Part shown: positions 1 through 63,418 of the stretch, piece by piece | How the letters are laid out: each line of letters starts with the position of its first letter | Position numbering within the stretch: position 1 is the first letter of the stretch | Assembly (NCBI GenBank): GCA_037445775.1 | Contig: JBBIJX010000004.1 | Location: 1 to 63,418 of the forward strand | DNA: 63,418 nt | Direction of reading: 5' to 3' | Source: Actinomycetota bacterium | GTDB taxonomy: Bacteria > Actinomycetota > Coriobacteriia > Anaerosomatales > PHET01 | Position numbers and translations under genes: made by a program | The notes under the pieces: generated by a model | Told to the model about the DNA's origin: nothing | Databases searched by the model: none | The model's input: the letters and a program-made list of their open reading frames with translations, nothing else

Positions 1-220
1 CACCCAGCACTGGTCTCGATACCGGACAACGACCTGACGAACCGCCGGATGCGGGCCCGCATGTCCGGTGGTGTGGGAGGCGGGTCGGGCGACCCGGCCC
101 GCCTACCCGATTACCTCAGGCATGCTTCGCGGCGGTGGCTGTGGGCGCGGCGTCGCGCTGGTGTGGTTCTTGCGGCGGCCAGTCGTGCAGGGTTGGTCCG
201 CAGCCGATAACCTAGTGGTG

Positions 221-3200
221 ATGCGAGTCCACTCGAGACACAACCGGAGCCGTTTCTTGGCCGTCGTGCTGGCGGCTCTTGGGGTCTTCGTCGTGTTTTC
301 CCTGGGCCGCTTTGCGGCTACCTCAGATGTGCACAACGGCGCGACCGAGGCCGACAGGGCGGTAGCGCGGACCCTGACCGTGCGAGTCGAGCCGGGCGAG
401 CGTCGCGTGCTGGACCGGGCGGCTGTACGGCTCGGCCTAGAGGTGGTCTCGGAGATCGACGAAATCGGCGTCGTGGTGCTGCGCGCCGCTGACGTCACCA
501 CGGTCGATCGCGCAATCGAGGGGCTTGAGCGCGCGGGGTTCGGCGGCCGTGTCGAGCGCGACGTGGTGATGCGGATAACCCGCACACCCAACGACCCTTC
601 ATTCCCCATGTTATGGGGACTCAGGAACACCGGGAGCAGCTCCGGCGTGGCGGGTGCGGATGTCGATGCGGAGTCTGCCTGGAATCTTGGCACCGGCTCA
701 CGGGAAGTCGTGGTGGCGGTGGTGGACACCGGGCTTGACGTCGGCCATCCGGACATCGCGGCCAACGCGTGGGTCAACGAGGGCGAGATCCGCGGCAATC
801 GTGTAGATGACGACGGCAATGGCTACGTCGACGACATCAACGGCTGGAACTTCCTCACGGGCAGCCCTGCGGTCTACACTCCGTTGTCCGGCGACACGCA
901 CGCGACTCACGTTGCCGGGACCATCGCGGCTGCGGGAGACAACGGCGTCGGTGTCACTGGGGTCGCCTGGCGTGCCCGTGTCATGGCGCTACCGTTCCTC
1001 GATTCGAATGACGGCGGGAATGCATCGGATGCGGCCAAGGCGATCCTCTACGCCATCAACAACGGGGCCGACGTGATCAACTGCTCGTTCAGTGGAACGT
1101 ACAGCAGCACGTTGAACGCTGCCATCCTGGAGGCGGCCAAGCGCGGCGTGATCGTCGTGGCCGCAGCCGCGAACGACAAGAGCGATATCGACAGAAGCCC
1201 GGTCTTCCCGGCCTCGACGCCCGCAACCAACGTGGTAGCGGTGGTCGCTACGACGCGAACTGACGCACTCGCGGCGTTCTCCAACTGGGGTGCCGCTACC
1301 TGCGACATCGGTGCGCCGGGCCAAGACATCTTCTCGACGATCCCGGGCAACAGGTACTCGTACATGAGCGGCACCTCGATGGCGGCCCCTCACGTTTCCG
1401 GGGCGGTAGCGCTCATGAAGGCGATCTTCCCGGAGCGAAGTGCTGCGTGGGCGACGCAACAGCTGCTCGACAACGCCGAGCGCATCGCGTCGCTGGCGGG
1501 GCGCTGCAACACGGGCGGGCGGCTCGACGTGGGTGCGGCGGTTCGGGCCAACCTGCCCGCACCCGGGTTCGTTTCGCCGGGGGTCGGCGGGGAGCTCATA
1601 GCAGGAGTCGAGGCAGTGATCGAGCTCGCACCGCCGAGCGCCGAGGCAACCCAACTGGCGTACGAGGCCGTGCTTGAGTGCGCGGACCCGGCGCGACCAG
1701 GAGCGACGATGACGGTTGCCGCTACGCGGACCGCGGGAGATCCGTTGAAGCTTCGCGTCGCGGTGCCGCCTGTCTCCACCAGCCCGGGCGTGACGAAGGC
1801 CCGGACAGTGATGGGCGGCGCGGTCTCGGCATGGACCACGCGCGCCGTGCGGCTCGTGGTCGATCACACGCCGCCCAAGCCGCCGACCAGCGTCGTGCCG
1901 GAGGTCCTTGGCGACGGCAGTGTAGCCCTGAGATGGTCGGTCGACCCGGCGGATGGCGTTGCGGCGACGCGCGTTGTGCGCCGCACGGACATTGAGCCGG
2001 CCGGCCGTGACGAGGGGCTGGTCGTGACACAGACGGCAGGCACCGTCGCGCGGGACGCGGGACTAGCAGACGGCGAGACCGCGTACTACGCACTGTTCTC
2101 GGTTGACGATCGGGGCAACTGGTCCCAGCCGGCCACGGCTCAGGTGGAAGCGGTCGATGTGGTGCCCCCACCAACAGTGACGGGTGTCGTTGCGCGGCAG
2201 GTTGGTTCATCAGTCGTTCTGAGATGGAATCCAGTCGCTGACGACGTCAGTGACGTGCGCATCGTGCGGCGGTTCGGGGAGCCGTCTGCGGAGCACTCCT
2301 TCTTGACATCGCGAAGCGCGCCGTGCACGGATACGCTGACGACCGATGTCACTGAGACTGTCGTGAGCTACGCCGTCATCGCGCGCGACCGGAGCGGCAA
2401 CGAGGCGGAAGGCGCCACCTGCGAACTCCTGCTGGACCTGGAGCCGCCCGCAGGCTCGTTCACGCTGGCCGGCGGTGCGGCGTACGTGACGGGCTTCTCG
2501 GTCACGGTTGCCTCGAGCGTGAGCGGCGCCACCGAGATGCGCTTCGACACGGGATTCGGCTTCCGCTCGTGGCAAACCTACACAGGAGCCGCAATCATCA
2601 CCGTGCCCGGTGTGGGTACGCACCTCGTGCGTGCAGAGTACCGGGATACCGCTGGCAACGTGCTCTCGCTGGCGCGATCCATCACCGCACTCGCGCCTGC
2701 CCAGACCTACAACCCGCCTCCGGCGATCACCAAGCTCACACCGAGTGGCACGTTCTCCGTCGCCGCCGGCCGCGCGGTCACGACTTCGCACGACGTGACG
2801 CTCGACTCCGTGGTGACCGACGCGCAGCGCATGCGTTTCGACGTTGGCCGGGGCTGGGGCGCATGGCTGCCGTACGACGCGACGGTCTACGCGACTCTGC
2901 CGCCGGAGGAGGGAGCGCGAGCGGTCCGCGCTCAGTACGACAACGACACCGGCGGCTTGCTGGAGCTGTCGGACTCCATCCTCGTCGACACGCTCGGCCC
3001 GAGCCGCCCAGCCACCCCGGTGGTGGAGTCGGCGACCGCGCTCGCAGTGCGGCTGCGGTTCGCTGCGCCCTCCGACACCGCGACGCTCACGGTCCACCGG
3101 CAAACGGCGTCGGGTGACACGACGCGCGTGGCCACGCTGTCGGCGGACGCGACCGGTTTCGTCGACGCGAGACCTCCGTTGGGTGTGGTGGGCTACCGCG

Positions 3201-3538
3201 TGCTCGCGACCGACACAAACGGTAACGACAGCGACTGTTCGCCTGTGGTGAACGCGCGCGTCCGGAGCATCACGCGCATCACGATCGGGCAGACCTCGCG
3301 GCGCACGGCACGCGTAGCGCTCTCGACGCAGCTGGGGGCGCCGCTCACGGGGCGCAGGGTGAGCGTGCAAGTCAAGACCGCCTCCGGGTGGAAGACCGTG
3401 GCGCGTCCGCTCACAGGACTGAAGGGAACCGCAACAGCGACCCTCCGGTTGTCCCGCCCGGCCAGTGTTCGCGCGGTGTTCGGCGGCGAGGCCGACCACA
3501 CGAAGCACACATCAAGTACGATCAGGTTCAGGCCGTAG
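221..3538 (+). CDS. Secreted subtilisin-like (S8) serine protease with propeptide and long C-terminal FN3/Ig-like repeat region
   Basis: ORF 68..3538. Catalytic triad motifs are VAVVDTGLD (Asp), HATHVAGTIAA (His) and SGTSMAAPHVSG (Ser). Start moved to ATG 221, giving MRVHSRHNRSRFLAVVLAALGVFVVF as a signal/anchor. The C-terminal ~700 aa are beta-rich repeats. Confidence 0.9.
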   Translation: MRVHSRHNRSRFLAVVLAALGVFVVFSLGRFAATSDVHNGATEADRAVARTLTVRVEPGERRVLDRAAVRLGLEVVSEIDEIGVVVLRAADVTTVDRAIEGLERAGFGGRVERDVVMRITRTPNDPSFPMLWGLRNTGSSSGVAGADVDAESAWNLGTGSREVVVAVVDTGLDVGHPDIAANAWVNEGEIRGNRVDDDGNGYVDDINGWNFLTGSPAVYTPLSGDTHATHVAGTIAAAGDNGVGVTGVAWRARVMALPFLDSNDGGNASDAAKAILYAINNGADVINCSFSGTYSSTLNAAILEAAKRGVIVVAAAANDKSDIDRSPVFPASTPATNVVAVVATTRTDALAAFSNWGAATCDIGAPGQDIFSTIPGNRYSYMSGTSMAAPHVSGAVALMKAIFPERSAAWATQQLLDNAERIASLAGRCNTGGRLDVGAAVRANLPAPGFVSPGVGGELIAGVEAVIELAPPSAEATQLAYEAVLECADPARPGATMTVAATRTAGDPLKLRVAVPPVSTSPGVTKARTVMGGAVSAWTTRAVRLVVDHTPPKPPTSVVPEVLGDGSVALRWSVDPADGVAATRVVRRTDIEPAGRDEGLVVTQTAGTVARDAGLADGETAYYALFSVDDRGNWSQPATAQVEAVDVVPPPTVTGVVARQVGSSVVLRWNPVADDVSDVRIVRRFGEPSAEHSFLTSRSAPCTDTLTTDVTETVVSYAVIARDRSGNEAEGATCELLLDLEPPAGSFTLAGGAAYVTGFSVTVASSVSGATEMRFDTGFGFRSWQTYTGAAIITVPGVGTHLVRAEYRDTAGNVLSLARSITALAPAQTYNPPPAITKLTPSGTFSVAAGRAVTTSHDVTLDSVVTDAQRMRFDVGRGWGAWLPYDATVYATLPPEEGARAVRAQYDNDTGGLLELSDSILVDTLGPSRPATPVVESATALAVRLRFAAPSDTATLTVHRQTASGDTTRVATLSADATGFVDARPPLGVVGYRVLATDTNGNDSDCSPVVNARVRSITRITIGQTSRRTARVALSTQLGAPLTGRRVSVQVKTASGWKTVARPLTGLKGTATATLRLSRPASVRAVFGGEADHTKHTSSTIRFRP

Positions 3539-3539
3539 G

Positions 3540-5666
3540 ATGCGGAGCCATGTTGCCACCCGCGTGCTCCTTGCCGTCGCAACGGGACTCGTCGTGCTGC
3601 TCGCCGGGGCATGGGTCTCCAGGGCTACGATTCAGCCCGCGGCGGTGAGCGCTGACGGCACGCTCGCGCTCACGCTCGCGGGAACACCGTCGCCGGGGTG
3701 GGACACGGCATGGGTGTCTCGCGACGTCACGGTGAGCGCGGTGGCCTCTTCGTCGCTCGGCCCCGCTGTCATCCTGTACAAGCAGTGGCGTTCGGGCGTC
3801 GAGACCGAACCGGCAGTCTTTACTGCCACCGGTTCGTCGACTGCCACCCGCGTCGTGAGCGCGGAGGGCACGACCACACTCGTGATGCGAGCTTACCGTT
3901 CGTCTGACTTCCAGAGCGTCACCGCGACGCGTGCCGTGCGCATCGACAAGACCGCCCCGAGCATCCGGTTCTCGACGACCGTGCCGCTTGTCTCGGCGTG
4001 GACCTCGCAGTCCGTGCCTGTCGCTATGAGCGCGGAGGACACGCTCTCCGGGCCGAGCGGACCCATCCGCTACCGAACCTATCGCAACGGTGTCCTGCTC
4101 ATGTCTGGGGCCGGGAGCGGCTTCACGCTCGAGGCGGAGGGCCGACATGCCGTCGAGGCGACCGCCACCGACGTCGCGGGCAACGTAAGCCCGGTCTATC
4201 GGATGCAGGTGGGTATCGACCGGTCGCCGCCCGTGACGCGCTGGAGCGGACCCGCTTACTTCTTCGGGCGCGCGGTGGTGTCGTTCGCAGCGACGGACAC
4301 GTTGACTGGCATCAAGGAGACGCGCTACCGGCTCGGCGATGGCCCCGTCGAGACGGGCGGGTCGCTCGTCGTGACGCTGCCCGCGGACGCGTCGTCGGTG
4401 GCGACGCACACGATCACCTTCTGGTCCGTGGATGTGGCCGGTAATGTCGAGACAAACACGGCGGCGGCGAACTCGGCTACGTTTACCATCGAACCCGACC
4501 GCATAGCGCCCACAACGACGATCAGCGCTCTCGACGGGTTACCGGTGTCCGCTTGGCGTTCGACGGGTATCACGCTTGCGCTCGCGGGTGACGACACGAG
4601 CCGGGGCGCCGGTGTCGCGACGGCGTACTACCGCGTCTGGGGCTCGGAGCTCACCACTTACACGGCGCCGTTCCGGGTCGATGCCGACGGCGTCACGCTC
4701 TTCGACTATCACTCCGTCGACCATGTGGGGAATGCGGGGACGCCGAAGACCGCGCTGGTGCGCATCGACCGCGGGGCGCCATCGTCGACGTATCAGGCCC
4801 AGGCGCGTTACGACGGTCCGGCGGCGATTCCCGTCGTGGCACACGACGCGGAGTCCGGCGCTGCGAGCGTTCATGCGTGGGTGGACGACGGGATGCCGCG
4901 GCTCGTCGCGTCCGGCACAGACGGCGAGGCGACGCTCACGGCGGTCGCCGAGTGTTCGATCGCGGGCACGCACACCGTGAGCTGGGTGGTCTCAGACTTC
5001 GCGGGCAACCGCGAGCCCACGCAGACGGTCACGGTGCACGTGACCGGCACGCCCGCCGTGGTGCTCAGCACGAAGTCGACCACGCTGTCGAACACGAAGA
5101 TCCCCGCCGCGGCAAGCGTTTCCGGTACGCTGCGCGACGGCTCGCGCGTCCTAGCGGGCAAGCGCGTTCGGCTCGAGTACTCCTCATCGTCAAGCTTCTC
5201 CGGCGCCAAGAGCGTGTCGACGACCACGAGCGCCACCGGGCGGTTCTCGTTCGGCATGTCGCTATATGGGCGCACCTACGTACGGGTGCGCTTCGCAGGA
5301 GACGAGGACTTTCGCCCCGCGGTGAGCTCGGCGGTGCGGCTCGTTCCGCGCCACGCGCTGTCGACACCCGCCGCTGGGTCGCCGCAGCGGGCGTACCGCA
5401 CGTTCGCGGTGACGGGCACTCTTCGGCCGGGGCACTCTTCGGCGACGAGCGTGTACGTGCGGCGCTACAAGTACTCGGCGACGCGTGGGCGCTACGTGTA
5501 CGTGGACCGCGTGCGGGCGAGCGTGACGAACAAGGGCTCGTACGCGACGTATCGCGCGTCGATGCGCCTTGGGCGCGGAAGCTGGCGGCTCTACGCGTAC
5601 GCGCCGGCGGACACGCTGCACGGCGCGGGGGTGTCGACGGCGTACCGCAGGGTGGTCGTGCGGTAG
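3540..5666 (+). CDS. Secreted repeat protein (CHB_HEX_C/OmpL47-like Ig-type repeats, C-terminal beta-sandwich modules)
   Basis: ORF 3465..5666, with start moved to ATG 3540, 1 nt after the S8 stop. MRSHVATRVLLAVATGLVVLLAGAWV is a signal peptide. Units of the type ...DVAGN(V)...IDRxxP / IDKTAP recur. The C-terminal ~200 aa are paralogous to the end of ORF 8066..10312. Confidence 0.75.
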   Translation: MRSHVATRVLLAVATGLVVLLAGAWVSRATIQPAAVSADGTLALTLAGTPSPGWDTAWVSRDVTVSAVASSSLGPAVILYKQWRSGVETEPAVFTATGSSTATRVVSAEGTTTLVMRAYRSSDFQSVTATRAVRIDKTAPSIRFSTTVPLVSAWTSQSVPVAMSAEDTLSGPSGPIRYRTYRNGVLLMSGAGSGFTLEAEGRHAVEATATDVAGNVSPVYRMQVGIDRSPPVTRWSGPAYFFGRAVVSFAATDTLTGIKETRYRLGDGPVETGGSLVVTLPADASSVATHTITFWSVDVAGNVETNTAAANSATFTIEPDRIAPTTTISALDGLPVSAWRSTGITLALAGDDTSRGAGVATAYYRVWGSELTTYTAPFRVDADGVTLFDYHSVDHVGNAGTPKTALVRIDRGAPSSTYQAQARYDGPAAIPVVAHDAESGAASVHAWVDDGMPRLVASGTDGEATLTAVAECSIAGTHTVSWVVSDFAGNREPTQTVTVHVTGTPAVVLSTKSTTLSNTKIPAAASVSGTLRDGSRVLAGKRVRLEYSSSSSFSGAKSVSTTTSATGRFSFGMSLYGRTYVRVRFAGDEDFRPAVSSAVRLVPRHALSTPAAGSPQRAYRTFAVTGTLRPGHSSATSVYVRRYKYSATRGRYVYVDRVRASVTNKGSYATYRASMRLGRGSWRLYAYAPADTLHGAGVSTAYRRVVVR

Positions 5667-5744
5667 GGGTGTGGGCGCGGGGCGTGGAGCAGGTGTCCGC
5701 GGCCGCAGAACCATGAAAAGATGAGGGTGGGCTTTACTATGTCA

Positions 5745-5753
5745 TGGTAGAAT
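5745..5753 (+). promoter_or_regulatory. Extended -10 element (TGgTAGAAT) placed for a leaderless transcript of the DUF4143 ATPase gene
   Basis: TAGAAT at 5748..5753 is preceded by TGg and lies 6 nt before ATG 5760. No Shine-Dalgarno sequence is present. Confidence 0.45.
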
Positions 5754-5759
5754 CCCTAC

Positions 5760-6920
5760 ATGATCGCTCGCACCGAGATACTCAACTCCGTTCGCAGAGC
5801 ACTTGATCGCGCCCCGGTAGTCGTCTTGTCGGGGCCCCGTCAGTGCGGCAAGACGACGCTTGCGCGCGAGCTGCTCGATCCAAACTCGGTGAACTACTTC
5901 GACTTGGAGGACCCCGCCAGCCTCGCTCGGCTCGACGAGCCCATGACCGCGCTCCGCGCGCTCGAGGGTCTGGTGGTGATCGACGAGGTCCAGCGGCGGC
6001 CCGATCTCTTTCCGGTGCTGCGAGTCCTTGTTGACCGGAGTCCGTCGAAGGCGAACTTCCTCATACTCGGCAGCGCCTTCGGGGAGCTGGAGCGGCAGAG
6101 CTCCGAGAGTCTCGCGGGCCGGGTGGAGCGCATCGCCATCAGCGGCTTCTCGCTTCGCGAGGTTGGTGCGGCTGGACAGGCGAGGCTTTGGCTGCGCGGG
6201 GGCTTTCCGCGCTCATACCTGACACGCACTGACGCCGATAGCACGTCGTGGAGGCGGCAGTTCATCCAGACGCTGCTGGAGCGCGATCTGCCTCAGTGGG
6301 GCGTCAGGGTGGCACCGACGGCGCTCCGTCGGCTCTGGTCGATCTTGGCCCACTACCATGGCCAGACGTGGAACGCTGCCGAGGCCGCTCGCGCGCTGGA
6401 TATCAGCCAACCAACCGTTCGGCACTATCTTGATCTGCTCACTGACGCCCAGGTCGCTCGACAACTGCAGCCCTATCACGCGAATCTGAAGAAGCGGCAG
6501 GTCAAGTCCCCCAAGGTGTACGTACGAGACAGCGGGATCCTTCACGAGTTGCTGGGCATCGGAGCGGAGAAGAGTCTCTACGAGCACCCAAAGGTAGGCG
6601 CTTCATGGGAGGGATTCGTCGTCGAGCAGGTGTTGTCGGCGCAGCCGCACGATGCCGCCTGGTTCTGGGCCACCCATCAGGGCGCGGAGGTGGACCTGGT
6701 TCTGCAGATCGATGCCAGGCTCTACGGGGTGGAGATCAAGCGAACCGATGCGCCGAAGATGACTCCTTCGATACGGACGGCGCTCTCGGATCTGGGTCTC
6801 GCCAGGGTTGCAGTCGTGTATCCGGGGACGAAACGCTACCCGATGGCCGAGAATGTCGAGGCCGTTCCGCTGTCTGCCCTGGCTGATGGGTCGTCGGCGC
6901 TGTTCGGTGGGGTCGCGTAG
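5760..6920 (+). CDS. AAA-family ATPase with C-terminal DUF4143-like domain
   Basis: Walker A GPRQCGKTTLA and Walker B-like VVIDEVQ. The overall layout is typical of AAA_14 + DUF4143 ATP-binding proteins. Confidence 0.8.
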   Translation: MIARTEILNSVRRALDRAPVVVLSGPRQCGKTTLARELLDPNSVNYFDLEDPASLARLDEPMTALRALEGLVVIDEVQRRPDLFPVLRVLVDRSPSKANFLILGSAFGELERQSSESLAGRVERIAISGFSLREVGAAGQARLWLRGGFPRSYLTRTDADSTSWRRQFIQTLLERDLPQWGVRVAPTALRRLWSILAHYHGQTWNAAEAARALDISQPTVRHYLDLLTDAQVARQLQPYHANLKKRQVKSPKVYVRDSGILHELLGIGAEKSLYEHPKVGASWEGFVVEQVLSAQPHDAAWFWATHQGAEVDLVLQIDARLYGVEIKRTDAPKMTPSIRTALSDLGLARVAVVYPGTKRYPMAENVEAVPLSALADGSSALFGGVA

Positions 6921-6992
6921 GTAGAAGCCGGGCTGTCGGTCCGGGCGAGCGGCGAGGGCTGTTAGACGACGCCCCTTGGCATCGGGGTCGCC

Positions 6993-7021
6993 TTGACGTC
7001 GTCATTCTCAAGGAGTAGCAT
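6993..7021 (+). promoter_or_regulatory. Sigma-70-type promoter for the AbrB/PIN TA operon
   Basis: TTGACG (6993..6998), a 17-nt spacer, then TAGCAT (7016..7021). AAGGAG Shine-Dalgarno copies follow before ATG 7059. Confidence 0.5.
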
Positions 7022-7058
7022 CTGGGGTAAGGAGTACCTGTCAAAGTAAGGAGTCCCG

Positions 7059-7382
7059 ATGCGCGCCACCGCCAAGGTCACATCGAAAGGGCAGATCACG
7101 ATACCCGTCGAGGTGCGCGACGAACTCGGCATCACGACGGGCGACTCGGTGGTCTTCGAGGTGAAGGCAGGGTATGCGACGGTCGCGAGGCGTCTCTCGG
7201 CACTCGAGGTCGCCGCTGAGTTGCGCGAAGAGTCCCAGGGGCTCATACGTGAACCGCGGTATGCAACGAAGGACGAAGCGATCGCAGCCCACTTCGCCCA
7301 CAAGGGCCGCGACGAGGATGATGCCGAGCGCTACGCCGATGAGCTGCTTATCGCCGGTGGGCCACGGGAGGCCGCACGGTGA
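7059..7382 (+). CDS. AbrB/MazE/SpoVT-family antitoxin (VapB-like)
   Basis: The N-terminus MRATAKVTSKGQITIPVEVRDELGI is the SpoVT-AbrB looped-hinge-helix signature. It overlaps the downstream PIN gene by 4 nt. Confidence 0.85.
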   Translation: MRATAKVTSKGQITIPVEVRDELGITTGDSVVFEVKAGYATVARRLSALEVAAELREESQGLIREPRYATKDEAIAAHFAHKGRDEDDAERYADELLIAGGPREAAR

Positions 7383-7774
7383 GGTTAGCGGACGCGAATG
7401 TGATTCTCGACTTCTGTGCGTTGGATCCGGCCCGGGATGAACGAGCGCGCCGCACGGCTGCTGCGCACCGCGGGCAGGGGCCCCTCGTGGTGACCGAGGC
7501 TGTGCTCGCGGAGTGCTTCTGGGTGTTGCAAGGCGCGTACGCCTTCACTCCCGCTCAGTCGACGAGTGTGCTGTCGAGGGTTCTCGGGTCCAGTGATTTC
7601 GCTTTCGGGACGGAGCACCAGTCAGCGGCACTCAGCCTGAAGCGTGCGCATCCCGCACTCGACGTCACGGACTGCCTCCTTGCGGTGCGCGCACTCGCGG
7701 GAGACGAGGTGGCGACGTACGACACGCTTCTGAACCACGTCGTTGAAGCGGGACTCGGGGGAGCCACCGAATGA
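7379..7774 (+). CDS. PIN-domain ribonuclease toxin (VapC-like)
   Basis: GTG start overlaps the antitoxin stop (GTGA). Acidic residues sit in PIN-like positions (LADANVILD..., TEAVLAE..., DVTDCLL). Confidence 0.75.
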   Translation: MRLADANVILDFCALDPARDERARRTAAAHRGQGPLVVTEAVLAECFWVLQGAYAFTPAQSTSVLSRVLGSSDFAFGTEHQSAALSLKRAHPALDVTDCLLAVRALAGDEVATYDTLLNHVVEAGLGGATE

Positions 7775-7887
7775 GCGACCGCGAACCCGATGCACACCAT
7801 CAGTGAGCCGATCTGCACCGCCCCCTCGAGCGCCGTTGAACTTGGGCGGAGCCATCTGCCACCTGCGTTCAGTCTTGCGCTTGGTAC

Positions 7888-7917
7888 TACCAGATGCAAT
7901 ACCACCTGCATCTGGTA
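7888..7917. repeat. Perfect 11-bp inverted repeat (TACCAGATGCA-8 nt-TGCATCTGGTA) in a lower-GC spacer
   Basis: Read directly: arms at 7888..7898 and 7907..7917. It lies 114 nt after the vapC-like stop and 150 nt before the next gene. Confidence 0.6.
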
Positions 7918-8065
7918 ACTCTTGAGTTCTGGATGAAGCGGATTCAAGACGTGTCATACGCTGCGCATCCGCGAACAAGTACTCGGTCGGCTTGTCGTGT
8001 TGAGCTTGGAGCCTTCTAGGGTATCGTGAACGAGTGTCCGCAACTTCCGGCGGGAGGGGTTTGTC

Positions 8066-10312
8066 ATGCGTGAACGTGTATCCCGGGCACTGGTGCCCGC
8101 GCTGCTTGCGCTCGTGATCGGCGCCGTGCTCGCCGCGCCGCTCGTGGGCGTGGCGATGTTCGGTGCGCCGGCGAAGGCGCCCGCGCCCGATGGCGTGAGC
8201 TGGGCGTCGGCCGAAACGACACCATCGAGTCAACTCACAAGCAGTACTGCGACGACCGGTAACGCCGGCTGGGCGCGCGCTGACGTGCTCGTCACGATTG
8301 CGGCGACCGACAACGCGGGCGTTGGCGGAGTGCGTGAGATCTGGTATCAGCGCACTCCTCCGGGAACTGTGACGACAGTCGGCGCTGACGTGGCGACCTT
8401 CACCGTCTCGGCAGAGGGCACCACAACCATCGACTACTTCGCCGTCGACACCACGGGCACCGCGGAATCCACCAAGACCGCGACGGTCCGAATCGACAAG
8501 AGCGCGCCCGTGGTCAGCGTGACCGCCACGGCGAGCTACGCGAACACCGCGACGGTGCCGGTCTCCGTCGCCGACACCCACTCCGGCGTCGCGAGTATTT
8601 CGTACCGCCTCGACAACGCAGCCACGCAGACGGTCGCTGCCGCAGCGACGACCATCGGTCCGGTCGTCACGCTCGGCGCACACACGCTTCGCGTGTGGGC
8701 GACCGACGTCGCCGGCAACGTATCTTCGGAGACCACGCGAGCGTTCACGGTGCTCGACACGCAACCGCCGGTCTCCTCGCTCATGGCAACGCCCGCAGCT
8801 GATTGGGCGAGCACGAACGTCACGGTGACGATCACGGCAACGGACACTGCCGGGTCCGGTGTGACCAAGATCGCATACTGGCTCAACACCGGCGCTGAGA
8901 CGACGTATACCGCACCGTTCCTCATCTCCTCCGAGGGGACGACATCCGTCGACTACCGCGCACGCGACGCTTCGGGCAACGTCGAGGCCACGAAGACCGC
9001 GAGCGTGAAGATCGACAAGACACCGCCCGCAGCGCCACAGAGCTTGAGTTACTCGTCGCTCACCGACACATCCGTGGCGCTCGTGTGGTCGGCCGCGACG
9101 GACGCCCACTCCGGTGTCGCTCACTACGAGCTCTTCAACGGCGCTTCGCGGATGGCCACGACCACGGCGCGCGCTGCCTCGCTCACTACGCTCACGGCGG
9201 GCACGCAGTACACGCTGGGTGTGCGCGCAATCGACAAGGCGGGCAACATCGGGCAGTTCGCCACGCTCACCATCACCACGCCGGGCGCGGGATCGAGCGT
9301 GCCGGTGGGTGCGGGTGCGAGCATACCAGTGACGCTTGCGGTATCGGCCGGTGGCCTCAGCGGCTCAGGCGTCGCGTCGGTGACCATCACGAACGTCTCG
9401 GTGCCCGGTGTGCTGAAGCTCTTCCGTGCGATACAGATTCCCGCTCCGGCACCCGGCACGCTCCGCTTCATGGGCGATGACTACGAGCTGTCGTTCACGG
9501 GCACGTTCACCGGCACGGCGACGGTCACGCTGCCCTACGACGCGCGCATCCCGGCCAATCGTGCCGCCGCGCTTCGGGTCCTGCACTGGACCGGGTTTGC
9601 ATGGGAGACGCTTGTGCCCGTCGTCGACCCGGTGAGCCACACCGTGACGTTCGCCTTGAAGTCGCTCTCGCCGCTCTCGCTTGCCGAGCCCGCAGCGACC
9701 AACACGACGGCGACGATCACGTTCACCAAGACGGCGGTGTATGCCACCTTCGGCTCGTCACCACTCGCGACCGCCCGCATGGTCGACGCGAGCGGGACGC
9801 CGCTGCCCGGCTTCACGCTCGTGCTGCAGCGCTTCGTGAACGGGGTGTGGGCGGACTTCGCCACTATGGCGCCGGTCGCGGGTGACCCGGGCGCGTATCG
9901 TGCGAACGCGACGCCGTATCAGGGCGTGCGCACGACGTTCAGGGTGCGCTTGGATGCAAACCCGCTCTACACCGCGGGCGCACCCAAGATGCGCGTCATC
10001 CCGCGCGCCAAGCTCTCCGTGCCGCGTCCGTCGATGACGAGCGTGGGGGCGAACCGCACGTTCTATCTGAGCGGGACGATGCTGCCGAAGCGTGCGACCA
10101 CCGTGCGCATGGAGATCTACCGCTGGAACGGCAGCCGCTACGCGTACGTGACGTACAAGAGCGTGAAGACGAGCGCCGGAGGCTCGTACCGCACTTCGAT
10201 GAAGCTCAGCAAGGGCACCTACAAGTTCCGTACCCGGGTGGGCGCGAACACGTACTCGTCGATGAATGCGCTCACGTACAGTCCGTACTCGGTGAAGGTG
10301 CGGGTGAGGTAG
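8066..10312 (+). CDS. Secreted repeat protein (Ig-type CHB_HEX_C/OmpL47-like repeats + FN3), paralog of 3540..5666
   Basis: Signal peptide MRERVSRALVPALLALVIGAVLAAP. Repeats include TATVRIDKSAPVVSV and TASVKIDKTPPAAP. An FN3-like segment reads LSYSSLTDTSVALVWSAATD. The C-terminal YRWNGSRYAYVTYKSVKT...YKFRTRV module is shared with ORF 3540..5666. Confidence 0.75.
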   Translation: MRERVSRALVPALLALVIGAVLAAPLVGVAMFGAPAKAPAPDGVSWASAETTPSSQLTSSTATTGNAGWARADVLVTIAATDNAGVGGVREIWYQRTPPGTVTTVGADVATFTVSAEGTTTIDYFAVDTTGTAESTKTATVRIDKSAPVVSVTATASYANTATVPVSVADTHSGVASISYRLDNAATQTVAAAATTIGPVVTLGAHTLRVWATDVAGNVSSETTRAFTVLDTQPPVSSLMATPAADWASTNVTVTITATDTAGSGVTKIAYWLNTGAETTYTAPFLISSEGTTSVDYRARDASGNVEATKTASVKIDKTPPAAPQSLSYSSLTDTSVALVWSAATDAHSGVAHYELFNGASRMATTTARAASLTTLTAGTQYTLGVRAIDKAGNIGQFATLTITTPGAGSSVPVGAGASIPVTLAVSAGGLSGSGVASVTITNVSVPGVLKLFRAIQIPAPAPGTLRFMGDDYELSFTGTFTGTATVTLPYDARIPANRAAALRVLHWTGFAWETLVPVVDPVSHTVTFALKSLSPLSLAEPAATNTTATITFTKTAVYATFGSSPLATARMVDASGTPLPGFTLVLQRFVNGVWADFATMAPVAGDPGAYRANATPYQGVRTTFRVRLDANPLYTAGAPKMRVIPRAKLSVPRPSMTSVGANRTFYLSGTMLPKRATTVRMEIYRWNGSRYAYVTYKSVKTSAGGSYRTSMKLSKGTYKFRTRVGANTYSSMNALTYSPYSVKVRVR

Positions 10313-10357
10313 GGGGTACTGCGACGCGCGGTCTGTGTTTCCGGCGTTCGGTGTGAG

Positions 10358-10391
10358 AATCGAAAAGAGGGCGCCTCACGGGGCGCCCTCT
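10358..10391 (-). terminator. Intrinsic terminator downstream of the minus-strand ATPase gene
   Basis: 10-bp GC stem AGAGGGCGCC/GGCGCCCTCT (10366..10391). On the minus strand it is followed by TTTTCGATT. Confidence 0.55.
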
Positions 10392-10556
10392 GTGCATGCT
10401 GCTCATCTGTTGTGCATGGCCTCTGTTGGCTAGGAGCCTGTCGGGGAACCCGCATGAGACCGATCAGCTGACGAGGCGAGTACGTCGAGGTCCGGATCAC
10501 GTCCGAAGCCACGCTCCTCACGTGGAGCGCGCCCAGCCTGACCGTCGGCTTGTTGC

Positions 10557-11735
10557 TCAGGGCTTCCAGCCGGGCATTTCGCGCTTCATGAATTCATCGA
10601 ATAGCGGGACCGTGAACGCCGTGTCCCCATGAGAGGGACTCCAAATCATGCCCTTGCCGATCAGGCCGCTTCGCAAAGGGCCAAGACTCTCCACCTTCCT
10701 GCCCATGAGTGCTGCGATTTCCCCTGAACGGTGAGGACCCGCGCCAAGCTCCGCCATGGCACGAAGATACTCTTGCTCGCGAGGTGTAAGCCGACTGAAG
10801 CGGACGCGGAAGAAGTTCTTGTCTAGCGCCTCTGTCGCATCAACGCTTGCCTGCTTCACATCATTCAGTTCTATGGGTGAGTCGTCAGCCACCTGCCACG
10901 CATGCTTGCCCCACTCCTGCAAGAAGTATGGATAGCCGCCGGTCACAGCGACGATCTCAGCCAGGGCGTCGTCTTCAATGCCTACGCCCTCGTCCGCCAG
11001 TGGCCGCCGAATCGCTTCTCCCGCAGCCTCAGCGGACAAAGCGCCAACCGCGGGGTAGTCATAAAGGCGTTCCGCATAGGACTTCGCGTCGCCTGCAAGT
11101 CCTGCCACCTGAGGAAGCCCCGCTCCGAACATCACGATGGGCAGGCTCTCCTGTGAGATCATGTGGAATGCGACGATCAGCGATCGCAGATCGTCCTCGT
11201 TGAGGTACTGGATTTCGTCAACGAGGATAATCACGGTGGCATCGGCGGCTTTGGCTGCCCGTCCAACCGAGACCAGCAACGCCGCCAAGTCAATCTCCAA
11301 GTTGCCGGAGTCTGCTACAGGACCCTCGCTGACTTCGAATTCGAACTCCCCGATGGAAATCTTGAATGCGTTCGCAAAGCCGCGAAGTGCGCCAAGCGCC
11401 TGACCGGTTAGTTCCTTCGCCCTCTCGGAGCGACTGAGCCGGATGAGCGTACTCTTGAGCGATGGGGCTAGATACGCGGCCAGACGCTGGGTCTCCGGCG
11501 CCTCCAGTTTGACCTCCAAGTACCCGAGGTCTCTTGCGATCTGGCCGATCTTGTTCAGCAGGACTGTCTTTCCGACGCCTCGAAGTCCTAGGAGTATCTG
11601 GCTCTTCTCGAGCCTGCCGTCCCGTATGCGGTGAAGGGCGATGTCGGCTGCCTCGATGATTCGGTCTCGACCAACTAGGGCAGGCGGCTGAGCCCCGGCG
11701 CCGGGCGCGAATGGATTTCTGCGCGGATCCATCAA
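10557..11735 (-). CDS. Orphan AAA+/STAND-like ATPase with C-terminal winged-helix region
   Basis: Walker A GLRGVGKTVLL and Walker B IILVDEIQYL. The C-terminal LTPREQEYLRAMAELG looks like a wHTH. The gene and its flanks are visibly lower in GC than their neighbours. Confidence 0.75.
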   Translation of the reverse strand: MMDPRRNPFAPGAGAQPPALVGRDRIIEAADIALHRIRDGRLEKSQILLGLRGVGKTVLLNKIGQIARDLGYLEVKLEAPETQRLAAYLAPSLKSTLIRLSRSERAKELTGQALGALRGFANAFKISIGEFEFEVSEGPVADSGNLEIDLAALLVSVGRAAKAADATVIILVDEIQYLNEDDLRSLIVAFHMISQESLPIVMFGAGLPQVAGLAGDAKSYAERLYDYPAVGALSAEAAGEAIRRPLADEGVGIEDDALAEIVAVTGGYPYFLQEWGKHAWQVADDSPIELNDVKQASVDATEALDKNFFRVRFSRLTPREQEYLRAMAELGAGPHRSGEIAALMGRKVESLGPLRSGLIGKGMIWSPSHGDTAFTVPLFDEFMKREMPGWKP

Positions 11736-11877
11736 TCATCCTCCTCGAGGAGTGGATTTAGAGTGATCTATCGGTGACTTACTAGTCTATCGGCATCTTA
11801 CGCAATGAACATAGCAAGTTTACTGCGGTTCATCAATCTATACTCGCCACATTACGCAGTACTCTGATCCCCACGCC

Positions 11878-13578
11878 CTACGGCGTGCTCGTCGGCGGCA
11901 CCGACGGGGCGGGTGGCGCCGGGGGAGGCGGTTTGCGCGGTACGAACCACGCCATCGACGTCCTGATGGTGTTGCGTGTGGGCGCCGTGCTGGTCACGTA
12001 GACGGGGTAGTTCGCCGTGGCACGGCCGATATCGCGCTTCGCCCGGGCGACGCCCATGGCGTCGGTGATAGCGGTGTTGCGGAGCGTCTTCGTACGCAAG
12101 CGCCACGTGAACGTGACGGTCGCGCCAGCCACCGGCAGCCCGTCGCCATCGAGGCAGCGCGTGCGCGCCGTGACTGTGGTCCCGTGGACCGGCGTGCTCG
12201 ACGACACGGAGGATTCCATTGTCTGGATGTCGAGCGAGGGGATGAAGGACGACTTCGCGGTTCGCGTGGTGCCGCCGCCCGTCACCGACGCCTCTACGGG
12301 CACACGCCTTCCCAGCGTAGCCGCGCCTATGTTGCCGGAACTCCGGGCGATGCCCCTAGTGTCTGTCTTGGCCTGGACCGTGACCGTCTTGGTCCGGTAG
12401 TGCCAGTTGAACGTGACCGGCAGCTCCGCCATCGGCTTGCCGTCGCGGCTGAGCACCGTGGTCTCCGCTTTCACGACGGTGCCGCGTGCGGGATAGGCGT
12501 CGGAGACGGTGGTGCGCACGTAACCGATCTCGTCCGTGGGCACGAACCAGGTCGAGCCCGCCGATGAGGCGATCACGGTCGAGGCGGATGCTCCTGGCGT
12601 CGTGCGTACTTGGTGGGCGCTCACCGAGACGCGCCGCCCCACCTTCAGGCGTGCCGGGTCCGCAGCGACCCTTGCCTCGCCTGCCGCATCGGTGTAGGTG
12701 TGGACGGAGTCCGAGCCGTCCGCGTAGTTCCAGCGAAACTCGATCTTCGCCGCCTCCACGGGCAGCCCTGATGAGTCGTAGCAGCGCGCGGACGCGCTGA
12801 TGGTGCGAGCGGCAGCCGGGTAGCGGTGCGAGACGGACGTGCTTACAGTGAGCCGGTCCGAGACGCCGAGCCCAGTTGGGATGGTCTGGATGATGTCGGC
12901 GAGATCGTTGACCGCGCGGTTGAGCATGGTGCGGGTGACGAGCTCGGTCATCGCGTTCATCGCGCCCATGCGGTAGTGAAGCTCAAGCGTGGGATACATC
13001 GCCCGCGAGGCCAGAGCTATGTCGACGGTCGAGGCGCGCACGTCGAGGATGGGCGCGCGGCTCCAGGGATTCACCCAGTGGCTGTTCGCCCCGGGCTCCG
13101 AGAGGAGCCGATCGACTTCGGCCTCGTACAGAGCATGCAGCGCGAGGTCCTGCGGTCCGAGGCGCGTGTGGAACGGGACCGCCATGTCCGCGTAGTAGTG
13201 CGAGAGCACGCCCAAGTGCCGGCTTGCTGCGAGGAAGTCGCCGCGACGGTGCGCATCGACCGCCTGTTCGTACAGGGTGGCTGCCACGTCGGGCGCGCCA
13301 CGGTAGGCGCCGCTCGCGAGGTAGGAGTGGTTAGGGCGGTCCGCTTCGCCGTAGACCCAGTCCGGATCGTCGGTCACGAGCAGCGCCGCCTGTGTGTCGA
13401 CCCATGAGGGCTGCGCGATTCGGAGAGCCTCGTAGAGGATCCAGTCGTGAGTGCCGAACCCGTCGGGTTCCGGGCCGTTCATCCAAGCGAGTGCCGGGGA
13501 GGGGGCGCAGACGACGAACGCTGCTGCGATGAAGAGTACGATGGACCTGCGCACGACCTGTGCTCCCTTGTCTACCAT
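11878..13578 (-). CDS. Secreted zinc-dependent phospholipase C-like domain protein with Ig-like repeats and Pro-rich tail
   Basis: Signal peptide ...FVVCAPSPALA, then WMNG...GTHDWILYEAL and LGVLSHYYADMAVPFH, which is the H..HY..D...P.H zinc-PLC/P1-nuclease-type motif. Four roughly 90-aa repeats follow, and the C-terminus is PPPPAPPAPSVPP. Confidence 0.6.
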   Translation of the reverse strand: MVDKGAQVVRRSIVLFIAAAFVVCAPSPALAWMNGPEPDGFGTHDWILYEALRIAQPSWVDTQAALLVTDDPDWVYGEADRPNHSYLASGAYRGAPDVAATLYEQAVDAHRRGDFLAASRHLGVLSHYYADMAVPFHTRLGPQDLALHALYEAEVDRLLSEPGANSHWVNPWSRAPILDVRASTVDIALASRAMYPTLELHYRMGAMNAMTELVTRTMLNRAVNDLADIIQTIPTGLGVSDRLTVSTSVSHRYPAAARTISASARCYDSSGLPVEAAKIEFRWNYADGSDSVHTYTDAAGEARVAADPARLKVGRRVSVSAHQVRTTPGASASTVIASSAGSTWFVPTDEIGYVRTTVSDAYPARGTVVKAETTVLSRDGKPMAELPVTFNWHYRTKTVTVQAKTDTRGIARSSGNIGAATLGRRVPVEASVTGGGTTRTAKSSFIPSLDIQTMESSVSSSTPVHGTTVTARTRCLDGDGLPVAGATVTFTWRLRTKTLRNTAITDAMGVARAKRDIGRATANYPVYVTSTAPTRNTIRTSMAWFVPRKPPPPAPPAPSVPPTSTP

Positions 13579-13664
13579 GGGCGGGGGCGCTCCCTAGGGT
13601 AGCATGCCCGTTTCGGCGTGTCTGGTCAGGGCACTCCTGTGAGCGACAAATTGCCATATATGGC

Positions 13665-13952
13665 ATGCAGGATCCGCACCCGTTCGAGATCTCGAACGCC
13701 TTGGCGCCGGGTTCATACGTGAGCCTTGAGTCGCTGTTCGCATTCCGCGGACTCATCTCGGAGGCGGTGTACGTCACGACGGCTGTGAGGGTGGGTTCTG
13801 ACGATCCGGAGTTCGTTCGTGAGCGGCGGCTTCAGCGTCTTGACGAAGTCGACTCCGAGCGCCTGCGCCGTATGGCCGAGCGAACCGGGAGCCGCAAGGT
13901 CAGCCGAGGCCCGATCCATGGCCAGTCGGCTCTGCTACCCTCGACTACGTGA
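13665..13952 (+). CDS. Small protein resembling the N-terminal part of AbiEi-type antitoxins (possible remnant)
   Basis: The motif GSYVSLESLFAFRGLISEAVY resembles the (Y)xSxESAL.xHGLI.E signature of AbiEi proteins. Its stop overlaps the HAD start (GTGA). The ATG abuts a 14-bp palindrome. At 95 aa it is much shorter than full AbiEi proteins. Confidence 0.35.
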   Translation: MQDPHPFEISNALAPGSYVSLESLFAFRGLISEAVYVTTAVRVGSDDPEFVRERRLQRLDEVDSERLRRMAERTGSRKVSRGPIHGQSALLPSTT

Positions 13953-14662
13953 CTCAAGACCCGCACACACGCCCCACGCTGACCTGCGTGCTGTTCGATC
14001 TTGACGGCACGCTCATCGACACGCTCGGCCTCATCCGCGAGTCGATGCGCCACGCGACCGCGACGGTGCTGGGCGAGCCGTTGCCCGATGACGTCCTCAT
14101 GCACAACGTGGGCATCCCGCTCGCCGCGCAGATGCGCGAGTTCTCCGCCGAACACGCCGATGCGCTCCTCGCCGCGTACCGCGAGCATAACGACCGCGTG
14201 CACGACATCCTCGTGAGCGAGTATCCGGACGTCGAGGGCGGGCTTGAGCGCCTATCGGCCGCAGGGATGCGCATGGGCGTGGTCACCTCGAAGCTGCGCC
14301 GGGTCGCTCTTCGCGGACTCGAGCGCTTCTCGCTGGGGCGCTTCTTCGAGGTGCTCGTAGGCTCGGACGACGTCGACGTTCACAAGCCCGACCCCTACCC
14401 GCTCGTCCACGCGGCGCGGCTTATGGGCGTCGAGGCCGCACACTGCGCGTACTTGGGCGACAGCCCCCACGACATGGCCGCGGCACGCGCAGCGAACATG
14501 CTCGCCGTGGGGGCCACGTGGGGCGTTTCGTCGCGCGCGCGCCTCATGGACGCGGGCGCTCACCACTGCGCGGACGCGATGTGTGAAGCGGTCGAGGTGC
14601 TGCTTGAGGCGGGCGTCGGCATGAGAAGCGAATCCGTGGCGCCAATCCAAGAGAGGCTGTAG
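13949..14662 (+). CDS. HAD-superfamily phosphatase (phosphoglycolate phosphatase/PpaX-like)
   Basis: Motif I is VLFDLDGTLIDT, motif II is VVTSK, and motif IV is YLGDSPHDMAAA. Confidence 0.85.
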   Translation: MTQDPHTRPTLTCVLFDLDGTLIDTLGLIRESMRHATATVLGEPLPDDVLMHNVGIPLAAQMREFSAEHADALLAAYREHNDRVHDILVSEYPDVEGGLERLSAAGMRMGVVTSKLRRVALRGLERFSLGRFFEVLVGSDDVDVHKPDPYPLVHAARLMGVEAAHCAYLGDSPHDMAAARAANMLAVGATWGVSSRARLMDAGAHHCADAMCEAVEVLLEAGVGMRSESVAPIQERL

Positions 14663-14731
14663 GGGAGAGAGCCCTCCCGTTGTGGAACAATGGCTAGGGT
14701 GGTATCAGCACGGATCTACCGAGGAGGCGTT

Positions 14732-16075
14732 GTGTCGAAGCGCACCAAGATCATCGTCGCGATCGTTGCTCTCGTCGTGCTCGCCGTTGTGGCGTCCTTC
14801 ATGTTCATGGGCGCGGGCGGCACAGGGCCCGAGGTCGAGACCGCGACGGCACAGACTGAGGACCTCGCCGTCACGGTGACCGCTTCGGGCAAGGTCAAAG
14901 CAGGCGCCAGCGCGGACGTTTTCCCAACCGCTCCGGGCGCCATTGACATCATCTACGTCGAAGACGGAGAGACCGTGACGGCGGGCGCCAAGATAGCCCA
15001 GCTCGACACCACAGCGCTCGAGCTCCAGGTGGCACAGGCCCGCGCGGGCGTGGCCGCGGCGCAGGCGCAGCTCAAGAACGTGGGCGCGTCCGGCGGCTCA
15101 TCCGCCGACGTCAAGGCCGCGCAGTCCGGGGTCACGGCCGCGAAGCGTGGCTACGACGCGGCGGTGGCTGGGCGAACCGCCGCCAAGAGCGCGTACGATA
15201 GCGCGGAGGCGGCCTACGGCGCTGCGAGCGGGATGCTGCCCTCCGACAGCCCAACGCTGACCGCGCTCGAACTCCAGAAGGAGCAGGCGTGGGCGGCTTA
15301 CAAACAGGGCGAAGCGGGCGTCGCGCAGGCCAAGGCCGGGCTCGACAGCGCGAATGCGGGTCTCGCGCGGGCGAAGGCGGCAAATCCCGCTTCGCAGCGT
15401 GACGCCGCCGAAGAGGGAGTTCGGCAGGCCAACCAAGCGCTAGCCGCAGCTGAGCAGGCGCTAGAGGATGCGACGCTCAAGGCCCCTATGGGCGGCGTGG
15501 TGATCTTCAACGCGCCGGCAGCCGCGCTCGGGGGTGGGGCGAAGCCCACGGAAGGTTCGGCGGTCTCACCGCAGGCCGCGCCGTTCACCGTGGTCGACCT
15601 GGACGCGCTCACGTTCGTTGCCGAGGTCGACGAGGCCGACATCGATCGGGTGAAGCCTGGCATGACGGTGGCGGTCACGCTCGACGCGTTCCCCGGCGAG
15701 GAGTTCGCCTCGACGGTCAGCCGGGTGAATCCCGCCGCGCAGCTCACCGCGACCGGAGGCACCATCTTCGAGGTCGAGGTCGCACTCGAGGGCATCGATG
15801 CCGACATCCTCATCGGCATGAAGGGCGACGCCGACATCGAGGTCAGCTCGCGCGGCTCGGCCCTCACGATCCCGGTGGAGGCGCTGTTCAGCGAGGGTGG
15901 CACGGATTTCGTGTACGTGGTCAAGGACGGGAAGCTCAACAAGACCGAGATCACCGTTGGCGCGACGACCGATACCCAGGTTGAGGTGCTCGAAGGCCTC
16001 GCCGACGGCGATGTCGTCGCCCTGTCGGGTTCGACCCAGTACACGGACGGGATGCCGGTCCGCGTCAAACAGTAG
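14732..16075 (+). CDS. Efflux periplasmic adaptor (HlyD/MacA family)
   Basis: N-terminal TM segment, long Ala-rich coiled-coil hairpin, and beta-barrel C-terminal part. Start set at GTG 14732 behind GAGGAGG. It sits upstream of the ABC ATPase and permease. Confidence 0.8.
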   Translation: MSKRTKIIVAIVALVVLAVVASFMFMGAGGTGPEVETATAQTEDLAVTVTASGKVKAGASADVFPTAPGAIDIIYVEDGETVTAGAKIAQLDTTALELQVAQARAGVAAAQAQLKNVGASGGSSADVKAAQSGVTAAKRGYDAAVAGRTAAKSAYDSAEAAYGAASGMLPSDSPTLTALELQKEQAWAAYKQGEAGVAQAKAGLDSANAGLARAKAANPASQRDAAEEGVRQANQALAAAEQALEDATLKAPMGGVVIFNAPAAALGGGAKPTEGSAVSPQAAPFTVVDLDALTFVAEVDEADIDRVKPGMTVAVTLDAFPGEEFASTVSRVNPAAQLTATGGTIFEVEVALEGIDADILIGMKGDADIEVSSRGSALTIPVEALFSEGGTDFVYVVKDGKLNKTEITVGATTDTQVEVLEGLADGDVVALSGSTQYTDGMPVRVKQ

Positions 16076-16086
16076 CCAGAGGACCA

Positions 16087-16896
16087 ATGACCGAACAGAC
16101 GAGCCGTCCCTCCGGGGACGGCACTCACGCCTCGCCCTGCGGCGGACGCGTCGTCCTTGAGGCGAGTGGCGTCACGAAGGTCTACGAGCTCGAGGGCATC
16201 GAAGTGCGCGCGCTCTGCGGCATCGACCTGCAGGTCTGCGAGGGCGAGATGCTCGCGATCATGGGGCCGAGCGGCTCGGGGAAGTCGACGCTCATGCACA
16301 TCGTGGGGCTGCTCGATCGCCCCACCAACGGGGCCGTCACCATCGACGGCGTCGATGTCTCGCGCATGGAGCCCAACGAGCTCTCGGCGGTGCGAAACAA
16401 GCGCATAGGCTTCGTGTTCCAAGCGTTCAACCTGCTCGCGCGCACCACGGCGACGGCCAACGTCGAGTTGCCGCTCGTCTACTCGGGCCTCTCCGGGGCA
16501 GAGCGGGCGCGTCGTGCGCGCGCGGCGCTTGAGCGTGTGGGGCTCGGGGAGCGGCTCACGCACATGCCGAATCAGCTCTCCGGCGGGCAGCAACAGCGCG
16601 TCGCCATTGCCCGTGCGCTCGTGACCGAGCCGAGCATCGTGCTCGCCGACGAACCAACCGGCAACCTCGACTCGCGCAGCGGCATCGAGATCATGGCCTT
16701 CCTGCAAGAGCTCAACCGCACCGAGGGCGCGACGATCGTGATCGTCACCCACGACGCGAACGTGGCCCGCCACGCGCAGCGCATCGTCGAGATCTCCGAC
16801 GGGCGGATAGTGCTGGACACGCGGGTCACCGACCGCATCGACGCCGCAGCGGAGCTCGAAGCGCTTCGGGCGAGGGATGGGGGTGCACCGTCGTGA
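16087..16896 (+). CDS. ABC transporter ATP-binding protein (MacB/LolD type)
   Basis: Walker A GPSGSGKSTL, signature LSGGQQQRVAIARAL, and Walker B IVLADEPTGNLD. Confidence 0.93.
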   Translation: MTEQTSRPSGDGTHASPCGGRVVLEASGVTKVYELEGIEVRALCGIDLQVCEGEMLAIMGPSGSGKSTLMHIVGLLDRPTNGAVTIDGVDVSRMEPNELSAVRNKRIGFVFQAFNLLARTTATANVELPLVYSGLSGAERARRARAALERVGLGERLTHMPNQLSGGQQQRVAIARALVTEPSIVLADEPTGNLDSRSGIEIMAFLQELNRTEGATIVIVTHDANVARHAQRIVEISDGRIVLDTRVTDRIDAAAELEALRARDGGAPS

Positions 16897-18089
16897 ACTT
16901 CGTCGAGAGCTTCCGCATCGCGCTCCGGGCGCTCAACGCCAACAAGGTGAGAAGCGCGCTAACGATGCTCGGCGTCATCATCGGCGTTGCGGCTGTGATC
17001 CTGCTTGTCGCGATAGGTTCGGGCGTGCAGCAGGAGATCACCGGGCAGATCGAGGGGCTCGGGTCGAACCTCCTGTTCGCCTTCCCCGGTGACTTCTCGC
17101 GGGGCGGCGGAGGCGGGGGAGGGCCGGGCATGACGATTCGCAAGCAGTTCATGCTCGACGACGCCGAGCTCATCCAGCGCCGCCTGGGCGGCGAGGCGAT
17201 CGTCGTACCGGTGGTACAGGCCGCCGCGGTGCTGAAAGCGGGCAACCGCACGATCCGCTCGACGCTGGCGGCCGCCAACGAAGAGGGCGACGAGGTCTTC
17301 AATGCCGACTACGTCCACGGGCGCCACTACAACCGCAGCGAGTACGCGACCGCAGCCCGCGTGGTGATGCTCGGCGCTACGCCCGCCCGCGAGCTCTTCC
17401 CCGGGCAGAACCCCGTGGGCCGCGAACTGACCGTCAACGGAGAGCGCTTCACCGTCATCGGCGTTCTCGCTGAGCAGGGAGGCACGCTCTCGGGCGATCA
17501 GGACAACCAGGTCTACATGCCCACTACGACTGCACAGCGGCTGCTGGGGACGCGCAACATCTCGTCGATCATCGTCAAGGCGGCCGACGCGGAGCGCATC
17601 GACAGCGTCAAGGCGCGCATGGAACAAGCGTTGCGTCCGCGCTTCGAAGACGAGTTCAGCGTCTTCACGCAGGAGCAGACGCTTGGAATCCTCTCGTCGC
17701 TGCTCGGCACGCTGACCGTCATGCTCGCCGGCATCGCCGGCATCTCACTACTGGTGGGCGGCATCGGAATCATGAACATAATGCTCGTGAGCGTCTCTGA
17801 GCGGACGCGCGAGATCGGCATCCGTAAGGCCGTGGGCGCGCGAACCTACGACATCATGAGCCAGTTCGTCATCGAGGCGGTCGCGCTGTCGGTGGCCGGC
17901 GGGATCGTGGGAATCGTGCTCGGCTGGAGCGGGGCGGCCGCGCTCACGCGTTGGGTTCCCACAGAGGTCACGTGGTGGGCGGTCGCGCTCGCGTTCTTCT
18001 TCAGCGCGGCGGTAGGCATCTTCTTCGGCGTCTATCCGGCCTGGAAAGCGTCCCGGCTCGATCCCATCGTGGCGCTCCGCTACGAGTAG
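16893..18089 (+). CDS. ABC transporter permease, FtsX/MacB family
   Basis: The start overlaps the ATPase stop. It has MacB_PCD-like periplasmic domain, and the C-terminal FtsX domain ends ...AWKASRLDPIVALRYE. Confidence 0.9.
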   Translation: MNFVESFRIALRALNANKVRSALTMLGVIIGVAAVILLVAIGSGVQQEITGQIEGLGSNLLFAFPGDFSRGGGGGGGPGMTIRKQFMLDDAELIQRRLGGEAIVVPVVQAAAVLKAGNRTIRSTLAAANEEGDEVFNADYVHGRHYNRSEYATAARVVMLGATPARELFPGQNPVGRELTVNGERFTVIGVLAEQGGTLSGDQDNQVYMPTTTAQRLLGTRNISSIIVKAADAERIDSVKARMEQALRPRFEDEFSVFTQEQTLGILSSLLGTLTVMLAGIAGISLLVGGIGIMNIMLVSVSERTREIGIRKAVGARTYDIMSQFVIEAVALSVAGGIVGIVLGWSGAAALTRWVPTEVTWWAVALAFFFSAAVGIFFGVYPAWKASRLDPIVALRYE

Positions 18090-18140
18090 GGCCACGCACC
18101 GGGGCGACGACGGCTCCTGGGTCGCGCGGGCGCTGCGCTC

Positions 18141-18647
18141 TTAGCCCTGGAAGTCGCTCGGGTCGACGTTCTCGAGGAAGTCGCGGAAGCGCTCGACCTC
18201 GATCTCCTCGTCGACCTCCTCTTCGCCCGCGATCGACTCGTCTGCGACGGCGGCGTCGGCCAGCACCTCTTCGGCTACGAAGATGGGCGCACCGGTACGC
18301 ACGGCGAGCGCGATCGAGTCGCTGGGGCGTGCGTCGACGATGCGGGTGCGCTCCTCGCCGCGCAGCACGATGGCCGCGTAGAACGTGCCGCTCTCGACGC
18401 GGGTGATCTCGACGCGCTCGACGTAGGTGTCGAGCGTCTCGAGCACGTCGCGCAGCAGGTCGTGGGTCATCGGGCGCTTGAGGGGCACGCCCTCGACCGC
18501 AAGCAGTATCGCCGTCGCCTCGGCCTGCCCGATCCAGATGGGTAGTAGCACGCCCTCGCCAGGCTCTTCGTCGAGCGGCTTGAGGATGATCACGGGCTGG
18601 TCGGAGCGCGGATCGATCGCGAGACTCGCTATGCGGACCTGCTGCAC
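18141..18647 (-). CDS. Bifunctional nuclease family protein (DUF151/BFN)
   Basis: LPIWIGQAEATAILLAVEG...RPMTHDLL is the DUF151 signature, followed by an acidic tail. Start trimmed to GTG 18647 behind GGAGGTG; the ORF track extends to 18875. Confidence 0.8.
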   Translation of the reverse strand: MQQVRIASLAIDPRSDQPVIILKPLDEEPGEGVLLPIWIGQAEATAILLAVEGVPLKRPMTHDLLRDVLETLDTYVERVEITRVESGTFYAAIVLRGEERTRIVDARPSDSIALAVRTGAPIFVAEEVLADAAVADESIAGEEEVDEEIEVERFRDFLENVDPSDFQG

Positions 18648-18732
18648 CGCGCTCACCTCCGTGATGTGCGTGAGGGCTCTACGGGTAGTCTCTACCCTGA
18701 TGTCATTGTACGCGCTGCGACCGGGAGGCGCT

Positions 18733-19131
18733 GTGAGGCTGGAGATCACGACGACTATGCGCGAGCAGATGGTCGACGTCACTCGGCAGGTCGCCAATGC
18801 GGTGCGAGAGAGCGGCGTGACCGCTGGCGCCGCGCTCGTCTTCTGTCCGCACACGACCGCTGCCGTCACCATCAACGAGAACGCGGACCCGGACGTCTGC
18901 GATGACCTGTGCGATGGACTAGCACGGATCGCGCCGCGAAGTGGCGGGTGGCGTCACGTGGAGGGCAACAGCGACGCGCATCTCAAGGCCGCGCTGGTCG
19001 GCCCGAGCGTGCTCGTGCCTGTCGAGGACGGACACCTCGTGCTAGGAACTTGGCAGGGGGTCTACTTCTGCGAGTTCGACGGACCTCGTTCGCGTCGCCT
19101 CGATGTGACCGTGCTGCCAGGTGTGCGATAG
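18733..19131 (+). CDS. yjbQ: YjbQ/UPF0047 family protein (secondary thiamine-phosphate synthase enzyme)
   Basis: Diagnostic motifs are FCPHTTAAVTINENADPDV..., GNSDAHLKAAL and GTWQGVYFCEFDGPR. Start set at GTG 18733 behind GGGAGG. Confidence 0.85.
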   Translation: MRLEITTTMREQMVDVTRQVANAVRESGVTAGAALVFCPHTTAAVTINENADPDVCDDLCDGLARIAPRSGGWRHVEGNSDAHLKAALVGPSVLVPVEDGHLVLGTWQGVYFCEFDGPRSRRLDVTVLPGVR

Positions 19132-19134
19132 GGG

Positions 19135-19554
19135 CTAGATGCAGCGGACGCGGAGGCCCGTTCCGCCTGCGCGAGCCAGTTGCCGGTCTGCGGTGACCAG
19201 CGCGCACCCGAGGGTATGCGCCAGTGCGGCGTATGCGGAGTCGGGCGCGCTCACGGACCCTTCGGCAACCATCCGCGACGCCTCTGCGAAGAGGCTCTGA
19301 TCAGGCGCGATGAGTCTTACATCGAGTTCGAAGAACGCGTCCATGGCATCCCCCAAGCCGAGCAGCGCGCGCCCGTCGCGGGCGAGCGCACCGAACAACT
19401 CATGTGCGAGGAGCGTGGGTGCGACCAGTCTGATTCTTCCCGCAATGTGGTCTCTGAGCAGCTCGTGCGCGGCCTCGACCGATCCCTCATTCTCGCTCAC
19501 CAGCCACTTGAAGGCGACGCTTGCATCGACGACAACGTGCGGAGCCTCAGTCAC
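19135..19554 (-). CDS. PIN-domain toxin (VapC-like)
   Basis: VVVDASVAFKWLV..., C-terminal VTADRQLA. The GTG start overlaps the RHH antitoxin stop (GTGA). It is a paralog of 55863..56255. Confidence 0.8.
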   Translation of the reverse strand: MTEAPHVVVDASVAFKWLVSENEGSVEAAHELLRDHIAGRIRLVAPTLLAHELFGALARDGRALLGLGDAMDAFFELDVRLIAPDQSLFAEASRMVAEGSVSAPDSAYAALAHTLGCALVTADRQLARAGGTGLRVRCI

Positions 19555-19837
19555 CGTGCCGCACCTCAGCCTCGACTCGGGCGGCAGCGACTTCGGCGAC
19601 GGCGTCAGTATCGCCGAGTCCAAGCCGCTTTCCGATCTCCAGGAGTCTCCTCGATGCCGCCTCGGCCTTGAGTCGTCTGCGCTCGGCCTCGCGGTCAGCC
19701 GACGACCGGACGATGTATCGGAGTGAGGCCTCCTGGACGAGCCCGCTGCGAGACAGGCCGAGCGCCTGTGCTTCGGCGTCGATTCGTCTGAGCAGCTCGT
19801 CAGGTATTGACAGGTTCACCTTGGTCAAGCTGATCAC
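19547..19837 (-). CDS. Ribbon-helix-helix (CopG/VapB-like) antitoxin
   Basis: KVNLSIPDELLRRIDAEAQALGLSRSGLVQEASLRYI is an RHH fold signature. It is a paralog of 55514..55885. Confidence 0.8.
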   Translation of the reverse strand: MISLTKVNLSIPDELLRRIDAEAQALGLSRSGLVQEASLRYIVRSSADREAERRRLKAEAASRRLLEIGKRLGLGDTDAVAEVAAARVEAEVRHGD

Positions 19838-19956
19838 TCCATTGGGAGTAGAGAATACGATGCACTACCGTGAGGGTACACCCCTGCCGCCGAAGGGTCA
19901 ATGCGCACGGTGAGGCACTGAGGGGAGCGTCGGCGCCTCACAACGGGAAGCACTGA

Positions 19957-19985
19957 TTGACCGCCCCGAGGTGCTGTTATAAGGT
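19957..19985 (+). promoter_or_regulatory. Candidate promoter of tRNA-Ile
   Basis: TTGACC (19957..19962), a 17-nt spacer, then TAAGGT (19980..19985), about 20 nt before the tRNA 5' end. Confidence 0.4.
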
Positions 19986-20006
19986 ATGCGGGCGTTTCGC
20001 CCAGTC

Positions 20007-20083
20007 GGGCCCGTAGCTCAGTTGGTTAGAGCGCACGGCTGATAACCGTGAGGTCGATGGTTCGAATCCATCCGGGCCCACCA
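20007..20083 (+). tRNA. tRNA-Ile (anticodon GAU)
   Basis: Cloverleaf read by eye. Acceptor GGGCCCG/CGGGCCC, D-arm GCTCAGTTGGTTAGAGC, anticodon loop CTGATAA, T-arm GGTTCGAATCC. Discriminator is A and CCA is encoded. Confidence 0.93.
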
Positions 20084-20162
20084 CTCTCCCCGTTGGTTTC
20101 CCGCGCCGGGCGAGAAGCGGGGTTAGCGCCCACGCCGCTTCCAGACTCCGGAAAGAACGGCT

Positions 20163-20522
20163 TCAGCGCCTCGGCGGTCGCCTCCGGATCCTCCGAACAG
20201 GCCACTCGCGGAGACCCTCCGACAACCACCACAACCCCAGTCCAGCTCCGGCACCGAGCAGCGCACTAACGGCGAGGAAGGCAACGAGGTGGCTACCGAG
20301 CCACATGATGCCAAGACCCTCCTCGATGTGGGCCGCCCACGACATGGGCATCAACCACTGCAGCGCGCGACCGAGCGTGTAGCCGAGCAGGTCGAAGTAC
20401 AAGTCAGGGAGAAACCCGCGCACCGCGAAACTCAGCGCACCCCACAGTGCACCGCCCAGTGCCCATCGACCGGCGCGGATACGCCGCGAACGCGCAGAGC
20501 GCCGGTTCTTGCTGTCAATCAT
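20163..20522 (-). CDS. Hypothetical small membrane protein
   Basis: The ORF on the minus strand from ATG 20522 gives MIDSKNRRSARSRR... followed by three hydrophobic segments. No recognisable family. Confidence 0.4.
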   Translation of the reverse strand: MIDSKNRRSARSRRIRAGRWALGGALWGALSFAVRGFLPDLYFDLLGYTLGRALQWLMPMSWAAHIEEGLGIMWLGSHLVAFLAVSALLGAGAGLGLWWLSEGLREWPVRRIRRRPPRR

Positions 20523-20704
20523 CGTCTCTGCTGGACCAGCCGCAGGCATCGTCTCGCGTACCCCCCTCAGGTGCGGCACCACTACCTCCGGTCAACGAAG
20601 ACCGGGCTGCACCACACGTGCGAGTAGTCGCTGTTGTCTATGTTGGCGAAGACCATCTTGATGGAGTTGGGGTCGGTGTTCGGCTTCGGAGGAATATACG
20701 CACA

Positions 20705-21538
20705 GTGAAGACCACTCTGAGTCTACATGCCGCTGCGCTGGTGATCGCCGTCGTCTTGGCCGGATCCTTGGCAGGCTGCGCCAAGCCCGAGACCGCACGT
20801 GATGACCTCCCGTACAGGGAACTCTCTGGCGCCGAACGAAAGCGACTCGATTCGCAACGAGCCGTCGTTGCCGCGGTCGCCCAGGAGCGATACGGCGTCC
20901 TTGGGCTCAGGCAGTCAGCTGCTGACCTGCCCGTCCTCCAGCGGATGCTCGACGACAGGGTGTTCAGTGAGGACCAGACCTACGAGCTACGCTCCCTTGG
21001 CGTAGCCTTCGGCGACGTTCTCGCGAATGAGTTGCCGCTGCGCTGGATGGCGATCGAGAGCCTGGAAGGGTTCCGCCCGACCCTGCGATTCAGGGATACG
21101 CCACGGGACTTCGATGCTCTCTCGCTGCTCGAGAAGGAGGGTGCGTACCGGACGCTCGATCTTTCCTCAGAGCTGGAAAGCCTCAAGAAGCAGCTTTCCT
21201 CTCTCGACACGACACCGCGCCCCGGAGGCTACCTCAATCCCGCTGAAGTGACCAAGATCGAGTTCTGGGATGGGCCGTCGGAGCGAGAGACGGTCTTCGC
21301 CGCTGACGATAAGCGGTTCGGAAGAATCCTCTCCGCGTTCAACGCTGCCGAGCGAACTGCAGCGCCTGGTGAGACCACCAACGACTACTCCATCCAGTTC
21401 TACAGCCGTGCGGGTCTTGCGGCGGGTGTGTATTTCAGTGCCGGTGATCAGGTCCTAAGGGTGCAGACGCCCCATGGTGAGAACCTCGGCATCGTGAGCG
21501 ACGAACTCGTGCGCAGGGTCCTAGAGGTCGCCCGATAG
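20705..21538 (+). CDS. Hypothetical lipoprotein
   Basis: GTG 20705 gives VKTTLSLHAAALVIAVVLAGSLAGC, a signal peptide plus lipobox LAGC. The remainder is hydrophilic with no recognised family. Confidence 0.6.
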   Translation: MKTTLSLHAAALVIAVVLAGSLAGCAKPETARDDLPYRELSGAERKRLDSQRAVVAAVAQERYGVLGLRQSAADLPVLQRMLDDRVFSEDQTYELRSLGVAFGDVLANELPLRWMAIESLEGFRPTLRFRDTPRDFDALSLLEKEGAYRTLDLSSELESLKKQLSSLDTTPRPGGYLNPAEVTKIEFWDGPSERETVFAADDKRFGRILSAFNAAERTAAPGETTNDYSIQFYSRAGLAAGVYFSAGDQVLRVQTPHGENLGIVSDELVRRVLEVAR

Positions 21539-21577
21539 TGTTCTTGGATAGCTTCTGGCACTGTCTGTCGCGCTCGA

Positions 21578-22819
21578 CTAGCTGGCGGCTGGCGGGCGGT
21601 GCCTGCGGCGGCGCCGCCGGTTCGGCTTCATGCCCCCGCCTCCCGGCTTTGGCGCGGTGCGTCGCGCGGCGCGCCCGGGATCCGGAACCAGCCGCTCCTC
21701 GGTGTAGGTGAAGCCGGGATGGTCTTCGCACGCGAGCGTCGCGCCGATCTCGCGCTCGATGTCGCGCAGGTTATCGTGCTCGTCGGGTGCCATCATCGAG
21801 ATCGCGTTGCCGCTTCTCCCCGCGCGTGCGGTCCGGCCGATGCGGTGCACGTAGTCGGCCGGAACGTTCGGCAGGTCGAAGTTCACGACGTGCGTGATGT
21901 CGTCGATGTCGATCCCCCGGCTCACGACGTCGGTCGCCACGAGCACGTGCACGCGGCCGTTCTTGAAGTCCTCGAGCGCCTTCTGGCGCTGGGCCTGCGA
22001 CCTGTTGCCGTGGATGGCCGCTCCGCGGATGCCCGCCTTGCCCAGGACGCGCGCCACGCGATCGGCGCGATGCTTCGTGCGTGTGAAGACCAGCGCGCGT
22101 TTGAGGTTGTGATGGCGGACGAGATCGATGAGAAGGTCGGTCTTCTGCTTGGCGCCCACCGGGTAGAGCGACTGCTCGATCGCTTCGACGGGCGTCGAGG
22201 GAGGCGTGACCTCGACGCGCACGGGGTCAGCGAGCGTCGCGTCGATGACCTTCACGACATCGGGCGACATCGTGGCGGAGAACAGCAGGTTCTGCCGTTT
22301 CGCCGGGAGCTTCGCGATGATGCGCCGAACGTCCGGCCAGAAGCCCATGTCGAGCATGCGGTCGGCCTCGTCAAGCACGAGCGTCTCGACGGAGGAGAGG
22401 TCGCAGTCGCCTTGGCCCACGAGGTCGAGCAGGCGCCCCGGGCACGCGACGAGCACGTCGATACCGCGCTTGAGGGCGGCCTTCTGCGGTTCGTAGCCCA
22501 CCCCTCCGTAGACGACAGCGACACGGTGGCGGGTGTGTCGAGCGACGCCGCGCGCGACCTCTTCGATCTGCAGCGCGAGCTCGCGGGTGGGAGTGACGAC
22601 GAGCGCACGGATGCCGCCCGGTGCGGCCGGGGTGCGCTGCAGCAGCGGCAGCACGAAGGCCGCAGTCTTGCCGGTGCCGGTCTGAGCGACACCAACGACG
22701 TCGCGGCCTTCGAGCACGAGCGGGATGGCTTCACGCTGGATGGGGGTCGGCTCGGCGTAGCCCATCGCGCCCACCGCCTTCATGAGGCGGGGGTCGAGAC
22801 CCAGGTTGTCGAAACTCAA
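21578..22819 (-). CDS. DEAD-box ATP-dependent RNA helicase with Arg-rich C-terminal tail
   Basis: Q motif YAEPTPIQ, motif I AQTGTGKT, DEAD (VLDEAD), SAT, HRIGRTARAG. Start set at TTG 22819 (LSFDNLGL) 5 nt after AAGGAGAG; the ORF track extends to 22948. Confidence 0.92.
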   Translation of the reverse strand: MSFDNLGLDPRLMKAVGAMGYAEPTPIQREAIPLVLEGRDVVGVAQTGTGKTAAFVLPLLQRTPAAPGGIRALVVTPTRELALQIEEVARGVARHTRHRVAVVYGGVGYEPQKAALKRGIDVLVACPGRLLDLVGQGDCDLSSVETLVLDEADRMLDMGFWPDVRRIIAKLPAKRQNLLFSATMSPDVVKVIDATLADPVRVEVTPPSTPVEAIEQSLYPVGAKQKTDLLIDLVRHHNLKRALVFTRTKHRADRVARVLGKAGIRGAAIHGNRSQAQRQKALEDFKNGRVHVLVATDVVSRGIDIDDITHVVNFDLPNVPADYVHRIGRTARAGRSGNAISMMAPDEHDNLRDIEREIGATLACEDHPGFTYTEERLVPDPGRAARRTAPKPGGGGMKPNRRRRRRHRPPAAS

Positions 22820-23142
22820 GAACGCTCTCCTTGTCCCGGGCGCCACATGGAGGCGCCCTGCGTGGCAGACGCAGTCGATCCGCGTGCACGCGAGGGGAGC
22901 GTGGAGGACAACCGAGTCTAGGGTGGGCGGCTCACTTCGAAGCCGCATCCTTCAGGTGCGGAGTATGACGACTCGCGGACGAAAGCGCCAGCCCGGGGAT
23001 GTCGCCGACGTCGCATGACAGCGCCACATGCGCACGAAGCGCTCGCTGAGTGGTGATTCCGGCTGTCTTCGCGCGGAAATAGCATCCGTTTGGATACATA
23101 CCTCATCACGGGAGTTCATCCTCGCGCGAACCGGGGGAACGC

Positions 23143-23952
23143 GTGCCGGCCATACTCATCACGGGCGTATCGTCCGGCATCGGCCACGCGTGCGCCTCGC
23201 GTTTCGCGCGCGAGGGGTGGCGAACCGTCGGGACCGTTCGCGACGCGGCCACGCCCGTGCCGGGGCTCCCTGACGACGTGCTGCTCGAGCAGCTCGACCT
23301 CGCGGCGTCGGGCTCGGGCACGGCGCTGGCGGGGCGCGTGCTTGAGCACGGCTGTCCGGACGTCATCCTCAACAACGCCGGGGCGCTGCAGTTCGGTCCG
23401 CTCGAAGACGTCTCGGACGAGGAACTCGAGCGGCTCTTTCGCGTCAACGTCTTCGGTCAACTCGAGGTCATCCGGGGATTTCTGCCTGCGATGCGTGCGC
23501 GCGGCAGCGGCCTCATCGTCAACGTCGGTTCGCTCGGGGGGCGGATGACGTTCCCGTTCTTCGCAGGCTACAACTCGTCGAAGTGGGCGCTCGAGGGGGT
23601 ATCCGAGGGTTTGTGGCACGAGCTCAAGCCGTTCGGCATCCGTGTGAAGATCATCGAGCCGGGGTTCGTCGAGACGGCGATCTGGGGCAAGGCGCTGCCC
23701 GCAACGGACGAACCGGTGCCCGGGCGACGCGAGTACGAGCCATACGTGCGCTCGATGCGGCGGTTCGAGGCCTCGATCACGAAACGCACCTCGCCCGAAA
23801 AGGCTGCCGAACAGGTATGGCGCGCGGTGCAGGACCCCGGCGACCGGCTCCGCTATCCGATTGCCGCGTATGCGCGTCCCGTCCTCACGGCACGCCGGCT
23901 TCTGGGCGACCAGACGCTGCTGAGGTTCTTCCATCGGCGCTGGTTCGACTGA
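23143..23952 (+). CDS. Short-chain dehydrogenase/reductase (SDR)
   Basis: ILITGVSSGIGHA (TGxxxGxG), NNAG, and catalytic YNSSK. Confidence 0.88.
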   Translation: MPAILITGVSSGIGHACASRFAREGWRTVGTVRDAATPVPGLPDDVLLEQLDLAASGSGTALAGRVLEHGCPDVILNNAGALQFGPLEDVSDEELERLFRVNVFGQLEVIRGFLPAMRARGSGLIVNVGSLGGRMTFPFFAGYNSSKWALEGVSEGLWHELKPFGIRVKIIEPGFVETAIWGKALPATDEPVPGRREYEPYVRSMRRFEASITKRTSPEKAAEQVWRAVQDPGDRLRYPIAAYARPVLTARRLLGDQTLLRFFHRRWFD

Positions 23953-24070
23953 GGGGTGTCTGGGTGAGCACCCGAGTGTCTGCGCACGCGCGCGAGAGTA
24001 CCCGGACGTTTCACGCAGCATTCGCGGGGTTCGGCGCCCCCCGCTCGTGACGAGTCTGCCCGTGCCGGTC

Positions 24071-27000
24071 TCACGCGCTGAGCATCGTCACGACCACGTC
24101 GTGATCGAGGCCGTTCTCAACGAGCGGTACCCCGCCGTCACCTTCGTGCACCAAGCCATCGACGCTGATGCGCGCGACGCCGCGGTTCACGCCGCGGGGG
24201 TTGTCCACGCGTATGCGGTAGACCGTGGCGCCGTGACGGTACGTGAGCGAGAACCCCGTCCAACGCTTGGGGATGCACGGGTCGATCACGAGCCTAGAAC
24301 CGCTCGAGGTGGCCACGATTCGGAACCCCAGCAGGTGATGCAGCGCCACGCGGTAGAACCACGATGCCGAGCCGGTGTACCACGTCCATCCTCCGCGCCC
24401 GGTGTGAGGTGCAACCGCGTAGACGTCTGCGGCGACCACGTACGGCTCGACCTTGTAACGCTCGACACCGGTACGGTCCAGGGTGTGCCTGATCGGGTTG
24501 ATGAGGTCGAGGAGCGCGGCGCCCGCATCGCCATCCCCGCGCAGTAGGTAGGCGAGCACGACCCACAGCGCGGCATGCGTGTACTGGCCCCCGTTCTCAC
24601 GAACACCCGGGACGTAACCCTTGATGTAGCCGGGGTCGTGCTCCATGCGGTCGAACGGCGGCGTGAGGAGCGCTATGAGTCCGTCTTCGCGGCGCACGAG
24701 CTTCTCCTCGACACTGTCGAGCGCGACCTGCGCGTTCTCGGGGTCGGCGAGGCCCGAGATCGTCGCCCACGCCTGGACTACGGCGTCGATGCGGCACTCC
24801 TCCGAGTCGCGGGACCCGAGTGGAGTGCCGTCGTCGAAGTACGCTCGCCGGTACCACGCCCCGTCCCAACTCGTCGCTTCAATCGACGCGCCGAGTCCGG
24901 ATGCCCACGCGCGGTAGTCGCGCGCGCGGTCCGCATCGCCGCGGGACTCGCAGACAACCGCGAAGCGCGCGAGGGTGTAGGCGAGGAACCAGCCGAGCCA
25001 CACGCTCTCACCACGCCCCTCGTGTCCCACGCGGTTCATGCCGTCGTTCCAGTCGCCGCCACCCATGAGGGGCAGCCCGTGCTCGCCCACGGTCCGTCCA
25101 GTCTCAAGTGCTCTGATGCAGTGCTCGTAGACGGTCGCGGCCTGCTCGGAGGTCGCCGGCTGCAGGTAGGCGTCCTCAGCGTCAGACGCGAGCGCGGGAC
25201 CGTCGATGAACGCCGTCACCTCGTCGAGAACGCTCGCGTCGCCGGTCGTCTCGAGGTACTCGGCTACAACGAGCGGCAGCCAGTGGCGGTCGTCGGTGAT
25301 GTGCGTTCGAACGCCGCGTCCTGAGAGCGGCTGCCACCAGTGCAAGACATCGCCCTCGGGGAACTGATGCCTGCTCGCCTCGACTATCTGCTCGCGCACG
25401 AGGTCCGGGCGGGCCACGAGTAGTGCGAGCACGTCTTGCAGCTGGTCTCGGAAGCCGTACGCGCCGCTCGACTGGTACGTGGCCGTGCGACCCCACAACC
25501 GGCACGCGGTGACCTGGTAGAGGAGGTGGCCGTTCATGAGCAGATCGAGTCGGTCGTCGGGCGTGTCCACCTCGACGACGCCGAGAAGGTCGTCCCAGAA
25601 GCCGCGCGCGTCGGCGAGCGCCTTGTCGACCGCTGCGGGACGGCGGTAGCGGGCGACGATCTCGCGGCACTCGTCGAGAGTCGCCGTCTGGCCCAGGAGG
25701 AAGGAGACCTCGACGCTCGCGCCGGGTGCGAGTGTGACGTCTGTTCGCAGGGCGCCGCAGTTGTCGTGGAAGCGCCCGGAGGCTCCCGCGAGTCCCGTGC
25801 GGTGCATCGCGTCGGGATCGGCCGCGCGTCCGTTGCGACCGAGGAACTCGGTGCGGCTCGCCGTCCACGAGTGAAGCGGCCGGTCGCATGCGAGGAAAGC
25901 GCAGCGCCCGGGGAAGTCGAAGTTGAAATGGTTGTGCGCGGTGAGTATCGCGTCCTCGGCGTCGAACCAGGTGACTACCAGGTGTTGCGCCTTGGAGCGG
26001 GAGTCGCCCAGCACCCACTCCACGAGCTGGGTCACGGACAGGCGGCGCTGGCGTCCGGAGAGGTTCGTGAGCTTCAACCGGCAGACGCGCACCGGGTCGT
26101 CGGCCGCGACGAACCAGTCGAGTATGTGCGCGATGCCGCGGGTCGTGTGCTCGAAGCGAACGCCGCCACGCCCATGTCTGATCACGTAGGGCTCGGGGGT
26201 GCGCACAGGCAACGGCGTGGGGCTCCAGAACTCGCCGGTCTCCTCGTCGCGCACGTAGAGCATCTCGCCCGAGCCGTCACTCACAGGGTCGTTGTTCCAG
26301 GTGGTGATGCGGTTCTCGTGGCTGTTGAGCGCCCACGTGCACCCGATGCCCGCCTCGGAGACGATTGCTCCGAAGAGCGGGTTCGCGAGGACGTCGATCC
26401 ACGGCGCCGGCGTGGCGTCCTCGCCTTCGAGCACGATGACGTACTCCCGCGTCGCGGCGTCAAAGCCGCCGAGGCCGTTGTCGCACGCGAGCTCGGGCCG
26501 CGCGAACGGCGGGGCAGGCCAGGATTCAGGGCTGCGAGAAGGCACGAACGCGTCGGTCGTCGCCAGGAGCTCGCCGCGACGGTTGAGCTGGAGCTCCAGG
26601 CTTGTGCCGCCGTCCAGGCACGCCCGGGCGACGGTGAGCAGCAGGTTCAGCACGTCGGGGTGCATCTGGTCCGCTCGGCGCACGTAGACGCCGCCCGGCT
26701 TGTCGAGCATCTGCAGTGCGTGTCCGGTGCGCACCAGGAGGCGCAGACGGTCCTCGAGCTCGCTCGCGTACGCGCTCGGCTTCGTGTTGAGGATGACGAG
26801 GTCGGAGACGAGACCCTTGTGCCGCCAATACTGATGTGCGAGCAGGGCCTGGCGGACCAGCGGAGCGTGCTCGATCTCGTCGACACGCACGAGCAGTATG
26901 GGATGGTCGCCTGAGATGCCGATCGACCATAGGCCGTCAATCCGCAGCCCGTTCTCGACCGGCGTCTTGATCTTGAGCGGCGAGTGCGGGTCTGTGAGCA

Positions 27001-30000
27001 GAAGGCGCGAGGCGAGGCGTTCGATGGTTACGGCCTCACGCGGCGTGATGCCGAGGTCCCTCAGCTCGAGTTGCGAAGCGGTCCATGCCAGGTCTATGGC
27101 ACGCTGCGCGGCTGCGGCCTCGTGGTACTTCTCCGTCAGGCGCAGGGCCTCGTCCCGCGTGCGCGCGACACCCTTCGTGAACACGAGGCGAGCGGTCTCC
27201 CCGGGGCGTACCGTGAGGGCCCGCCGCATCGCACAGCAAGGATCGAGGACCGCTCCGTGCGTGTTGGGCAGACGCCCGCCGCGCTCGATAGCCACGGGGT
27301 TGGTGACGTTGCGCAACCGGCCGAGGAACGCCGCGCGGTCCGTCTCGTACGACCATTCGCACTCCTGCTGTTCACAGGCGAGCACGTGCAGACCCCACGC
27401 TCGTCGCTCATCGGCGCTCCGCGGCCGCCTCGAGAACAGCAGCGCGTGAGTCCCGGGCAGCGCCTCGGTCTCGATGAAGAGGTTCGAGAATGACTTGTGA
27501 GCCTGGTCAGCGGCTTGCGCGGTCAAGGCGATCTCGAAGTATGAAGTGACTTCCAGTGAGCGCTCCGTGAGCCCGTGGTTCGTGATGGCGAGGCGCCTCA
27601 CCTCGACGTCGTCCTCGGGGGACACGGCCGCTTCGACGTGCGTCTCGAGATCGCCGTCGAACCGGCGGTACTCCGCCTTGTCCGGCGCGAACGTCACGTG
27701 ATAGCGATCAGGGCGAGTGGGCATGGGGTTGTGCGGCGCCGAGAAGCACGTCCCGCTCGCCGCGTCGCGCACGTAGAAGAAGGTGCCCCAGCAGTCCCGT
27801 GTCACGTCCTCGCGGTAGCGGGTGACTGCGAGGTCGTTCCAGCGCGAGTAGCCACCGCCACCGTTCGTGACCATGACTGAGTAGACGCCGTTGGACAGGA
27901 AGTGGGTCGCGGGCACGGGGGTCTCGGCGAGCGGGTATGTGCGCGCGACGGGCGGCGGCAGTTCTCGCACTGAACGCACCTCGCGTACTTCCTCGACGTG
28001 CGGTTCCACGAGGACGATGTTGCGCGGTACGCGCTCCTGCAGGAGCAACTCGGCAGCGTTCACCATGGGATCGGCGTGGAACCGCCGCTGCATCACAGTG
28101 TCCGTGAGCGCATTGACGAGGGCCACGTAGCTCATCCCCTGGTGATGTGCGAAGTACGCGCGAACCACCGCGCGGCTCTGTCCGGCCGGTACGCGTCCCG
28201 CTGTGTAGTCGATCGACTCGTAGAAGCCGTAGCGGCCTTCGGCGCCTTGTGTCCGTAGCAATGCGAGATTGCCGAGTACCGCATCACGTGCGAACGGCAG
28301 CGCGAGGATCGAAGCGTACGGCGCCACGACGATGTCGTCCGACAGGCCGCGCTTGAGGCCGAGACCTGGAACGCCGAACGCCTGGTACTGGTAGGTGAGT
28401 TCGGCGTCTCTCGCGTTGAACGCACTCTCTGAGACGCCCCAAGGCACACCGCGTTCGGCGCCGTAAGCGATCTGCCGCACGACCACCGAGCGGTATGTCT
28501 CAGCGAGCAGGGTCTTGGGCCAGTCCCGCATGACGAGCACCGGCATCAGGTACTCGAACATCGATGCCGACCAGCTGACGAGCGCGCGACCCTTTCGCGT
28601 TCCCGTGAGCGCGCGCCCGAGCCGGAACCAGTGCTCTTGCGGGACGTCTCCCTTCGCGATGGCGAGGAAACTCGCAAGCCGGCACTCACTCGCTATGAGG
28701 TCGTAGAAGCTGTTGTCCAGCTTGCCCTCGGCTAGGTTGTAGCCGATCGAGAAGAGCTGGCGGTGCGGGTCGTAGAGCATGAGGAAGTCGGTGTGCTCCC
28801 ACATCTCGCGTGCGATGTCACCGTTGAGGCGCAGCCGTGCGAGGAGCTCGACTGCGTGCGGGCGAGCTTGACGAAACAGACCGAGAACCTCGCCTGACCA
28901 GCGCGCGACGTCGGCGTTCTGGTCTTCGCTTAGCTCGGCGAGCGCGAGCAGGGCGTCGGAGAGCCCCTCCGCGAGACCCACGAGGCTCGGGGTGTGTGCG
29001 AACAGCGGCTGCAGCGCAGGATGCTCGCGTACGGCGACCGGGGCATCGTCAAGGTGCGTCGCCCATGGCGCCAGGGTGCCCACCAGGGCGAGAGGTCGGC
29101 TGACGGCGCGCGCCGCGTCGTAGACCGACGCCCTGAGCGCCTCGAGCGGCGTGCCCGGTACCGGCGGCGCGGTGGCGTGTCGCACGTCGGGAGCGCCTGC
29201 GGCAGGCTCTGCATCAGCGGCTGGCTCTGCGAGTTCGTCGACTGCGGCGAGCGTGTCCTCGAAGGTGCGCTGTGCTCGCGTGAGCAAGGCGGACCACGAG
29301 CCCAAGTCGTGCGGGGGCGCCGACAGCGCGAGCGAGCGCTCGAGGGCCTCCAGGCACTCGTGGCACCGGCGCACGGCTTCGACCGGTCCGAGGTTCGGCT
29401 CGCCGGCCACGAGGTCCTCCAGCGCGAGGCGCACGCCGTCCCGGGCGCCGGCTATCACCTGCGGCCCGAGGAGCGGGGACTCGCTCGCCTCAAGGAGCCC
29501 GATGCGCAGCACGAGCAGGTGGCCCGCGAGGTTGCCCGAGTCGACAGTCGACACGTATGCAGGGTGGAGCGGACTCAAGGTGCGGATGTCGTACCAGTTG
29601 TAGAAGTGCCCGCGGAAGCGCTCGAGTCCGGCCAACGTCGACAGCGTTGCAGAGACGCGTTCGACCAGCCCGTCGAGTGTGATGTGTCCGAGGTCGTAGG
29701 CGCCAAGGTAGGTGAGCAGCTGCAGTCCGACGTTCGTGGGCGACGTGCGCCATGCCACGACGCCGCGCGGTTGCTCCTGGAAGTTGTCGGGCGCTAGGTG
29801 ATGGCCTTCTGCGGTGACGAAGGCGTCGAAGTAGCGCCATGTCGCGCGCGCGACGCGCCGCAGCGACTGCCGGTCCGGGTCGCTGAGGGCTTCGGTCTCC
29901 CGCACGGGAAGCGGTGTGGACAACCACCATGCGGCAAGTGGGGCGCTTGCCCACAACAACGCCAGCGGGAGTGCGGTCGCGGCGCGCGCGGGTTCGAGGT

Positions 30001-32896
30001 AGACCGCCGGAGCGAGGAGGGCGACAGAAGCCAGTGCCCCGGGCCCCATCGTGCGGTAGAACGTTCGCGCCGTGGTGCCCGCCCGCTTTTCCGCGTCTGC
30101 GGCGGTCTCCCACTCAAGGAGGCTCCGACGGCTGACGAACCGGCGCCAGAGCGCCCGGAATGCGGCATCGAGCGTAAGGTGAGCCTTGTGCGGGAGTGTC
30201 GCGAGTGCGAGCGTCTCGCGCCACACGCCAGCCCCGAGATCGCGCACGATCCCAGGCAGCGACGTCGACAACGGCACCGACCCCGGTCGCGACGCCAGCG
30301 CATCGAGGAAGGAGAAGAGGGCCGGGAACAGCACCACGAGGAAACCGGCGAGCGGCCACCAGAGGGCCTGCCCGGGAACTAGCACCCATCCCACCGTGAT
30401 GAAGAGAACCGTCGCCGGGGCTACCAGCGAGCGTCGCAGATTGTCGGTGAGCTTCCAGCGGTGCAAGAGACTCAGCGGGTTGGCTATCGCGGTGCCGTCC
30501 TCGGTGCGGATCGTCGCGCCAAGGTACGGGACCGTCTGCCAGTCACCTCGGATCCAGCGGTGCAGGCGCGAGGAGGAGGCGAGGTAGTTCGCCGGGTGGT
30601 CGTCGAGCACCTCGACGTCGCTCGCGAGCCCGGTGCGGACGAAACATCCCTCGAGCAGGTCGTGGCTGAGCAGGGTGCTCTCCGGGAACAGGCCTTCGAG
30701 CACGTGCGCGAAGACGTCGACCTCGAAGATTCCTTTGCCGGTGAATGAGCCCTCGCCGAACACGTCCTGGTAGGTGTCTGACACGGCGTTCGCGTACGGA
30801 TCGATCCCAGGCAACCCCGAGTAGAGGGCGGCGTAGCGGCTGCGCTCCGCGCCCGCGATCGTCATGCTCACGCGCGGCTGGACGAGGCCGTATCCTCGCG
30901 TGACGATTCGCCGTCCCGGCTCAAGCCGAGCGCGATTCAAGGGGTGCGCTATCGTGCAGATGAGCTTGCGGGCGTCGTCGAGCGGCAGGACGGTGTCGGC
31001 GTCGAGCGTGATGACGAACGCGCATGAGCGCCGGAATTCCTCGTCGCCGAGTTTCGTCGAGAACGTCGTCTCGGGCTCGCCGCGCATCTCGCGCACGAGT
31101 TCGACGAGTGCGCCGCGCTTGCGTTCCCAGCCCATCCATTCGCCTTCGCTGTCGCTGAAGGTCCGTCGGCGCATCAGCAGGTGGAAGGGTCGTCGCCCGT
31201 GCTCGGCCTCGTAGCGGGCGTTGAGCTCGGAGATCCCGCGCACGGCGGCCTCCAGGATCTGCTCGTCTGAGGCGAGAAGGGGCTGGGTGGCGCTCCGCAC
31301 GTCGCCAAGCAGCGTGAAGCCGACGTTGGAATCGCGATTCGCGAGGTAGGCCACCTCGAGGTTCGCGATCACATGCTGCGCGGTCTTTGAAGACGTCAGC
31401 AGCGCCGGAACGACCACGAGAGTGCGGTGGTCGTCTGTCACGGGGACGCGGTGGTCTAGCTTTGGCAACGTCCGCGCGGCGAACGTGAACGAACAGACCC
31501 TGTTGAGCAGGGTGATCGCGATCTCTGAGACCGGCAGCACTCCCAGCAGCACGAGGAGGGCGGTCTGCTCGGGCGAAGCTCCGGCGACGAGCGCCGTCAA
31601 CGCAAGGCCGGCGATCAACACCGCCTCCGTGACGACGAGCGTGCCCCAGTAGAAGAGCCCCCGGTTTCTGAGCGGCCCCCGGAACAGCCGCTCCCGGGTC
31701 AGCGGGTTGTAGCCGACAAGCCCCTCGAGTTCGTAGCGCCCGCCGGAAATGAGCCACCAGCCCACGTGTCCTCGCACCGCGTCGGCCGGGTCGGCGACGA
31801 TCGCGCCGCGAGCGAGCGCGACCACCGTCTCGGCGAGTTCGATCTCCGACTTCGGGCAGCGGCGCGCCATGAGCTCAAGCGCATGACGGTAGCGGTCTCG
31901 GCTCGCGAAGTCCATCGCTGCGTAGGTGTGCGACGGATCCCTGCGCAGGATCTCTTCGACGAGCGAGACGCGCTCGAAGAAGGTGCGCCACTCGAGCGCG
32001 TCGAGGAATCTGATAGAGGTGATCGCGTTGGCGATGGAGACTTGGTTCGCAGCTTGGGCGAGCTGTTGAGCTACTGCGGTGGACTCGAACGAGATGCCGG
32101 TTGATGCGAGCCAGCGCTCGGTCCAGATACTGACCGCCTCGGGCATGGGCTCGAGGTCCGCAAGGCGCTGTGCAAGGCGGACGTAGAAGGACGGATGGGC
32201 GTCTGACGCTTCGGCCTCAAGACGGGCGAGCAGCGAAGTCAGCGTCTCGGGTGCGTCCTGCGACGCAAGGAGGAGGCGTTCTGCCCACGTGTCGGCGGCG
32301 CGTTCGGCGCGCATCGTCGAGACGACCGAGCGCGACAGGCGCCTGAGGTTCTCGACGATCGCGATCCGGAGCATGATCGGGATCGCCCAGACCTCGCCCA
32401 TAGCGAGCGCCGCGACGTCCTGATAGCCCGCGACAAAGCTGATGAGACGCTCCTCATCTATGCGCGAGTCCGTATGGGCGACGAGGCCGAGCAGGGCCTC
32501 GTAGATGCGTGGGAAGCCCGCATGCTCGCCGCTGGTCAGGTGTGGAAGCTCGGCGCCGTAGCCTGCGGGCAGGTCCTCATGGACGATGAGCACCTGTTCT
32601 TCGATCAGGTAGTAGTTGTCGAGCAGCCACTCGCCCGCAGGAGGAGCTCCTACTCCTGAGCGCACCGCGCTGGACAGCTCCGCGTTGTCCTCGGCGAGCC
32701 ACGTCGCCGCGCGCTCGATGAGTCCTGTGAGCGGGGTTGAGCGGCCGTGCGGCTCGGCGCTGTAGTGCTGCAGCGCCGCGACGCCGCGGGCTTCGTCGGA
32801 CAGGCGGTCCGCGGTGAGGATCTCCGCGCGCAGCGGCGGTTCGTCGGCGGGCGACGACGTGTTGCGACGGTGCGCGGTGGCGTTCGGGTCGGCCAT
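24071..32896 (-). CDS. Cyclic beta-1,2-glucan synthase-like giant enzyme (N-terminal TM/GT84 glycosyltransferase + C-terminal GH94 glucan phosphorylase-like domains)
   Basis: Single 2941-aa ORF. GT motifs are FVITLDADTVLP, GLVQPRV, LSHDLLEG and HRWIRGDWQ. The C-terminal GH94-type motif is PLMGGGDWNDGMNRVG. The size and order match Cgs/NdvB/ChvB enzymes. RBS is GAGAGGAG before ATG 32896. Confidence 0.85.
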   Translation of the reverse strand: MADPNATAHRRNTSSPADEPPLRAEILTADRLSDEARGVAALQHYSAEPHGRSTPLTGLIERAATWLAEDNAELSSAVRSGVGAPPAGEWLLDNYYLIEEQVLIVHEDLPAGYGAELPHLTSGEHAGFPRIYEALLGLVAHTDSRIDEERLISFVAGYQDVAALAMGEVWAIPIMLRIAIVENLRRLSRSVVSTMRAERAADTWAERLLLASQDAPETLTSLLARLEAEASDAHPSFYVRLAQRLADLEPMPEAVSIWTERWLASTGISFESTAVAQQLAQAANQVSIANAITSIRFLDALEWRTFFERVSLVEEILRRDPSHTYAAMDFASRDRYRHALELMARRCPKSEIELAETVVALARGAIVADPADAVRGHVGWWLISGGRYELEGLVGYNPLTRERLFRGPLRNRGLFYWGTLVVTEAVLIAGLALTALVAGASPEQTALLVLLGVLPVSEIAITLLNRVCSFTFAARTLPKLDHRVPVTDDHRTLVVVPALLTSSKTAQHVIANLEVAYLANRDSNVGFTLLGDVRSATQPLLASDEQILEAAVRGISELNARYEAEHGRRPFHLLMRRRTFSDSEGEWMGWERKRGALVELVREMRGEPETTFSTKLGDEEFRRSCAFVITLDADTVLPLDDARKLICTIAHPLNRARLEPGRRIVTRGYGLVQPRVSMTIAGAERSRYAALYSGLPGIDPYANAVSDTYQDVFGEGSFTGKGIFEVDVFAHVLEGLFPESTLLSHDLLEGCFVRTGLASDVEVLDDHPANYLASSSRLHRWIRGDWQTVPYLGATIRTEDGTAIANPLSLLHRWKLTDNLRRSLVAPATVLFITVGWVLVPGQALWWPLAGFLVVLFPALFSFLDALASRPGSVPLSTSLPGIVRDLGAGVWRETLALATLPHKAHLTLDAAFRALWRRFVSRRSLLEWETAADAEKRAGTTARTFYRTMGPGALASVALLAPAVYLEPARAATALPLALLWASAPLAAWWLSTPLPVRETEALSDPDRQSLRRVARATWRYFDAFVTAEGHHLAPDNFQEQPRGVVAWRTSPTNVGLQLLTYLGAYDLGHITLDGLVERVSATLSTLAGLERFRGHFYNWYDIRTLSPLHPAYVSTVDSGNLAGHLLVLRIGLLEASESPLLGPQVIAGARDGVRLALEDLVAGEPNLGPVEAVRRCHECLEALERSLALSAPPHDLGSWSALLTRAQRTFEDTLAAVDELAEPAADAEPAAGAPDVRHATAPPVPGTPLEALRASVYDAARAVSRPLALVGTLAPWATHLDDAPVAVREHPALQPLFAHTPSLVGLAEGLSDALLALAELSEDQNADVARWSGEVLGLFRQARPHAVELLARLRLNGDIAREMWEHTDFLMLYDPHRQLFSIGYNLAEGKLDNSFYDLIASECRLASFLAIAKGDVPQEHWFRLGRALTGTRKGRALVSWSASMFEYLMPVLVMRDWPKTLLAETYRSVVVRQIAYGAERGVPWGVSESAFNARDAELTYQYQAFGVPGLGLKRGLSDDIVVAPYASILALPFARDAVLGNLALLRTQGAEGRYGFYESIDYTAGRVPAGQSRAVVRAYFAHHQGMSYVALVNALTDTVMQRRFHADPMVNAAELLLQERVPRNIVLVEPHVEEVREVRSVRELPPPVARTYPLAETPVPATHFLSNGVYSVMVTNGGGGYSRWNDLAVTRYREDVTRDCWGTFFYVRDAASGTCFSAPHNPMPTRPDRYHVTFAPDKAEYRRFDGDLETHVEAAVSPEDDVEVRRLAITNHGLTERSLEVTSYFEIALTAQAADQAHKSFSNLFIETEALPGTHALLFSRRPRSADERRAWGLHVLACEQQECEWSYETDRAAFLGRLRNVTNPVAIERGGRLPNTHGAVLDPCCAMRRALTVRPGETARLVFTKGVARTRDEALRLTEKYHEAAAAQRAIDLAWTASQLELRDLGITPREAVTIERLASRLLLTDPHSPLKIKTPVENGLRIDGLWSIGISGDHPILLVRVDEIEHAPLVRQALLAHQYWRHKGLVSDLVILNTKPSAYASELEDRLRLLVRTGHALQMLDKPGGVYVRRADQMHPDVLNLLLTVARACLDGGTSLELQLNRRGELLATTDAFVPSRSPESWPAPPFARPELACDNGLGGFDAATREYVIVLEGEDATPAPWIDVLANPLFGAIVSEAGIGCTWALNSHENRITTWNNDPVSDGSGEMLYVRDEETGEFWSPTPLPVRTPEPYVIRHGRGGVRFEHTTRGIAHILDWFVAADDPVRVCRLKLTNLSGRQRRLSVTQLVEWVLGDSRSKAQHLVVTWFDAEDAILTAHNHFNFDFPGRCAFLACDRPLHSWTASRTEFLGRNGRAADPDAMHRTGLAGASGRFHDNCGALRTDVTLAPGASVEVSFLLGQTATLDECREIVARYRRPAAVDKALADARGFWDDLLGVVEVDTPDDRLDLLMNGHLLYQVTACRLWGRTATYQSSGAYGFRDQLQDVLALLVARPDLVREQIVEASRHQFPEGDVLHWWQPLSGRGVRTHITDDRHWLPLVVAEYLETTGDASVLDEVTAFIDGPALASDAEDAYLQPATSEQAATVYEHCIRALETGRTVGEHGLPLMGGGDWNDGMNRVGHEGRGESVWLGWFLAYTLARFAVVCESRGDADRARDYRAWASGLGASIEATSWDGAWYRRAYFDDGTPLGSRDSEECRIDAVVQAWATISGLADPENAQVALDSVEEKLVRREDGLIALLTPPFDRMEHDPGYIKGYVPGVRENGGQYTHAALWVVLAYLLRGDGDAGAALLDLINPIRHTLDRTGVERYKVEPYVVAADVYAVAPHTGRGGWTWYTGSASWFYRVALHHLLGFRIVATSSGSRLVIDPCIPKRWTGFSLTYRHGATVYRIRVDNPRGVNRGVARISVDGLVHEGDGGVPLVENGLDHDVVVTMLSA

Positions 32897-33008
32897 GGGC
32901 TCCTCTCAGGACGCGGCGAGAGTCCCTGTTGGTGAGCGGGTTGCTGTGGAACAGGAGTAGGGTGATTATCCCCGAGAGGGACCCGGAGCGTGACCGCTTG
33001 TCGGCGGC

Positions 33009-33024
33009 ATACCCCATGGGGTAT
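33009..33024. promoter_or_regulatory. Perfect 16-bp palindrome ATACCCCATGGGGTAT (CsoR/RcnR-family-like operator) in a divergent promoter region
   Basis: Read directly. The right arm overlaps the TATATT -10-like hexamer (33022..33027) upstream of ATG 33061. Confidence 0.55.
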
Positions 33025-33060
33025 ATTGAGACTCTGATCGGGCGGATGCGAGGAGCGTGC

Positions 33061-33762
33061 ATGAAGCCGAAGAACGTGGTTCTGGTCGTTGTCCTGGTCG
33101 TGGCGGCGATCTTCGTCGCCTGGAACCTCTCGCGCCCGGCTGGCGGTACCGGGGTCTCCAACGTCGACGCCGCGGGAGCGGCCGCGGCAATCAAGCAGGG
33201 TGCCCAGGTGGTCGACGTGCGCTCGCCCGCCGAGTTCGAGCTCGGGCGCATCCCCGGCGCCATCAACGTCCCCATCGAGACGGTGGAGAGCCGGGTGGGG
33301 AGCTGGGACAAGGACCGCCTCTACCTCATCTACTGCGCCACCGGAGCCCGATCGCAGACCGCGCTTGAGATCGTGAAGGCGCAGGGGTTCACGAATATCC
33401 GCCACTTCGCGGCGGGCATCCAGGCGTGGCCCGGCGAGCTCGAGAAGGGCGCCGCGACGTCGTCGCAGCAGATTCCCACGGCCGGCAAGCCGGTCTTTCT
33501 GGAGTTCTACACGGACAGTTGACCCGCCTGCAAGGAGATGGAGCCTGTGGTCGACAGGCTGAAACAGCGCTACGGCGATGACGTGGAGTTCCGCATCCTC
33601 AACGTCGAGACCGACACCGACGCGCGCGCGCTCGCGGCTTCGCTCGGCGTGACCGGGGTACCGACGTTCTTCTTCGTCAACAGCGATGGCGTGCAGGCCG
33701 GCCAGATCGTCGGTGGAGCCACCGAGACGCAGCTCGCATCCATGATCGAGCAGTTGCAGTAG
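33061..33762 (+). CDS. Membrane-anchored rhodanese-thioredoxin fusion, candidate selenoprotein (Sec encoded by TGA 33520..33522)
   Basis: AGGAG lies 5 nt before ATG 33061 and MKPKNVVLVVVLVVAAIFVAW is a TM anchor. The rhodanese active-site loop is IYCATGARS. ORF 33538..33762 is in frame with the TGA. Read-through gives KPVFLEFYTDS-U-PACK...GVPTFFFV, a thioredoxin fold with UxxC. A SECIS-like hairpin lies downstream. Confidence 0.7.
33542..33560 (+). promoter_or_regulatory. SECIS-like hairpin (AGCCUGU-GGUCG-ACAGGCU) downstream of in-frame UGA
   Basis: Perfect 7-bp stem with a 5-nt loop beginning GGU. The loop starts 26 nt after the UGA. Confidence 0.6.
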
Positions 33763-34424
33763 AGATGCGAAGGCTGCGAAGGCGAAGGCCTCCAAGGCTT
33801 CGGCAGTATGGCGGTTTGTATGCGGGTGCGGCGTGGGAATAGTCATAGCAGGCGGGGATCGCCTCGCCGCAGTCGGCATGCGAAAGGAGACACCTTCGAG
33901 GTGGATGCAACCTGCATAGCCGAACATCCGGCCGGGATGGCAGAGTAAGGCCCTCGTGCGCGCTATCTGAGAGACAGTTCTTTGCGAGTTGAGTGCGCTG
34001 GTTGTCTGTGAAGGTTGGACGAGGCGTCCGTAGGACAGACGCCCCTGGTGTGTGAGTACTCGATCCGAGGTCGCCGAGGGTCAGGCATAAGCCCGCAGCG
34101 GTACGGGGATGCGAGCGCACGGACAGAAGCGTTCAAGAGGCCCCGAGGATAGCCCTTTGGAGGGGCAGCACGGGCGAAGCGAAGGCCATCCCGGTCACCC
34201 AGCTCTTGAGACCGGCGCAGCGGCGCCGGTGCGCGAGGAAGGCGGGCGCAGAGGCGGCCCGCCTTCTCTCACGAACCCGGCTTGCGCATATTGCGGCTCG
34301 CGGCCGGGCCTTTGGACGGAGCCCGCGTTTCGGGCCGATGCCGGAAGCATCGCGGAGCCCGCGTTTCGGGCGGGTGTCCGGGACGCGAGTTCTGCGTGAA
34401 GAGCGTATGGCTCGGGGTAACCGC

Positions 34425-34453
34425 TGGAACGTGCGGGACGCCGCTGCTAGAAT
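34425..34453 (+). promoter_or_regulatory. Candidate promoter of tRNA-Ala
   Basis: TGGAAC (34425..34430), a 17-nt spacer, then TAGAAT (34448..34453), 10 nt before the tRNA 5' end. Confidence 0.5.
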
Positions 34454-34463
34454 CCTCGCGCAC

Positions 34464-34539
34464 GGGGACGTAGCTCAGCTGGGAGAGCGCGGGCTTTGCA
34501 AGCCTGAGGTCGTGGGTTCGAGCCCCATCGTCTCCACCA
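34464..34539 (+). tRNA. tRNA-Ala (anticodon UGC)
   Basis: Acceptor GGGGACG/CGTCTCC with the G3:U70 Ala identity pair. Anticodon loop CTTTGCAAG, T-arm GGGTTCGAGCCCC. Discriminator is A and CCA is encoded. Confidence 0.93.
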
Positions 34540-34669
34540 AGAGAATCACGCGAGGGGCCGGCCGATACGCCGGTCCTTCGCTGTTGAGCGACGTGTGTCG
34601 CTGTAGTCGGGAGTACTCACCCGCAACCGCACGGGGTGCCGCCATAGGCCGCCGCGAATCACCCCGTCG

Positions 34670-34972
34670 TCAGGGCGTGCCGGGCGGGGCGGCCGTGGGC
34701 CTGACATCGAAGCCGGCCAGATTCTCCGGGGCCTCCTCGAACCGGTCGACGGTGGTGACCGCCGCGCGCTCGGGTCCCCGGCCCACCCACGCAACCGCTT
34801 GGGCCACGCGCTCGGGCCTTCCCTCGAAGACGGCTTCGACGCGACCATCGGTGAGGTTGCGTACCCAGCCTGCGACACCGGCTCCGGCCGCCATACGGCG
34901 TGTCGACTCGCGGAACCAAACGCCTTGGACGCGTCCCTCGACGATCACGCGGATCCGCACGGTCTCGATCAA
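34670..34972 (-). CDS. acyP: Acylphosphatase
   Basis: VEGRVQGVWFRESTRRMA...GWVRNLTDGRVEAVFEG is the acylphosphatase signature (V.G.VQGV.FR, GWV.N..DG.V). Confidence 0.88.
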   Translation of the reverse strand: MIETVRIRVIVEGRVQGVWFRESTRRMAAGAGVAGWVRNLTDGRVEAVFEGRPERVAQAVAWVGRGPERAAVTTVDRFEEAPENLAGFDVRPTAAPPGTP

Positions 34973-35085
34973 GAAGACTCCTCAAACAGGTGCCGCGAGC
35001 GGCCTCACAGGTGCACATACCCCGCACCACCCAAGAAGCGGCGGTGGTACGCTAGCACGTGCAATCGAGTGCGGAGAGGACCGAT

Positions 35086-35763
35086 GTGACAAGCGGAACC
35101 GCTGCTGCGTCGCTGCCTTCGAAGAAGGGCCGACGCGACTACACGCTGGGCGAGGAGATCGCCAACAGCATCATCCATGGCCTCGGCATAGGGCTGTCTG
35201 TCGCCGCGCTGGTGTTGCTTGTCGTATTCGCCGCGCTCGCTAACGACCCCTACAAGCTCGCAAGCGCCATCGTCTACGGCGTCTCGCTTGTACTCGAGTA
35301 CACGGCATCGACGCTCTACCACAGCTTCCAGCAGCCGCGGGTCAAGCATCTCTTCAAGATCTTCGACCACTGCGGGATCTACTTGCTCATCGCCGGCACG
35401 TACACGCCGTTCTGCCTCGTCACGCTACGTGGGGACGGGGGTTGGGCGGTCTTCTCGGTCATCTGGACGCTTGCCGTGGTCGGCATTGCCGCCGAGGCGT
35501 TCTGGGCGTATCGGCCGCGGTGGCTCTCGGCGCTCGTCTACTTGGGCATGGGCTGGCTCGTCGTCTTCTCGCTCCGTCCGTTGGTCGAGAATCTCGACCC
35601 GGCGGGCGTTTGGCTGCTGTTCGCCGGGGGGCTCAGCTACACGGCCGGTACGATCTTCTATGTCATGAAGCGCGTGAAGTACATGCATGCGGTGTGGCAC
35701 GCGTGGGTGCTCGCCGGCAGCACGTGTCACTTCTTGGCGGTGCTGCTCTACGTGGTCCGCTAG
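35086..35763 (+). CDS. Hemolysin III / PAQR family membrane protein
   Basis: EEIANSIIHGLGIGLS..., seven hydrophobic segments, and the C-terminal HAVWHAWVLAGSTCHF motif. Start set at GTG 35086 behind GGAGAGG; the track start is 35059. Confidence 0.85.
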   Translation: MTSGTAAASLPSKKGRRDYTLGEEIANSIIHGLGIGLSVAALVLLVVFAALANDPYKLASAIVYGVSLVLEYTASTLYHSFQQPRVKHLFKIFDHCGIYLLIAGTYTPFCLVTLRGDGGWAVFSVIWTLAVVGIAAEAFWAYRPRWLSALVYLGMGWLVVFSLRPLVENLDPAGVWLLFAGGLSYTAGTIFYVMKRVKYMHAVWHAWVLAGSTCHFLAVLLYVVR

Positions 35764-35796
35764 GCGCTCCCGGTGGGATCGGAAGGGGGTCGCCGC

Positions 35797-36489
35797 GTGT
35801 CTTCCTACCGAACGATCGTGACGCAAGTTGACGGGTGTGGCGGTGACGTCGTCATGCTCACACTCGCCCGCCCGGAGGGCTACGAATTCGAGCCGGGGCA
35901 GTGGTTCCGCCTCACCCTTGAGGCCGACGACGGCGAGCAGACGAGGACGTTCTCGCACGCGTCGGCTCCCGGAGACCCCGGCCTCGATATGGCAACGCGG
36001 CTGTCCGGCTCACCGTTCAAGCAAGCGCTGCGGCGCCTAGAGGCAGGTGACCGCGTCACGATCGCTGGTCCGGGAGGGAGGCTCGGCCTGCCACGGCCGC
36101 CTGCTCGCGTCGTCTTCCTCACCGGCGGCGTGGGTATCACGCCGGTGCGCTCAGTGCTGCTCGACAGCGCGCTACGTGGTGCGGCCTACGAAGACGCGCT
36201 CGTGGTGTACGGCAATCGTGAGCCGGCGTGCGCGCCGTACCTTGCCGAGCTCACGGGACTTGCGTCGACGGGCGTGCGCGTGGTGCCCGTCTACGAGCAC
36301 CCCGGCTCCTCGTGGGACGGCGAACGGGGGCGCATTGACGCTGCGATGATTCGCCGTCATCTCAGCCCGGCTGGCAGCCGGGAGTTCGTGGTGACGGGGC
36401 CTCCGGCGATGGTCAACGCAATGGACGCAGTGCTCGACGAGCTGGGAGTCGACGTGTCTCGCCGCATCATCGAGCGCTTCGGCGCATGA
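35797..36489 (+). CDS. Ferredoxin-NADP reductase-like FAD/NAD(P)-binding oxidoreductase
   Basis: RTFSHAS (RxYS-type FAD motif), FLTGGVGITP (NAD(P) binding), C-terminal VTGPPAM. Start set at GTG 35797 behind GGAAGGGGG; the track start is 35773. Confidence 0.8.
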   Translation: MSSYRTIVTQVDGCGGDVVMLTLARPEGYEFEPGQWFRLTLEADDGEQTRTFSHASAPGDPGLDMATRLSGSPFKQALRRLEAGDRVTIAGPGGRLGLPRPPARVVFLTGGVGITPVRSVLLDSALRGAAYEDALVVYGNREPACAPYLAELTGLASTGVRVVPVYEHPGSSWDGERGRIDAAMIRRHLSPAGSREFVVTGPPAMVNAMDAVLDELGVDVSRRIIERFGA

Positions 36490-36586
36490 TCGCCCGCCGC
36501 TGCGACGGGCACTCGGGGTATACGTCTGTTAGCGGTACGCAGTGAAGGGGCGATGGCCCCGCAGGGCACGAGGAAGGGAGCGTCAA

Positions 36587-36985
36587 ATGGAGCTGCTTGC
36601 CCGTACGTGCAACCTCGAGACGATGAACGCGCAACGGATTCTGGCGCGCGGGTTCGTGCTCGCAGGGGCGTTGTTCTGGGGCGTCGTGGCGTGGGTTGCG
36701 GAGTGGGCCAACGATGGCGCTCCGTTCTCGGAAACGCTGCCTTTCGCCGCCATGTATGCCGCCGGCATTCTCCTAGTCTTCGTCATCGGGCTGTTCCTCG
36801 AGAACCTCGCGGCCGCGATTCTTGCACTACTGTCCGCCTCTGTCGTTGCCGCAGGCATCGTCATAGGGTGGGAGGTGGGCGTCTGGGCCACGGTGCTCTT
36901 CTTCTTCATCCTGCCGCTGCTCATGGCGGCCGCGCTGTACTTGCTCGCCGCGCGCATGCAGAAGATCTGCGCCGCCGCACCCTAG
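36587..36985 (+). CDS. Hypothetical membrane protein (4 TM segments)
   Basis: ATG 36587 lies 6 nt after GGAAGGGAG. The protein is strongly hydrophobic with no recognised family. Confidence 0.55.
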   Translation: MELLARTCNLETMNAQRILARGFVLAGALFWGVVAWVAEWANDGAPFSETLPFAAMYAAGILLVFVIGLFLENLAAAILALLSASVVAAGIVIGWEVGVWATVLFFFILPLLMAAALYLLAARMQKICAAAP

Positions 36986-37225
36986 GGGTGCGCACTTCGG
37001 TGTTGCCAAGGGACGCCGGGAGCATTCTTTTGGCGCGGGCGGGCTGACGACGTGCGGCGGTCGGGCCAAATGCCTACCGCTGAGAGTCGAATCGGCGCCG
37101 TTCGTCGCGGAGCCTGCAAAAAGATGCGCGATTCGCGTAAACTTTCTTAACGTTTGAAGCCGATACCTACTGTATTCTCCCCGTATGGGGGCGGCAGGCG
37201 AGGCTGAGGGGGGTGCGGTCGACTT

Positions 37226-37585
37226 TTGTATGACCTCGGAGGGGTCCTCGGGCCAGATGTCATACGCTTCGTCGAGTCTCACGTGAGGTCGTTGCTTGCG
37301 TGGGACATCCTCGTCTTCTTCCATCGCAACCCCGACGCAGTGCTCGATCCGGATGGACTCGCCGCCCGTCTGGGTAGAAGCACCAAGGAGATCGAGCCCG
37401 AGGTGGACGCGCTCTGCGACGGGCAGATCCTGCAGCAAGCCGGCGGCCTCGTGCGCTACAAGCCGACGCCTGAGACCCGCGCCCAGGTCGGGGAGTTCGT
37501 GGACGCATGTCAGGACCGCGCGCGTCGTCTCGCACTTATCGCGCTCGTCCTGCATCGCATCGGGCGCGGCTCGTCCGGCACCTGA
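37226..37585 (+). CDS. Hypothetical small protein, possible winged-helix fold
   Basis: 119-aa ORF that converges on the HD-GYP gene and is preceded by a lower-GC spacer. No family recognised. Confidence 0.4.
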   Translation: MYDLGGVLGPDVIRFVESHVRSLLAWDILVFFHRNPDAVLDPDGLAARLGRSTKEIEPEVDALCDGQILQQAGGLVRYKPTPETRAQVGEFVDACQDRARRLALIALVLHRIGRGSSGT

Positions 37586-37635
37586 GCGGGGCGCCGCCCG
37601 TCCGCGCACTCCTCAGCCCGGGGCGTGTCCGGAAC

Positions 37636-38955
37636 TCAGAGCTTGTCCGACACGATGAGGTCGAGCGTCTCGGGTTCGATGACCTCGACGATGCGCGGTC
37701 CGTCGCCGTCGAGGTCCACTTCGAGCGAGTCGGCTAGCTCGAGGCCCCGCGCATCGTGCGTCACGCGCACCGTCGGTTCGAGCGGGCTCGCACCCGGGCG
37801 GGACACTACACCGACCGTCTGGTCAGAGAGCCGCACTAGGCACCCGACAGGGAAGACGCCGAGCGCTCCGACGAACAGGCGGGTGAGCACCGGGTCGAGC
37901 GGCCCATTCGATTCGCGCATCAACTGGACGACCGCCCGGTCGGGAGTGAGTGCGGCCGTGCCGTTCCCGGGATCGGTCAGGTTATGGAAGCGATTGGCCA
38001 CCGAGACCATGCGGCTGAACGGGTGTGCCACGTAGTCGTTGGGCCGCTCCGGCCAACCCGAACCGTCGACGCCCATGTGGTGCTCGAAGGCGACCAGCAT
38101 CGGTGCCGGATCCTCCAACGCGACGCGCTGCAGGATGTCTGCGCCGACCTTCGGGTGCATCTCGTGCATCGGGGCGGCCTGCCCGGGCTCTGCGGGGTCG
38201 AATGCGGCCTTGCCTACGTCGTGGAGCAGGGCCGACAGGCCGAGTGAGTGCAGCCCCTCGTCTGGCAGACCTAGCCGCTGCCCGAGCAGCAACGCATAGA
38301 TGGTGACGTTGAGTGAGTGGAAGAGGCCGTGCTCGCCGGTACTGCGGATCGTCGCAAGGCCGAGCATCGCACCCGGGTCTGCGAGCAGGCGCTCGATGAC
38401 GCTTCCCACGAGCGAGCTCGTCCGCGAGAGGTCCGGGCTCGCACCTGCGGACAAGCGCTCCTGGACGTGTTTCAGGTCCGACAGGAAGCGCTGGTAGAGT
38501 TGCCGGTCCTCGGCGCGCTGCCGGTTGCGCTCCTCCCGCTCTTCGCCGCCGTGGTCGCTTAGCATGCGTATCGTCACGCCGGCCACGCCGCGCGCGGCTA
38601 GTTCCGAGGGGACGTCAAGGTCCGGCGACGGCTTCGACATCAGCACCTGGGTGAGTCCGATCGCGTCGGTCTCGCAGAACGCCGCCGAGAACGCAAGCGA
38701 CTCGATGCAGCGGGACTCGAGCGCCTCGGCGATCGAGGCGAGCGATCCCTGGTCGCCTGCGAGCACGTCGCTTCCGTGGTAGAGGTGGCCCTGGTGCCAG
38801 TTCAGCACGAGCGGCTCGTCGCGCGTCGCGTTCCGCACGCAAGCAACGAGCGTCTCGACGGCCTCGCGGTGCGCCGGATGGGCTGGCGGGTACAGCTGGA
38901 TGGCCTTGCGCGTGCCGGACAGCGCGGCAACCACCCGGGTTGCTACGTCTTCCAT
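37636..38955 (-). CDS. HD-GYP-type phosphohydrolase (variant GWP motif) with N-terminal LYP..HP module
   Basis: LLHDVGK and FEHHMGVDGSGWPE. The ATG overlaps the stop of the upstream HEAT gene (TGATG). Confidence 0.85.
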   Translation of the reverse strand: MEDVATRVVAALSGTRKAIQLYPPAHPAHREAVETLVACVRNATRDEPLVLNWHQGHLYHGSDVLAGDQGSLASIAEALESRCIESLAFSAAFCETDAIGLTQVLMSKPSPDLDVPSELAARGVAGVTIRMLSDHGGEEREERNRQRAEDRQLYQRFLSDLKHVQERLSAGASPDLSRTSSLVGSVIERLLADPGAMLGLATIRSTGEHGLFHSLNVTIYALLLGQRLGLPDEGLHSLGLSALLHDVGKAAFDPAEPGQAAPMHEMHPKVGADILQRVALEDPAPMLVAFEHHMGVDGSGWPERPNDYVAHPFSRMVSVANRFHNLTDPGNGTAALTPDRAVVQLMRESNGPLDPVLTRLFVGALGVFPVGCLVRLSDQTVGVVSRPGASPLEPTVRVTHDARGLELADSLEVDLDGDGPRIVEVIEPETLDLIVSDKL

Positions 38956-40937
38956 CAGGTATCACCGCCTCGCATGCGGGTGGCCTGTGCGCGCTTGACA
39001 AGCTCCTGGACCTCGGCGAAGTGCCCGCGCTTGATGAGGGCCCGCCTACCCGCGAGTCGCTCCAGGGCCTCGTCTGCAGCGGCGCCGGGTACCTTGGCGA
39101 GCGCCGCGATGAGCTCGCGCGCGATGGCGAAGTCCCCGTTGTCGATGTCGAGCTCGGCCAATCGTGCAGCGAGCAGTTTGTCGGCGCTTGGCGGACAATG
39201 CCTGACGAGCGCGCGCACCGCCGAGATCTCAACCTCGGCGCTCGGGTCGCGCAGCGCGTGGCCGATGAGACGGGTGGCGGCGGGTGTGCCGGCCATCGCC
39301 AGACCGGTCACGACTTCGCGGCGGGACTGTTCGTCGGGCCGCTTCAGCAGGGACTCGATCGTCGAGACGGAGTGCGCATCACCCTCCTGTGCCAGGCGCG
39401 TCACGAGGGGCGCGACCTGATACCACTGGGCGGCAGAGGCGCACTCGTTGAGCGCGTCGACGATACGGCGGCCGATTATGGCCTCCGCGACCTGGAGGCC
39501 CGGCGCCTTCAGCGCGATCGCCTCGGTCACGAGTGCGGACGTGCCCGCGTCGCCTGCTGAACGGACGATCGATCGCGCAGATTCCACCGCCGCGTGATCG
39601 GCCTGCACGGCCGCGAGCAGGGCGCGCATCGCACGAGGCCCCGCAGCGGCGTTGCGCGCCTCACGCAGGCGGCCGGAGAGCTGGGGCCATGGGCTGTCGT
39701 TGTACGCCTCTCGGTTGCCGAACTCGGTCATGACCCGGGCGGCCATGTCCAGGTCTCCCTGCTCAATGAGGCGCGGCACCATCGAGGAGAGGTTCATCGC
39801 TGCAGCGCAGTAGAGCTCGAAGTCCTGCTGCTGGTCGAGGAGGTGCAACATGGTGCGCACACTCGAGCTAGCGACGTCACGCTGCGCGGCGTCGACCGCA
39901 GCCCGGGACGCCGCCACGGACTTGGCGCTCAACCGCGTCGCGTCGGCCACCGCGCGGTAGACGGCGTCGGTGTCGACGAGCGCTGGTTCCGGAGTGGCGC
40001 GCCCGCGAACGTCGAGCATGTGCTCGAGGAAGTCCGCCTCCTTGGCCGAGTGGCCGCTCGCGGGCAACATCGCCCGGACTTCCGCGCGCACCTGCGCCGT
40101 CACTTGGTCGAGCGGCAGGTTCGTCAACGCGCTCGAGAGCGAGAGCATGTTCTTGCCGAAAGTGCCGCCCAGAATCGAGCCCGCGATGTCGGCCGACGAG
40201 AGGTTCTGGAACATCTGCCCGGTGAGTTCGCGTACCGGGCCGGGATCCATCGCGAGCTCGAGGAGCGCGTCCTTGCGTTCGGCGTCCTGAGTGCGAAACG
40301 CGACCGCAAGCGATTCCAGCAACGGTCCCAAACCAGCGGAGCCGGAGACGCGTGCGAGTTCCGTCAGTCCCTCTTGAAACGATGCCGGATCGCCGCCCGC
40401 GGCAGAGGCGAACCAAGCGCCGAGCCGTTCGGGGTCAGCGGACAACGAGCGGAGGAACTCCTCGACATCGGTCGAGGGTCCCGCTGCGGCCTGATCGACG
40501 ACTGTGAGCTGAACGCCGGCGACGCGAGCGTGTTCGACGCCGGCTTCGACGAGTGCGACCGACAGACCGCCCGAGGCGCGGAGCTCGCCGGGCGGTGTGA
40601 GCACCGCACGCAAAAGCGCGAGCAGCTCGTTCGCGTCGCAGCCCGGCAAGAACGCTACCTCGGCCACCCCGTGCTCCCGCAGCTCGTCAGAGAGCTCCTG
40701 CGCGCCCACGACCGCCGTACCAAGCGGGGCGCCCTGGAAGGCGAAGCCGTCGCGGGCAACGGCGAGCGCTACGACCGGCTCGCCGTTCGCGAAGTACGCG
40801 GCAAGCGCCGCCTCCGCGCTCTCCAGGCACTGGCGGGGAATCGGGCTTGTGGGCGGGTAGAGACGCAACGCCTTGCCGGCCGATGTCACCGCACGCACGA
40901 CGTTATCGATGGTGGCTGATTCGCAGATCTCCGACAC
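38955..40937 (-). CDS. HEAT-repeat protein sharing an N-terminal module with the downstream HD-GYP protein
   Basis: C-terminal HEAT-like repeats (ATRLIGHALRDPSAEVEISAVRAL...). N-terminus reads VVRAVTSAGKALRLYPPTSPIPR. It is a paralog of 46759..48927. Confidence 0.7.
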   Translation of the reverse strand: MSEICESATIDNVVRAVTSAGKALRLYPPTSPIPRQCLESAEAALAAYFANGEPVVALAVARDGFAFQGAPLGTAVVGAQELSDELREHGVAEVAFLPGCDANELLALLRAVLTPPGELRASGGLSVALVEAGVEHARVAGVQLTVVDQAAAGPSTDVEEFLRSLSADPERLGAWFASAAGGDPASFQEGLTELARVSGSAGLGPLLESLAVAFRTQDAERKDALLELAMDPGPVRELTGQMFQNLSSADIAGSILGGTFGKNMLSLSSALTNLPLDQVTAQVRAEVRAMLPASGHSAKEADFLEHMLDVRGRATPEPALVDTDAVYRAVADATRLSAKSVAASRAAVDAAQRDVASSSVRTMLHLLDQQQDFELYCAAAMNLSSMVPRLIEQGDLDMAARVMTEFGNREAYNDSPWPQLSGRLREARNAAAGPRAMRALLAAVQADHAAVESARSIVRSAGDAGTSALVTEAIALKAPGLQVAEAIIGRRIVDALNECASAAQWYQVAPLVTRLAQEGDAHSVSTIESLLKRPDEQSRREVVTGLAMAGTPAATRLIGHALRDPSAEVEISAVRALVRHCPPSADKLLAARLAELDIDNGDFAIARELIAALAKVPGAAADEALERLAGRRALIKRGHFAEVQELVKRAQATRMRGGDT

Positions 40938-41087
40938 CGGCGCTCCCTGAGCTCACGCGACGACGGACAGTCTCCGCGCGCCCCTCGTCTGGGACTGTTC
41001 GGTATATCGGCATGTCGCCCGTCGGGTTGACCCCAAATAGGAATACTGGGCCGTTTCCCCGCACCGCGTGTTGGTAACCTATGCGAC

Positions 41088-42404
41088 ATGGATACCCCGA
41101 TTGCCGAGGTTCTGCTTATCGCGGTGCTCGTCGCGCTCAACGGTTACTTCGCGGCCGCCGAGATAGCGCTCATCAGCGTCCGCCGTGCGTCGCTGAAGCA
41201 ACGCGCCGGTGAGGGCTCGAAGGGTGCGGCTCGCGCGCTAGGTCTGACCGAGGAGCCCACGCGCCTGCTCGCGACGATCCAGGTGGGCATCACGCTCGTT
41301 GGTTTCCTCGCGTCTGCCGCTGCGGCAGTCTCGCTCGCCGCTCCCGTCGAGGAGTGGTTGGACGGGCTGGGCCTGCCTTGGCTCTCGCGCGTTTCGACGG
41401 CGCTCGCGGTGTTTCTGGTGACGCTGGTCGTGTCGTACGTGACGCTCATCTTCGGCGAACTTGTGCCCAAGCGAATAGGGCTCATGCGGGCCGAACGCGT
41501 CGCCGTTGCCGTCGCGGGGCCCGTCAGCTTCGTCGCCAAGGCGTTCTCGCCGCTTGTGTGGTTCCTGTCAGTGTCGACGCGCGCGGTCGCGCGTTTCGTG
41601 GGCGTAGGAGGGGATGGCGGGCGTCCGGGAGTCTCCGAGGAGGAGATCAAGCTCCTCGTCACCGAGCAGGGCTCACTGCTCGACGAAGAGAAACGCATGA
41701 TCCACGAGATCTTCGAACTCGGCGACACAGTCGCGCGCGAGATCATGGTGCCACGAGTCGACATGGTGCTCGTCGAGGACGACCGCACGGTCCGTGAGGC
41801 TGTCGCTATCATGCGGGTTACGGGATTCTCCCGGGTGCCGGTGTTTCGCGAAGACCATGACACCATTGTTGGCATCGCGTTCCTCAAGGACCTCGTGGGT
41901 CCGGTTGCCGAGGGTCGCGGTGATGACCCCGTCCTCGGTCATCTGAGACCGCCGGTGTACGTGCCTGAGACCAAAGGGATCCTGCCCCTGCTCTCGGAGA
42001 TGCAGGCGTACCGCACGCAACTCGTGGTCGTCGTCGACGAGTACGGCGGTACCGCAGGCCTTGTCACCCTCGAAGACATCGTCGAGGAGATCGTCGGCGA
42101 GATCGTCGACGAGTTCGACCGGGACCGCCGTTACGTCACGAAGGTCGGCGAGGGGGAATGGGTGATCGACGGACGCCTGCCCATCGAGGACGCGCTAGCT
42201 CTCGGGCTTCCGGTGTGTGAGGCCGAGGAGTACGACACGCTCGCAGGATGGCTACTCGCGCAGACGGGGAGGATCCCGGCGCCAGGGGAGCGATACATCG
42301 AAGATGGGTACCAGTTCAGAGTGCAGGCGATGCGGCGACGGCGCGTCGCGAGAGTGCGGGTGTCGGCGCCATCTCTGATCGAGGATCCGGACCACGGAGT
42401 CTGA
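41088..42404 (+). CDS. CNNM/TlyC-family hemolysin-like protein (DUF21 + CBS pair + CorC_HlyC)
   Basis: N-terminal DUF21 TM region (NGYFAAAEIALISV), then the CBS pair (ARE IMVPRVDM...) and the C-terminal transporter-associated domain. Confidence 0.88.
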   Translation: MDTPIAEVLLIAVLVALNGYFAAAEIALISVRRASLKQRAGEGSKGAARALGLTEEPTRLLATIQVGITLVGFLASAAAAVSLAAPVEEWLDGLGLPWLSRVSTALAVFLVTLVVSYVTLIFGELVPKRIGLMRAERVAVAVAGPVSFVAKAFSPLVWFLSVSTRAVARFVGVGGDGGRPGVSEEEIKLLVTEQGSLLDEEKRMIHEIFELGDTVAREIMVPRVDMVLVEDDRTVREAVAIMRVTGFSRVPVFREDHDTIVGIAFLKDLVGPVAEGRGDDPVLGHLRPPVYVPETKGILPLLSEMQAYRTQLVVVVDEYGGTAGLVTLEDIVEEIVGEIVDEFDRDRRYVTKVGEGEWVIDGRLPIEDALALGLPVCEAEEYDTLAGWLLAQTGRIPAPGERYIEDGYQFRVQAMRRRRVARVRVSAPSLIEDPDHGV

Positions 42405-42459
42405 CTCCTGTCACGGGTGCTCGTTCGGGGGCAGGAGCGAATCCAAAGGGGAGATCCCG

Positions 42460-43644
42460 ATGACCGACACGAACACGGTTGCGCCACCCAAGCCGCCGCA
42501 GCCACCGCCCCCGGCGGGTGTCCAAGGTCCTGCGCCGCCCGAGCCGCCGCGCCAGTCGGGAACGGCGGCGGTGACGTGGGGCGTGATCCTCATCGCTGTC
42601 GGGCTTGTGCTGTTAGCCGAACGCTTCGTGCCGGTGTTCTCCGCGTGGAACCTCTGGCCCCTCATCATCATCATCGCGGGCGTGGTCCAGGCGGTCACTC
42701 CCGGTAAGGACGGTTGGAGAATCTCGAAGCTCTTCGATGGGCTCGTAACCGTCGCGTTCGGCGGTGTGTTTCTCGCCATCACCACAGGCGTTGTGGGCTG
42801 GGACGTCTGGGCCCGCATCATCACGCTGTGGCCGGTGCTCATCATCGCGCTCGGGCTCGAGCTCTTGAGCAAGGCGCTCGGTGCGAGCTGGCCGAAGATC
42901 CTCGGGTCACTCGCGATAATCGCGGCGCTCGCGTACTCGGTCGCCGTGACCGCCGCCGACCTCGATGGTGTCGTGCTTCTGCGCTCCCCACCCGGTGGCA
43001 CCCCCTACGAGCTGTCCGAGTCCGACGCCGGGGTTGAGCAGGCGAACCTCAAGCTGGATGCAGGTGTAGCACGTGTGCGCATGAGCGCGGGCGACGACTT
43101 GGTCAGCCTGCGTGGCACGAGCCCTTTCGGGGAGCCGGAGCTGCGTGTCGAGCGCTCGGGGAGCTCGGCTGACGTGGACGTCTCGCTCCAGAAGGAGCCG
43201 GTGTCGATGGTGTGGCCGGGCGACTTCACCGCAGACTATGCGGTGAGGTTCTCGCGTGACGTGTTGTGGGACCTCAAGGTCGACGTGGGCGTCACCGCGC
43301 TCGATGCGGATCTGTCCGAACTCGACGTTGCCCGGCTCGAACTCAAGCCTGGCGTGGCGAGTTGTGACGTGAAGCTCGGCGGCGTCCCCGCCGGCCGAAC
43401 CGAATCGCGCGCTATGGTCGAAGCCGGCGTCTCAAGCGTTCGAGTGCGCCTGCCGTCACGCGTCGCTGCGCGTGTCGAGATAGAGAGCGGGCTGTCGGGT
43501 TCGACCGTCCGCGGAGGGTTCTCGCCGGCAGGTGAAGGGGTGTGGGAGACCGAGGACTACGATGCGGCGCGGGCGGCGAGCACGCCGGTGTGGGTCGTGA
43601 ACGTGAAGTCCGGCATCGGTTCGGTCACGATCGACACCTACTAG
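42460..43644 (+). CDS. Membrane protein with Pro-rich N-terminus, LiaI/LiaF-like TM region and C-terminal toastrack-like beta domain
   Basis: Four TM helices, then a beta-rich C-terminal half ending ...VKSGIGSVTIDTY, which is typical of LiaF/DUF4097-like domains. It is adjacent to a PspC-domain gene. Confidence 0.6.
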   Translation: MTDTNTVAPPKPPQPPPPAGVQGPAPPEPPRQSGTAAVTWGVILIAVGLVLLAERFVPVFSAWNLWPLIIIIAGVVQAVTPGKDGWRISKLFDGLVTVAFGGVFLAITTGVVGWDVWARIITLWPVLIIALGLELLSKALGASWPKILGSLAIIAALAYSVAVTAADLDGVVLLRSPPGGTPYELSESDAGVEQANLKLDAGVARVRMSAGDDLVSLRGTSPFGEPELRVERSGSSADVDVSLQKEPVSMVWPGDFTADYAVRFSRDVLWDLKVDVGVTALDADLSELDVARLELKPGVASCDVKLGGVPAGRTESRAMVEAGVSSVRVRLPSRVAARVEIESGLSGSTVRGGFSPAGEGVWETEDYDAARAASTPVWVVNVKSGIGSVTIDTY

Positions 43645-43656
43645 GAGGGTAGTGCG

Positions 43657-44172
43657 ATGAATGAGAACAAGAGGAGTGCGGACTGGCAGGTCTTTGGCGC
43701 GATAGCGCTGATCGCGCTTGGCGCATTCTTGTTGATGAATCAGATAGGGGGGCCGTGGTGGGGCATGGTGCGCGAAGCGTTCCGTGCCGCCGCCTCGTAC
43801 GCGTGGCCCCTCGCTCTCATCGGCCTTGGTGCGATCCTCTTGATCAACGCACGGCATGGAACCTTCGCCACAGGCGCTGACGGCCGCCGCCTGTATCGCT
43901 CGAGGTCCGAGCGCATGGTCGGCGGTGTTCTCGGGGGGCTTGCCGAGTACCTGGGGGGCGTCGATCCCGTCTGGTTGCGGATCGCCTACGTGCTCGTCGC
44001 CGTCGCGACCGGCTTCGGACCCGCGGTGATCGTCTACATCATAGCGATGATCGTGATCCCCGAGGCGCCGCGCCCTGCCCACGAGCCGACACAGTGGCCG
44101 CAGCCGTGCGAGCCGCCGGCGCCCCCGGCCCCGCCCGGGACTCAGCCGCCACACGCGCCGACCGTGGAGTAA
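43657..44172 (+). CDS. PspC-domain membrane protein
   Basis: RLYRSRSERMVGGVLGGLAEYLGGVDPVWLRIAYVLV is the PspC domain signature. The C-terminus is Pro-rich. Confidence 0.85.
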   Translation: MNENKRSADWQVFGAIALIALGAFLLMNQIGGPWWGMVREAFRAAASYAWPLALIGLGAILLINARHGTFATGADGRRLYRSRSERMVGGVLGGLAEYLGGVDPVWLRIAYVLVAVATGFGPAVIVYIIAMIVIPEAPRPAHEPTQWPQPCEPPAPPAPPGTQPPHAPTVE

Positions 44173-44178
44173 CGGGTA

Positions 44179-45129
44179 GTGACGACGCGATTGCCGGAGG
44201 CGCCTCCGAGCCGTCCGGGAGACGTCATCGACGCCCACGTGCACCTGTTCACCGTCGGCCTGCTCGAAGAGTGGCTCTCCACGCTGCCTCCCGGTCAGAT
44301 GAAGCGGTTCCGGAACGCGCTCGAGGAGCGGAAGTTCGGCAGAAGGGGTGATCAGGTCCTTCCGGACCTGACACCCGAGGAGACGGCCGAATGGTACGCG
44401 GAGCGCCTGCGCGAAGCCGGGGTGGCCAAGGCGCTCGTCGTCTCGGTCGCGCCCGACAACCAGTGGACACGTGAGTTCATCACGCATGCTCGTGGTCACA
44501 TCCACGCGCTCTGCAACGTCGACCCGCGCGACCCCGGAGCGCCGGAGCTTCTGGAACGCGAGCTAGCTGCGGGCTTTCGCGGCGTGAAACTGCTCCCGGT
44601 GAACCGGTGTTTCCGCCTTTCGGATGCGGCGTGTCGGCCCTTCCTCGAGAAGGCGGCTGAGCGCAGGGCGCCGATGATCGTGCACTATGGCGTCAGTGTC
44701 GATCCTGGGGCGGACCTGCGCTTCGCCGACCCCATCGACCTGTCGCCCGTGGCAAGAGACTACCCCGAGATCACGTTCGTGATCGCACACTTCGGGGCCG
44801 GTTGGCTCGACAGCGTGCTTAGGCTCGCGTACCAGTGCCCCAACGTCTGCGTCGACTCAAGCGGGACGAACAACTGGCTCGATTATCACGTACCCAAACT
44901 CGCGCTCGCCGATGTCTTCGAGCGGTGCCTGACGGCGATGGGGCCTGAGCGTGTGCTGTTCGGCACGGATTCGAACACGACCGCGCCGTACCGAACGTGG
45001 ATCCGGTACATGCAACAGCGCACGCTCCAGGAACTCGGCTTGTCGCCTGACGATGTCGACCTCGTCGTCCGCGGCAACGCGGCGCGCATCTTCGGGCTTG
45101 ACGAGCCGTTGACGGCGACGGGGGGGTGA
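44179..45129 (+). CDS. Amidohydrolase-2 family metal-dependent hydrolase
   Basis: VIDAHVHLF metal-binding motif, ...VIAHFG..., FGTDS. Confidence 0.75.
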   Translation: MTTRLPEAPPSRPGDVIDAHVHLFTVGLLEEWLSTLPPGQMKRFRNALEERKFGRRGDQVLPDLTPEETAEWYAERLREAGVAKALVVSVAPDNQWTREFITHARGHIHALCNVDPRDPGAPELLERELAAGFRGVKLLPVNRCFRLSDAACRPFLEKAAERRAPMIVHYGVSVDPGADLRFADPIDLSPVARDYPEITFVIAHFGAGWLDSVLRLAYQCPNVCVDSSGTNNWLDYHVPKLALADVFERCLTAMGPERVLFGTDSNTTAPYRTWIRYMQQRTLQELGLSPDDVDLVVRGNAARIFGLDEPLTATGG

Positions 45130-45133
45130 ATCG

Positions 45134-45928
45134 ATGAGCGACAGCACGAAACCGGTCGCTCCCAACAGCCACTACGATGAGTTCGTGGACTGGGAGAAGC
45201 GCCTCGCGGTTGAGGGGCCGTTCTTCCGGGACCTGTTCGCGCGCGAGGGGGTCTCGCGCGTCGTCGACGTGGGATCGGGGAGCGCGCGTCACGCGATCAT
45301 GTTCGCAACGTGGGGGCTCGACGTCACTGCGGTCGATCCCGACGAGTCGATGCTCGCCCGGGCACGCGCGAACGCGGAACGGTTTGCGGCCGACGTAGAG
45401 GCGGCCGGCGGAAGCATCCGCGTCGTCGAAGGCGGTTTTGGGTCGCTGCACCGGCTCGGCGTCGAGGCCGCCGACGCGGTGACGTGCACAGGCAACGCCT
45501 TGCCGCACGTCGCCGGACGCGACGGTCTCACGGAGGCGCTCGCTGACTTCGGCGGTGTGCTCGTCCCCGGCGGTGTGCTCGTGCTGCATCTGCTCAACCA
45601 CGATCGGCTGCTACAGAAGAGGACACGCGTGATCGCACCTAAGGTCGTCGAGACTGCAAGCGGTGCGACGAAGGTCTTCGTACGGGTGATCGACTACCCC
45701 CAAGGTGACGACGTCTTCGTCTTCGACTTCGTGACGCTCGAGCGCGACTCGGGCGGCTCGTGGTCGCTGTCGAGCCGGCGCTCGACCCATACGGTGATGC
45801 CGGTGTCCCTGCTGGAAAGCGAGCTGCCTTGCGCCGGATTCGGGCGTATCGAGACGTTCGGTGGTCACGATGGGCACGCAGTGACTTCGGACGACGAGAG
45901 CGTGATCGTGGTCGCACAGCGTCGCTGA
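45134..45928 (+). CDS. Class I SAM-dependent methyltransferase
   Basis: Motif I VVDVGSGSARHA, followed by an acidic residue (DPDESML). Confidence 0.82.
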   Translation: MSDSTKPVAPNSHYDEFVDWEKRLAVEGPFFRDLFAREGVSRVVDVGSGSARHAIMFATWGLDVTAVDPDESMLARARANAERFAADVEAAGGSIRVVEGGFGSLHRLGVEAADAVTCTGNALPHVAGRDGLTEALADFGGVLVPGGVLVLHLLNHDRLLQKRTRVIAPKVVETASGATKVFVRVIDYPQGDDVFVFDFVTLERDSGGSWSLSSRRSTHTVMPVSLLESELPCAGFGRIETFGGHDGHAVTSDDESVIVVAQRR

Positions 45929-45950
45929 GGTTCTGCGCCCCAGTGGTGTG

Positions 45951-46631
45951 TCAGGTCTCGCCGACGATGCGCGGGCCCAGGCGGCAGGTTCGCCCGAGTG
46001 CGGCGTTGCAGGCGCCCACCGGCAGTGATAGCCCCTCGGGTGTCTCGGCCACGATGGCTGGGTCACTGAGAGCCGAGCAGAGGTGACACAGCGGCAGCCC
46101 GGCGACGTTCTGGAAGCACTCGTCGAGTGTGACAGAGGCGACCTGGGCCTCGATGTTGTAAGCCCCGGCACACCCGAGGTACGTCCCGAGGGCGAGCCAT
46201 GCGGCGATGCGGCAGTCGGTGAGTTCGGCCATCACTACCTCGGTCGTTACTGCGAACGTCGTTGGTGCGGCCGCGTGCGGGTCCCAGACTGCGCAGCCGG
46301 TCACCACCTGATGCTTGCGGGCGGAGAGAGCGCGAAGCATGCGCCACGCGTCGGCCTCATCGACAGGTTTGCCGAGCAGCTCGCCATCGTGCACGACGAT
46401 CGTGTCGAAGCTGAGCAGGAGCGCGTCGGACTCGAGTCCCCGGGCGGCCTCGGCCTTCTCGGCAGCGAGCGCGGCCGCGAGCGCGGCCGGGTTGGACGCC
46501 AGCGGTGAGGCGAGGTCTTCAGGCGTGTCGACGTGGATCGCATGGAACTCGACGCCTAGCCACCTCAAGAGGCGCCGCCGCCGGGGGGAGCGCGACGCGA
46601 GGACAAGGCGGGTTCCGTGATGGTGAGGCAT
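45951..46631 (-). CDS. maf: Maf-like nucleoside triphosphate pyrophosphatase with Cys-rich C-terminal extension
   Basis: LVLASRSPRRRRLL..., ...KP.D..A...L, GAYNIE...NVAGLP. An additional ~45 aa carry LCHLC...GAC...RTC. Confidence 0.85.
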   Translation of the reverse strand: MPHHHGTRLVLASRSPRRRRLLRWLGVEFHAIHVDTPEDLASPLASNPAALAAALAAEKAEAARGLESDALLLSFDTIVVHDGELLGKPVDEADAWRMLRALSARKHQVVTGCAVWDPHAAAPTTFAVTTEVVMAELTDCRIAAWLALGTYLGCAGAYNIEAQVASVTLDECFQNVAGLPLCHLCSALSDPAIVAETPEGLSLPVGACNAALGRTCRLGPRIVGET

Positions 46632-46758
46632 GTCGGCATGATAGCGCAGGACAGGCGGGTATCACGGCGGGCTCGGCCTCCGGCCCGAGGAGCGCGTGCA
46701 CTGCCCTATAATCGGGGGAGACTCGCCGCGCGCACGCCCGGCGAGGGGAGGAGACGGC

Positions 46759-48927
46759 GTGACCCCTCATCGTGACCAGCCGAAGGCGCCGCCGCAGATT
46801 GAACGAGTGTTGCGCGCACTCGTGACGACGGCTAAGGCGGTCTCCCTCTACCCGAAGACGAGTACCATCCCCCGTGACACGGCGACCGCATGCGCAGCCT
46901 GCGTGGCGCAGGCGCTCGCGGAGCGCTCTGAGCTGCGCTTCGTCATCGCGAAGGAGGGACTGTTCTGCGACGACATCCTCGTCTCCGCAGAGCGCGCTGT
47001 CTTCGAGACGCTTGCGCTGTCCTTCTACAACCATCACCTGGCTGACGTCCGTTTTCACGCGGGGGTGGACGCGCGATCCATCGTCGGGCTCCTCTCGCTG
47101 TTGCAGAGTCCTCCGGAGGAGGTCGCGGCGGCCGGCGGATTCGAGTCGCGGCTGTGGGACCTGAACATACCCAACATCTCGGTGACCGAGGTCCACGTTT
47201 CGATCGTGGACGCGGATGTGGCGGGCGAAGGTGAAAACGCCCCCGCGGAGTCGCTCCCCGCATCCCTCGGCGAGATCGATGAGATCGTGGCTGGAGCGTA
47301 CGGCGGACGTGCGCGTGACCAGCTGACGGTGGCGCGCTTCCTGCGGAACCCGTCGGCCGTGAGCAAGTACCTCCGCGATACGTTCAGCGGCGCAGGCGCG
47401 GGTCTCACCGACTTGTCGCTTGTCGGTGAGCGTTTCGCTGAATTGGCCGAGATCGCGTACACCGCAAACAGCGGCGAGGGACGTCTTGACCGCTTGCGCG
47501 CGTTGGGCGCCTCGCTCGCGGAGCTCGATCCGGATCTGCGTCATGGGCTCCTCGTCGAAGAGGTCTTCCCTGAAGCGCGTACGAACGAAGCGCTCGCTGC
47601 CGTCATTCGCGAGCTGGACCTCGACGAGATCTGTCGAATGCTCGTGAGCGATGTAGGCGCCGACGAGATCTCGCGACAAGGTCTCGCGCGCGCGATCCGG
47701 TACCTGTCGATGATCTCGCTCACCGACTTCGATCAGGTGATCACCGCAGCAGGAGCGGCGATGCGTGGGGCGGGTTTCGAACAGGGGTTCGTGGGTGACG
47801 TGCTTGAGATGACCCTGCCCAGCCGCGTCATGATCAGGCAATCGCCTCAGGCCGCGCCCGCCGGGCAGCGGCCGGTGGACGCGATCTACAAGCTCATGGA
47901 CCTCGCGCCGCTTCCCGAAGACGGCGTGGTAGCCGCTGAGCCCGAGATGGCGGGGCTCAAGGAGGAGGCACGGCGCGGTATCACTGATGGTGATGTGATC
48001 ATGTCGCTCGTATCCCTTGTAGCGATGGATGTCCGGGCGGCGCAGTTCGCGACGACGATGTCGATGCTCGAGGACTCGCTGGGCCTGCTCGTGTCGAGCG
48101 GCGAGATCGACATCGCGGCAGACGCCGCCGACGAGCTCATGGCGGCATCGCAGGACGTTCGGCTCGACGAGGGACAGCGTATGCGCCTGAGCGGGGCGAT
48201 CAAGCGGTTCACACGCCCATCGGATGTGCAGGCTATCGCGCATGCTCTTCGTGTGTATTCTCCGGGGTCGAGCGAGCACGAAGCCGCCCAGCGGCTTCTG
48301 GGGGCGCTCGGGCCGCTCGCGGTCGATCCGCTCCTAGAGCAGCTCGCGTCCGAGGACGAGATGCAGGTGCGGAAGCTCTACGTCGACCTCCTGTCGAGCA
48401 TGGCGACGCGCTACGTGAGCGAGCTCGGCGAACACGTGAGTGACCACCGTTGGTTCGTCGTGAGGAACGTCGTGGGCATCCTTGGGAGCACGCGGTCATC
48501 GGCGACCCTGCCCTACATCGAACGTGTCGTCAGGCACCCCGAGGCGCGCGTGCGTCGTGAGGTGATCCGCGCGCTCTCGCACATCCATGACCGGCGGGCG
48601 CACGACCTCCTCGTGCACGCACTCTCTGACGATGACGCTCAGAACGTGCAGTTGGCGGCTCGCTACCTGGGTACGGCCGGAATCGGGACCGCCATCCCGG
48701 CGCTCATCCAGGTCGCCAAAGGCGAGGGACGCGGCAATCGAGAGTCCGGGCCTCGCGTTGAGGCGATAGAGGCCTTGGGCCGCATGGGCGCCACCGAAGC
48801 GCTGCCCGCGCTTACGAGCATCGCACGCAGCCGGTCGCTGCTCGGCGGCGGGCGAGGCCGTGAGGTCAGGACCGCCGCTGAGGCCGCCGCCACCCGGATC
48901 ACAGGCCGGAAAGGGGGCGAGCGGTGA
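46759..48927 (+). CDS. HEAT-repeat protein (paralog of 38955..40937)
   Basis: GTG 46759 lies 5 nt after GGGGAGGAG. N-terminus reads VLRALVTTAKAVSLYPKTSTIPR. C-terminal HEAT repeats include HRWFVVRNVVGILG..., HPEARVRREVIRAL... and VEAIEALGRMG. The stop overlaps the HD-GYP start. Confidence 0.75.
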   Translation: MTPHRDQPKAPPQIERVLRALVTTAKAVSLYPKTSTIPRDTATACAACVAQALAERSELRFVIAKEGLFCDDILVSAERAVFETLALSFYNHHLADVRFHAGVDARSIVGLLSLLQSPPEEVAAAGGFESRLWDLNIPNISVTEVHVSIVDADVAGEGENAPAESLPASLGEIDEIVAGAYGGRARDQLTVARFLRNPSAVSKYLRDTFSGAGAGLTDLSLVGERFAELAEIAYTANSGEGRLDRLRALGASLAELDPDLRHGLLVEEVFPEARTNEALAAVIRELDLDEICRMLVSDVGADEISRQGLARAIRYLSMISLTDFDQVITAAGAAMRGAGFEQGFVGDVLEMTLPSRVMIRQSPQAAPAGQRPVDAIYKLMDLAPLPEDGVVAAEPEMAGLKEEARRGITDGDVIMSLVSLVAMDVRAAQFATTMSMLEDSLGLLVSSGEIDIAADAADELMAASQDVRLDEGQRMRLSGAIKRFTRPSDVQAIAHALRVYSPGSSEHEAAQRLLGALGPLAVDPLLEQLASEDEMQVRKLYVDLLSSMATRYVSELGEHVSDHRWFVVRNVVGILGSTRSSATLPYIERVVRHPEARVRREVIRALSHIHDRRAHDLLVHALSDDDAQNVQLAARYLGTAGIGTAIPALIQVAKGEGRGNRESGPRVEAIEALGRMGATEALPALTSIARSRSLLGGGRGREVRTAAEAAATRITGRKGGER

Positions 48928-50414
48928 GCGACGAGGAGCGCGCAGACACGTTCTTCGCAGGGGGGAGCGACGAAGAAGACGCACTCGCCGCCGAACAGGG
49001 AGTCTGCACTACGGACGCCGCGACCGGCTCAGATGAGTTGCTCGTTCGGTACTCGCAGGCGCAGCTCGCACGTGGGCGAGAGCTGTTATCACGGATCTAT
49101 GCGATCCGCCGCGCCGCGCGGTACTACCCGCTCGATCACCCCGCAGTCAAGGAGAGCGTCGTCGCTCTCATGGGCGTGGCGCGCGCCTATCATGTTGAGG
49201 GTGTCGACGTGCATCTCTCGTTCTTCGAGGGCGAGGTACTTCTGGGCGAGCAGCTGCTGACCGAGGAGAGCGTGCTGTTCGACCAGATGATCCGCGACAT
49301 CACCGCGCTCGGGATAGGGTCGATCGTGGTGAAGCGCGGCGCCGACGTGGATGAGCTCATGCGAGCCGCGCACGTCCTGGCCGCCGACGAGGAGCTCATC
49401 GCCGCGAAGGGTGGGCTCACCGCCGCCGTCGAGGCCCAGGGGCTCGCGAACGTGCTCATCGGGGCGCTCTGCGTCGTCGACCGCGCGACCCATGAGGCTG
49501 TCGGGGGGGTCGAGGGCACCAAGGCGACGTACGGCGAGGCGGTGTCGCTCCTGCGCGAGGTCGACCGGCTCATGCGGCTCAACAAGCCGGCGTCCGCGAA
49601 CAAGGTCAAGGGGGTCGTGCGCAGCCTCGTTGATGGTGCCACATCCAACCGGCACGCGATGCTGCAGCTTACCGGCTTGAGGAACCACGACGAGTACACT
49701 TTCTACCACTCGGCCAACGTCGCGATCCTGTCGCTGTCGCTCGGCTCGCTGATCAGCCAGGACTATCGCTTCCTCTCCTCGCTCGGCACCGGAGCACTCC
49801 TACACGACATTGGGAAGCTCTCCGTCGACGCAGAGATCATCAACAAACCCGGCACGCTGACCGCCGAGGAGTGGGCGAACATGCGCCTTCACCCCGTGAC
49901 CGGCGCCGAGATCGCCGCCCGGATTCCCGGCATCGACAAGTCGGCGATCGTCATGATTCTCGAGCACCACATGCGAACCGACGGCTCTGGGTATCCGGAG
50001 CGCACCGTCAAGCGCCCGCAGCACCTCGCGAGTCGCATCGTGTCGGTCGCTGATGCGTACGATGCGATGACGTCGAGGCGCAGCTACTCGGCGGCTCGCG
50101 TGCAGGACGAGGCGATGTCGCTGCTCGTCAGAAGCGCCGGTGTCTCGCTCGACGCGGCGCTCGTGCGTCTGTTCGTCCGCATGATGGGTGTCTATCCCGC
50201 CCGCTCGGCCGTGCGGTTGTCGGACGGCAGGATCGGGGTGGTCGTGAGTCCGAGCCTGACCGACCCGGTGCGACCGCTCGTCCGCGTCGTAGCCGACGCC
50301 TCCTGCGCGCGCATCGCGCCTCTCGACATCGACCTGACGGTCGACCGGGACGTCTCGATCTCCGCGTGCATCGATCCGCGTATGCTGAACTTCGACGTCG
50401 ACCTGTTTGTGTGA
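48924..50414 (+). CDS. HD-GYP domain phosphohydrolase (canonical GYP)
   Basis: LLHDIGK and LEHHMRTDGSGYPE. GTG 48924 overlaps the HEAT gene stop (GTGA). The N-terminal module reads RRAARYYPLDHPAVKE. Confidence 0.88.
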   Translation: MSDEERADTFFAGGSDEEDALAAEQGVCTTDAATGSDELLVRYSQAQLARGRELLSRIYAIRRAARYYPLDHPAVKESVVALMGVARAYHVEGVDVHLSFFEGEVLLGEQLLTEESVLFDQMIRDITALGIGSIVVKRGADVDELMRAAHVLAADEELIAAKGGLTAAVEAQGLANVLIGALCVVDRATHEAVGGVEGTKATYGEAVSLLREVDRLMRLNKPASANKVKGVVRSLVDGATSNRHAMLQLTGLRNHDEYTFYHSANVAILSLSLGSLISQDYRFLSSLGTGALLHDIGKLSVDAEIINKPGTLTAEEWANMRLHPVTGAEIAARIPGIDKSAIVMILEHHMRTDGSGYPERTVKRPQHLASRIVSVADAYDAMTSRRSYSAARVQDEAMSLLVRSAGVSLDAALVRLFVRMMGVYPARSAVRLSDGRIGVVVSPSLTDPVRPLVRVVADASCARIAPLDIDLTVDRDVSISACIDPRMLNFDVDLFV

Positions 50415-50436
50415 GCCGATTCTTGGAGGCACCGCT

Positions 50437-53199
50437 ATGAACTCACGTCGCCCGAACCGGTCTCCTGCGTCGTGGGTGATCGTCGCCGGCGCGGTCTTCG
50501 TCTTCATTGGGCTCCCGGTGCTTGCGTGGGCTTCGACGGTGTGGACCGACTATCTGTGGTTCGTCGACTTGGGGCAGTCAGATGTCTTCTGGACGCGCAT
50601 CGTGTCCCAAGTGGCGGTCGGTGGCGCATTCGCAATCGCGGCGTTCGTGTTGCTGTACGGGAACATGCGTCTGGCTCGCCGGTTCGCGCCGTCGCGCGTC
50701 GTCGAGACTGTGGCGTCTGAGAGCATGCCCCCGCAGCTGGCCGAGCTTATCGAACGGGTGCGCGCCGGCGTCGGCCCGATCCTTGACAAGGCCATTCTGT
50801 GGGGCGCGGTGCTGCTCGCGGTCCTTAACGGTATCGCGATGTCGGTCCAGTGGGAGCGGTTGCGGCTGGCTCTCGCCCGGGTCCCGTTCGGCTTCGCCGA
50901 CCCGCAGTTCGGGCGTGACGTCGGGTTCTTCGTGTTTGAGCTGCCGGCGCACGCATCGCTGCAGGTGTGGCTCAGCGACCTGCTGCTGTTGACCGCGCTT
51001 CTCACGGTGCTGGTTCACCTTGTCGACGGCGCTATCCAGCCGTGGCAGCGGTTCCGCGGCGTCGCTTCGCACGTCAAGGCGCACCTGTCGGTGCTTGCGG
51101 CGCTCTACGTGCTGTCCCGTGCCTACGCGTACTGGGTTCGTATCTACGAGCTCAACTTCTCCCCGCGCGGGCAGGTCATCGGTGCATCCTACACGGACGT
51201 TCACGCGCAGCTGCCCGCGTACCGCATCCTCATCGTCGTGTCGGTCGTCGTAGCCCTGGCGCTGTTGCTGAACATCCGCTACCGCGGCTGGCGGCTTCCC
51301 GCGATCGGGCTCACGATCTGGATGGCGGCGCTCGTCGCGCTCGGGTCGATCTGGCCGGGGCTTATGCAGCGCTTTGTCGTCGCGCCGAACGAGGCGGGCC
51401 TTGAGGCGCCCTATATCGAGCGCAATATCGAGATGACCCGGCGCGCGTTCGGGCTTTCCGACGTTAGCGGCAAGCGCTTCCCGGCCGCCGAGACGCTCAC
51501 GGCCGACGACGTCCGGGAGAGCCGTGCGACGCTCGGCAACGTGCGACTGTGGGACCCGCAGATAATCCGGCAGGGGTACCGGCAGCTGCAGACGATCCGG
51601 CCGTACTACGAGTTCGTCGACGTGGACGTGGACCGCTATCTCGTGAACGGGCAACGCCGCCAGATGCTCGTCTCGGCACGCGAAATGAACTCCTTGCTGC
51701 TCGCCGAGACGGCTCAGACGTGGGTGAACCGGCATCTCGTGTATACGCACGGCTTCGGGCTCGTCATGAGTCTCGCAAGCGACCTCGACGCCCGCGGCCT
51801 GCCGCGCTTCGCCGTGGGAGATATCCCGCCGAAGGTCGCGAGCAGCGTCGCAAGCGGCTCACCCGATCTTGTGCAGGACGAGCCGCGCATCTACTTCGGC
51901 GAGGACACGACCGACTACGTCGTCGTCAACACCGGCATCGACGAGTTCGACTACCCGCTCGGTGAGAAGAACGCGACGTATCGTTACAAAGGGGACGCTG
52001 GTATCGAGATCGGCTCGCTTCCGCGACGCATCGCGTGGGCGCTTCGGCTCGGCTCGAGTCAGGTGCTCTTCTCCGAGTACCTCACGCCTGAGAGCCGTGT
52101 CCTCATCCGCCGGGATCTCCAGTCGCGTCTCAGTGAGCTCGCGCCGTGGCTTCGCTACGAGACCGACCCGTATCCGGTGCTCGCAGACGGCCGCATCCTG
52201 TGGGTGGTGGACGCTTACACGATCTCGGATCGCTTCCCGTACGCCCAGGACGTCGCCGGCGTGACGTACCTGCGCAACTCCGTGAAAGTCACCGTTGACG
52301 CGTTCACAGGCGAGACGATCTTCTACGCGTTCGACCCTGAAGACCCGGTGCTCGCGGCGTGGCGCACGGTCTTTCCCTCGCTCTTCACCGACGTCGACGA
52401 GGTTCCAGACTCGGTCCGCGCACACTTCCGCTACCCGAGCGCGCTCTTCAAGGCGCAGGCAGAGATCTACCGCACCTACCACATGACCGACACCGGGGTC
52501 TTCTACAACAAGGAGGACCAGTGGGAGATCCCCGGCGAGCGCAGGGGCGAGCCCATGGACCCGTTCTTCGTTCTTCTGCAGCTTCCGGGCGCATCCTCCG
52601 AGCACTTCTACCTCATGCAGCCCTACACGCCCCGTAACCGCGACAACATGATCGGGTGGATGGCCGCGGCGTCGGACCCGGAGAACTACGGCGAGCGGAC
52701 CGTCTACCTCTTCCCGAAGGAGCGCGTCATCCTTGGCCCCGACCAGGTCAAGGCGCGCATCAACCAAGATCCGGTCATCTCGCCGCAGCTCTCGCTCTGG
52801 AATCAGCGCGGCAGCCAGGTGCTCTTCGGCGACATGGTCGTCATCCCTATCGAAGACTCGGTCATCTACATCCAGCCCCTCTTCTTGCAGGCCGAAGAGA
52901 CCGCGATTCCCGAGCTCACGCGCGTCGTGGTCGCGTATGCCGACGAGGTCGAGATGGACCGGACGCTCGAAGGCGCGCTGCTGAGGGTATTCGGCGAACG
53001 TGCCCCCGCGAGCGAGGAGGGGACGGGCACGCCGGGGGCGGACGGAGCGGCTGCGGACGTCGACGACGCTTCGCGGCTGTACCGCGAGGCTCTCGAGGCG
53101 CAACGCGCCGGTGACTGGGCGCTCTACGGCCGAAAGATCGCGGAACTCGGGCGTGTGCTGAGCGCGCTCGCCGGCGCGGAGGTGACGTCGACGCCGTAG
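50437..53199 (+). CDS. UPF0182-family large membrane protein
   Basis: About 920 aa with N-terminal multi-TM region and conserved segments YTDVHAQLPAYRIL and LWDPQI...YQQLQ-like RQGYRQLQTIRPYYEF. The C-terminus is typical of actinobacterial UPF0182. ATG 50437 lies 7 nt after GGAGG. Confidence 0.85.
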   Translation: MNSRRPNRSPASWVIVAGAVFVFIGLPVLAWASTVWTDYLWFVDLGQSDVFWTRIVSQVAVGGAFAIAAFVLLYGNMRLARRFAPSRVVETVASESMPPQLAELIERVRAGVGPILDKAILWGAVLLAVLNGIAMSVQWERLRLALARVPFGFADPQFGRDVGFFVFELPAHASLQVWLSDLLLLTALLTVLVHLVDGAIQPWQRFRGVASHVKAHLSVLAALYVLSRAYAYWVRIYELNFSPRGQVIGASYTDVHAQLPAYRILIVVSVVVALALLLNIRYRGWRLPAIGLTIWMAALVALGSIWPGLMQRFVVAPNEAGLEAPYIERNIEMTRRAFGLSDVSGKRFPAAETLTADDVRESRATLGNVRLWDPQIIRQGYRQLQTIRPYYEFVDVDVDRYLVNGQRRQMLVSAREMNSLLLAETAQTWVNRHLVYTHGFGLVMSLASDLDARGLPRFAVGDIPPKVASSVASGSPDLVQDEPRIYFGEDTTDYVVVNTGIDEFDYPLGEKNATYRYKGDAGIEIGSLPRRIAWALRLGSSQVLFSEYLTPESRVLIRRDLQSRLSELAPWLRYETDPYPVLADGRILWVVDAYTISDRFPYAQDVAGVTYLRNSVKVTVDAFTGETIFYAFDPEDPVLAAWRTVFPSLFTDVDEVPDSVRAHFRYPSALFKAQAEIYRTYHMTDTGVFYNKEDQWEIPGERRGEPMDPFFVLLQLPGASSEHFYLMQPYTPRNRDNMIGWMAAASDPENYGERTVYLFPKERVILGPDQVKARINQDPVISPQLSLWNQRGSQVLFGDMVVIPIEDSVIYIQPLFLQAEETAIPELTRVVVAYADEVEMDRTLEGALLRVFGERAPASEEGTGTPGADGAAADVDDASRLYREALEAQRAGDWALYGRKIAELGRVLSALAGAEVTSTP

Positions 53200-53615
53200 C
53201 CCGGAGCTGACTCCGCCGACGGGCTTTGGCGAACGTAGCGAACGCATGTTCGCTTCACGCTTGCTTCGCATGCGAGGACAGTGTAAGGTTCCATTTCGTG
53301 TTCGCGTTGTATGCGACCCCGCATACGTTCGGCCGTGTGAGACCGGGACGGCCGTTGGACCTGCGGTGCGGGGATCGAAGAGCTGGAACCCGGTCGGATC
53401 GGCCAGAGGGAACTCGCCTGGCAGCCCGCGGCGAGTCCCAGTACGACCGAGCTGCAGCACGACAGGTCCACGCCGAAGAGCATAGCGCTTCTCTGGCACT
53501 TGGCGACGGTCCCGCGGACTGTCCGTGCCGGATGCGAGGCAGCTAGCCGTCACCCGATCGCACCCCGCTGTCTGGGCACCGTTGTGCCCCCTGCGCCTCC
53601 GCGCCGTCGCCGGTC

Positions 53616-54221
53616 ATGTCCCCGGACCCGGAGGTCACCTTGAGTTCACGCATCACGCTAGTTCCTGTTGCGCCGATAGCGCTTGTCGCCGTCACCTTGA
53701 TGGCGACTGCGATCGCAGCGCTCGTAGGGTGGGCGGGAGTCCCGCAGGCGCGGGCGCTCGCCTCATCGACACTCATCGAATCGGCGGTCATGACTGACAC
53801 GCCCACATGCCCGGAGCCGGACTTCAGCGAAGCAGTCGCTTCGGCGGTTCCGGATGAGGCAGTCGAGCAGATGCTCGCTCCGGTGGTGGAGCGCCCGGCC
53901 ATCAAGAAGCGATCCGTGAGCCGCGTGCGTACGCTGCGCGTCGGCCCGTGGCGCACAGCGCGAGTCTCGTGGTACGGGCCGGGCTTCTACGGCAACACGA
54001 TGGCGGGTGGCGGTAAGCTCAGGCGCGATAGCATGGTCGTCGCGCACCGCTCCATGAAGTTTGGGACGCGGATAGCCTTCAGTTACAAGGGGCGCACCGT
54101 GACCGCCGTCGTCCGAGACCGCGGCCCCTACATCGCGGGTCGCACGTTCGACTTGGGGCCGGGCATCGCCAAGGCGCTGCGATTCCAAGGCGTCGGCGTC
54201 GTCAGGTATCGCGTGCTCTAG
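53616..54221 (+). CDS. RlpA-like double-psi beta-barrel (DPBB) cell-wall protein
   Basis: ARVSWYGPGFYGNTMAGGGKL...VAHRSMKFGTRI...VRDRGPYIAGRTFDL is the RlpA/DPBB signature. An N-terminal hydrophobic anchor is present. Confidence 0.82.
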   Translation: MSPDPEVTLSSRITLVPVAPIALVAVTLMATAIAALVGWAGVPQARALASSTLIESAVMTDTPTCPEPDFSEAVASAVPDEAVEQMLAPVVERPAIKKRSVSRVRTLRVGPWRTARVSWYGPGFYGNTMAGGGKLRRDSMVVAHRSMKFGTRIAFSYKGRTVTAVVRDRGPYIAGRTFDLGPGIAKALRFQGVGVVRYRVL

Positions 54222-54301
54222 AACCGCCCTTGGGCTTCGCGTGTCAACGGCCCAGGTGGGGTACCTATGTTTCGTGACGGTGCCCCGAGGAAGAGACCCC
54301 T

Positions 54302-54700
54302 ATGCCCAAAGACGAGGACCGGACCCACGAGGAGAAGAGCGCCCCTGCGGCGACGGACGAATCGAGCGAGGGAACGAGCGGTGGATCCCCGCCGCGAGTG
54401 ACCGTCGCTGACGCCCTCGCGGACTTCGTGCAGATGTTCGTCGACTACGTGCGCCAGGAGACGGACGACCTCGTCAAGGAGAAGGTCGTGCGGCCCGCTC
54501 AGAAGGCCGGCCAAGTGGTCGCGTTTGCGCTGGCCGCAGCCGGCGTGCTGTTCTTGGGCGTCGGCTTCATCAGCGCCGCTGCGCTGCTCGTCCTCGCGGA
54601 CCTGATGGGATGGCCTGCTGCGCTCACTCTGGTTGGGCTGGTGTTGATAGCGTGCGCCGGCGGATTCACCTATCTCAGAATGAAGAGGATGCAGCGATGA
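54302..54700 (+). CDS. Small two-TM membrane protein, actinobacterial Holin-X/DUF1469-like
   Basis: Acidic N-terminus, the motif FVDYVRQE..., and two TM helices. The stop overlaps the next ATG (ATGA). Confidence 0.55.
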   Translation: MPKDEDRTHEEKSAPAATDESSEGTSGGSPPRVTVADALADFVQMFVDYVRQETDDLVKEKVVRPAQKAGQVVAFALAAAGVLFLGVGFISAAALLVLADLMGWPAALTLVGLVLIACAGGFTYLRMKRMQR

Positions 54701-54942
54701 AAGCGAGCCTGCCCGGTCGCGAGCCGATGGATCGCATCAGTCTCGACGACCTGAAGCATCGGGCGGAGGCGGTGCGCGACCTAGCTGTGAGCGACACCAA
54801 GGACGCGGTCGCCCGTGTGCTTCACCAGGAGGCGACGCGGACGCTGCTGATCGTCGCCGGGATCGTCGTGCTCGCCGCATCCGTCTCCTACCTGCTCGGG
54901 TCCCGCAACGCGCGGGGTTTCCACGGCGGCGACGGGTTCTAG
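54697..54942 (+). CDS. Small single-TM protein
   Basis: ATG 54697 is coupled to the upstream gene. MKASLPGREPMDRISLDDLKHRAE... has one TM segment (LLIVAGIVVLAASVSYLL). Confidence 0.5.
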   Translation: MKASLPGREPMDRISLDDLKHRAEAVRDLAVSDTKDAVARVLHQEATRTLLIVAGIVVLAASVSYLLGSRNARGFHGGDGF

Positions 54943-54954
54943 CTGGCCGCCAAG

Positions 54955-55464
54955 GTGGGCGTCCTTGCAATCGAAAGCGTGACCGTGGACGAGCGGAAGC
55001 TCGAGGCTGTCGTGCGCGTCATCGACACCGCGTTGACGCGTACGTCGGCCGTGCCCGGCGTCGCGACGCGCGCGGTGGCGCTGCTCCCCGGACTTGCGCG
55101 GCACACCTGCGAGAACTCCGACGGGAGATATGCATTGCGCGAGTTCGCGAACACGGAGACGCCGCATCTGCTCGAGCACCTCACCTGCGAGCTCATGGCG
55201 TTGGCGGGCTCGCCGCGGACGCTTCGCGGCGCGACGTCTTGGGATTTCTCCCGCGACGGAGAGGGCGTGTTCCGCGTGTGCCTCGAGTACGACGATGATC
55301 TGGTCGCGCTCGGAGCGCTTCGCGAGGGATGTGCGATCGTCGAGTGGCTGCTGCGGGGAGCGGGCGGCGGCGAGGCACCCGACGTTGATGCGGCTGTCGG
55401 GCGGCTGCGGGCGGCGCGGGGTGGGGCGGCTTCAGGCGGCGGTGGCATCGGCGGCCATTCTTGA
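54955..55464 (+). CDS. Hypothetical protein resembling the stand-alone N-terminal domain of cyanophycin synthetase
   Basis: LLPGLARHTCENSDGRYALREF...TPHLLEHLTCELMALAG...GVFRVCLEYDDD parallels the CphA N-domain pattern LPSL.EH.CS.G....F..R....T...H..EH..LELQ.LAG...Y.V.FEY. The Gly-rich C-terminus follows. Confidence 0.4.
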   Translation: MGVLAIESVTVDERKLEAVVRVIDTALTRTSAVPGVATRAVALLPGLARHTCENSDGRYALREFANTETPHLLEHLTCELMALAGSPRTLRGATSWDFSRDGEGVFRVCLEYDDDLVALGALREGCAIVEWLLRGAGGGEAPDVDAAVGRLRAARGGAASGGGGIGGHS

Positions 55465-55480
55465 CGCGTAGCCATGCGAA

Positions 55481-55511
55481 GTCATACCATAGGTACGAAT
55501 GGGGGTATGAC
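55481..55511. promoter_or_regulatory. Inverted repeat GTCATACC-15 nt-GGTATGAC overlapping the promoter of the RHH-PIN operon
   Basis: TTGACG (55461..55466), an 18-nt spacer, then TACCAT (55485..55490). The inverted-repeat arms are at 55481..55488 and 55504..55511, ending 3 nt before GTG 55514. Confidence 0.5.
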
Positions 55512-55513
55512 TC

Positions 55514-55885
55514 GTGGTGCGCAAGGTGACGATATCGTTGCCCGACGAGCTGGCGACCAGCATCGACGCGGAAGCGTCGGCGCTGGGCGTGTCGCGCAGC
55601 GAACTCGTGCAGGAGGCTAGTGCGCACTACCTCGCGCTGTCGTTGGACGAGCGCGCACGTGAGGGGCTCCGGCGGCGCAGGCTTGACGCGCTCGCGGAGA
55701 TGGCCGCGATCGGCGCCGGCCCAGAAGCGGACCCGCGGCCGAGCCTCGAGATCATCCACGAGGGGCGGGACTTTCCAGACGCGCCCTCATGGGACGCGCC
55801 TGAGCGGGCCGCGTGGGAGGAGTCGGTGGGGTACGCGGAGTGGCGGGCAGGGCTGGGACTCGATGTCCACGACGCTCGTCTTTGA
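55514..55885 (+). CDS. Ribbon-helix-helix (CopG-type) antitoxin
   Basis: KVTISLPDELATSIDAEASALGVSRSELVQEASAHYL. It overlaps the PIN gene by 23 nt. Confidence 0.8.
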   Translation: MVRKVTISLPDELATSIDAEASALGVSRSELVQEASAHYLALSLDERAREGLRRRRLDALAEMAAIGAGPEADPRPSLEIIHEGRDFPDAPSWDAPERAAWEESVGYAEWRAGLGLDVHDARL

Positions 55886-56255
55886 CGCGTCCGCGGCCGT
55901 GAAGTGGTTCCGGCCGCAGGAGCCCGGCGCGGCGGCGGCTCGCTCACTGCTCGAGGACCCGGCGGCCGATGTGTGGCTTCCCGACAACGTGGTGCACGAG
56001 GTCGTGCGGAGCGTCGCTGCGCGCCGTGGCGTGGACGCTGCGGTTCGGGTGTGGGATGCGCTCGCGACCGCCGGGGTACTCGTCGGCCGTGTCGATGCCG
56101 AGCTCGTGAATACGGCGCTGCGCGTCAGCGAGGAGTTCGGATGCACCTACTATGATGCACTTGCGCCGGCACTCGCCCGGCTCGTCGGCGGAACGCTCGT
56201 GTCGGCGGACCGGCGCGCTCACGCGGGGATCCCGGGCGCGCTGATCGTGGGCTGA
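55863..56255 (+). CDS. PIN-domain toxin (VapC-like)
   Basis: ATG 55863 gives MSTTLVFDASAAVKWF...YYDALAPALA...LVSADRRA. It is a paralog of 19135..19554. Confidence 0.8.
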   Translation: MSTTLVFDASAAVKWFRPQEPGAAAARSLLEDPAADVWLPDNVVHEVVRSVAARRGVDAAVRVWDALATAGVLVGRVDAELVNTALRVSEEFGCTYYDALAPALARLVGGTLVSADRRAHAGIPGALIVG

Positions 56256-56585
56256 GTGCGGGCGTCTGCGCGGGGTAGGGCGGCGGTGAGAGCGGTCGTT
56301 GACCAGCACTTCCGCCCGGTGCTACCCTGCGTGGACACTCGGACGCGCGAACCGGGGCTGAACATCGAAGCACCACGGACGTGAGGGAAGAGGGCGCGCG
56401 ACGCACCCAGCCACCCCTCCAAAGTCCCCCGCCAGGGCGGCCCATGCGGCCGAGGGAAGCGGGTCGGTCCCGGACCGGTACCCCGGGAATGAGGCTCCTG
56501 AGGCGGCGTGCTTGGCCGCGGGGAGCGAAGATAGGTGGTACCGCGATGCCCCCTCGCCCTATCAGGCCGAGGGGGCTTTGTTGTT
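56256..56585 (+). promoter_or_regulatory. T-box riboswitch leader (tRNA-sensing transcription attenuator)
   Basis: T-box sequence AUAGGUGGUACCGCG at 56531..56545. Antiterminator: ATAGG-[TGGTACC bulge]-GCG-loop-CGC-CCTAT (56531..56562). It is mutually exclusive with the terminator at 56548..56585. A long imperfect Stem-I-like hairpin spans 56256..56373. Confidence 0.8.
56548..56585 (+). terminator. Intrinsic terminator of the T-box leader
   Basis: GCCCCCTCG-11 nt loop-CGAGGGGGC followed by TTTGTTGTT. It lies 44 nt upstream of ATG 56629. Confidence 0.8.
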
Positions 56586-56628
56586 GTTCGGGGGCCGTCA
56601 AGGGGCCTCCCGGAAGCGGGTGAGAGCG

Positions 56629-57900
56629 ATGGGAACCGCCAGGGTCGTCTTCGACAAGTGGCAAGGACGCTACGCTGAACGTCTCGCGGGCGTGCGGTCC
56701 AGCGCGGTGCGCGACCTGTTCGGCGCCGCGTCTCGTTCCGACATGATCTCGCTTGCCGGCGGCATGCCGGAGGTCTCGCGCGTGCCGGCCGAGGCGGTCG
56801 CGCAAGCGGCGCGCGAAGCGGTGCTGCACGAGGGCGCGCAGGCGCTCCAGTACGGCTCGAGCGAGGGCCGTCCGCAGACGCGCACGCTCGTCGTCGAGCT
56901 CATGGCCGAGATCGGTGTGCGCGTATGTGCCGACGACATCGCAATCACCGCCGGTGCCCAGCAGGGCCTGGACCTTCTGGGGAAGGCGTTCCTGAACCCC
57001 GGCGACGTTGTCATCGCCGAGGGTCCCACCTACCTGGGGGCGCTCCAGGCATTCAGCGCGTATCAGCCCGACGTGCGATGCGTGTCGCTCGACGAGCACG
57101 GCATGCGCATGGACCTCCTCGAGGAGGAGCTCAGGCGCGTGGGGCCGCGCGGCGCCAAGTTCATCTACACGATCCCGAACTTCCACAACCCCGGCGGCGT
57201 GACGATGAGCGCCGAGCGCAGACGCCGGCTGCTGGAGCTTTCGCGCGAGTACGACATCCCGGTGGTCGAGGACGATCCGTACGGCCGTCTGCGCTTCGAG
57301 GGCGGCCACATGAAGCCGCTGCGCGCGCTCGACGACGAGGTCATCTACTTGGGCACATTCAGCAAGATCTTCGCACCGGGACTTCGCTTGGGCTGGGTCG
57401 TGGCGCCCAGGCCCATCCTCGCTAAGCTGTTGCTCGTCAAGCAGGGAACCGATCTGTGCGGGAGTGCGTTCGCGCAGGTGACCGCCGAGCGCTACTTCAC
57501 CGGCACGCGCTGGCGCAAGGTGCTGCAGGGGTTGACGCAGACGTATGCCGAACGGCGTGACGCCATGCTTGCCGCGCTTGAAGAGCACTTTCCCGCGGAG
57601 GCGACGTGGACGCGGCCGGAGGGCGGCTTCTTCGTCTGGGTCGAGCTCCCACCCTACGTCGACTGCGCGAACATGCTCGCCGAAGCGGTCGAGCACGGTG
57701 TCGCGTTCGTGCCCGGCGACGGGTTCTTCCCCGACGGGCGCGGGCGCAACTGCATGCGCCTCGCGTTCTGCTATGCAGAACCGGAGGCGATCGCGGAGGG
57801 CATCCGCCGCTTGGGCGAAGTGCTCGAGGACCGGCTTGAGCTCTACCGAGCGTTCATCGCCGCGGGTGCCATCCCGGCTCCGGGTGCGGATGCGGCGTGA
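56629..57900 (+). CDS. PLP-dependent aminotransferase, class I/II fold (LysN/2-aminoadipate/branched-chain-type subgroup)
   Basis: SLAGGMPE..., QYGSSEG..., TIPNFHNPGG, and TFSKIFAPGLRLGW carrying the PLP lysine. Start set at ATG 56629, downstream of the leader terminator. Confidence 0.85.
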   Translation: MGTARVVFDKWQGRYAERLAGVRSSAVRDLFGAASRSDMISLAGGMPEVSRVPAEAVAQAAREAVLHEGAQALQYGSSEGRPQTRTLVVELMAEIGVRVCADDIAITAGAQQGLDLLGKAFLNPGDVVIAEGPTYLGALQAFSAYQPDVRCVSLDEHGMRMDLLEEELRRVGPRGAKFIYTIPNFHNPGGVTMSAERRRRLLELSREYDIPVVEDDPYGRLRFEGGHMKPLRALDDEVIYLGTFSKIFAPGLRLGWVVAPRPILAKLLLVKQGTDLCGSAFAQVTAERYFTGTRWRKVLQGLTQTYAERRDAMLAALEEHFPAEATWTRPEGGFFVWVELPPYVDCANMLAEAVEHGVAFVPGDGFFPDGRGRNCMRLAFCYAEPEAIAEGIRRLGEVLEDRLELYRAFIAAGAIPAPGADAA

Positions 57901-57922
57901 CGCGGGCGCTCCTTGCGGCCAC

Positions 57923-57941
57923 GTTGTAAACGGTTGTAAAC
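57923..57941 (+). promoter_or_regulatory. Tandem direct repeat GTTGTAAAC-g-GTTGTAAAC (10-bp period), likely RHH operator
   Basis: Read directly, 29 nt upstream of ATG 57970. Confidence 0.5.
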
Positions 57942-57969
57942 TGGTGGGGAACGACGATGGGAGGCCCAC

Positions 57970-58224
57970 ATGGCACGCACTGCGGTGACAATCGGGTTCT
58001 CGGTTCCCCCGGAGGTGGCGGCGTTGGTCGAGCGAATGGCCAAGCGCGAAGGCAAGAGCAAGAGCGAGCTCTTCCGCGACATGGTTCGCGTCTACGAGCG
58101 CGAGCGCGAACTCGAGATCTACGAGGACAATCTCGCGTATGGCCGCGCGAAGGCAGCCGAGCTCGGAATCAAGACCGAAGAGGATGTCGTCCGGCTGATC
58201 CACGAGTGGCGACGGGGTGAATAG
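57970..58224 (+). CDS. Ribbon-helix-helix antitoxin
   Basis: VTIGFSVPPEVAALVERMAKREGKSKSELFRDMVRVY. It overlaps the PIN gene by 8 nt. Confidence 0.8.
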   Translation: MARTAVTIGFSVPPEVAALVERMAKREGKSKSELFRDMVRVYERERELEIYEDNLAYGRAKAAELGIKTEEDVVRLIHEWRRGE

Positions 58225-58633
58225 AATCGTTCTCGATACCAGTGTGTTCGTGTCTGCACACGTGTTCGGCGGAAAGCCCGGTCGGCTCTGGCGCGCTCTT
58301 GTGGATCAGGATGCGCGGCTCGTATCGTCGCCTGCGATTCTTGCCGAGGTTGCGCGCGTTCTCTCTGACAAGTTCGGCATCTCCACTAGTCGAGTCGAGG
58401 CGGTGTTGTTGCAGGCAGCTCGTGTGGGAGAGCTTGTCCGGCCGGTGCGCACCCTTCTCATCGTCGCCGACGAGCCCGACAACCGCGTGTTGGAATGTGC
58501 TGTTGAAGGTGGGGCGGACGCTGTGGTCACCGGAGATCGGGACCTCCCGGACTCGGGCTCCTACTGTGGCATCGACATCGTCACCGTCGCTCACGCACTC
58601 GAGCGGCTCGGCATCAAGGAGGACGCACGATGA
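58217..58633 (+). CDS. PIN-domain toxin (TIGR00305-like PIN_3)
   Basis: MNRIVLDTSVFVSA..., DNRVLECAVEGGADAVVTGDRDL. The stop overlaps the ddl ATG (ATGA). Confidence 0.82.
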   Translation: MNRIVLDTSVFVSAHVFGGKPGRLWRALVDQDARLVSSPAILAEVARVLSDKFGISTSRVEAVLLQAARVGELVRPVRTLLIVADEPDNRVLECAVEGGADAVVTGDRDLPDSGSYCGIDIVTVAHALERLGIKEDAR

Positions 58634-59601
58634 AGCGGAAGATCGCGGTGCTGATGGGCGGCCGTTCGCTTGAGCGCGAGGTGTCCCTCGCGTCCGGAAG
58701 CCGGGTCTGTGATGCGCTCAAGGCGGCTGGCTTCTGCGTGCTCCCGCTTGACGTGACGACGGACCTCGTGGCCACGCTGCGCTCGGAGCGGCCCGATGCG
58801 GCCTACATCGCCCTGCACGGCACGTACGGCGAGGACGGCACGATCCAAGAGCTGCTCGAGTTCCTGCGCATCCCCTACACCGGCCCCGGGGTCGTCTCTT
58901 GCGCGCTGTCCTGGGACAAGTCGGTCGCTAAGCACCTGCTGGCGGAGCACGGGGTGGCGACGCCGCCGTGGATCACACTAACCGCTGACGCGTTCAAGCA
59001 GATGGGTGCCGCCTCCTCAGTCGACGCGATGGGCGAAGCCGTGGGCGGCTTCCCCGTGGCCGTGAAGCCGTGCAAGCAGGGCTCCGCGCTCGGGCTCGAG
59101 CGCATCGATGTGCGTGACGACCTCGCCGAGGCGCTGCTGGATGCGCTCTCGTTCGACGACGCGGTCATCGTGGAGCGTTGGATCGAGGGGGTCGAGCTCG
59201 CCGTGAGCGTCCTCGGCGAGGGTGCCGACATCGACGTGCTTCCGCCGGTGGAGATCGTGCCGAAGCAAACGCTCTACGACTTCGACGCGCGATACGCCGA
59301 AGGTGACACGGACTTCTTCGTGCCTGCCAGGCTTGCCGAGAACGTGCTGGAGCGCGTGGTGGAAGTAGCGGCCCGCGTCCACGATTTGCTGCGATGCCGG
59401 GACGTGAGCCGGGTCGACATGATCGTCGACGCTGACGGCGAGCCGTGGGTGCTCGAGTGCAACGCGTCGCCCGGCATGACAGAGACATCGCTCCTGCCCA
59501 TGGCGGGGCAGGCGGCCGGGATGTCGTTCACGGATGTCGTCACGCGCGTGGCCGAGGCCGCGCTTGCGCGAGCGCGGATTTCGGGTATACAGCAGTCGTG
59601 A
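58630..59601 (+). CDS. ddl: D-alanine--D-alanine ligase
   Basis: KIAVLMGGRSLEREVSLASG, ALHGTYGEDGTIQELLE, ATP-grasp segments, and the C-terminal VLECNASPGMTETSLLP. Confidence 0.93.
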   Translation: MKRKIAVLMGGRSLEREVSLASGSRVCDALKAAGFCVLPLDVTTDLVATLRSERPDAAYIALHGTYGEDGTIQELLEFLRIPYTGPGVVSCALSWDKSVAKHLLAEHGVATPPWITLTADAFKQMGAASSVDAMGEAVGGFPVAVKPCKQGSALGLERIDVRDDLAEALLDALSFDDAVIVERWIEGVELAVSVLGEGADIDVLPPVEIVPKQTLYDFDARYAEGDTDFFVPARLAENVLERVVEVAARVHDLLRCRDVSRVDMIVDADGEPWVLECNASPGMTETSLLPMAGQAAGMSFTDVVTRVAEAALARARISGIQQS

Positions 59602-59666
59602 GGACGACCCGGCTGCGGCCGGGTCATGACGCTGGAGTCTCAACGCATCGAACACGGAGGTGCTTC

Positions 59667-60170
59667 ATGATGTATGACTATCGACGCGGCGGTTCGGTCC
59701 TTGGCGCGTTTCTGCTGGGCGGCCTTGTAGGCGCCGTGCTGGGCTTGCTGTTCGCCCCGCGTTCGGGCAGGGAGACCCGCCAGATCATCGCCGACAGGGC
59801 CGAGGAGTACTGGGGCGAGGGAGTCGAGGTATACAACGTCGGCAAGGAGAAGGTCTCTGAGGCCTACGCGACCGGCAAGGAGAAGGTTGCCGGGACGAGC
59901 GAGCAGCTCAAGACCAAGATCGACGAGGCGCGCGGTCGGCTCCAAGAGCAGGTAGCGAAGTCGGCCGAGGTGGGCCGTGACAAGGTCGCGTCGGTGGCAC
60001 CCGCAGCCAAGGAAGTGGTCGACAAGGCCGCCGAGATGACCAAGGATGGCATCGATATCGCGAGCGCCAAGACCGCGGACACGCTCGACGCAGTCTCGCA
60101 GAAGGCCCGAGGGGCTGTCGCCACGCCGTCCGACTCGCCTGCGGCCGGAAGCGTCGTGCCCGAGGGCTAA
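59667..60170 (+). CDS. YtxH-domain protein
   Basis: ATG 59667 lies 6 nt after GGAGG. GAFLLGGLVGAVLGLLFAPRSGRETR is the YtxH signature, followed by a Lys/Glu-rich helical region. Confidence 0.8.
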   Translation: MMYDYRRGGSVLGAFLLGGLVGAVLGLLFAPRSGRETRQIIADRAEEYWGEGVEVYNVGKEKVSEAYATGKEKVAGTSEQLKTKIDEARGRLQEQVAKSAEVGRDKVASVAPAAKEVVDKAAEMTKDGIDIASAKTADTLDAVSQKARGAVATPSDSPAAGSVVPEG

Positions 60171-60249
60171 CAACCCTGAGACGCTGGTACTATCCGAAGC
60201 CGGCCCCTTGTTCGGGTCGGCTTCGTCGTCCGCGCAAGGAGGAGAATCC

Positions 60250-60972
60250 GTGCTCTCACTGCTCGACGTCATGGGGCGAAAGGTAATGTCCTCGCGCGGC
60301 AAGCGGATCGGGCGCGTTGCGGATGTGCTGTTCGCACCTGATCGCGCGCGCGTTGTGGGCTTGGTCGTGCAGCGTCCCCGTCTGCTGTACCTTCTGGACC
60401 GCAAGGATCGCTATCTCGCGCTCGATCGGTGTGCGATCGGAGCACGCGCAATCGAGGTGGCGGAGTCGCGTGGCGCGTGGGACCGGGCCGCTGCATCCCG
60501 TCTGGGCGTGTCTTGGGACGAGACGGTCATCTGGGTAGGCATGCCGGTCCGCACCGACTCCGGGGAGCGACTCGGCATTGTGAGCGACGGCACGTTCGAT
60601 GCGCAGACCGGCGAACTTGCGAAGCTGGGGCTGAGCGGAGGCCTCACGGCAGACCTCGCCGTGGGCGTCCGCGACGTCGACGCCGCGTCCTTCCGCGGGT
60701 TCGATGGCTCCGCGATCGTGGTCGACGATGACGTGGCGTCGGCCGAGTTCAGCGGCGGTGCTGCTAAGGCCGCCGGCCGGGGGGCCGCGGTCGCGAAGAA
60801 GGTCGGTCAAGACGCTGCAGGGAAGGTCGTCAGCGCCGGAAAGACTGCGGTCGCATACGGTGCGTCGGCCGCTCGGGTGGCTGCGCGGAGCGAGACCGGC
60901 AGGAAGGTGACCGGCTGGCTCAAGGAGCTGAAGGACGACGTCGCGGACGCGAGGCGCGATTCAGACGACTGA
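60250..60972 (+). CDS. PRC-barrel domain protein
   Basis: GTG 60250 follows AAGGAGGAG. The motif LLDVMGRKVMSSRGKRIGRVADVLF occurs, and a second one reads VRTDSGERLGIVSDGTFD. Confidence 0.7.
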   Translation: MLSLLDVMGRKVMSSRGKRIGRVADVLFAPDRARVVGLVVQRPRLLYLLDRKDRYLALDRCAIGARAIEVAESRGAWDRAAASRLGVSWDETVIWVGMPVRTDSGERLGIVSDGTFDAQTGELAKLGLSGGLTADLAVGVRDVDAASFRGFDGSAIVVDDDVASAEFSGGAAKAAGRGAAVAKKVGQDAAGKVVSAGKTAVAYGASAARVAARSETGRKVTGWLKELKDDVADARRDSDD

Positions 60973-61046
60973 GCTGAGCCGCGGATCGGAGCTGGGGTCT
61001 ATACTTGCGTGGCATGTGACGACGGAAGAAGGGACCGGCTCAGACG

Positions 61047-61685
61047 ATGGCGCGCAGGCTGCGGGCTCTCAGCGCAGGCGACTTGGCGCGACTTCCAGCC
61101 GGGTGTGGAGCGTGCGCGTTCTGGGAGAGCGGCGGGGAGCTCGAGCGGCGGTGCGGTTCGGCGTGCGATGAGGCGCTAGTCGCGGCGTGGCACACCCGCG
61201 TGAACGACGAATGGGGTACTTGCGGGCTCATCGCCTACGAGGACGACGAGGTGCTCGGGTTCATCAAGTACGCGCCGAGCGGCTACTTCCCGCAGGCGTT
61301 CACGTTCGCCTCGGCTCCTCGGGACCCGCGCGTGCCGCTCATCGCGTGCATACGCATCTCGCCGGACGCGCGCCACCGAGGGTTGGGCAGCGTGCTTCTG
61401 AAGGGCGCTCTGCGCGACCTTGCCGGCCGCGGAGAACGCCAGGTCGAGGCGTTCGGCGTGGTCCAGAAGCCTACTGTGCTCGATGACTCCCCGCTTCTGG
61501 GCGTCGATTTCCTGGTGCGTAACGGCTTCACGGTGTCGCGGGCGGACGCGGTCCACCCGCTCCTGAAGCTCGACCTGAAGGCGCTCGTCATGTGGACCGA
61601 GAACCTCGAGGCGGTGCTCGACTCGCTCAGGCTGCCCGCGCGGCTGCCCAAGCGCGCTCCAGCGTCATGGATGAACGGAGGGTAG
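61047..61685 (+). CDS. GNAT-family N-acetyltransferase
   Basis: Acetyl-CoA motif A is ISPDARHRGLGSVLLKGAL. Confidence 0.75.
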   Translation: MARRLRALSAGDLARLPAGCGACAFWESGGELERRCGSACDEALVAAWHTRVNDEWGTCGLIAYEDDEVLGFIKYAPSGYFPQAFTFASAPRDPRVPLIACIRISPDARHRGLGSVLLKGALRDLAGRGERQVEAFGVVQKPTVLDDSPLLGVDFLVRNGFTVSRADAVHPLLKLDLKALVMWTENLEAVLDSLRLPARLPKRAPASWMNGG

Positions 61686-61687
61686 GG

Positions 61688-62182
61688 ATGGCCGACGGCC
61701 CCAGCCCAGGCGTCAAAGGCGGCTCCCGCGGGCGCGTACGTGCGTTCCTGGCGGAGCGCGGGCTCGATGGAGGCCTCACGGAGTTCGAGCAGTCGACGAA
61801 GACCGCCGCTCAGGCGGCCGAGGCGATGGGGTGCGAACTCGGGCAGATTGTGAAGTCTCTTGTCGTGCTCGTCGACGACGCGGCCGTGCTGGTGCTTGTG
61901 GCCGGCGACCGGCGCGGGGATCTCGACGCGATCGCTTCGGAATTGGGCGGGACGTCCGCACGCATGGCCGATGCGGATGCGGTGCGGGAGGCGACCGGCT
62001 ACGCGATCGGCGGCGTATCGCCTTTCGACCTGCCACAGGGACTCACGGTGCTGGTCGACGACTCGCTCGCGCGCTTCGACACGGTCTATCCCGCTGCGGG
62101 CACACCCTCGTCGATGGTGCGCATGCGCCGCGCGGACCTCATGGAGGTCGCGGGCGGGCGCGTGGCAAGCATCTCGCACTGA
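61688..62182 (+). CDS. YbaK/EbsC-type aminoacyl-tRNA deacylase domain protein
   Basis: QIVKSLVV..., LVLVAGDRR.D, ATGYAIGGVSPF. ATG 61688 lies 2 nt after the GNAT stop. Confidence 0.8.
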   Translation: MADGPSPGVKGGSRGRVRAFLAERGLDGGLTEFEQSTKTAAQAAEAMGCELGQIVKSLVVLVDDAAVLVLVAGDRRGDLDAIASELGGTSARMADADAVREATGYAIGGVSPFDLPQGLTVLVDDSLARFDTVYPAAGTPSSMVRMRRADLMEVAGGRVASISH

Positions 62183-62218
62183 TACGCGCATCCGGCGATC
62201 GAAGGACCCCCAGCTACT

Positions 62219-63418
62219 ATGCCTTATCACGTCATCGAGCGTCCGTCTCGCACGCGCATGGCGCGCCGCTGGATCGTCGCGGGCGTGCTCGTCCTGCTTG
62301 GGGCAACCGCCGCCGCCAGCATAGCCGTGGCGCGCCCGCTGACGGTGACGGTTGACGGCTTGCCGTACGAGGTGGCGGGCGGGACGACGGTCGCGATGCT
62401 CCGCGGCGTTGTGGCATTCAACGCTCCCGCTGGTGACTTGCGTGATATACGCGGCAGCGTCATCGACACCGGAGGCGGGAGCCCAGCGCGCGTCCTGCGC
62501 AACGGCCGCGCCGCCGCTGAGTGGCAACGCCTCTACCCTGGTGACGTGCTCATCAGTAGGCGAGGCCAGAACCGCATCGAGTCCATCGAGATCACAGACG
62601 TGCCGGTGCCGTACGAAACGATCGTTGAAGGGTCCGGCACTCTCGCAGATGTACGGCGTGCGGGCAGAAACGGGCTGCGGCGCGTGGTTCGAGGCGCCGT
62701 GTCAGGCATCGAGATCGGTGATACTCACCTTGCGGATCCCCAACACGAGCTCATCGTCCGGCGCTCACCGCATCCTGGAAGCAAGCTCGTCGCACTCACG
62801 TTCGATGACGGGCCATGGCCCACTTGGACCGAAGCGGTGCTCGAAGTCCTCGCAGAGCATGAGGTACCGGCGACCTTCTTCGTGCTGGGACGCCAGGCAG
62901 AGCGCCATCCCGCCCTTGTGAAGCGCATCGCCGACGGCGGGCATCTCCTGGGCAGTCATAGCGTCTCGCACAAGCGCTTCAACACCGTGAAGCCCGCGCG
63001 CGTGCACAAGGAGACGGTCCAGTCACGGCGCCTCATCGCGGATGCCGCCGGCGTCGACTCGCCGTGGATTCGTCCACCCTACGGTGCCATGAACGCGGGG
63101 GCGTGGAGAGCGGTGCGCGAGGCCGATGGCCGCGTGGTGCTATGGGACGTCGATCCGGAGGACTGGCGCAAGCCGGGGACGAAGAAGATAGCCGATCGCG
63201 TCGTGCGGGCCACCAAGCCCGGCTCGATCGTGCTGCTGCACGATGGCGGAGGAGACCGCACGCAGACCGTGAAGGCGCTGCCGAAGATCATCAAGCGGTT
63301 GCGCCGCGAAGGCTACACGTTCGTGACCGTCGAGGAGCTCGTCGAGGCGAACGGGGTCAAGAAGGGTAAGGCGGCGCTCTCCGCGAGCGACACCGCCCAG
63401 GCGTCCGGCGAGACGCCG
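62219..63418 (+). CDS. Polysaccharide deacetylase (NodB homology domain) with N-terminal anchor and accessory domain; 3' end beyond window
   Basis: This frame is open from ATG 62219 to the window end (400 codons, no stop), so it is absent from the ORF track. TM segment RRWIVAGVLVLLGATAAA. NodB motifs are LTFDDGP, GSHSVSHKRF, IRPPYG and VLLHDGG. Confidence 0.85.
   Translation, partial: MPYHVIERPSRTRMARRWIVAGVLVLLGATAAASIAVARPLTVTVDGLPYEVAGGTTVAMLRGVVAFNAPAGDLRDIRGSVIDTGGGSPARVLRNGRAAAEWQRLYPGDVLISRRGQNRIESIEITDVPVPYETIVEGSGTLADVRRAGRNGLRRVVRGAVSGIEIGDTHLADPQHELIVRRSPHPGSKLVALTFDDGPWPTWTEAVLEVLAEHEVPATFFVLGRQAERHPALVKRIADGGHLLGSHSVSHKRFNTVKPARVHKETVQSRRLIADAAGVDSPWIRPPYGAMNAGAWRAVREADGRVVLWDVDPEDWRKPGTKKIADRVVRATKPGSIVLLHDGGGDRTQTVKALPKIIKRLRREGYTFVTVEELVEANGVKKGKAALSASDTAQASGETP

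Follow-up and report, generated by a model that had tools for sequence, protein, structure and literature searches.

A predicted rhodanese–thioredoxin selenoprotein with a SECIS-like hairpin in environmental Coriobacteriia

Results

The locus and its reading frame

The window analyzed here is a stretch of 63,418 nucleotides from an Actinomycetota bacterium of the class Coriobacteriia. On its forward strand, which carries all gene features described below, the window contains a predicted coding sequence for a rhodanese–thioredoxin selenoprotein (33061..33765; 233 codons), which ends at a TAG codon (33763–33765). The sole interruption of this open reading frame is a TGA (33520–33522). The upstream half ends ...GKPVFLEFYTDS-TGA, and after the TGA the same frame reads P-A-C-K-E-M-E-P... 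up to the TAG. In the initial annotation, two consecutive ORFs were proposed to share one frame; this is indeed the case, as only the TGA intervenes. A Shine–Dalgarno-like GAGGAG (33050..33055), read from the sequence, lies 5 nt ahead of the ATG, and the starts of the orthologs (MKPK or MKSK) coincide with this start codon. The GC3 of the frame is 0.93 upstream of the TGA versus 0.89 downstream. A GC3-based scan revealed no other in-frame TGA in the window that is flanked on both sides by coding-type GC3, and the same approach yielded no further in-frame-TGA selenoprotein genes in the window or in approximately 100 related loci. In public records, the locus is divided into a small rhodanese gene, named as a truncated “rhodanese-related sulfurtransferase / PspE,” and a separate, orphan thioredoxin fragment.

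A consensus scan placed a putative promoter-like site upstream of the gene (32998..33027; −35 TTGTCG, 18-nt spacer, −10 TATATT); one site was found versus 0.1 expected in shuffled sequences. Within the spacer, and overlapping the −10 hexamer, lies the palindrome ATACCCCATGGGGTAT (33009..33024), which was read from the sequence, has the core TACCC-N4-GGGTA, and is a candidate operator of the CsoR/CstR family. The core palindrome occurs in 46 of 96 related loci, all of the rhodanese type, and also in the Cys-containing ortholog described below (L201); it is located 499 to 635 nt upstream of the TGA, mostly at approximately 500 to 525 nt. Published CsoR/CstR operators contain a TAC-N9-GTA inverted repeat (PMC3902906, PMC8643695). 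The palindrome in the window resembles these operators but reads TAC-N8-GTA, one base shorter. Neither a regular expression nor tblastn with CsoR query sequences detected a CsoR-like gene in the window or the related loci. The gene stands alone, in that no functionally linked neighbor was found (no linked CcdA, sel, or sulfur gene). Spurious antisense ORFs in the high-GC DNA make up most of the neighborhood listing, and the only real recurrent neighbors in related loci are PII genes and a tRNA-Ala gene.

Domain architecture of the read-through product

For Pfam searches, the read-through product of 233 aa was used with Cys in place of the stop. Translation predicts a hydrophobic signal-anchor at residues 6 to 21 (VVLVVVLVVAAIFVAW; 33076..33123), directly after MKPKN. 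This is followed by a rhodanese domain at residues 41 to 123 (33181..33429), which matched PF00581 with 61.8 bits (E = 9.4e-17; cut-off, 22.2 bits) as well as rhodaneses in the PDB. The active-site loop, C-A-T-G-A-R-S, contains Cys92, encoded by a TGC codon (33334..33336), and the CxxGxRS pattern of this loop is kept in all 55 complete rhodanese-type orthologs that were scored. After a linker of approximately 20 residues that is rich in Gly, Ser, Ala, and Thr, a thioredoxin-fold domain extends over residues 136 to 230 (33466..33750; PF00085, 57.3 bits, with a cut-off of 23.5 bits; PF13098, 47.5 bits). Because the PF00085 match covers residues 136 to 230, it spans the TGA, in line with the earlier observation that neither half is sensible alone. 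Thioredoxin structures in the PDB matched residues 132 to 231 of the read-through protein.

The TGA (33520..33522), which is conserved in the relatives, would encode selenocysteine (Sec) at residue 154, the first position of the motif U-P-A-C, and the predicted resolving Cys157 is encoded by a TGC codon (33529..33531). Among the orthologs, the motif occurs as UPSC, UPTC, and UPAC. The domain also contains a G-V-P-T-F loop, which we take to be the cis-Pro loop of thioredoxins. A hydrophobic N-terminal 17-mer is present in 54 of 55 rhodanese-type orthologs, with a lipobox instead in 14. Judging from these N-terminal features, the protein is probably extracytoplasmic, and the positive-inside rule suggests an N-in/C-out topology.

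Relatives of the gene and their Cys counterparts

At least 96 species-level genomes (96 distinct loci) have TGA at the corresponding codon; approximately 60 of these encode rhodanese fusions, mostly in metagenome-assembled genomes of Coriobacteriia/Actinomycetota. The relatives retain the TGA; they do not encode two unconnected genes in which some unrelated residue stands at this position. The carriers include relatives with approximately 57% identity (L001 and L002) and divergent relatives retrieved by protein search (L137 and L138). The DNA pattern with which most relatives were collected demanded TGA-CCN-NNN-TG, so that the conservation of P-x-C in the DNA-collected set is partly built in; the P and C of UPxC were also seen in relatives found by protein search. 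Approximately 85 database cluster representatives stop at the TGA codon, all of them ending ...EF(Y/F)T(D/N)x. For the part downstream of the TGA, the median dN/dS is 0.45, which is moderately low and, with dS near saturation, a weak measure.

A search of 1.84 billion representatives, using the 79 aa downstream of the TGA as query, gave as nearest matches 74-aa fragments that begin just past the TGA. Full-length Cys forms in this search shared at most approximately 40% identity with the query and have WCxxC at the position of the TGA. A complete scan yielded a single close Cys ortholog, L201, an uninterrupted lipoprotein–rhodanese–thioredoxin gene with the motif W-C-P-G-C. Its ORF of 238 aa aligns end to end with the window protein (E = 3e-55) and has Cys opposite the TGA. 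L201 thus supplies the Cys form that the initial annotation had proposed to look for, in a single ORF, and confirms that the TGA occupies the place of the first Cys of a thioredoxin CxxC motif. WCxxC is also found at the aligned position in more distant lipoprotein thioredoxins. Counted in species-level genomes, the subfamily comprises some 60 or more Sec orthologs versus one with Cys. The same genomes contain lipoprotein–thioredoxin(U) paralogs that have no rhodanese domain, and related thioredoxin domains occur fused to CcdA-type membrane domains (P0109).

A conserved hairpin downstream of the TGA

A SECIS-like hairpin, AGCCUGU-GGUCG-ACAGGCU (33542..33560), begins 19 nt past the TGA; its stem is formed by 33542–33548 and 33554–33560, and its GGUCG loop (33549–33553) starts 26 nt past the TGA. 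Both these distances and the 7-bp stem are as initially described. The isolated hairpin has an energy of −11.7 kcal/mol, and a 76-nt segment is no more stable than its shuffled versions (z = −0.31); the evidence for the hairpin comes from comparison rather than from folding energy. Across the alignment, 95.8% of the stem cells are paired, and the observed covariation score was reached by none of 500 shuffles. Stem pair 33–43 covaries (CG38/UA34/GC2/UG1), as does pair 34–42, which shows all four Watson–Crick combinations (GC57/CG7/UA6/AU5). RNAalifold recovers the identical helix. When relatives were picked on protein identity alone, the hairpin was present in 76 of 77, and loop positions 2 and 3 (GU) are invariant across the alignment. 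The hairpin is therefore kept with compensatory changes in the relatives that carry the TGA, and it is degraded, with two internal mismatches in the stem, in the Cys ortholog L201. Rfam matched no family to the hairpin region (33490–33620), even at E ≤ 10; at the gathering threshold, its only matches in the window were two tRNAs and a group II intron fragment. Bacterial SECIS elements have been described as having a stem of 6 to 8 bp and a conserved loop G approximately 20 nt after the UGA (PMC4605307, PMC1088965). The 7-bp stem and the 5-nt loop of the present hairpin fit this form, with the loop G, at 27 to 28 nt, lying farther downstream than usual.

Selenocysteine machinery and genetic code

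ARAGORN found no tRNA-Sec in the 63-kb window or in the fetched loci of related genes. Likewise, tblastn with Escherichia coli SelA, SelB, and SelD (from NC_000913.3) found no selA, selB, or selD in either the window or the loci fetched from carrier genomes; a single selD match (L010) belongs to an unrelated Saprospiraceae locus and not to a carrier. TGA is the stop codon of 20 of the 42 predicted genes in the window, which has a GC content of 67% and a single in-frame TGA; this use of TGA as a stop codon entails that UGA is not reassigned to Trp. Eggerthellaceae in which UGA has been reassigned to Trp have 31 to 40% GC and no UGA stops, and most other Eggerthellaceae carry tRNA-Sec and selB (PMC13462651). 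On these grounds, use of genetic code 4 (UGA = Trp) was rejected for the window.

Discussion

The combined data make it very probable that 33061..33765 is one gene in which UGA is decoded as Sec. For the explanation of the locus as a whole, which is the best available and in which gene identity carries the most weight, our confidence is high, if slightly lower. By this reading, Sec-tRNA(Sec) and SelB would be recruited by the 7-bp, GGUCG-loop hairpin inside the coding sequence, 19 nt downstream of the UGA. Recruitment of SelB by an intragenic hairpin is the standard bacterial mechanism.

The most likely function of the protein is sulfur transfer outside the cytoplasm, coupled to the activity of a selenothiol reductase. 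The signal-anchor, or a lipoprotein anchor in some orthologs, would hold the protein on the outside of the cytoplasmic membrane. The nucleophile of the thioredoxin fold would be Sec154, paired with Cys157. In the catalytic cycle that we envisage, the rhodanese Cys would take sulfane sulfur from thiosulfate, a polysulfide, or a persulfide, forming Cys–SSH, which would then be attacked by the nearby selenolate, so that sulfide is released or the sulfur is passed on. A CcdA/DsbD-type electron carrier in the membrane may then reduce the resulting Se–S bond with Cys157 again. Overall, the protein would act as a fused thiosulfate/persulfide:thioredoxin sulfurtransferase–reductase. Expression would probably be switched on through a repressor of the CsoR/CstR family, whose candidate operator overlaps the putative promoter. 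We put forward this specific chemistry and regulation tentatively, as a proposal with somewhat less than an even chance of being right.

A selenoprotein with another function is unlikely, even though it is the strongest of the alternatives. The protein could be a general extracytoplasmic thiol–disulfide reductase or isomerase resembling ResA, CcmG, or TlpA, with a role, for instance, in cytochrome c maturation or copper stress, or it could handle Se/Te oxyanions, in which case the rhodanese would carry Se; in both cases, persulfide or thiosulfate reduction would not be its function. This possibility is favored by the rhodanese-less lipoprotein–thioredoxin(U) paralogs in the same genomes and by the nature of the nearest Cys relatives, namely lipoprotein thioredoxins and proteins fused to CcdA. 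Copper genes are the classical targets of CsoR-type operators (PMC3902906), and thioredoxin has been implicated in selenite reduction (PMC8538045). On the other hand, the strict conservation of the active-site loop argues that the rhodanese is catalytic in the fusion, the operator-like palindrome occurs only with rhodanese-type genes, and rhodanese genes are known to be regulated through CstR operators whose sequences are very similar (PMC8643695).

Two further alternatives dispute the decoding of the TGA as Sec, and we regard each as very improbable. The locus could consist of two adjacent genes, one for an anchored rhodanese of 153 residues that ends at the TGA and one for a thioredoxin-like fragment of 71 to 74 residues with its own start. 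This is how public gene calls divide the locus, and most relatives do have an ATG or GTG six codons past the TGA, preceded in the window by AAGGAG. However, the AGGAG directly abuts the ATG with no spacer, and three relatives (L015, L040, and L041) have ATA, GTC, or ATC, none of which is a start codon, at the Met codon of the second ORF. Moreover, the second ORF would be a thioredoxin without strand β1 and redox motif, which is at odds with the Pfam match that crosses the TGA, and the frame relation and an exact 15-nt gap are constant in all relatives. Two genes would also leave the covariation of the hairpin without a role and would not be expected from the single ORF of L201. Since decoding of Sec is usually inefficient, a truncated rhodanese product is probably made as well.

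Alternatively, the TGA could be decoded as something other than Sec, be it Trp (code 4), the product of near-cognate or programmed read-through, or Cys inserted via the Sec machinery. In support of this, reassignment of UGA to Trp has been reported in the same class (PMC13462651), and the Sec machinery was not seen in the window and the fetched carrier loci. The base composition, TGA stops, and lone in-frame TGA of the window contrast with the reassigned clade, and Trp at the position of the nucleophile would destroy the CxxC chemistry, yielding W-W-P-x-C in most orthologs. SelB-dependent decoding, moreover, would call for just such a conserved hairpin with GU in its loop at SECIS distance. 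The idea that a pseudogene with a nonsense mutation or an assembly or sequencing error is at play, which might be suggested by the metagenome-type contig and by one anomalous database entry (protein P0084, either a chimera involving both halves or the result of a deletion), is in practice refuted by the comparative data: the same TGA recurs in the species-level genomes and protein clusters listed above, which stem from independent projects, the 79-codon downstream frame is intact in almost all of these, and a near-identical copy of the gene is present in two other assemblies.

Returning to decoding as Sec, the predicted rhodanese–selenothioredoxin is a widespread, uncatalogued family in Coriobacteriia, of a kind (thioredoxin-fold UxxC selenoproteins) that is already known. 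NCBIfam release 20 has no specific model for this family, and a fusion of a rhodanese to a UxxC thioredoxin is not described in the 2026 inventory of prokaryotic selenoproteins (PMC13188914), both in agreement with an earlier remark on the novelty of the gene. No paper covered by the literature search describes the family; BSepDB and deep-Sep mention neither rhodanese nor thioredoxin, and the EMTCatB1 papers contain nothing on selenium. Recognition of the family would correct records for at least 60 species-level genomes and approximately 85 protein clusters, which appear to be misannotated, and would extend the prokaryotic selenoproteome.

Rhodanese and thioredoxin activities cooperate in trans; the predicted fusion would unite them in one exported polypeptide. 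The use of Sec almost without Cys alternatives (approximately 60 to 1) implies that catalysis outside the cytoplasm of anaerobic Coriobacteriia strongly requires selenium. It is conceivable, but in our view rather doubtful, that environmental Coriobacteriia possess an essentially Sec-obligate family of exported enzymes in which a surface-anchored rhodanese gives sulfane sulfur or selenium to the selenothioredoxin, with a CcdA/DsbD-type carrier recharging the latter through the membrane and a persulfide-sensing, CstR-like repressor controlling the module. If this were true, the Sec-obligate module would be a previously unrecognized, selenium-dependent way of detoxifying or respiring reactive sulfur species outside the cytoplasm. 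Through the conserved operator-like palindrome, a regulatory connection to sulfide or copper stress becomes testable. The hairpin would offer a clean SECIS type, supported by covariation, for a poorly studied class, and it illustrates how RNA pairing shapes amino acid choices in this region (V/D, L/E, and P/R-G).

Several known systems resemble the window gene in part. The conserved G/U of the loop is what SelB recognizes in SelB–SECIS structures. The initial annotation likened the hairpin to the SECIS element of E. coli fdhF. The resemblance holds for the location within the coding sequence, shortly after the UGA, and for the apical loop, which begins GGUC in both; it does not extend to the spacing, as the loop of fdhF starts 18 nt and its loop G lies 19 to 20 nt after the UGA, compared with 26 nt and 27 to 28 nt in the window gene. 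The stem of fdhF also contains a bulged U, whereas that of the window gene is a perfect 7-bp helix.

The rhodanese part is similar to single-domain rhodaneses that work with thioredoxin or the Dsb system, such as E. coli GlpE and PspE; these comprise approximately 100 residues, and their CxxGxR(S/T) loop has six. Both proteins were matched in NCBIfam and the PDB, well under the model cut-offs. PspE resides in the periplasm, and thioredoxin receives sulfur from GlpE. The Streptococcus mitis cst operator ATATACCCTTATGGGGTATAT is located upstream of rhdB (PMC8643695), and the window gene has a similar palindrome upstream. The window gene deviates in the spacing of this palindrome, one base shorter, and in that no cstR or csoR was found nearby. 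Unlike GlpE, PspE, and the CstR-regulated RhdA/RhdB and CstA, the window protein has its thioredoxin acceptor fused in cis and is predicted to contain Sec.

TsoB (NF045694) also combines, in one selenoprotein, a rhodanese with a C-terminal thioredoxin-like domain of the DsbD type. The window protein is not a member of this family, as it gave a weak, two-segment match of 42.5 bits compared with a cut-off of 805. The TsoB model has 572 positions and is, by name, DsbD fusion-like, whereas the window protein has 233 aa and one membrane segment. TsoB has two Sec residues in a UxxxxU motif and is encoded in a three-selenoprotein operon (PMC13188914), unlike the window protein, with its single predicted Sec in UxxC and its stand-alone gene.

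A parallel in kind is formed by UxxC thioredoxins (PF00085, e.g., in Treponema denticola) and the “thiol:disulfide interchange protein” (PF13098), which are known prokaryotic selenoprotein families (PMC1088965, PMC13188914). The window protein passes both models, and, as in these UxxC selenoproteins, Sec would replace the N-terminal, nucleophilic Cys of CxxC, with the UGA being followed by an intragenic hairpin. Cys forms are widespread in the known thioredoxin family (PMC1088965), whereas the window subfamily has almost none. Compared with the UxxC thioredoxins, the window protein additionally has a rhodanese domain and an anchor at its N terminus, and its predicted location is extracytoplasmic.

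A single reading frame crosses the TGA

The predicted selenoprotein gene starts at ATG 33061 (+), preceded by GAGGAG, and runs to a TGA at 33520–33522, from where the same frame continues to a TAG at 33763–33765, just as the initial annotation had described. The product begins with MKPKNVVLVVVLVVAAIFVAW..., continues through a rhodanese domain and reaches the TGA with ...GKPVFLEFYTDS, after which the frame reads PACKEMEPVVDRLKQRYGDDVEF...GVTGVPTFFFVNSDG...EQLQ. The read-through product (233 residues, with Cys written at the TGA position) was scored against Pfam, which identified a Rhodanese domain (PF00581) at residues 41–123 (61.8 bits, cut-off 22.2) and a Thioredoxin domain (PF00085) at residues 136–230 (57.3 bits, cut-off 23.5). 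Rhodaneses and thioredoxins in the PDB align to these two parts, respectively. In public gene calls, the locus appears as two genes, for a rhodanese of 153 residues and a thioredoxin fragment of 71. The window was also scanned for in-frame TGAs that have, on either side, the strong third-position GC bias seen in genuine genes of this genome (67% GC), and the TGA at 33520 was the single one found.

The TGA is conserved in relatives and is replaced by Cys in one ortholog

In a search of 5.8 billion protein clusters, approximately 85 of the 100 matches were "rhodanese" proteins of 150–154 residues that cover 66% of the query, and no full-length Cys form was among the 100. Every truncated protein retrieved has the C terminus ...(K/L)P(V/L)(F/M)xEF(Y/F)T(D/N)(S/T/G), that is, the same stop; JGI names these proteins "rhodanese-related sulfurtransferase" or "phage shock protein E." An exhaustive HMMER search of 1.84 billion representatives, used the 79 residues past the TGA as query. 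All listed matches with at least 45% identity are fragments that start with the Met six codons downstream of the TGA or shortly past it; almost all have about 74 residues, and most matches at 40–44% are similar fragments. They are the downstream halves of other TGA forms. The nearest full-length proteins (at most 40% identity) are CcdA–thioredoxin fusions and extracytoplasmic lipoprotein thioredoxins that have WCxxC at the corresponding position.

The proposal that the UGA encodes Sec at the first Cys of the thioredoxin CxxC motif is supported by the aligned codon in homologues. A search of translated genomes, one for each species, yielded two relatives (L001 and L002) with about 57% identity, both having TGA at this codon, then P-T-C and an uninterrupted thioredoxin frame. 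We then ran the DNA pattern EFxT(D/N)x-TGA-CCN-NNN-TG on a collection of species-level genomes, which gave at least 96 distinct loci where the TGA is followed by approximately 79 in-frame thioredoxin codons. About 60 of these are rhodanese fusions with an N-terminal anchor and rhodanese part, from Coriobacteriia/Actinomycetota MAGs, including a Slackia-labelled MAG and Coriobacteriaceae bacterium EMTCatB1. Since P-x-C is built into the pattern, we fetched the DNA of two divergent proteins from the protein search (P0086 and P0087), and both loci have TGA-P-x-C and the hairpin described later. Locus L112 has Tyr in place of the rhodanese active-site Cys (VYYATGSRS), with the TGA–thioredoxin part intact. 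A database protein, P0084 (140 residues), has the rhodanese start joined straight onto the thioredoxin end and may represent a deletion or an assembly chimera.

The same pattern with TGY replacing TGA gave a complete set of 116 stretches, among which the sole close Cys ortholog was L201 (L201:36-833), from a Coriobacteriia MAG. Its product is an uninterrupted lipoprotein–rhodanese–thioredoxin of 238 residues with W-C-P-G-C; aligned with the window protein over the full length (37% identity, E = 3e-55), it has Cys opposite the TGA. With the window gene, L201 makes up a classical Sec/Cys pair, and it is direct evidence that both halves belong to one polypeptide. The ratio of Sec to Cys forms in species-level genomes is at least about 60:1.

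A reading of UGA as Trp had to be considered because such reassignment was recently reported in Eggerthellaceae (PMC13462651). The reassigned genomes have 31–40% GC and lack UGA stops, whereas the window has 67% GC, TGA is the stop of 20 of its 42 predicted genes, and only one TGA lies in frame. Most other Eggerthellaceae have tRNA-Sec and selB, according to the same paper (PMC13462651). The only tRNAs found in the window were tRNA-Ile and tRNA-Ala, with no tRNA-Sec; Pfam annotation of its 40 larger ORFs revealed no sel gene, and E. coli queries detected no selA, selB, or selD of a carrier genome within ~1 Mb of related loci. The view that the locus consists of two adjacent genes, a rhodanese and a thioredoxin fragment, is contradicted by the thioredoxin match, which starts 18 residues upstream of the TGA and finishes 76 residues downstream, by three loci (L015, L040, and L041) in which the proposed second gene would have no start codon, and by the single ORF of L201. 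A pseudogene or an error is excluded by conservation of the TGA across independent assemblies.

A hairpin downstream of the TGA covaries

The hairpin AGCCUGU-GGUCG-ACAGGCU noted in the initial annotation was confirmed at 33542–33560. Alone, it has a folding energy of -11.7 kcal/mol; the surrounding 76-nt segment, taken as a whole, does not exceed shuffled sequences in stability (z = -0.31), so folding energy alone is insufficient to claim a hairpin. Pairing was examined in an ungapped alignment of 75 distinct sequences, filtered on pairing, that starts two codons ahead of the TGA and extends 57 nt beyond it (60 nt if counting begins at the T of the TGA). In this alignment, 95.8% of cells form the seven proposed pairs, versus 86.3% in shuffles (0 of 500 shuffles reached the observed value), and pairing drops to 22–49% once the 3′ partners are slid by 1 to 3 columns. 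Pair 33–43 occurs as CG (38), UA (34), GC (2), and UG (1), and pair 34–42 as GC (57), CG (7), UA (6), and AU (5), neither being unpaired in any sequence. RNAalifold independently finds the same helix. Because of the pre-filtering, we recounted on relatives chosen only by at least 35% identity in the thioredoxin part: at least six of the seven pairs are in register in 76 of 77, and 63 sequences of this set have the loop GGUCG. The stem of the Cys ortholog L201 has two internal mismatches.

The covarying pairs join different codons, so that the protein sequence follows the RNA pairing. Pairing links the third position of a Pro codon to the first of an Arg/Gly codon (CCU/AGG, CCC/GGG, CCG/CGG), and the first position of a Val/Leu codon to the third of an Asp/Glu codon (GUG/GAC, CUG/GAG, UUG/GAA). 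Judging by these patterns, the hairpin is selected as RNA. The suggested likeness to E. coli fdhF holds for the loop, which opens with GGUC in both, but not for the spacing, as the loop starts 18 nt after the UGA in fdhF and 26 nt after it here. No Rfam model matches the hairpin.

Other thioredoxins with an in-frame UGA

About a dozen of the at least 96 loci are paralogs from the same clade without a rhodanese (L027, L033, L035, L040, L050, L072, L074, L083, L099, L102, and L130), in which a lipoprotein or anchor signal leads straight into thioredoxin(U-P-x-C). They share the hairpin, except L130, where it is not in register and a 7-bp stem with a 12-nt loop may form. Three assemblies have both types: DIWS01 (L050 and L058), JBASNZ01 (L040 and L092), and DFBG01 (L020 and L072). 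Two loci from Chloroflexota/Anaerolineae MAGs (L015 and L073) encode a secreted thioredoxin with W-TGA-P-(T/S)-C and no rhodanese; their hairpins are in the same register as that of the window, with loops CGUGC and CGUGA. In 14 Poribacteria loci (L017, L045, L047, L049, L051, L057, L069, L071, L075, L076, L082, L096, L115, and L132), a long N-terminal extension without rhodanese precedes a C-terminal thioredoxin domain with W-TGA-P-x-C. Their hairpin differs (GGCGCC-AGUUGU-CGCC, 18 nt after the TGA, with GGUG/CACC covariation), and this looks like a separate candidate selenoprotein family.

Gene context and an operator-like palindrome

The gene is solitary, flanked by a divergent GH94 glucan synthase-like gene on one side and by genes for tRNA-Ala, an acylphosphatase, and HlyIII on the other. 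The divergently transcribed gene (24071–32896, -) encodes 2941 residues with a glucoamylase-like domain and the supersandwich and catalytic domains of GH94, which is the architecture of cyclic β-1,2-glucan synthase. The only conserved neighbors are tRNA-Ala and, in many relatives, PII genes. The tRNA-Ala(TGC) gene lies approximately 0.7 kb downstream (34464–34539), and the 47 tRNA-Ala genes that ARAGORN detected in the fetched loci suggest synteny conserved in many relatives; in 36 relatives, PII (GlnB-like) genes come next, on the other strand, but none follows in the window.

A promoter-like site (32998–33027; -35 at 32998, -10 at 33022–33027) is overlapped, in its spacer and -10 hexamer, by the palindrome ATACCCCATGGGGTAT (33009–33024). 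TACCC-N4-GGGTA occurs in 46 of the at least 96 loci, all of rhodanese type, 499–635 nt upstream of the TGA (mostly ~500–525), and is also kept in L201. It closely resembles the Streptomyces CsoR-family operator ATATACCCCTNAGGGGTATAT (PMC3902906) and the S. mitis CstR operator ATATACCCTTATGGGGTATAT, located upstream of the rhodanese gene rhdB (PMC8643695), with a spacing one base shorter than theirs. No CsoR-like gene was found near the selenoprotein gene. As a lead, the palindrome is a candidate CsoR/CstR-family operator.

Elsewhere in the window, a match to group II intron catalytic-domain RNA at the contig start (40–111, +; 41.5 bits, gathering score 40) overlaps the start of a predicted subtilase ORF (68–3538). 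Two similar gene pairs (37636–40937, -, and 46696–50414, +) each place a HEAT-repeat protein beside an HD_5/HD-domain protein. Two PIN-domain ORFs and a ribbon-helix-helix (CopG) ORF (19135–19623, -; 55620–56255, +; 57970–58224, +) are possibly toxin–antitoxin remnants. Stretches without a convincing ORF are 6920–8066, 10312–11878, 19623–21578 (with tRNA-Ile at 20007), and 59601–61047.

Predicted location and function

The window protein begins with a short, positively charged segment that leads into 16 hydrophobic residues. A hydrophobic segment is present in 54 of 55 orthologs, with a lipobox instead in 14, and both catalytic domains should, given these signals, face outward and be extracytoplasmic. 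In the rhodanese domain, all orthologs scored have the loop CxxGxRS, which is typical of such sulfurtransferases as GlpE and PspE; the thioredoxin motif is U-P-(S/T/A)-C.

In E. coli GlpE, the rhodanese persulfide passes its sulfane sulfur to thioredoxin. By analogy, the covalent fusion suggests a GlpE-like sulfur relay in cis, in which the selenolate of U154 would attack the persulfide on the rhodanese Cys92 (Cys92-SSH), releasing sulfide, and an Se–S bond would form between U154 and Cys157, to be reduced again later. Related thioredoxin domains fused to CcdA-type membrane domains (P0109) and a weak similarity to TsoB (rhodanese/DsbD-like) hint at electron supply of the DsbD/CcdA type; the window has no DsbD/CcdA-type gene. 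TsoB is the only NCBIfam selenoprotein model with any similarity to the window protein, which scores 42.5 bits against a cut-off of 805 and so is not a member.

Comparison with known selenoproteins

UxxC selenoproteins of the thioredoxin fold have been recognized for two decades (PMC1088965). An inventory from 2026 includes Trx (UxxC), a thiol:disulfide interchange protein (UxxC), TsoB, and five rhodanese forms whose Sec lies within or close to the rhodanese site (PMC13188914). The initial annotation had not recognized the fusion as a described selenoprotein, and indeed rhodanese–thioredoxin(UxxC) is absent from this inventory and from the GOS paper's list of selenoprotein domain fusions, and NCBIfam release 20 has no model for the family. 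The decoding, the fold, and the motif are canonical; the novelty lies in the rhodanese–thioredoxin(U) family itself, with its architecture, predicted location, near-exclusive use of Sec, and clade.

Follow-up and report, generated by a model that had tools for sequence, protein, structure and literature searches.

The 63,418-nt window analysed here contains, on its forward strand, a 373-nt spacer between the stop codon of a PIN gene (56255) and the ATG of an aminotransferase gene (56629). The aminotransferase (56629-57900) is a PLP-dependent, fold type I protein of 423 aa belonging to the KAT-II/LysN/multiple-substrate family. It matches Pfam Aminotran_1_2 (class I/II; E = 3.5e-34), while none of the NCBIfam equivalogs matched it at cut-off. 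The closest solved structures are PH0207 (1e-113) and the T. profundus multiple-substrate aminotransferase, together with the T. litoralis alanine:glyoxylate aminotransferase and T. thermophilus LysN. An RHH gene (55514-55885) and the PIN gene itself (~55863-56255; Pfam RHH_1 and PIN) lie upstream of the spacer and outside the riboswitch unit described below. Downstream of the aminotransferase we found a second pair on the same strand (57970-58633), an RHH antitoxin (57970-58224) and a PIN_3 toxin (58217-58633; Pfam RHH_1 and PIN_3), preceded by a tandem repeat, GTTGTAAAC x2, at 57923-57942 that is likely an operator. A terminator scan of 57850-58700 returned no call. The ATG of the next gene (58630-59601, forward strand) overlaps the PIN_3 stop codon; from its conserved N-terminus and general knowledge of the family, we take this gene to be ddl, encoding D-alanine-D-alanine ligase.

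The spacer carries the T-box sequence AUAGGUGGUACCGCG at 56531-56545, exactly where a sequence-only reading of this DNA had placed it, and the leader around it is conserved across orthologs. The 12-mer GGTGGTACCGCG has a single exact occurrence within the window. The antiterminator (56531-56563) consists of helix A1 (56531-56535/56558-56562), the T-box bulge UGGUACC (56536-56542, with UGGU at 56536-56539) and helix A2 (56543-56546/56554-56557); A1, the bulge and the GCG/CGC core of A2 (56543-56545/56555-56557) fold at -9.6 kcal/mol, as that reading had described. Its 3' half is indeed shared with a strong intrinsic terminator (56548-56588) whose arms lie at 56548-56556 and 56568-56576 and are followed by a U-rich tract, UUUGUUGUUGUU, at 56577-56588 that is interrupted by a G. 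The terminator hairpin folds at -23.7 kcal/mol (z = -4.1) and, with nucleotides 56554-56562 common to both structures, the two folds are mutually exclusive. Each of the 41 orthologs has an equivalent hairpin, averaging -20.7 kcal/mol; of the 12 nt that follow it, 6.8 are U compared to the ~2 expected from a 17% T background, and the hairpin arms vary by clade, for example GACCCCUC.. and GACGACCCUC...

In 41 protein-anchored loci, the orthologous aminotransferase gene is preceded by the leader, with the motif lying 72-155 nt 5' of the gene. A pattern search returned 74 GCC-bearing matches, 71 of which carry the leader, and in all 71 the same gene follows. Altogether, the leader occurs in ~100 species-level Coriobacteriia/Anaerosomatales genomes and displays compensatory changes in six helices. 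Across 106 leaders, the UGGUACC bulge, UGGU included, and helix A2 never change, while A1 covaries perfectly (AUAGG/CCUAU in 52, ACAGG/CCUGU in 45 and AUUGG/CCAAU in 9), the 3' strands of the ACAGG/CCUGU class being CCUGUC (29) and CCUGUU (16). Under the antiterminator-state model, 97% of cells pair and this falls to 37-52% when the partners are slid; 11 pairs show compensatory changes versus 4.6 ± 1.3 in shuffles (0/500), and an unbiased covariation scan returns the same helices as the model. Judged by this 41-locus conservation and helix covariation, the T-box signal is far beyond chance. RNAalifold on a MAFFT alignment also produced spurious long-range GC pairs, including one between GCCACC of the specifier loop and GGUGGU of the T-box, which we did not adopt since these positions never vary. 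The sequencing runs carrying the locus are exclusively DNA from subsurface metagenomes (0 RNA runs).

A search with the Rfam T-box model RF00230 had been proposed as a check, with a failure to score the region to be counted as refutation, and at the gathering score (93 bits) neither the window nor any of 20 orthologous loci gave a match. Besides these gathering-threshold searches, we ran the model over 601 nt at E ≤ 10, over the 3' half and over Stem I by itself. The best partial hit (16.6 bits, E = 0.043 with a 116-nt query) covers Stem III and the antiterminator at 56480-56564, with the Stem III positions of the model aligning to Stem III of the leader, and nothing aligned when Stem I was searched alone, so the model gave no position for the specifier. 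RF00230 is documented to miss T-boxes with a short Stem I (PMC7778990), so its failure here is not a valid refutation. What does not hold is the description of this T-box as canonical: its Stem I is truncated and lacks a distal platform, and RF00230 scores the 3' domain only.

A conserved promoter lies within the spacer at 56299-56328, with a -35 element TTGACC (56299-56304), an 18-nt spacer and an extended -10 element TGcTACCCT (56320-56328), and transcription is predicted to start near 56335. The pattern TTGACC-17/18/19-TAnnnT, mostly with an upstream TG, is found ~50 nt before Stem I in 39/41 orthologous leaders, and the ortholog sequence 5' of the -35 is unalignable. In the window this pattern occurs 3 times against 0.12 expected, one occurrence being directly upstream of a tRNA-Ile gene. 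A generic promoter scan made no call at 56299-56328, where the -10 matches at 3/6 positions only. Just past the predicted start we observed a 5' element (56338-56364) composed of a hairpin, P0 (56338-56342/56352-56356), and a single-stranded CUGAACA (N-Y-G-N-A-Y-A) at 56358-56364. This arrangement, in which a single hairpin with a freely varying stem ends at most 3 nt before N-Y-G-N-A-Y-A, recurs in 32/39 leaders and lies 15-20 nt upstream of Stem I. The covariation scan gave no long-range partner for it. By eye, the linker motif resembles a partial complement of the F-box region, an idea we rejected as leaders of the GAAUA type keep UAUCC and the two do not covary.

Covariation and conservation define a truncated Stem I of intermediate type at 56377-56427. 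Its base is a covarying C-stem, GGAC/GUCC (56377-56380/56424-56427), which is replaced by GAAC/GUUC, GGAU/AUCC or AGAC/GUCU in other leaders. Above this lie the invariant strands GUGAGGG (56381-56387) and CCCUCC (56415-56420), the latter followed by an N-A-N internal loop (56421-56423), then the specifier loop with its 5' side AAGA at 56388-56391 and its 3' side at 56409-56414, and finally an apical hairpin (56392-56408) with one compensatory case (GAGC/GCUC) in its stem. The apical segment measures 11-18 nt in 105/106 leaders and contains no conserved motif, which leaves no AG bulge, distal loop or tRNA-elbow platform (IDTM). At the base of Stem I, the 5' GUGA is invariant and the 3' N-A-N (AAA in the window, GAU in most leaders) has a near-invariant A, with lengths that misfit a standard K-turn. 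In a genome scan that left the helix unconstrained, GUGAGGG was found in 83/83 and CCCCUCC in 82/83 leaders.

The specifier loop presents GCC (Ala) at 56410-56412 with a conserved 3' purine, A, at 56413. GCC is invariant in the 41 protein-anchored leaders and is followed by A in 40 and by G in 1. The base before it is A or G with about equal frequency, giving R-GCC-R-C overall and excluding an AGC frame, and the single A-to-G change after it (in L018) is inconsistent with CAC and ACC frames. Because the lower Stem I helix and the C-run never vary, the helix register, and with it the codon frame, lies beyond covariation; we infer the alanine assignment from the purine rule, the C-rule and operon function (PMC7583486, PMC7778990). 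The C-rule is tied to the S-turn of Stem II (PMC7778990), and GCC complies with it. The UGGU bulge had been taken to predict a tRNA with discriminator A73, and this agrees with the tRNA-Ala(UGC) in the window, which has G3:U70, A73 and an encoded CCA; UGC is the only alanine isoacceptor in the window, with no tRNA-Ala(GGC) gene there. These features suggest that the T-box most likely reads tRNA-Ala, neither tRNA-Ile nor tRNA-Leu. Two further candidates were discarded. A possible tertiary pair between 56409 and 56490 looked like AU/GC/G·U covariation in a first set (A-U 20, G-C 12, G·U 4) and was rejected as clade structure once 98 leaders showed A·C (14) about as often as G·U (11). A search for paralogous leaders with the same Stem I skeleton and non-G codons gave 23 matches versus ~50 by chance, 0 of them with a T-box.

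Between Stem I and the antiterminator lie Stem II, the IIA/B pseudoknot and Stem III. Stem II (56428-56463) has a base helix (56428-56432/56459-56463) that is 100% paired, with three pairs showing compensatory changes (CG/UA, CG/GC), an invariant loop GCCAG ... GGAAGC that is S-turn-like by sequence, and a variable distal part that forms a hairpin in 41/41 leaders from unrelated sequences. The Stem IIA/B pseudoknot follows at 56465-56487 (IIA 56465-56467/56475-56477; IIB 56469-56473/56483-56487) and contains a conserved F-box-like CCGGUA/CCGUUA. IIB shows 10 CG to GC swaps as well as further compensatory pairs, and 56469/56487 ranks among the top covarying column pairs of the unbiased scan. 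Stem III (56494-56526) and its purine-rich flanks occupy 56488-56530, the 5' flank reading AAYGAG (AAUGAG in the window) and the 3' flank an invariant GAAG, in agreement with the general T-box pattern 5'-RRRxG ... AA-3'. Stem III is likewise a hairpin of unrelated sequence in 41/41 leaders, and its four basal pairs are the strongest covarying pairs of the leader.

The orthologous loci place the start of ddl either at the aminotransferase stop codon or no more than ~45 nt away from it. The aminotransferase is followed by ddl in 48/71 pattern-found leaders, comprising 43 of the 45 loci with at least 2.7 kb of downstream sequence and 5 shorter ones. By this spacing and gene order, the two genes are translationally coupled in the orthologs and make up a tightly coupled ancestral operon. 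The amino acid that links an aminotransferase of this family with ddl is alanine, and only alanine. We predict that the aminotransferase is alanine-forming, a substrate that we read only from the riboswitch and the linkage to ddl. A T-box switch upstream of a PLP aminotransferase, as the sequence-only reading had it, stands. Its further description of the switch as wedged between two toxin-antitoxin (TA) modules is true of the window genome and incidental: the modules are missing from all orthologs, in which the conserved partner is ddl. The RHH-PIN_3 pair sits in the ancestral aminotransferase/ddl junction and is absent from every orthologous locus; the upstream RHH-PIN pair has no homologue in any orthologous locus, where the promoter comes after a Cyanophycin_syn-N-like gene instead. 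By this comparison, both TA pairs are insertions private to the window genome.

Which tRNA is read, and from which structure, could be answered differently. The sequence-only reading favoured a canonical T-box in which an imperfect hairpin at 56256-56373 is a long Stem I, with GAGAGC (56288-56293) as a Stem I element and a Leu (CUG-A, 56358-56361) or Ile (AUC-G, 56364-56367) specifier within 56358-56367. Such a hairpin does exist, as an imperfect inverted repeat that folds well (-65 kcal/mol, z = -3.0; arms 74-82% complementary); moreover, the tRNA-Ile in the window has A73, and ileS T-boxes are the classical actinobacterial case. However, the hairpin encloses the conserved promoter TTGACC-18-TACCCT, so most of it would not be transcribed from there, and GAGAGC sits upstream of the -35. 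The orthologs lack anything corresponding to the left arm of the hairpin (56256-56298), owing to the TA insertion private to the window genome. The CUG and AUC triplets fall in the 5' linker and are not conserved as codons (orthologs read GCGAAUAG, CUGGAUAG etc.), and a different Stem I, conserved in full and with a specifier loop that never changes, is found at 56377-56427. We consider the long-Stem-I version scarcely credible. The same T-box could also be read in a shifted frame, CCA (56411-56413) or CCC (56414-56417), and respond to tRNA-Pro. Bacterial tRNA-Pro usually has A73, in keeping with the UGGU bulge. The default frame of TBDB (positions 2-4 from the 3' end of the bulge) gives CCA on the minimum-free-energy fold, the L018 variant CCG would still encode proline, and the invariant C-run leaves the pairing register inseparable by covariation. 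Against this, CCA would be followed by C rather than a conserved purine, the C-rule would be broken, and neither the aminotransferase family nor ddl has a proline link, while both link to alanine. A proline-specific switch is in our view quite improbable.

The output of the tRNA-Ala T-box, and whether it still operates in the window genome, raise two more alternatives. As in the ileS leaders of Actinobacteria, output could be translational, through a sequestered Shine-Dalgarno (SD) sequence; it could also be Rho-dependent. A truncated Stem I is typical of translational T-boxes, Actinobacteria have been reported to lack classical terminator-type T-boxes, and the 3' arm of the terminator, GAGGGGG, is purine-rich and SD-like. 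Yet the SD and AUG lie outside the hairpin, ~30-52 nt past it (start codon at 52 nt in the window and ~30 nt in the closest-spaced orthologs), and the gene has its own SD, for example AAGGUGG, directly 5' of the AUG; an SD inside the sequestrator helix, which defines the translational class II, was not what we found. The hairpin is instead followed by a U-tract, and this U-rich tail is kept in a genome of 67% G+C (the 6.8/12 against ~2 given above), making translational or Rho-dependent output unlikely. Alternatively, the leader might be a decaying relic in the window genome, its control disabled or bypassed by the TA insertions and the AAA variant of the K-turn region. The close orthologs L019 and L021 lack the whole decoding domain, the window has AAA and not GAU at 56421-56423 as well as a C·A mismatch in the apical stem, and the second TA pair has probably introduced an operator or promoter ahead of ddl. 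However, the window preserves all conserved elements, L007 shares the AAA variant, which keeps the near-invariant A (56422), and the aminotransferase gene is undamaged, with up to 88% identity to its orthologs. Decay of the switch thus appears very unlikely.

Set against canonical transcriptional T-boxes (RF00230; for instance B. subtilis tyrS and glyQS), the leader agrees with their 14-nt T-box consensus, AGGGUGGNACCGCG, at 12 positions. It also resembles them in its 7-nt UGGNACC bulge between A1 and A2, the purines on either side of Stem III, an intrinsic terminator that has a U-tract and excludes the antiterminator fold, the purine directly after the specifier, and Stem II with IIA/B. Unlike canonical T-boxes, its Stem I ends 4 bp and ~7 loop nt above the specifier loop, so that the AG bulge, distal loop and interdigitated T-loop platform that contacts the tRNA elbow are absent; the specifier loop lacks an S-turn, the 5' end carries an additional conserved hairpin, and RF00230 gives 16.6 bits to the 3' domain only, compared to a gathering score of 93. 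The base of A2 also differs, being a G-C pair in 30/30 and 106/106 leaders where the Rfam consensus has G·U (CGUCCC). A G·U at this position is the conserved primary steric/aminoacyl sensor, a feature that is typical of T-boxes and not defining (PMC7583486).

The actinobacterial ileS T-boxes (M. tuberculosis, N. farcinica; 'class II' in TBDB, with an intermediate or ultrashort Stem I) come from the same phylum, and our comparison with them is by description. Common to both are a truncated Stem I without platform, a Stem II with an S-turn or S-turn-like loop followed by IIA/B, and being missed by RF00230. In the ileS leaders the Shine-Dalgarno sequence is sequestered, the specifier is AUC (Ile) and the controlled gene is ileS, whereas the leaders described here have a conserved hairpin and U-tract well 5' of the SD, carry GCC and precede an aminotransferase-ddl operon. 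Firmicute alaS T-boxes (C. acetobutylicum alaS, PMC4695836) share the predicted tRNA-Ala effector and an antiterminator/terminator switch, but have a canonical long Stem I and control alanyl-tRNA synthetase, so the regulated genes differ; moreover, Ala T-boxes prefer U-ending specifiers (TBDB), whereas GCC is invariable here. A conceptual likeness can be drawn to the S. aureus glyS T-box (PMC4574755), in which the charging of one tRNA family is likewise tied to peptidoglycan precursor supply. In S. aureus the link runs via non-proteinogenic tRNA-Gly isoacceptors and a synthetase gene, while here ddl itself is in the operon. A truncated Stem I combined with an intrinsic terminator, G-C in place of G·U, an extra 5' hairpin and ddl in the regulon are what make this leader unusual.

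Given the conserved architecture, helix covariation, mutually exclusive folds, conserved promoter and operon linkage, we propose that the leader is a tRNA-Ala-responsive T-box riboswitch acting by transcription attenuation, a reading to which we assign a probability of roughly 0.72. Counting against it are the sub-threshold RF00230 scores, the unvarying lower Stem I with the CCA that TBDB reads by default, the non-canonical K-turn region, the G-C pair at the base of A2, the G within the U-tract, the lack of a tRNA-Ala(GGC) gene in the window, and review literature by which a long Stem I platform is as a rule required in transcriptional T-boxes. A transcript starting near 56335 from the promoter at 56299-56328 would fold into P0, the truncated Stem I presenting GCC-A, Stem II with its S-turn-like loop, IIA/B and Stem III. 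Uncharged tRNA-Ala (anticodon GGC, A73) would base-pair at two places, its anticodon with GCC and its free ACCA end with the UGGU bulge. Pairing of this kind would stabilise the antiterminator, the weaker fold (-9.6 kcal/mol), against the terminator (-23.7 kcal/mol) and allow read-through by RNA polymerase. Charged tRNA-Ala could not stabilise the antiterminator and transcription would stop at 56577-56588. As the regulated unit ancestrally comprises the aminotransferase and ddl (genes 1 and 2 of the operon), alanine starvation would raise both, with more L-alanine synthesis and more D-Ala-D-Ala ligase as the expected outcome. In the window genome, the inserted RHH-PIN_3 pair probably rides the same transcript between the two genes.

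More tentatively, these leaders may constitute a family of platform-less terminating T-boxes in which P0 and N-Y-G-N-A-Y-A, the invariant lower Stem I and the G-C for G·U replacement compensate for the missing platform, and which couples tRNA-Ala charging to D-Ala-D-Ala synthesis via ddl. We hold this broader proposal to be possible and on balance doubtful; the field considers such a platform generally necessary for T-boxes that act on transcription. A kinetic argument has it that terminator-type T-boxes rely on the Stem I platform to capture tRNA quickly (PMC7583486), and the leaders would offer a natural test of this as well as of the need for a G·U sensor pair. They also expose a gap: the leader family as a whole escapes the Rfam T-box model and will consequently go unreported in standard annotation. 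Among the papers accessible to our literature search, none connected T-boxes to ddl or to an aminotransferase leader specific for Ala. With these leaders, the T-box regulon would gain a cell-wall enzyme gene, ddl. For ~100 species of uncultured Coriobacteriia/Anaerosomatales, the leader further provides a function prediction for an unclassified aminotransferase of the KAT-II/LysN family, which would be alanine-forming and co-expressed with D-Ala-D-Ala ligase.

From the PIN stop codon (56255) to the aminotransferase ATG (56629) runs a 373-nt spacer, which carries the T-box sequence AUAGGUGGUACCGCG at 56531-56545, where the sequence-only reading had placed it, and the exact 12-mer GGTGGTACCGCG occurs only once in the 63-kb window. 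Local folding of 56526-56566 recovered the proposed antiterminator, with helices A1 and A2 on either side of a 7-nt bulge (-9.6 kcal/mol). The strong terminator said to share its 3' half is the hairpin obtained on folding 56545-56590, far more stable than the antiterminator at -23.7 kcal/mol (z = -4.1) and followed by UUUGUUGUUGUU; its inner part was also called by a generic terminator scan. The flanking genes are likewise as described, with RHH and PIN genes upstream and a class I/II PLP aminotransferase gene, then RHH and PIN_3 genes, downstream.

Our search with the Rfam T-box model RF00230 found no match at the gathering threshold in the window and none in a 601-nt slice searched at E <= 10. 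Given 56480-56595 alone, RF00230 aligned model positions 146-219 (Stem III and antiterminator) at 16.6 bits (E = 0.043; gathering score 93), and on the decoding domain it produced no alignment whatever. All 20 orthologous loci tested also scored below threshold. Failure of this model had been proposed as grounds for rejecting a T-box, yet T-boxes with a short Stem I ("class II") are not captured by RF00230 and TBDB needed a custom model for them (PMC7778990), so the failure does not refute the assignment. What it does show is that the 5' half of the leader is atypical.

Aminotransferase orthologs are numerous in uncultured Coriobacteriia/Anaerosomatales genomes, and the motif [A/U]GGUGGUACCGCG was found 72-155 nt 5' of the aminotransferase in 41 protein-anchored loci. 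We tested an antiterminator-state model comprising the C-stem, lower helix and apical stem of Stem I, the Stem II base, pseudoknot helices IIA and IIB, A1 and A2 on an alignment of 30 sequences. In this alignment 97% of cells were paired and 11 pairs showed compensatory changes, compared with 4.6 ± 1.3 in shuffles (0/500 reached this value), and sliding the 3' partners reduced pairing to 37-52% of cells. These helices also came out of an unbiased all-against-all covariation scan, in which the Stem III base, pseudoknot IIB, Stem II base and A1 ranked highest. Across 106 distinct leaders, the strands of A1 switch together (AUAGG/CCUAU in 52, ACAGG/CCUGU in 45 and AUUGG/CCAAU in 9), and the UGGUACC bulge is unchanged in all 106. 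Distal Stem II and Stem III each form a hairpin in all 41 protein-anchored leaders despite unrelated sequences. The terminator hairpin reusing CCCUCGCC was present in 41/41 leaders (mean -20.7 kcal/mol), with an average of 6.8 U in the 12 nt 3' of it in a genome with 17% T. Architecture and covariation together solidly support reading the leader as a T-box.

Stem I had previously been drawn as a long hairpin at 56256-56373. The left arm of this hairpin belongs to the junction of a toxin-antitoxin insertion found in no ortholog, and within the hairpin lies a conserved promoter (-35 at 56299-56304 and extended -10 at 56320-56328, forward strand), so the structure is instead an imperfect inverted repeat in DNA enclosing the -35. 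The promoter consists of TTGACC, 17-19 nt and TAnnnT, usually with an extended -10 TG, in 39 of 41 leaders (spacer of 18 nt in 36/39); its -10 ends ~50 nt 5' of Stem I and sequence upstream of the -35 could not be aligned. Based on these elements, transcription is predicted to start near 56335. The whole window has only 3 matches to the pattern (0.12 expected). Of the other two, TTGACC-17-TAAGGT at 19957-19985 is directly upstream of the tRNA-Ile(GAU) gene (20007-20083), and the third match is on the minus strand at 19873-19901.

Alignment and covariation of the leaders place Stem I at 56377-56427. Its outer stem covaries (GGAC/GUCC, GAAC/GUUC, GGAU/AUCC, AGAC/GUCU), the 5' strand reads GUGAGGG (invariant) and then AAGA, and the apical hairpin has only 4 bp and ~7 loop nucleotides, with an apical segment of 11-18 nt in 105/106 leaders. 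The 3' side of the specifier loop reads R-GCC-R-C, and the 3' strand carries an invariant CCCUCC followed by an N-A-N internal loop. Canonical Stem I stacks on the tRNA elbow via an interdigitated T-loop platform; Stem I of these leaders contains no AG bulge or distal loop, so this platform is absent, and the truncated form matches the "intermediate" Stem I of actinobacterial T-boxes (PMC7583486). One divergent ortholog (L055) has a ~60-nt insertion in the apical hairpin, at about 2690-2760 of that locus, with no obvious AG-bulge or distal-loop motifs. In 32/39 leaders Stem I is preceded by a small, structurally conserved hairpin, P0 (56338-56342/56352-56356, in the region 56338-56364), which has an N-Y-G-N-A-Y-A tail; the stem sequences of P0 vary freely, the motif lies 15-20 nt 5' of Stem I, and the covariation scan found no partner for P0. 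To our knowledge, P0 is not part of any T-box described so far, and that it compensates for the absent platform is speculation.

The Leu (CUG-A) and Ile (AUC-G) specifiers suggested earlier fall in the linker 3' of P0, which reads GCGAAUA, CUGGAUA and the like in orthologs. The invariant triplet of the Stem I loop is GCC (56410-56412; 41/41 unbiased leaders), followed by A in 40 and G in 1 and preceded by A or G roughly equally. An AGC frame is excluded because this preceding base varies, giving a Ser/Gly alternation, and a single A-to-G change makes both the CAC and ACC frames inconsistent. Two frames are left: GCC with a purine after it, and CCA/CCG with a C after it. A C-rule is imposed by the S-turn of Stem II, and a purine is conserved 3' of the specifier (PMC7583486, PMC7778990); GCC obeys both rules whereas CCA obeys neither. 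Read from the GCC frame, tRNA-Ala(GGC) is most likely the effector, rather than a Leu or Ile tRNA. The UGGU bulge fits a discriminator A73 as anticipated, and the tRNA-Ala of the window has G3:U70, A73 and CCA, although the bulge alone is not decisive since the tRNA-Ile also has A73. The GCC frame is unproven because the adjoining helix is invariant, also in a genome-wide scan that placed no constraint on it, and the scan for the Stem I skeleton found no paralogous leader with another codon for comparison. We also note that GCCACC (56410-56415) in the specifier loop is complementary to GGUGGU (56534-56539) of the T-box and was paired by RNAalifold; neither sequence ever varies, which places this pairing beyond covariation, and it may be a coincidence.

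The strongest independent argument for an Ala specifier is the content of the operon. The aminotransferase gene (56629-57900) was downstream in 71/71 pattern-found leaders and ddl (58630-59601) also in 48 of these, namely 43 of 45 loci that have 2.7 kb or more of downstream sequence plus 5 shorter loci. In essentially every ortholog, ddl starts directly at the aminotransferase stop or overlaps it, and the ddl N-terminus reads ...EKIAVLMGGRSLERE. The two genes are adjacent even in relatives from Raoultibacter and Solirubrobacter lacking the riboswitch (L033, L037), so the gene pairing extends beyond riboswitch-carrying genomes. The enzyme belongs to the KAT-II/LysN/multiple-substrate aminotransferase group and has the T. 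litoralis alanine:glyoxylate aminotransferase among its solved relatives. No curated equivalog fits the enzyme, and an alanine-forming role is therefore a prediction from context.

The T-box does lie between two toxin-antitoxin modules in the window, as first described, but both RHH-PIN pairs (55514-56255; 57970-58633) are missing from all orthologous loci examined and are therefore insertions that only this genome has. The second pair, RHH-PIN_3, lies right in the ancestral aminotransferase-ddl stop/start junction, its PIN_3 stop overlapping the ddl ATG (58630-58633), and thus probably rides on the riboswitch-controlled transcript; no terminator was called between aminotransferase and ddl in the window. 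A tandem GTTGTAAAC repeat precedes the second RHH gene: this direct repeat (57923-57942; GTTGTAAACG / GTTGTAAACT), 28 nt 5' of the gene, is plausibly an antitoxin operator/promoter that could drive ddl independently of the riboswitch. The first RHH gene has, immediately upstream, a promoter-like site, TTGACG-18-TACCAT (55461-55490), and overlapping this a perfect palindrome of 9 bp, AGTCATACC...GGTATGACT (55480-55512); the layout of 55461-55512 is typical of an autoregulated toxin-antitoxin promoter/operator. Right at the window's beginning, 40-111 matches the Rfam group II intron model RF00029 at 41.5 bits (gathering score 40).

Start site, termination and tRNA dependence are all inferred here from sequence, and the leader most likely works by classical T-box attenuation, which uncharged tRNA-Ala(GGC) would relieve. 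In the review literature, transcriptional T-boxes generally depend on the platform of a long Stem I to capture tRNA quickly, and a truncated Stem I is a translational feature (PMC7583486), which would suit an output at translation instead of at the terminator. Translational control is unlikely because 30-52 nt separate the hairpin from the SD and AUG downstream and the U-rich tail is conserved. Classical attenuation would nonetheless depart from the textbook T-box in combining a truncated Stem I with a terminator, in its extra P0 hairpin and at the base of A2, where 56543/56557 is an invariant G-C (106/106 leaders) in place of the consensus G·U wobble, the pair to which primary steric sensing of the aminoacyl group is ascribed.

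When one genome per species was scanned by pattern, the Stem I skeleton with a G-initial codon turned up at 116 loci, with GCC in 74/80 of the matches listed, and a scan with an independent anchor found 84 loci. All but a few matches were labelled Coriobacteriia, Anaerosomatales or Actinomycetota; the few from unrelated phyla were chance matches without a T-box. In two close orthologs, L019 (2860-3010) and L021 (2740-3010), the promoter survives along with a terminator-like hairpin (CCCCTCGCCCT...), but Stems I-III have been lost in independent decay events. Early surveys did not find classical terminator-type T-boxes in Actinobacteria, and our literature search found nothing on T-boxes in Coriobacteriia, Ala-specific aminotransferase leaders or T-box control of ddl. 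As judged from these scans, the leader family is confined to the aminotransferase-ddl operon; its combination of a truncated Stem I with a terminator is unusual, and the regulon is new.
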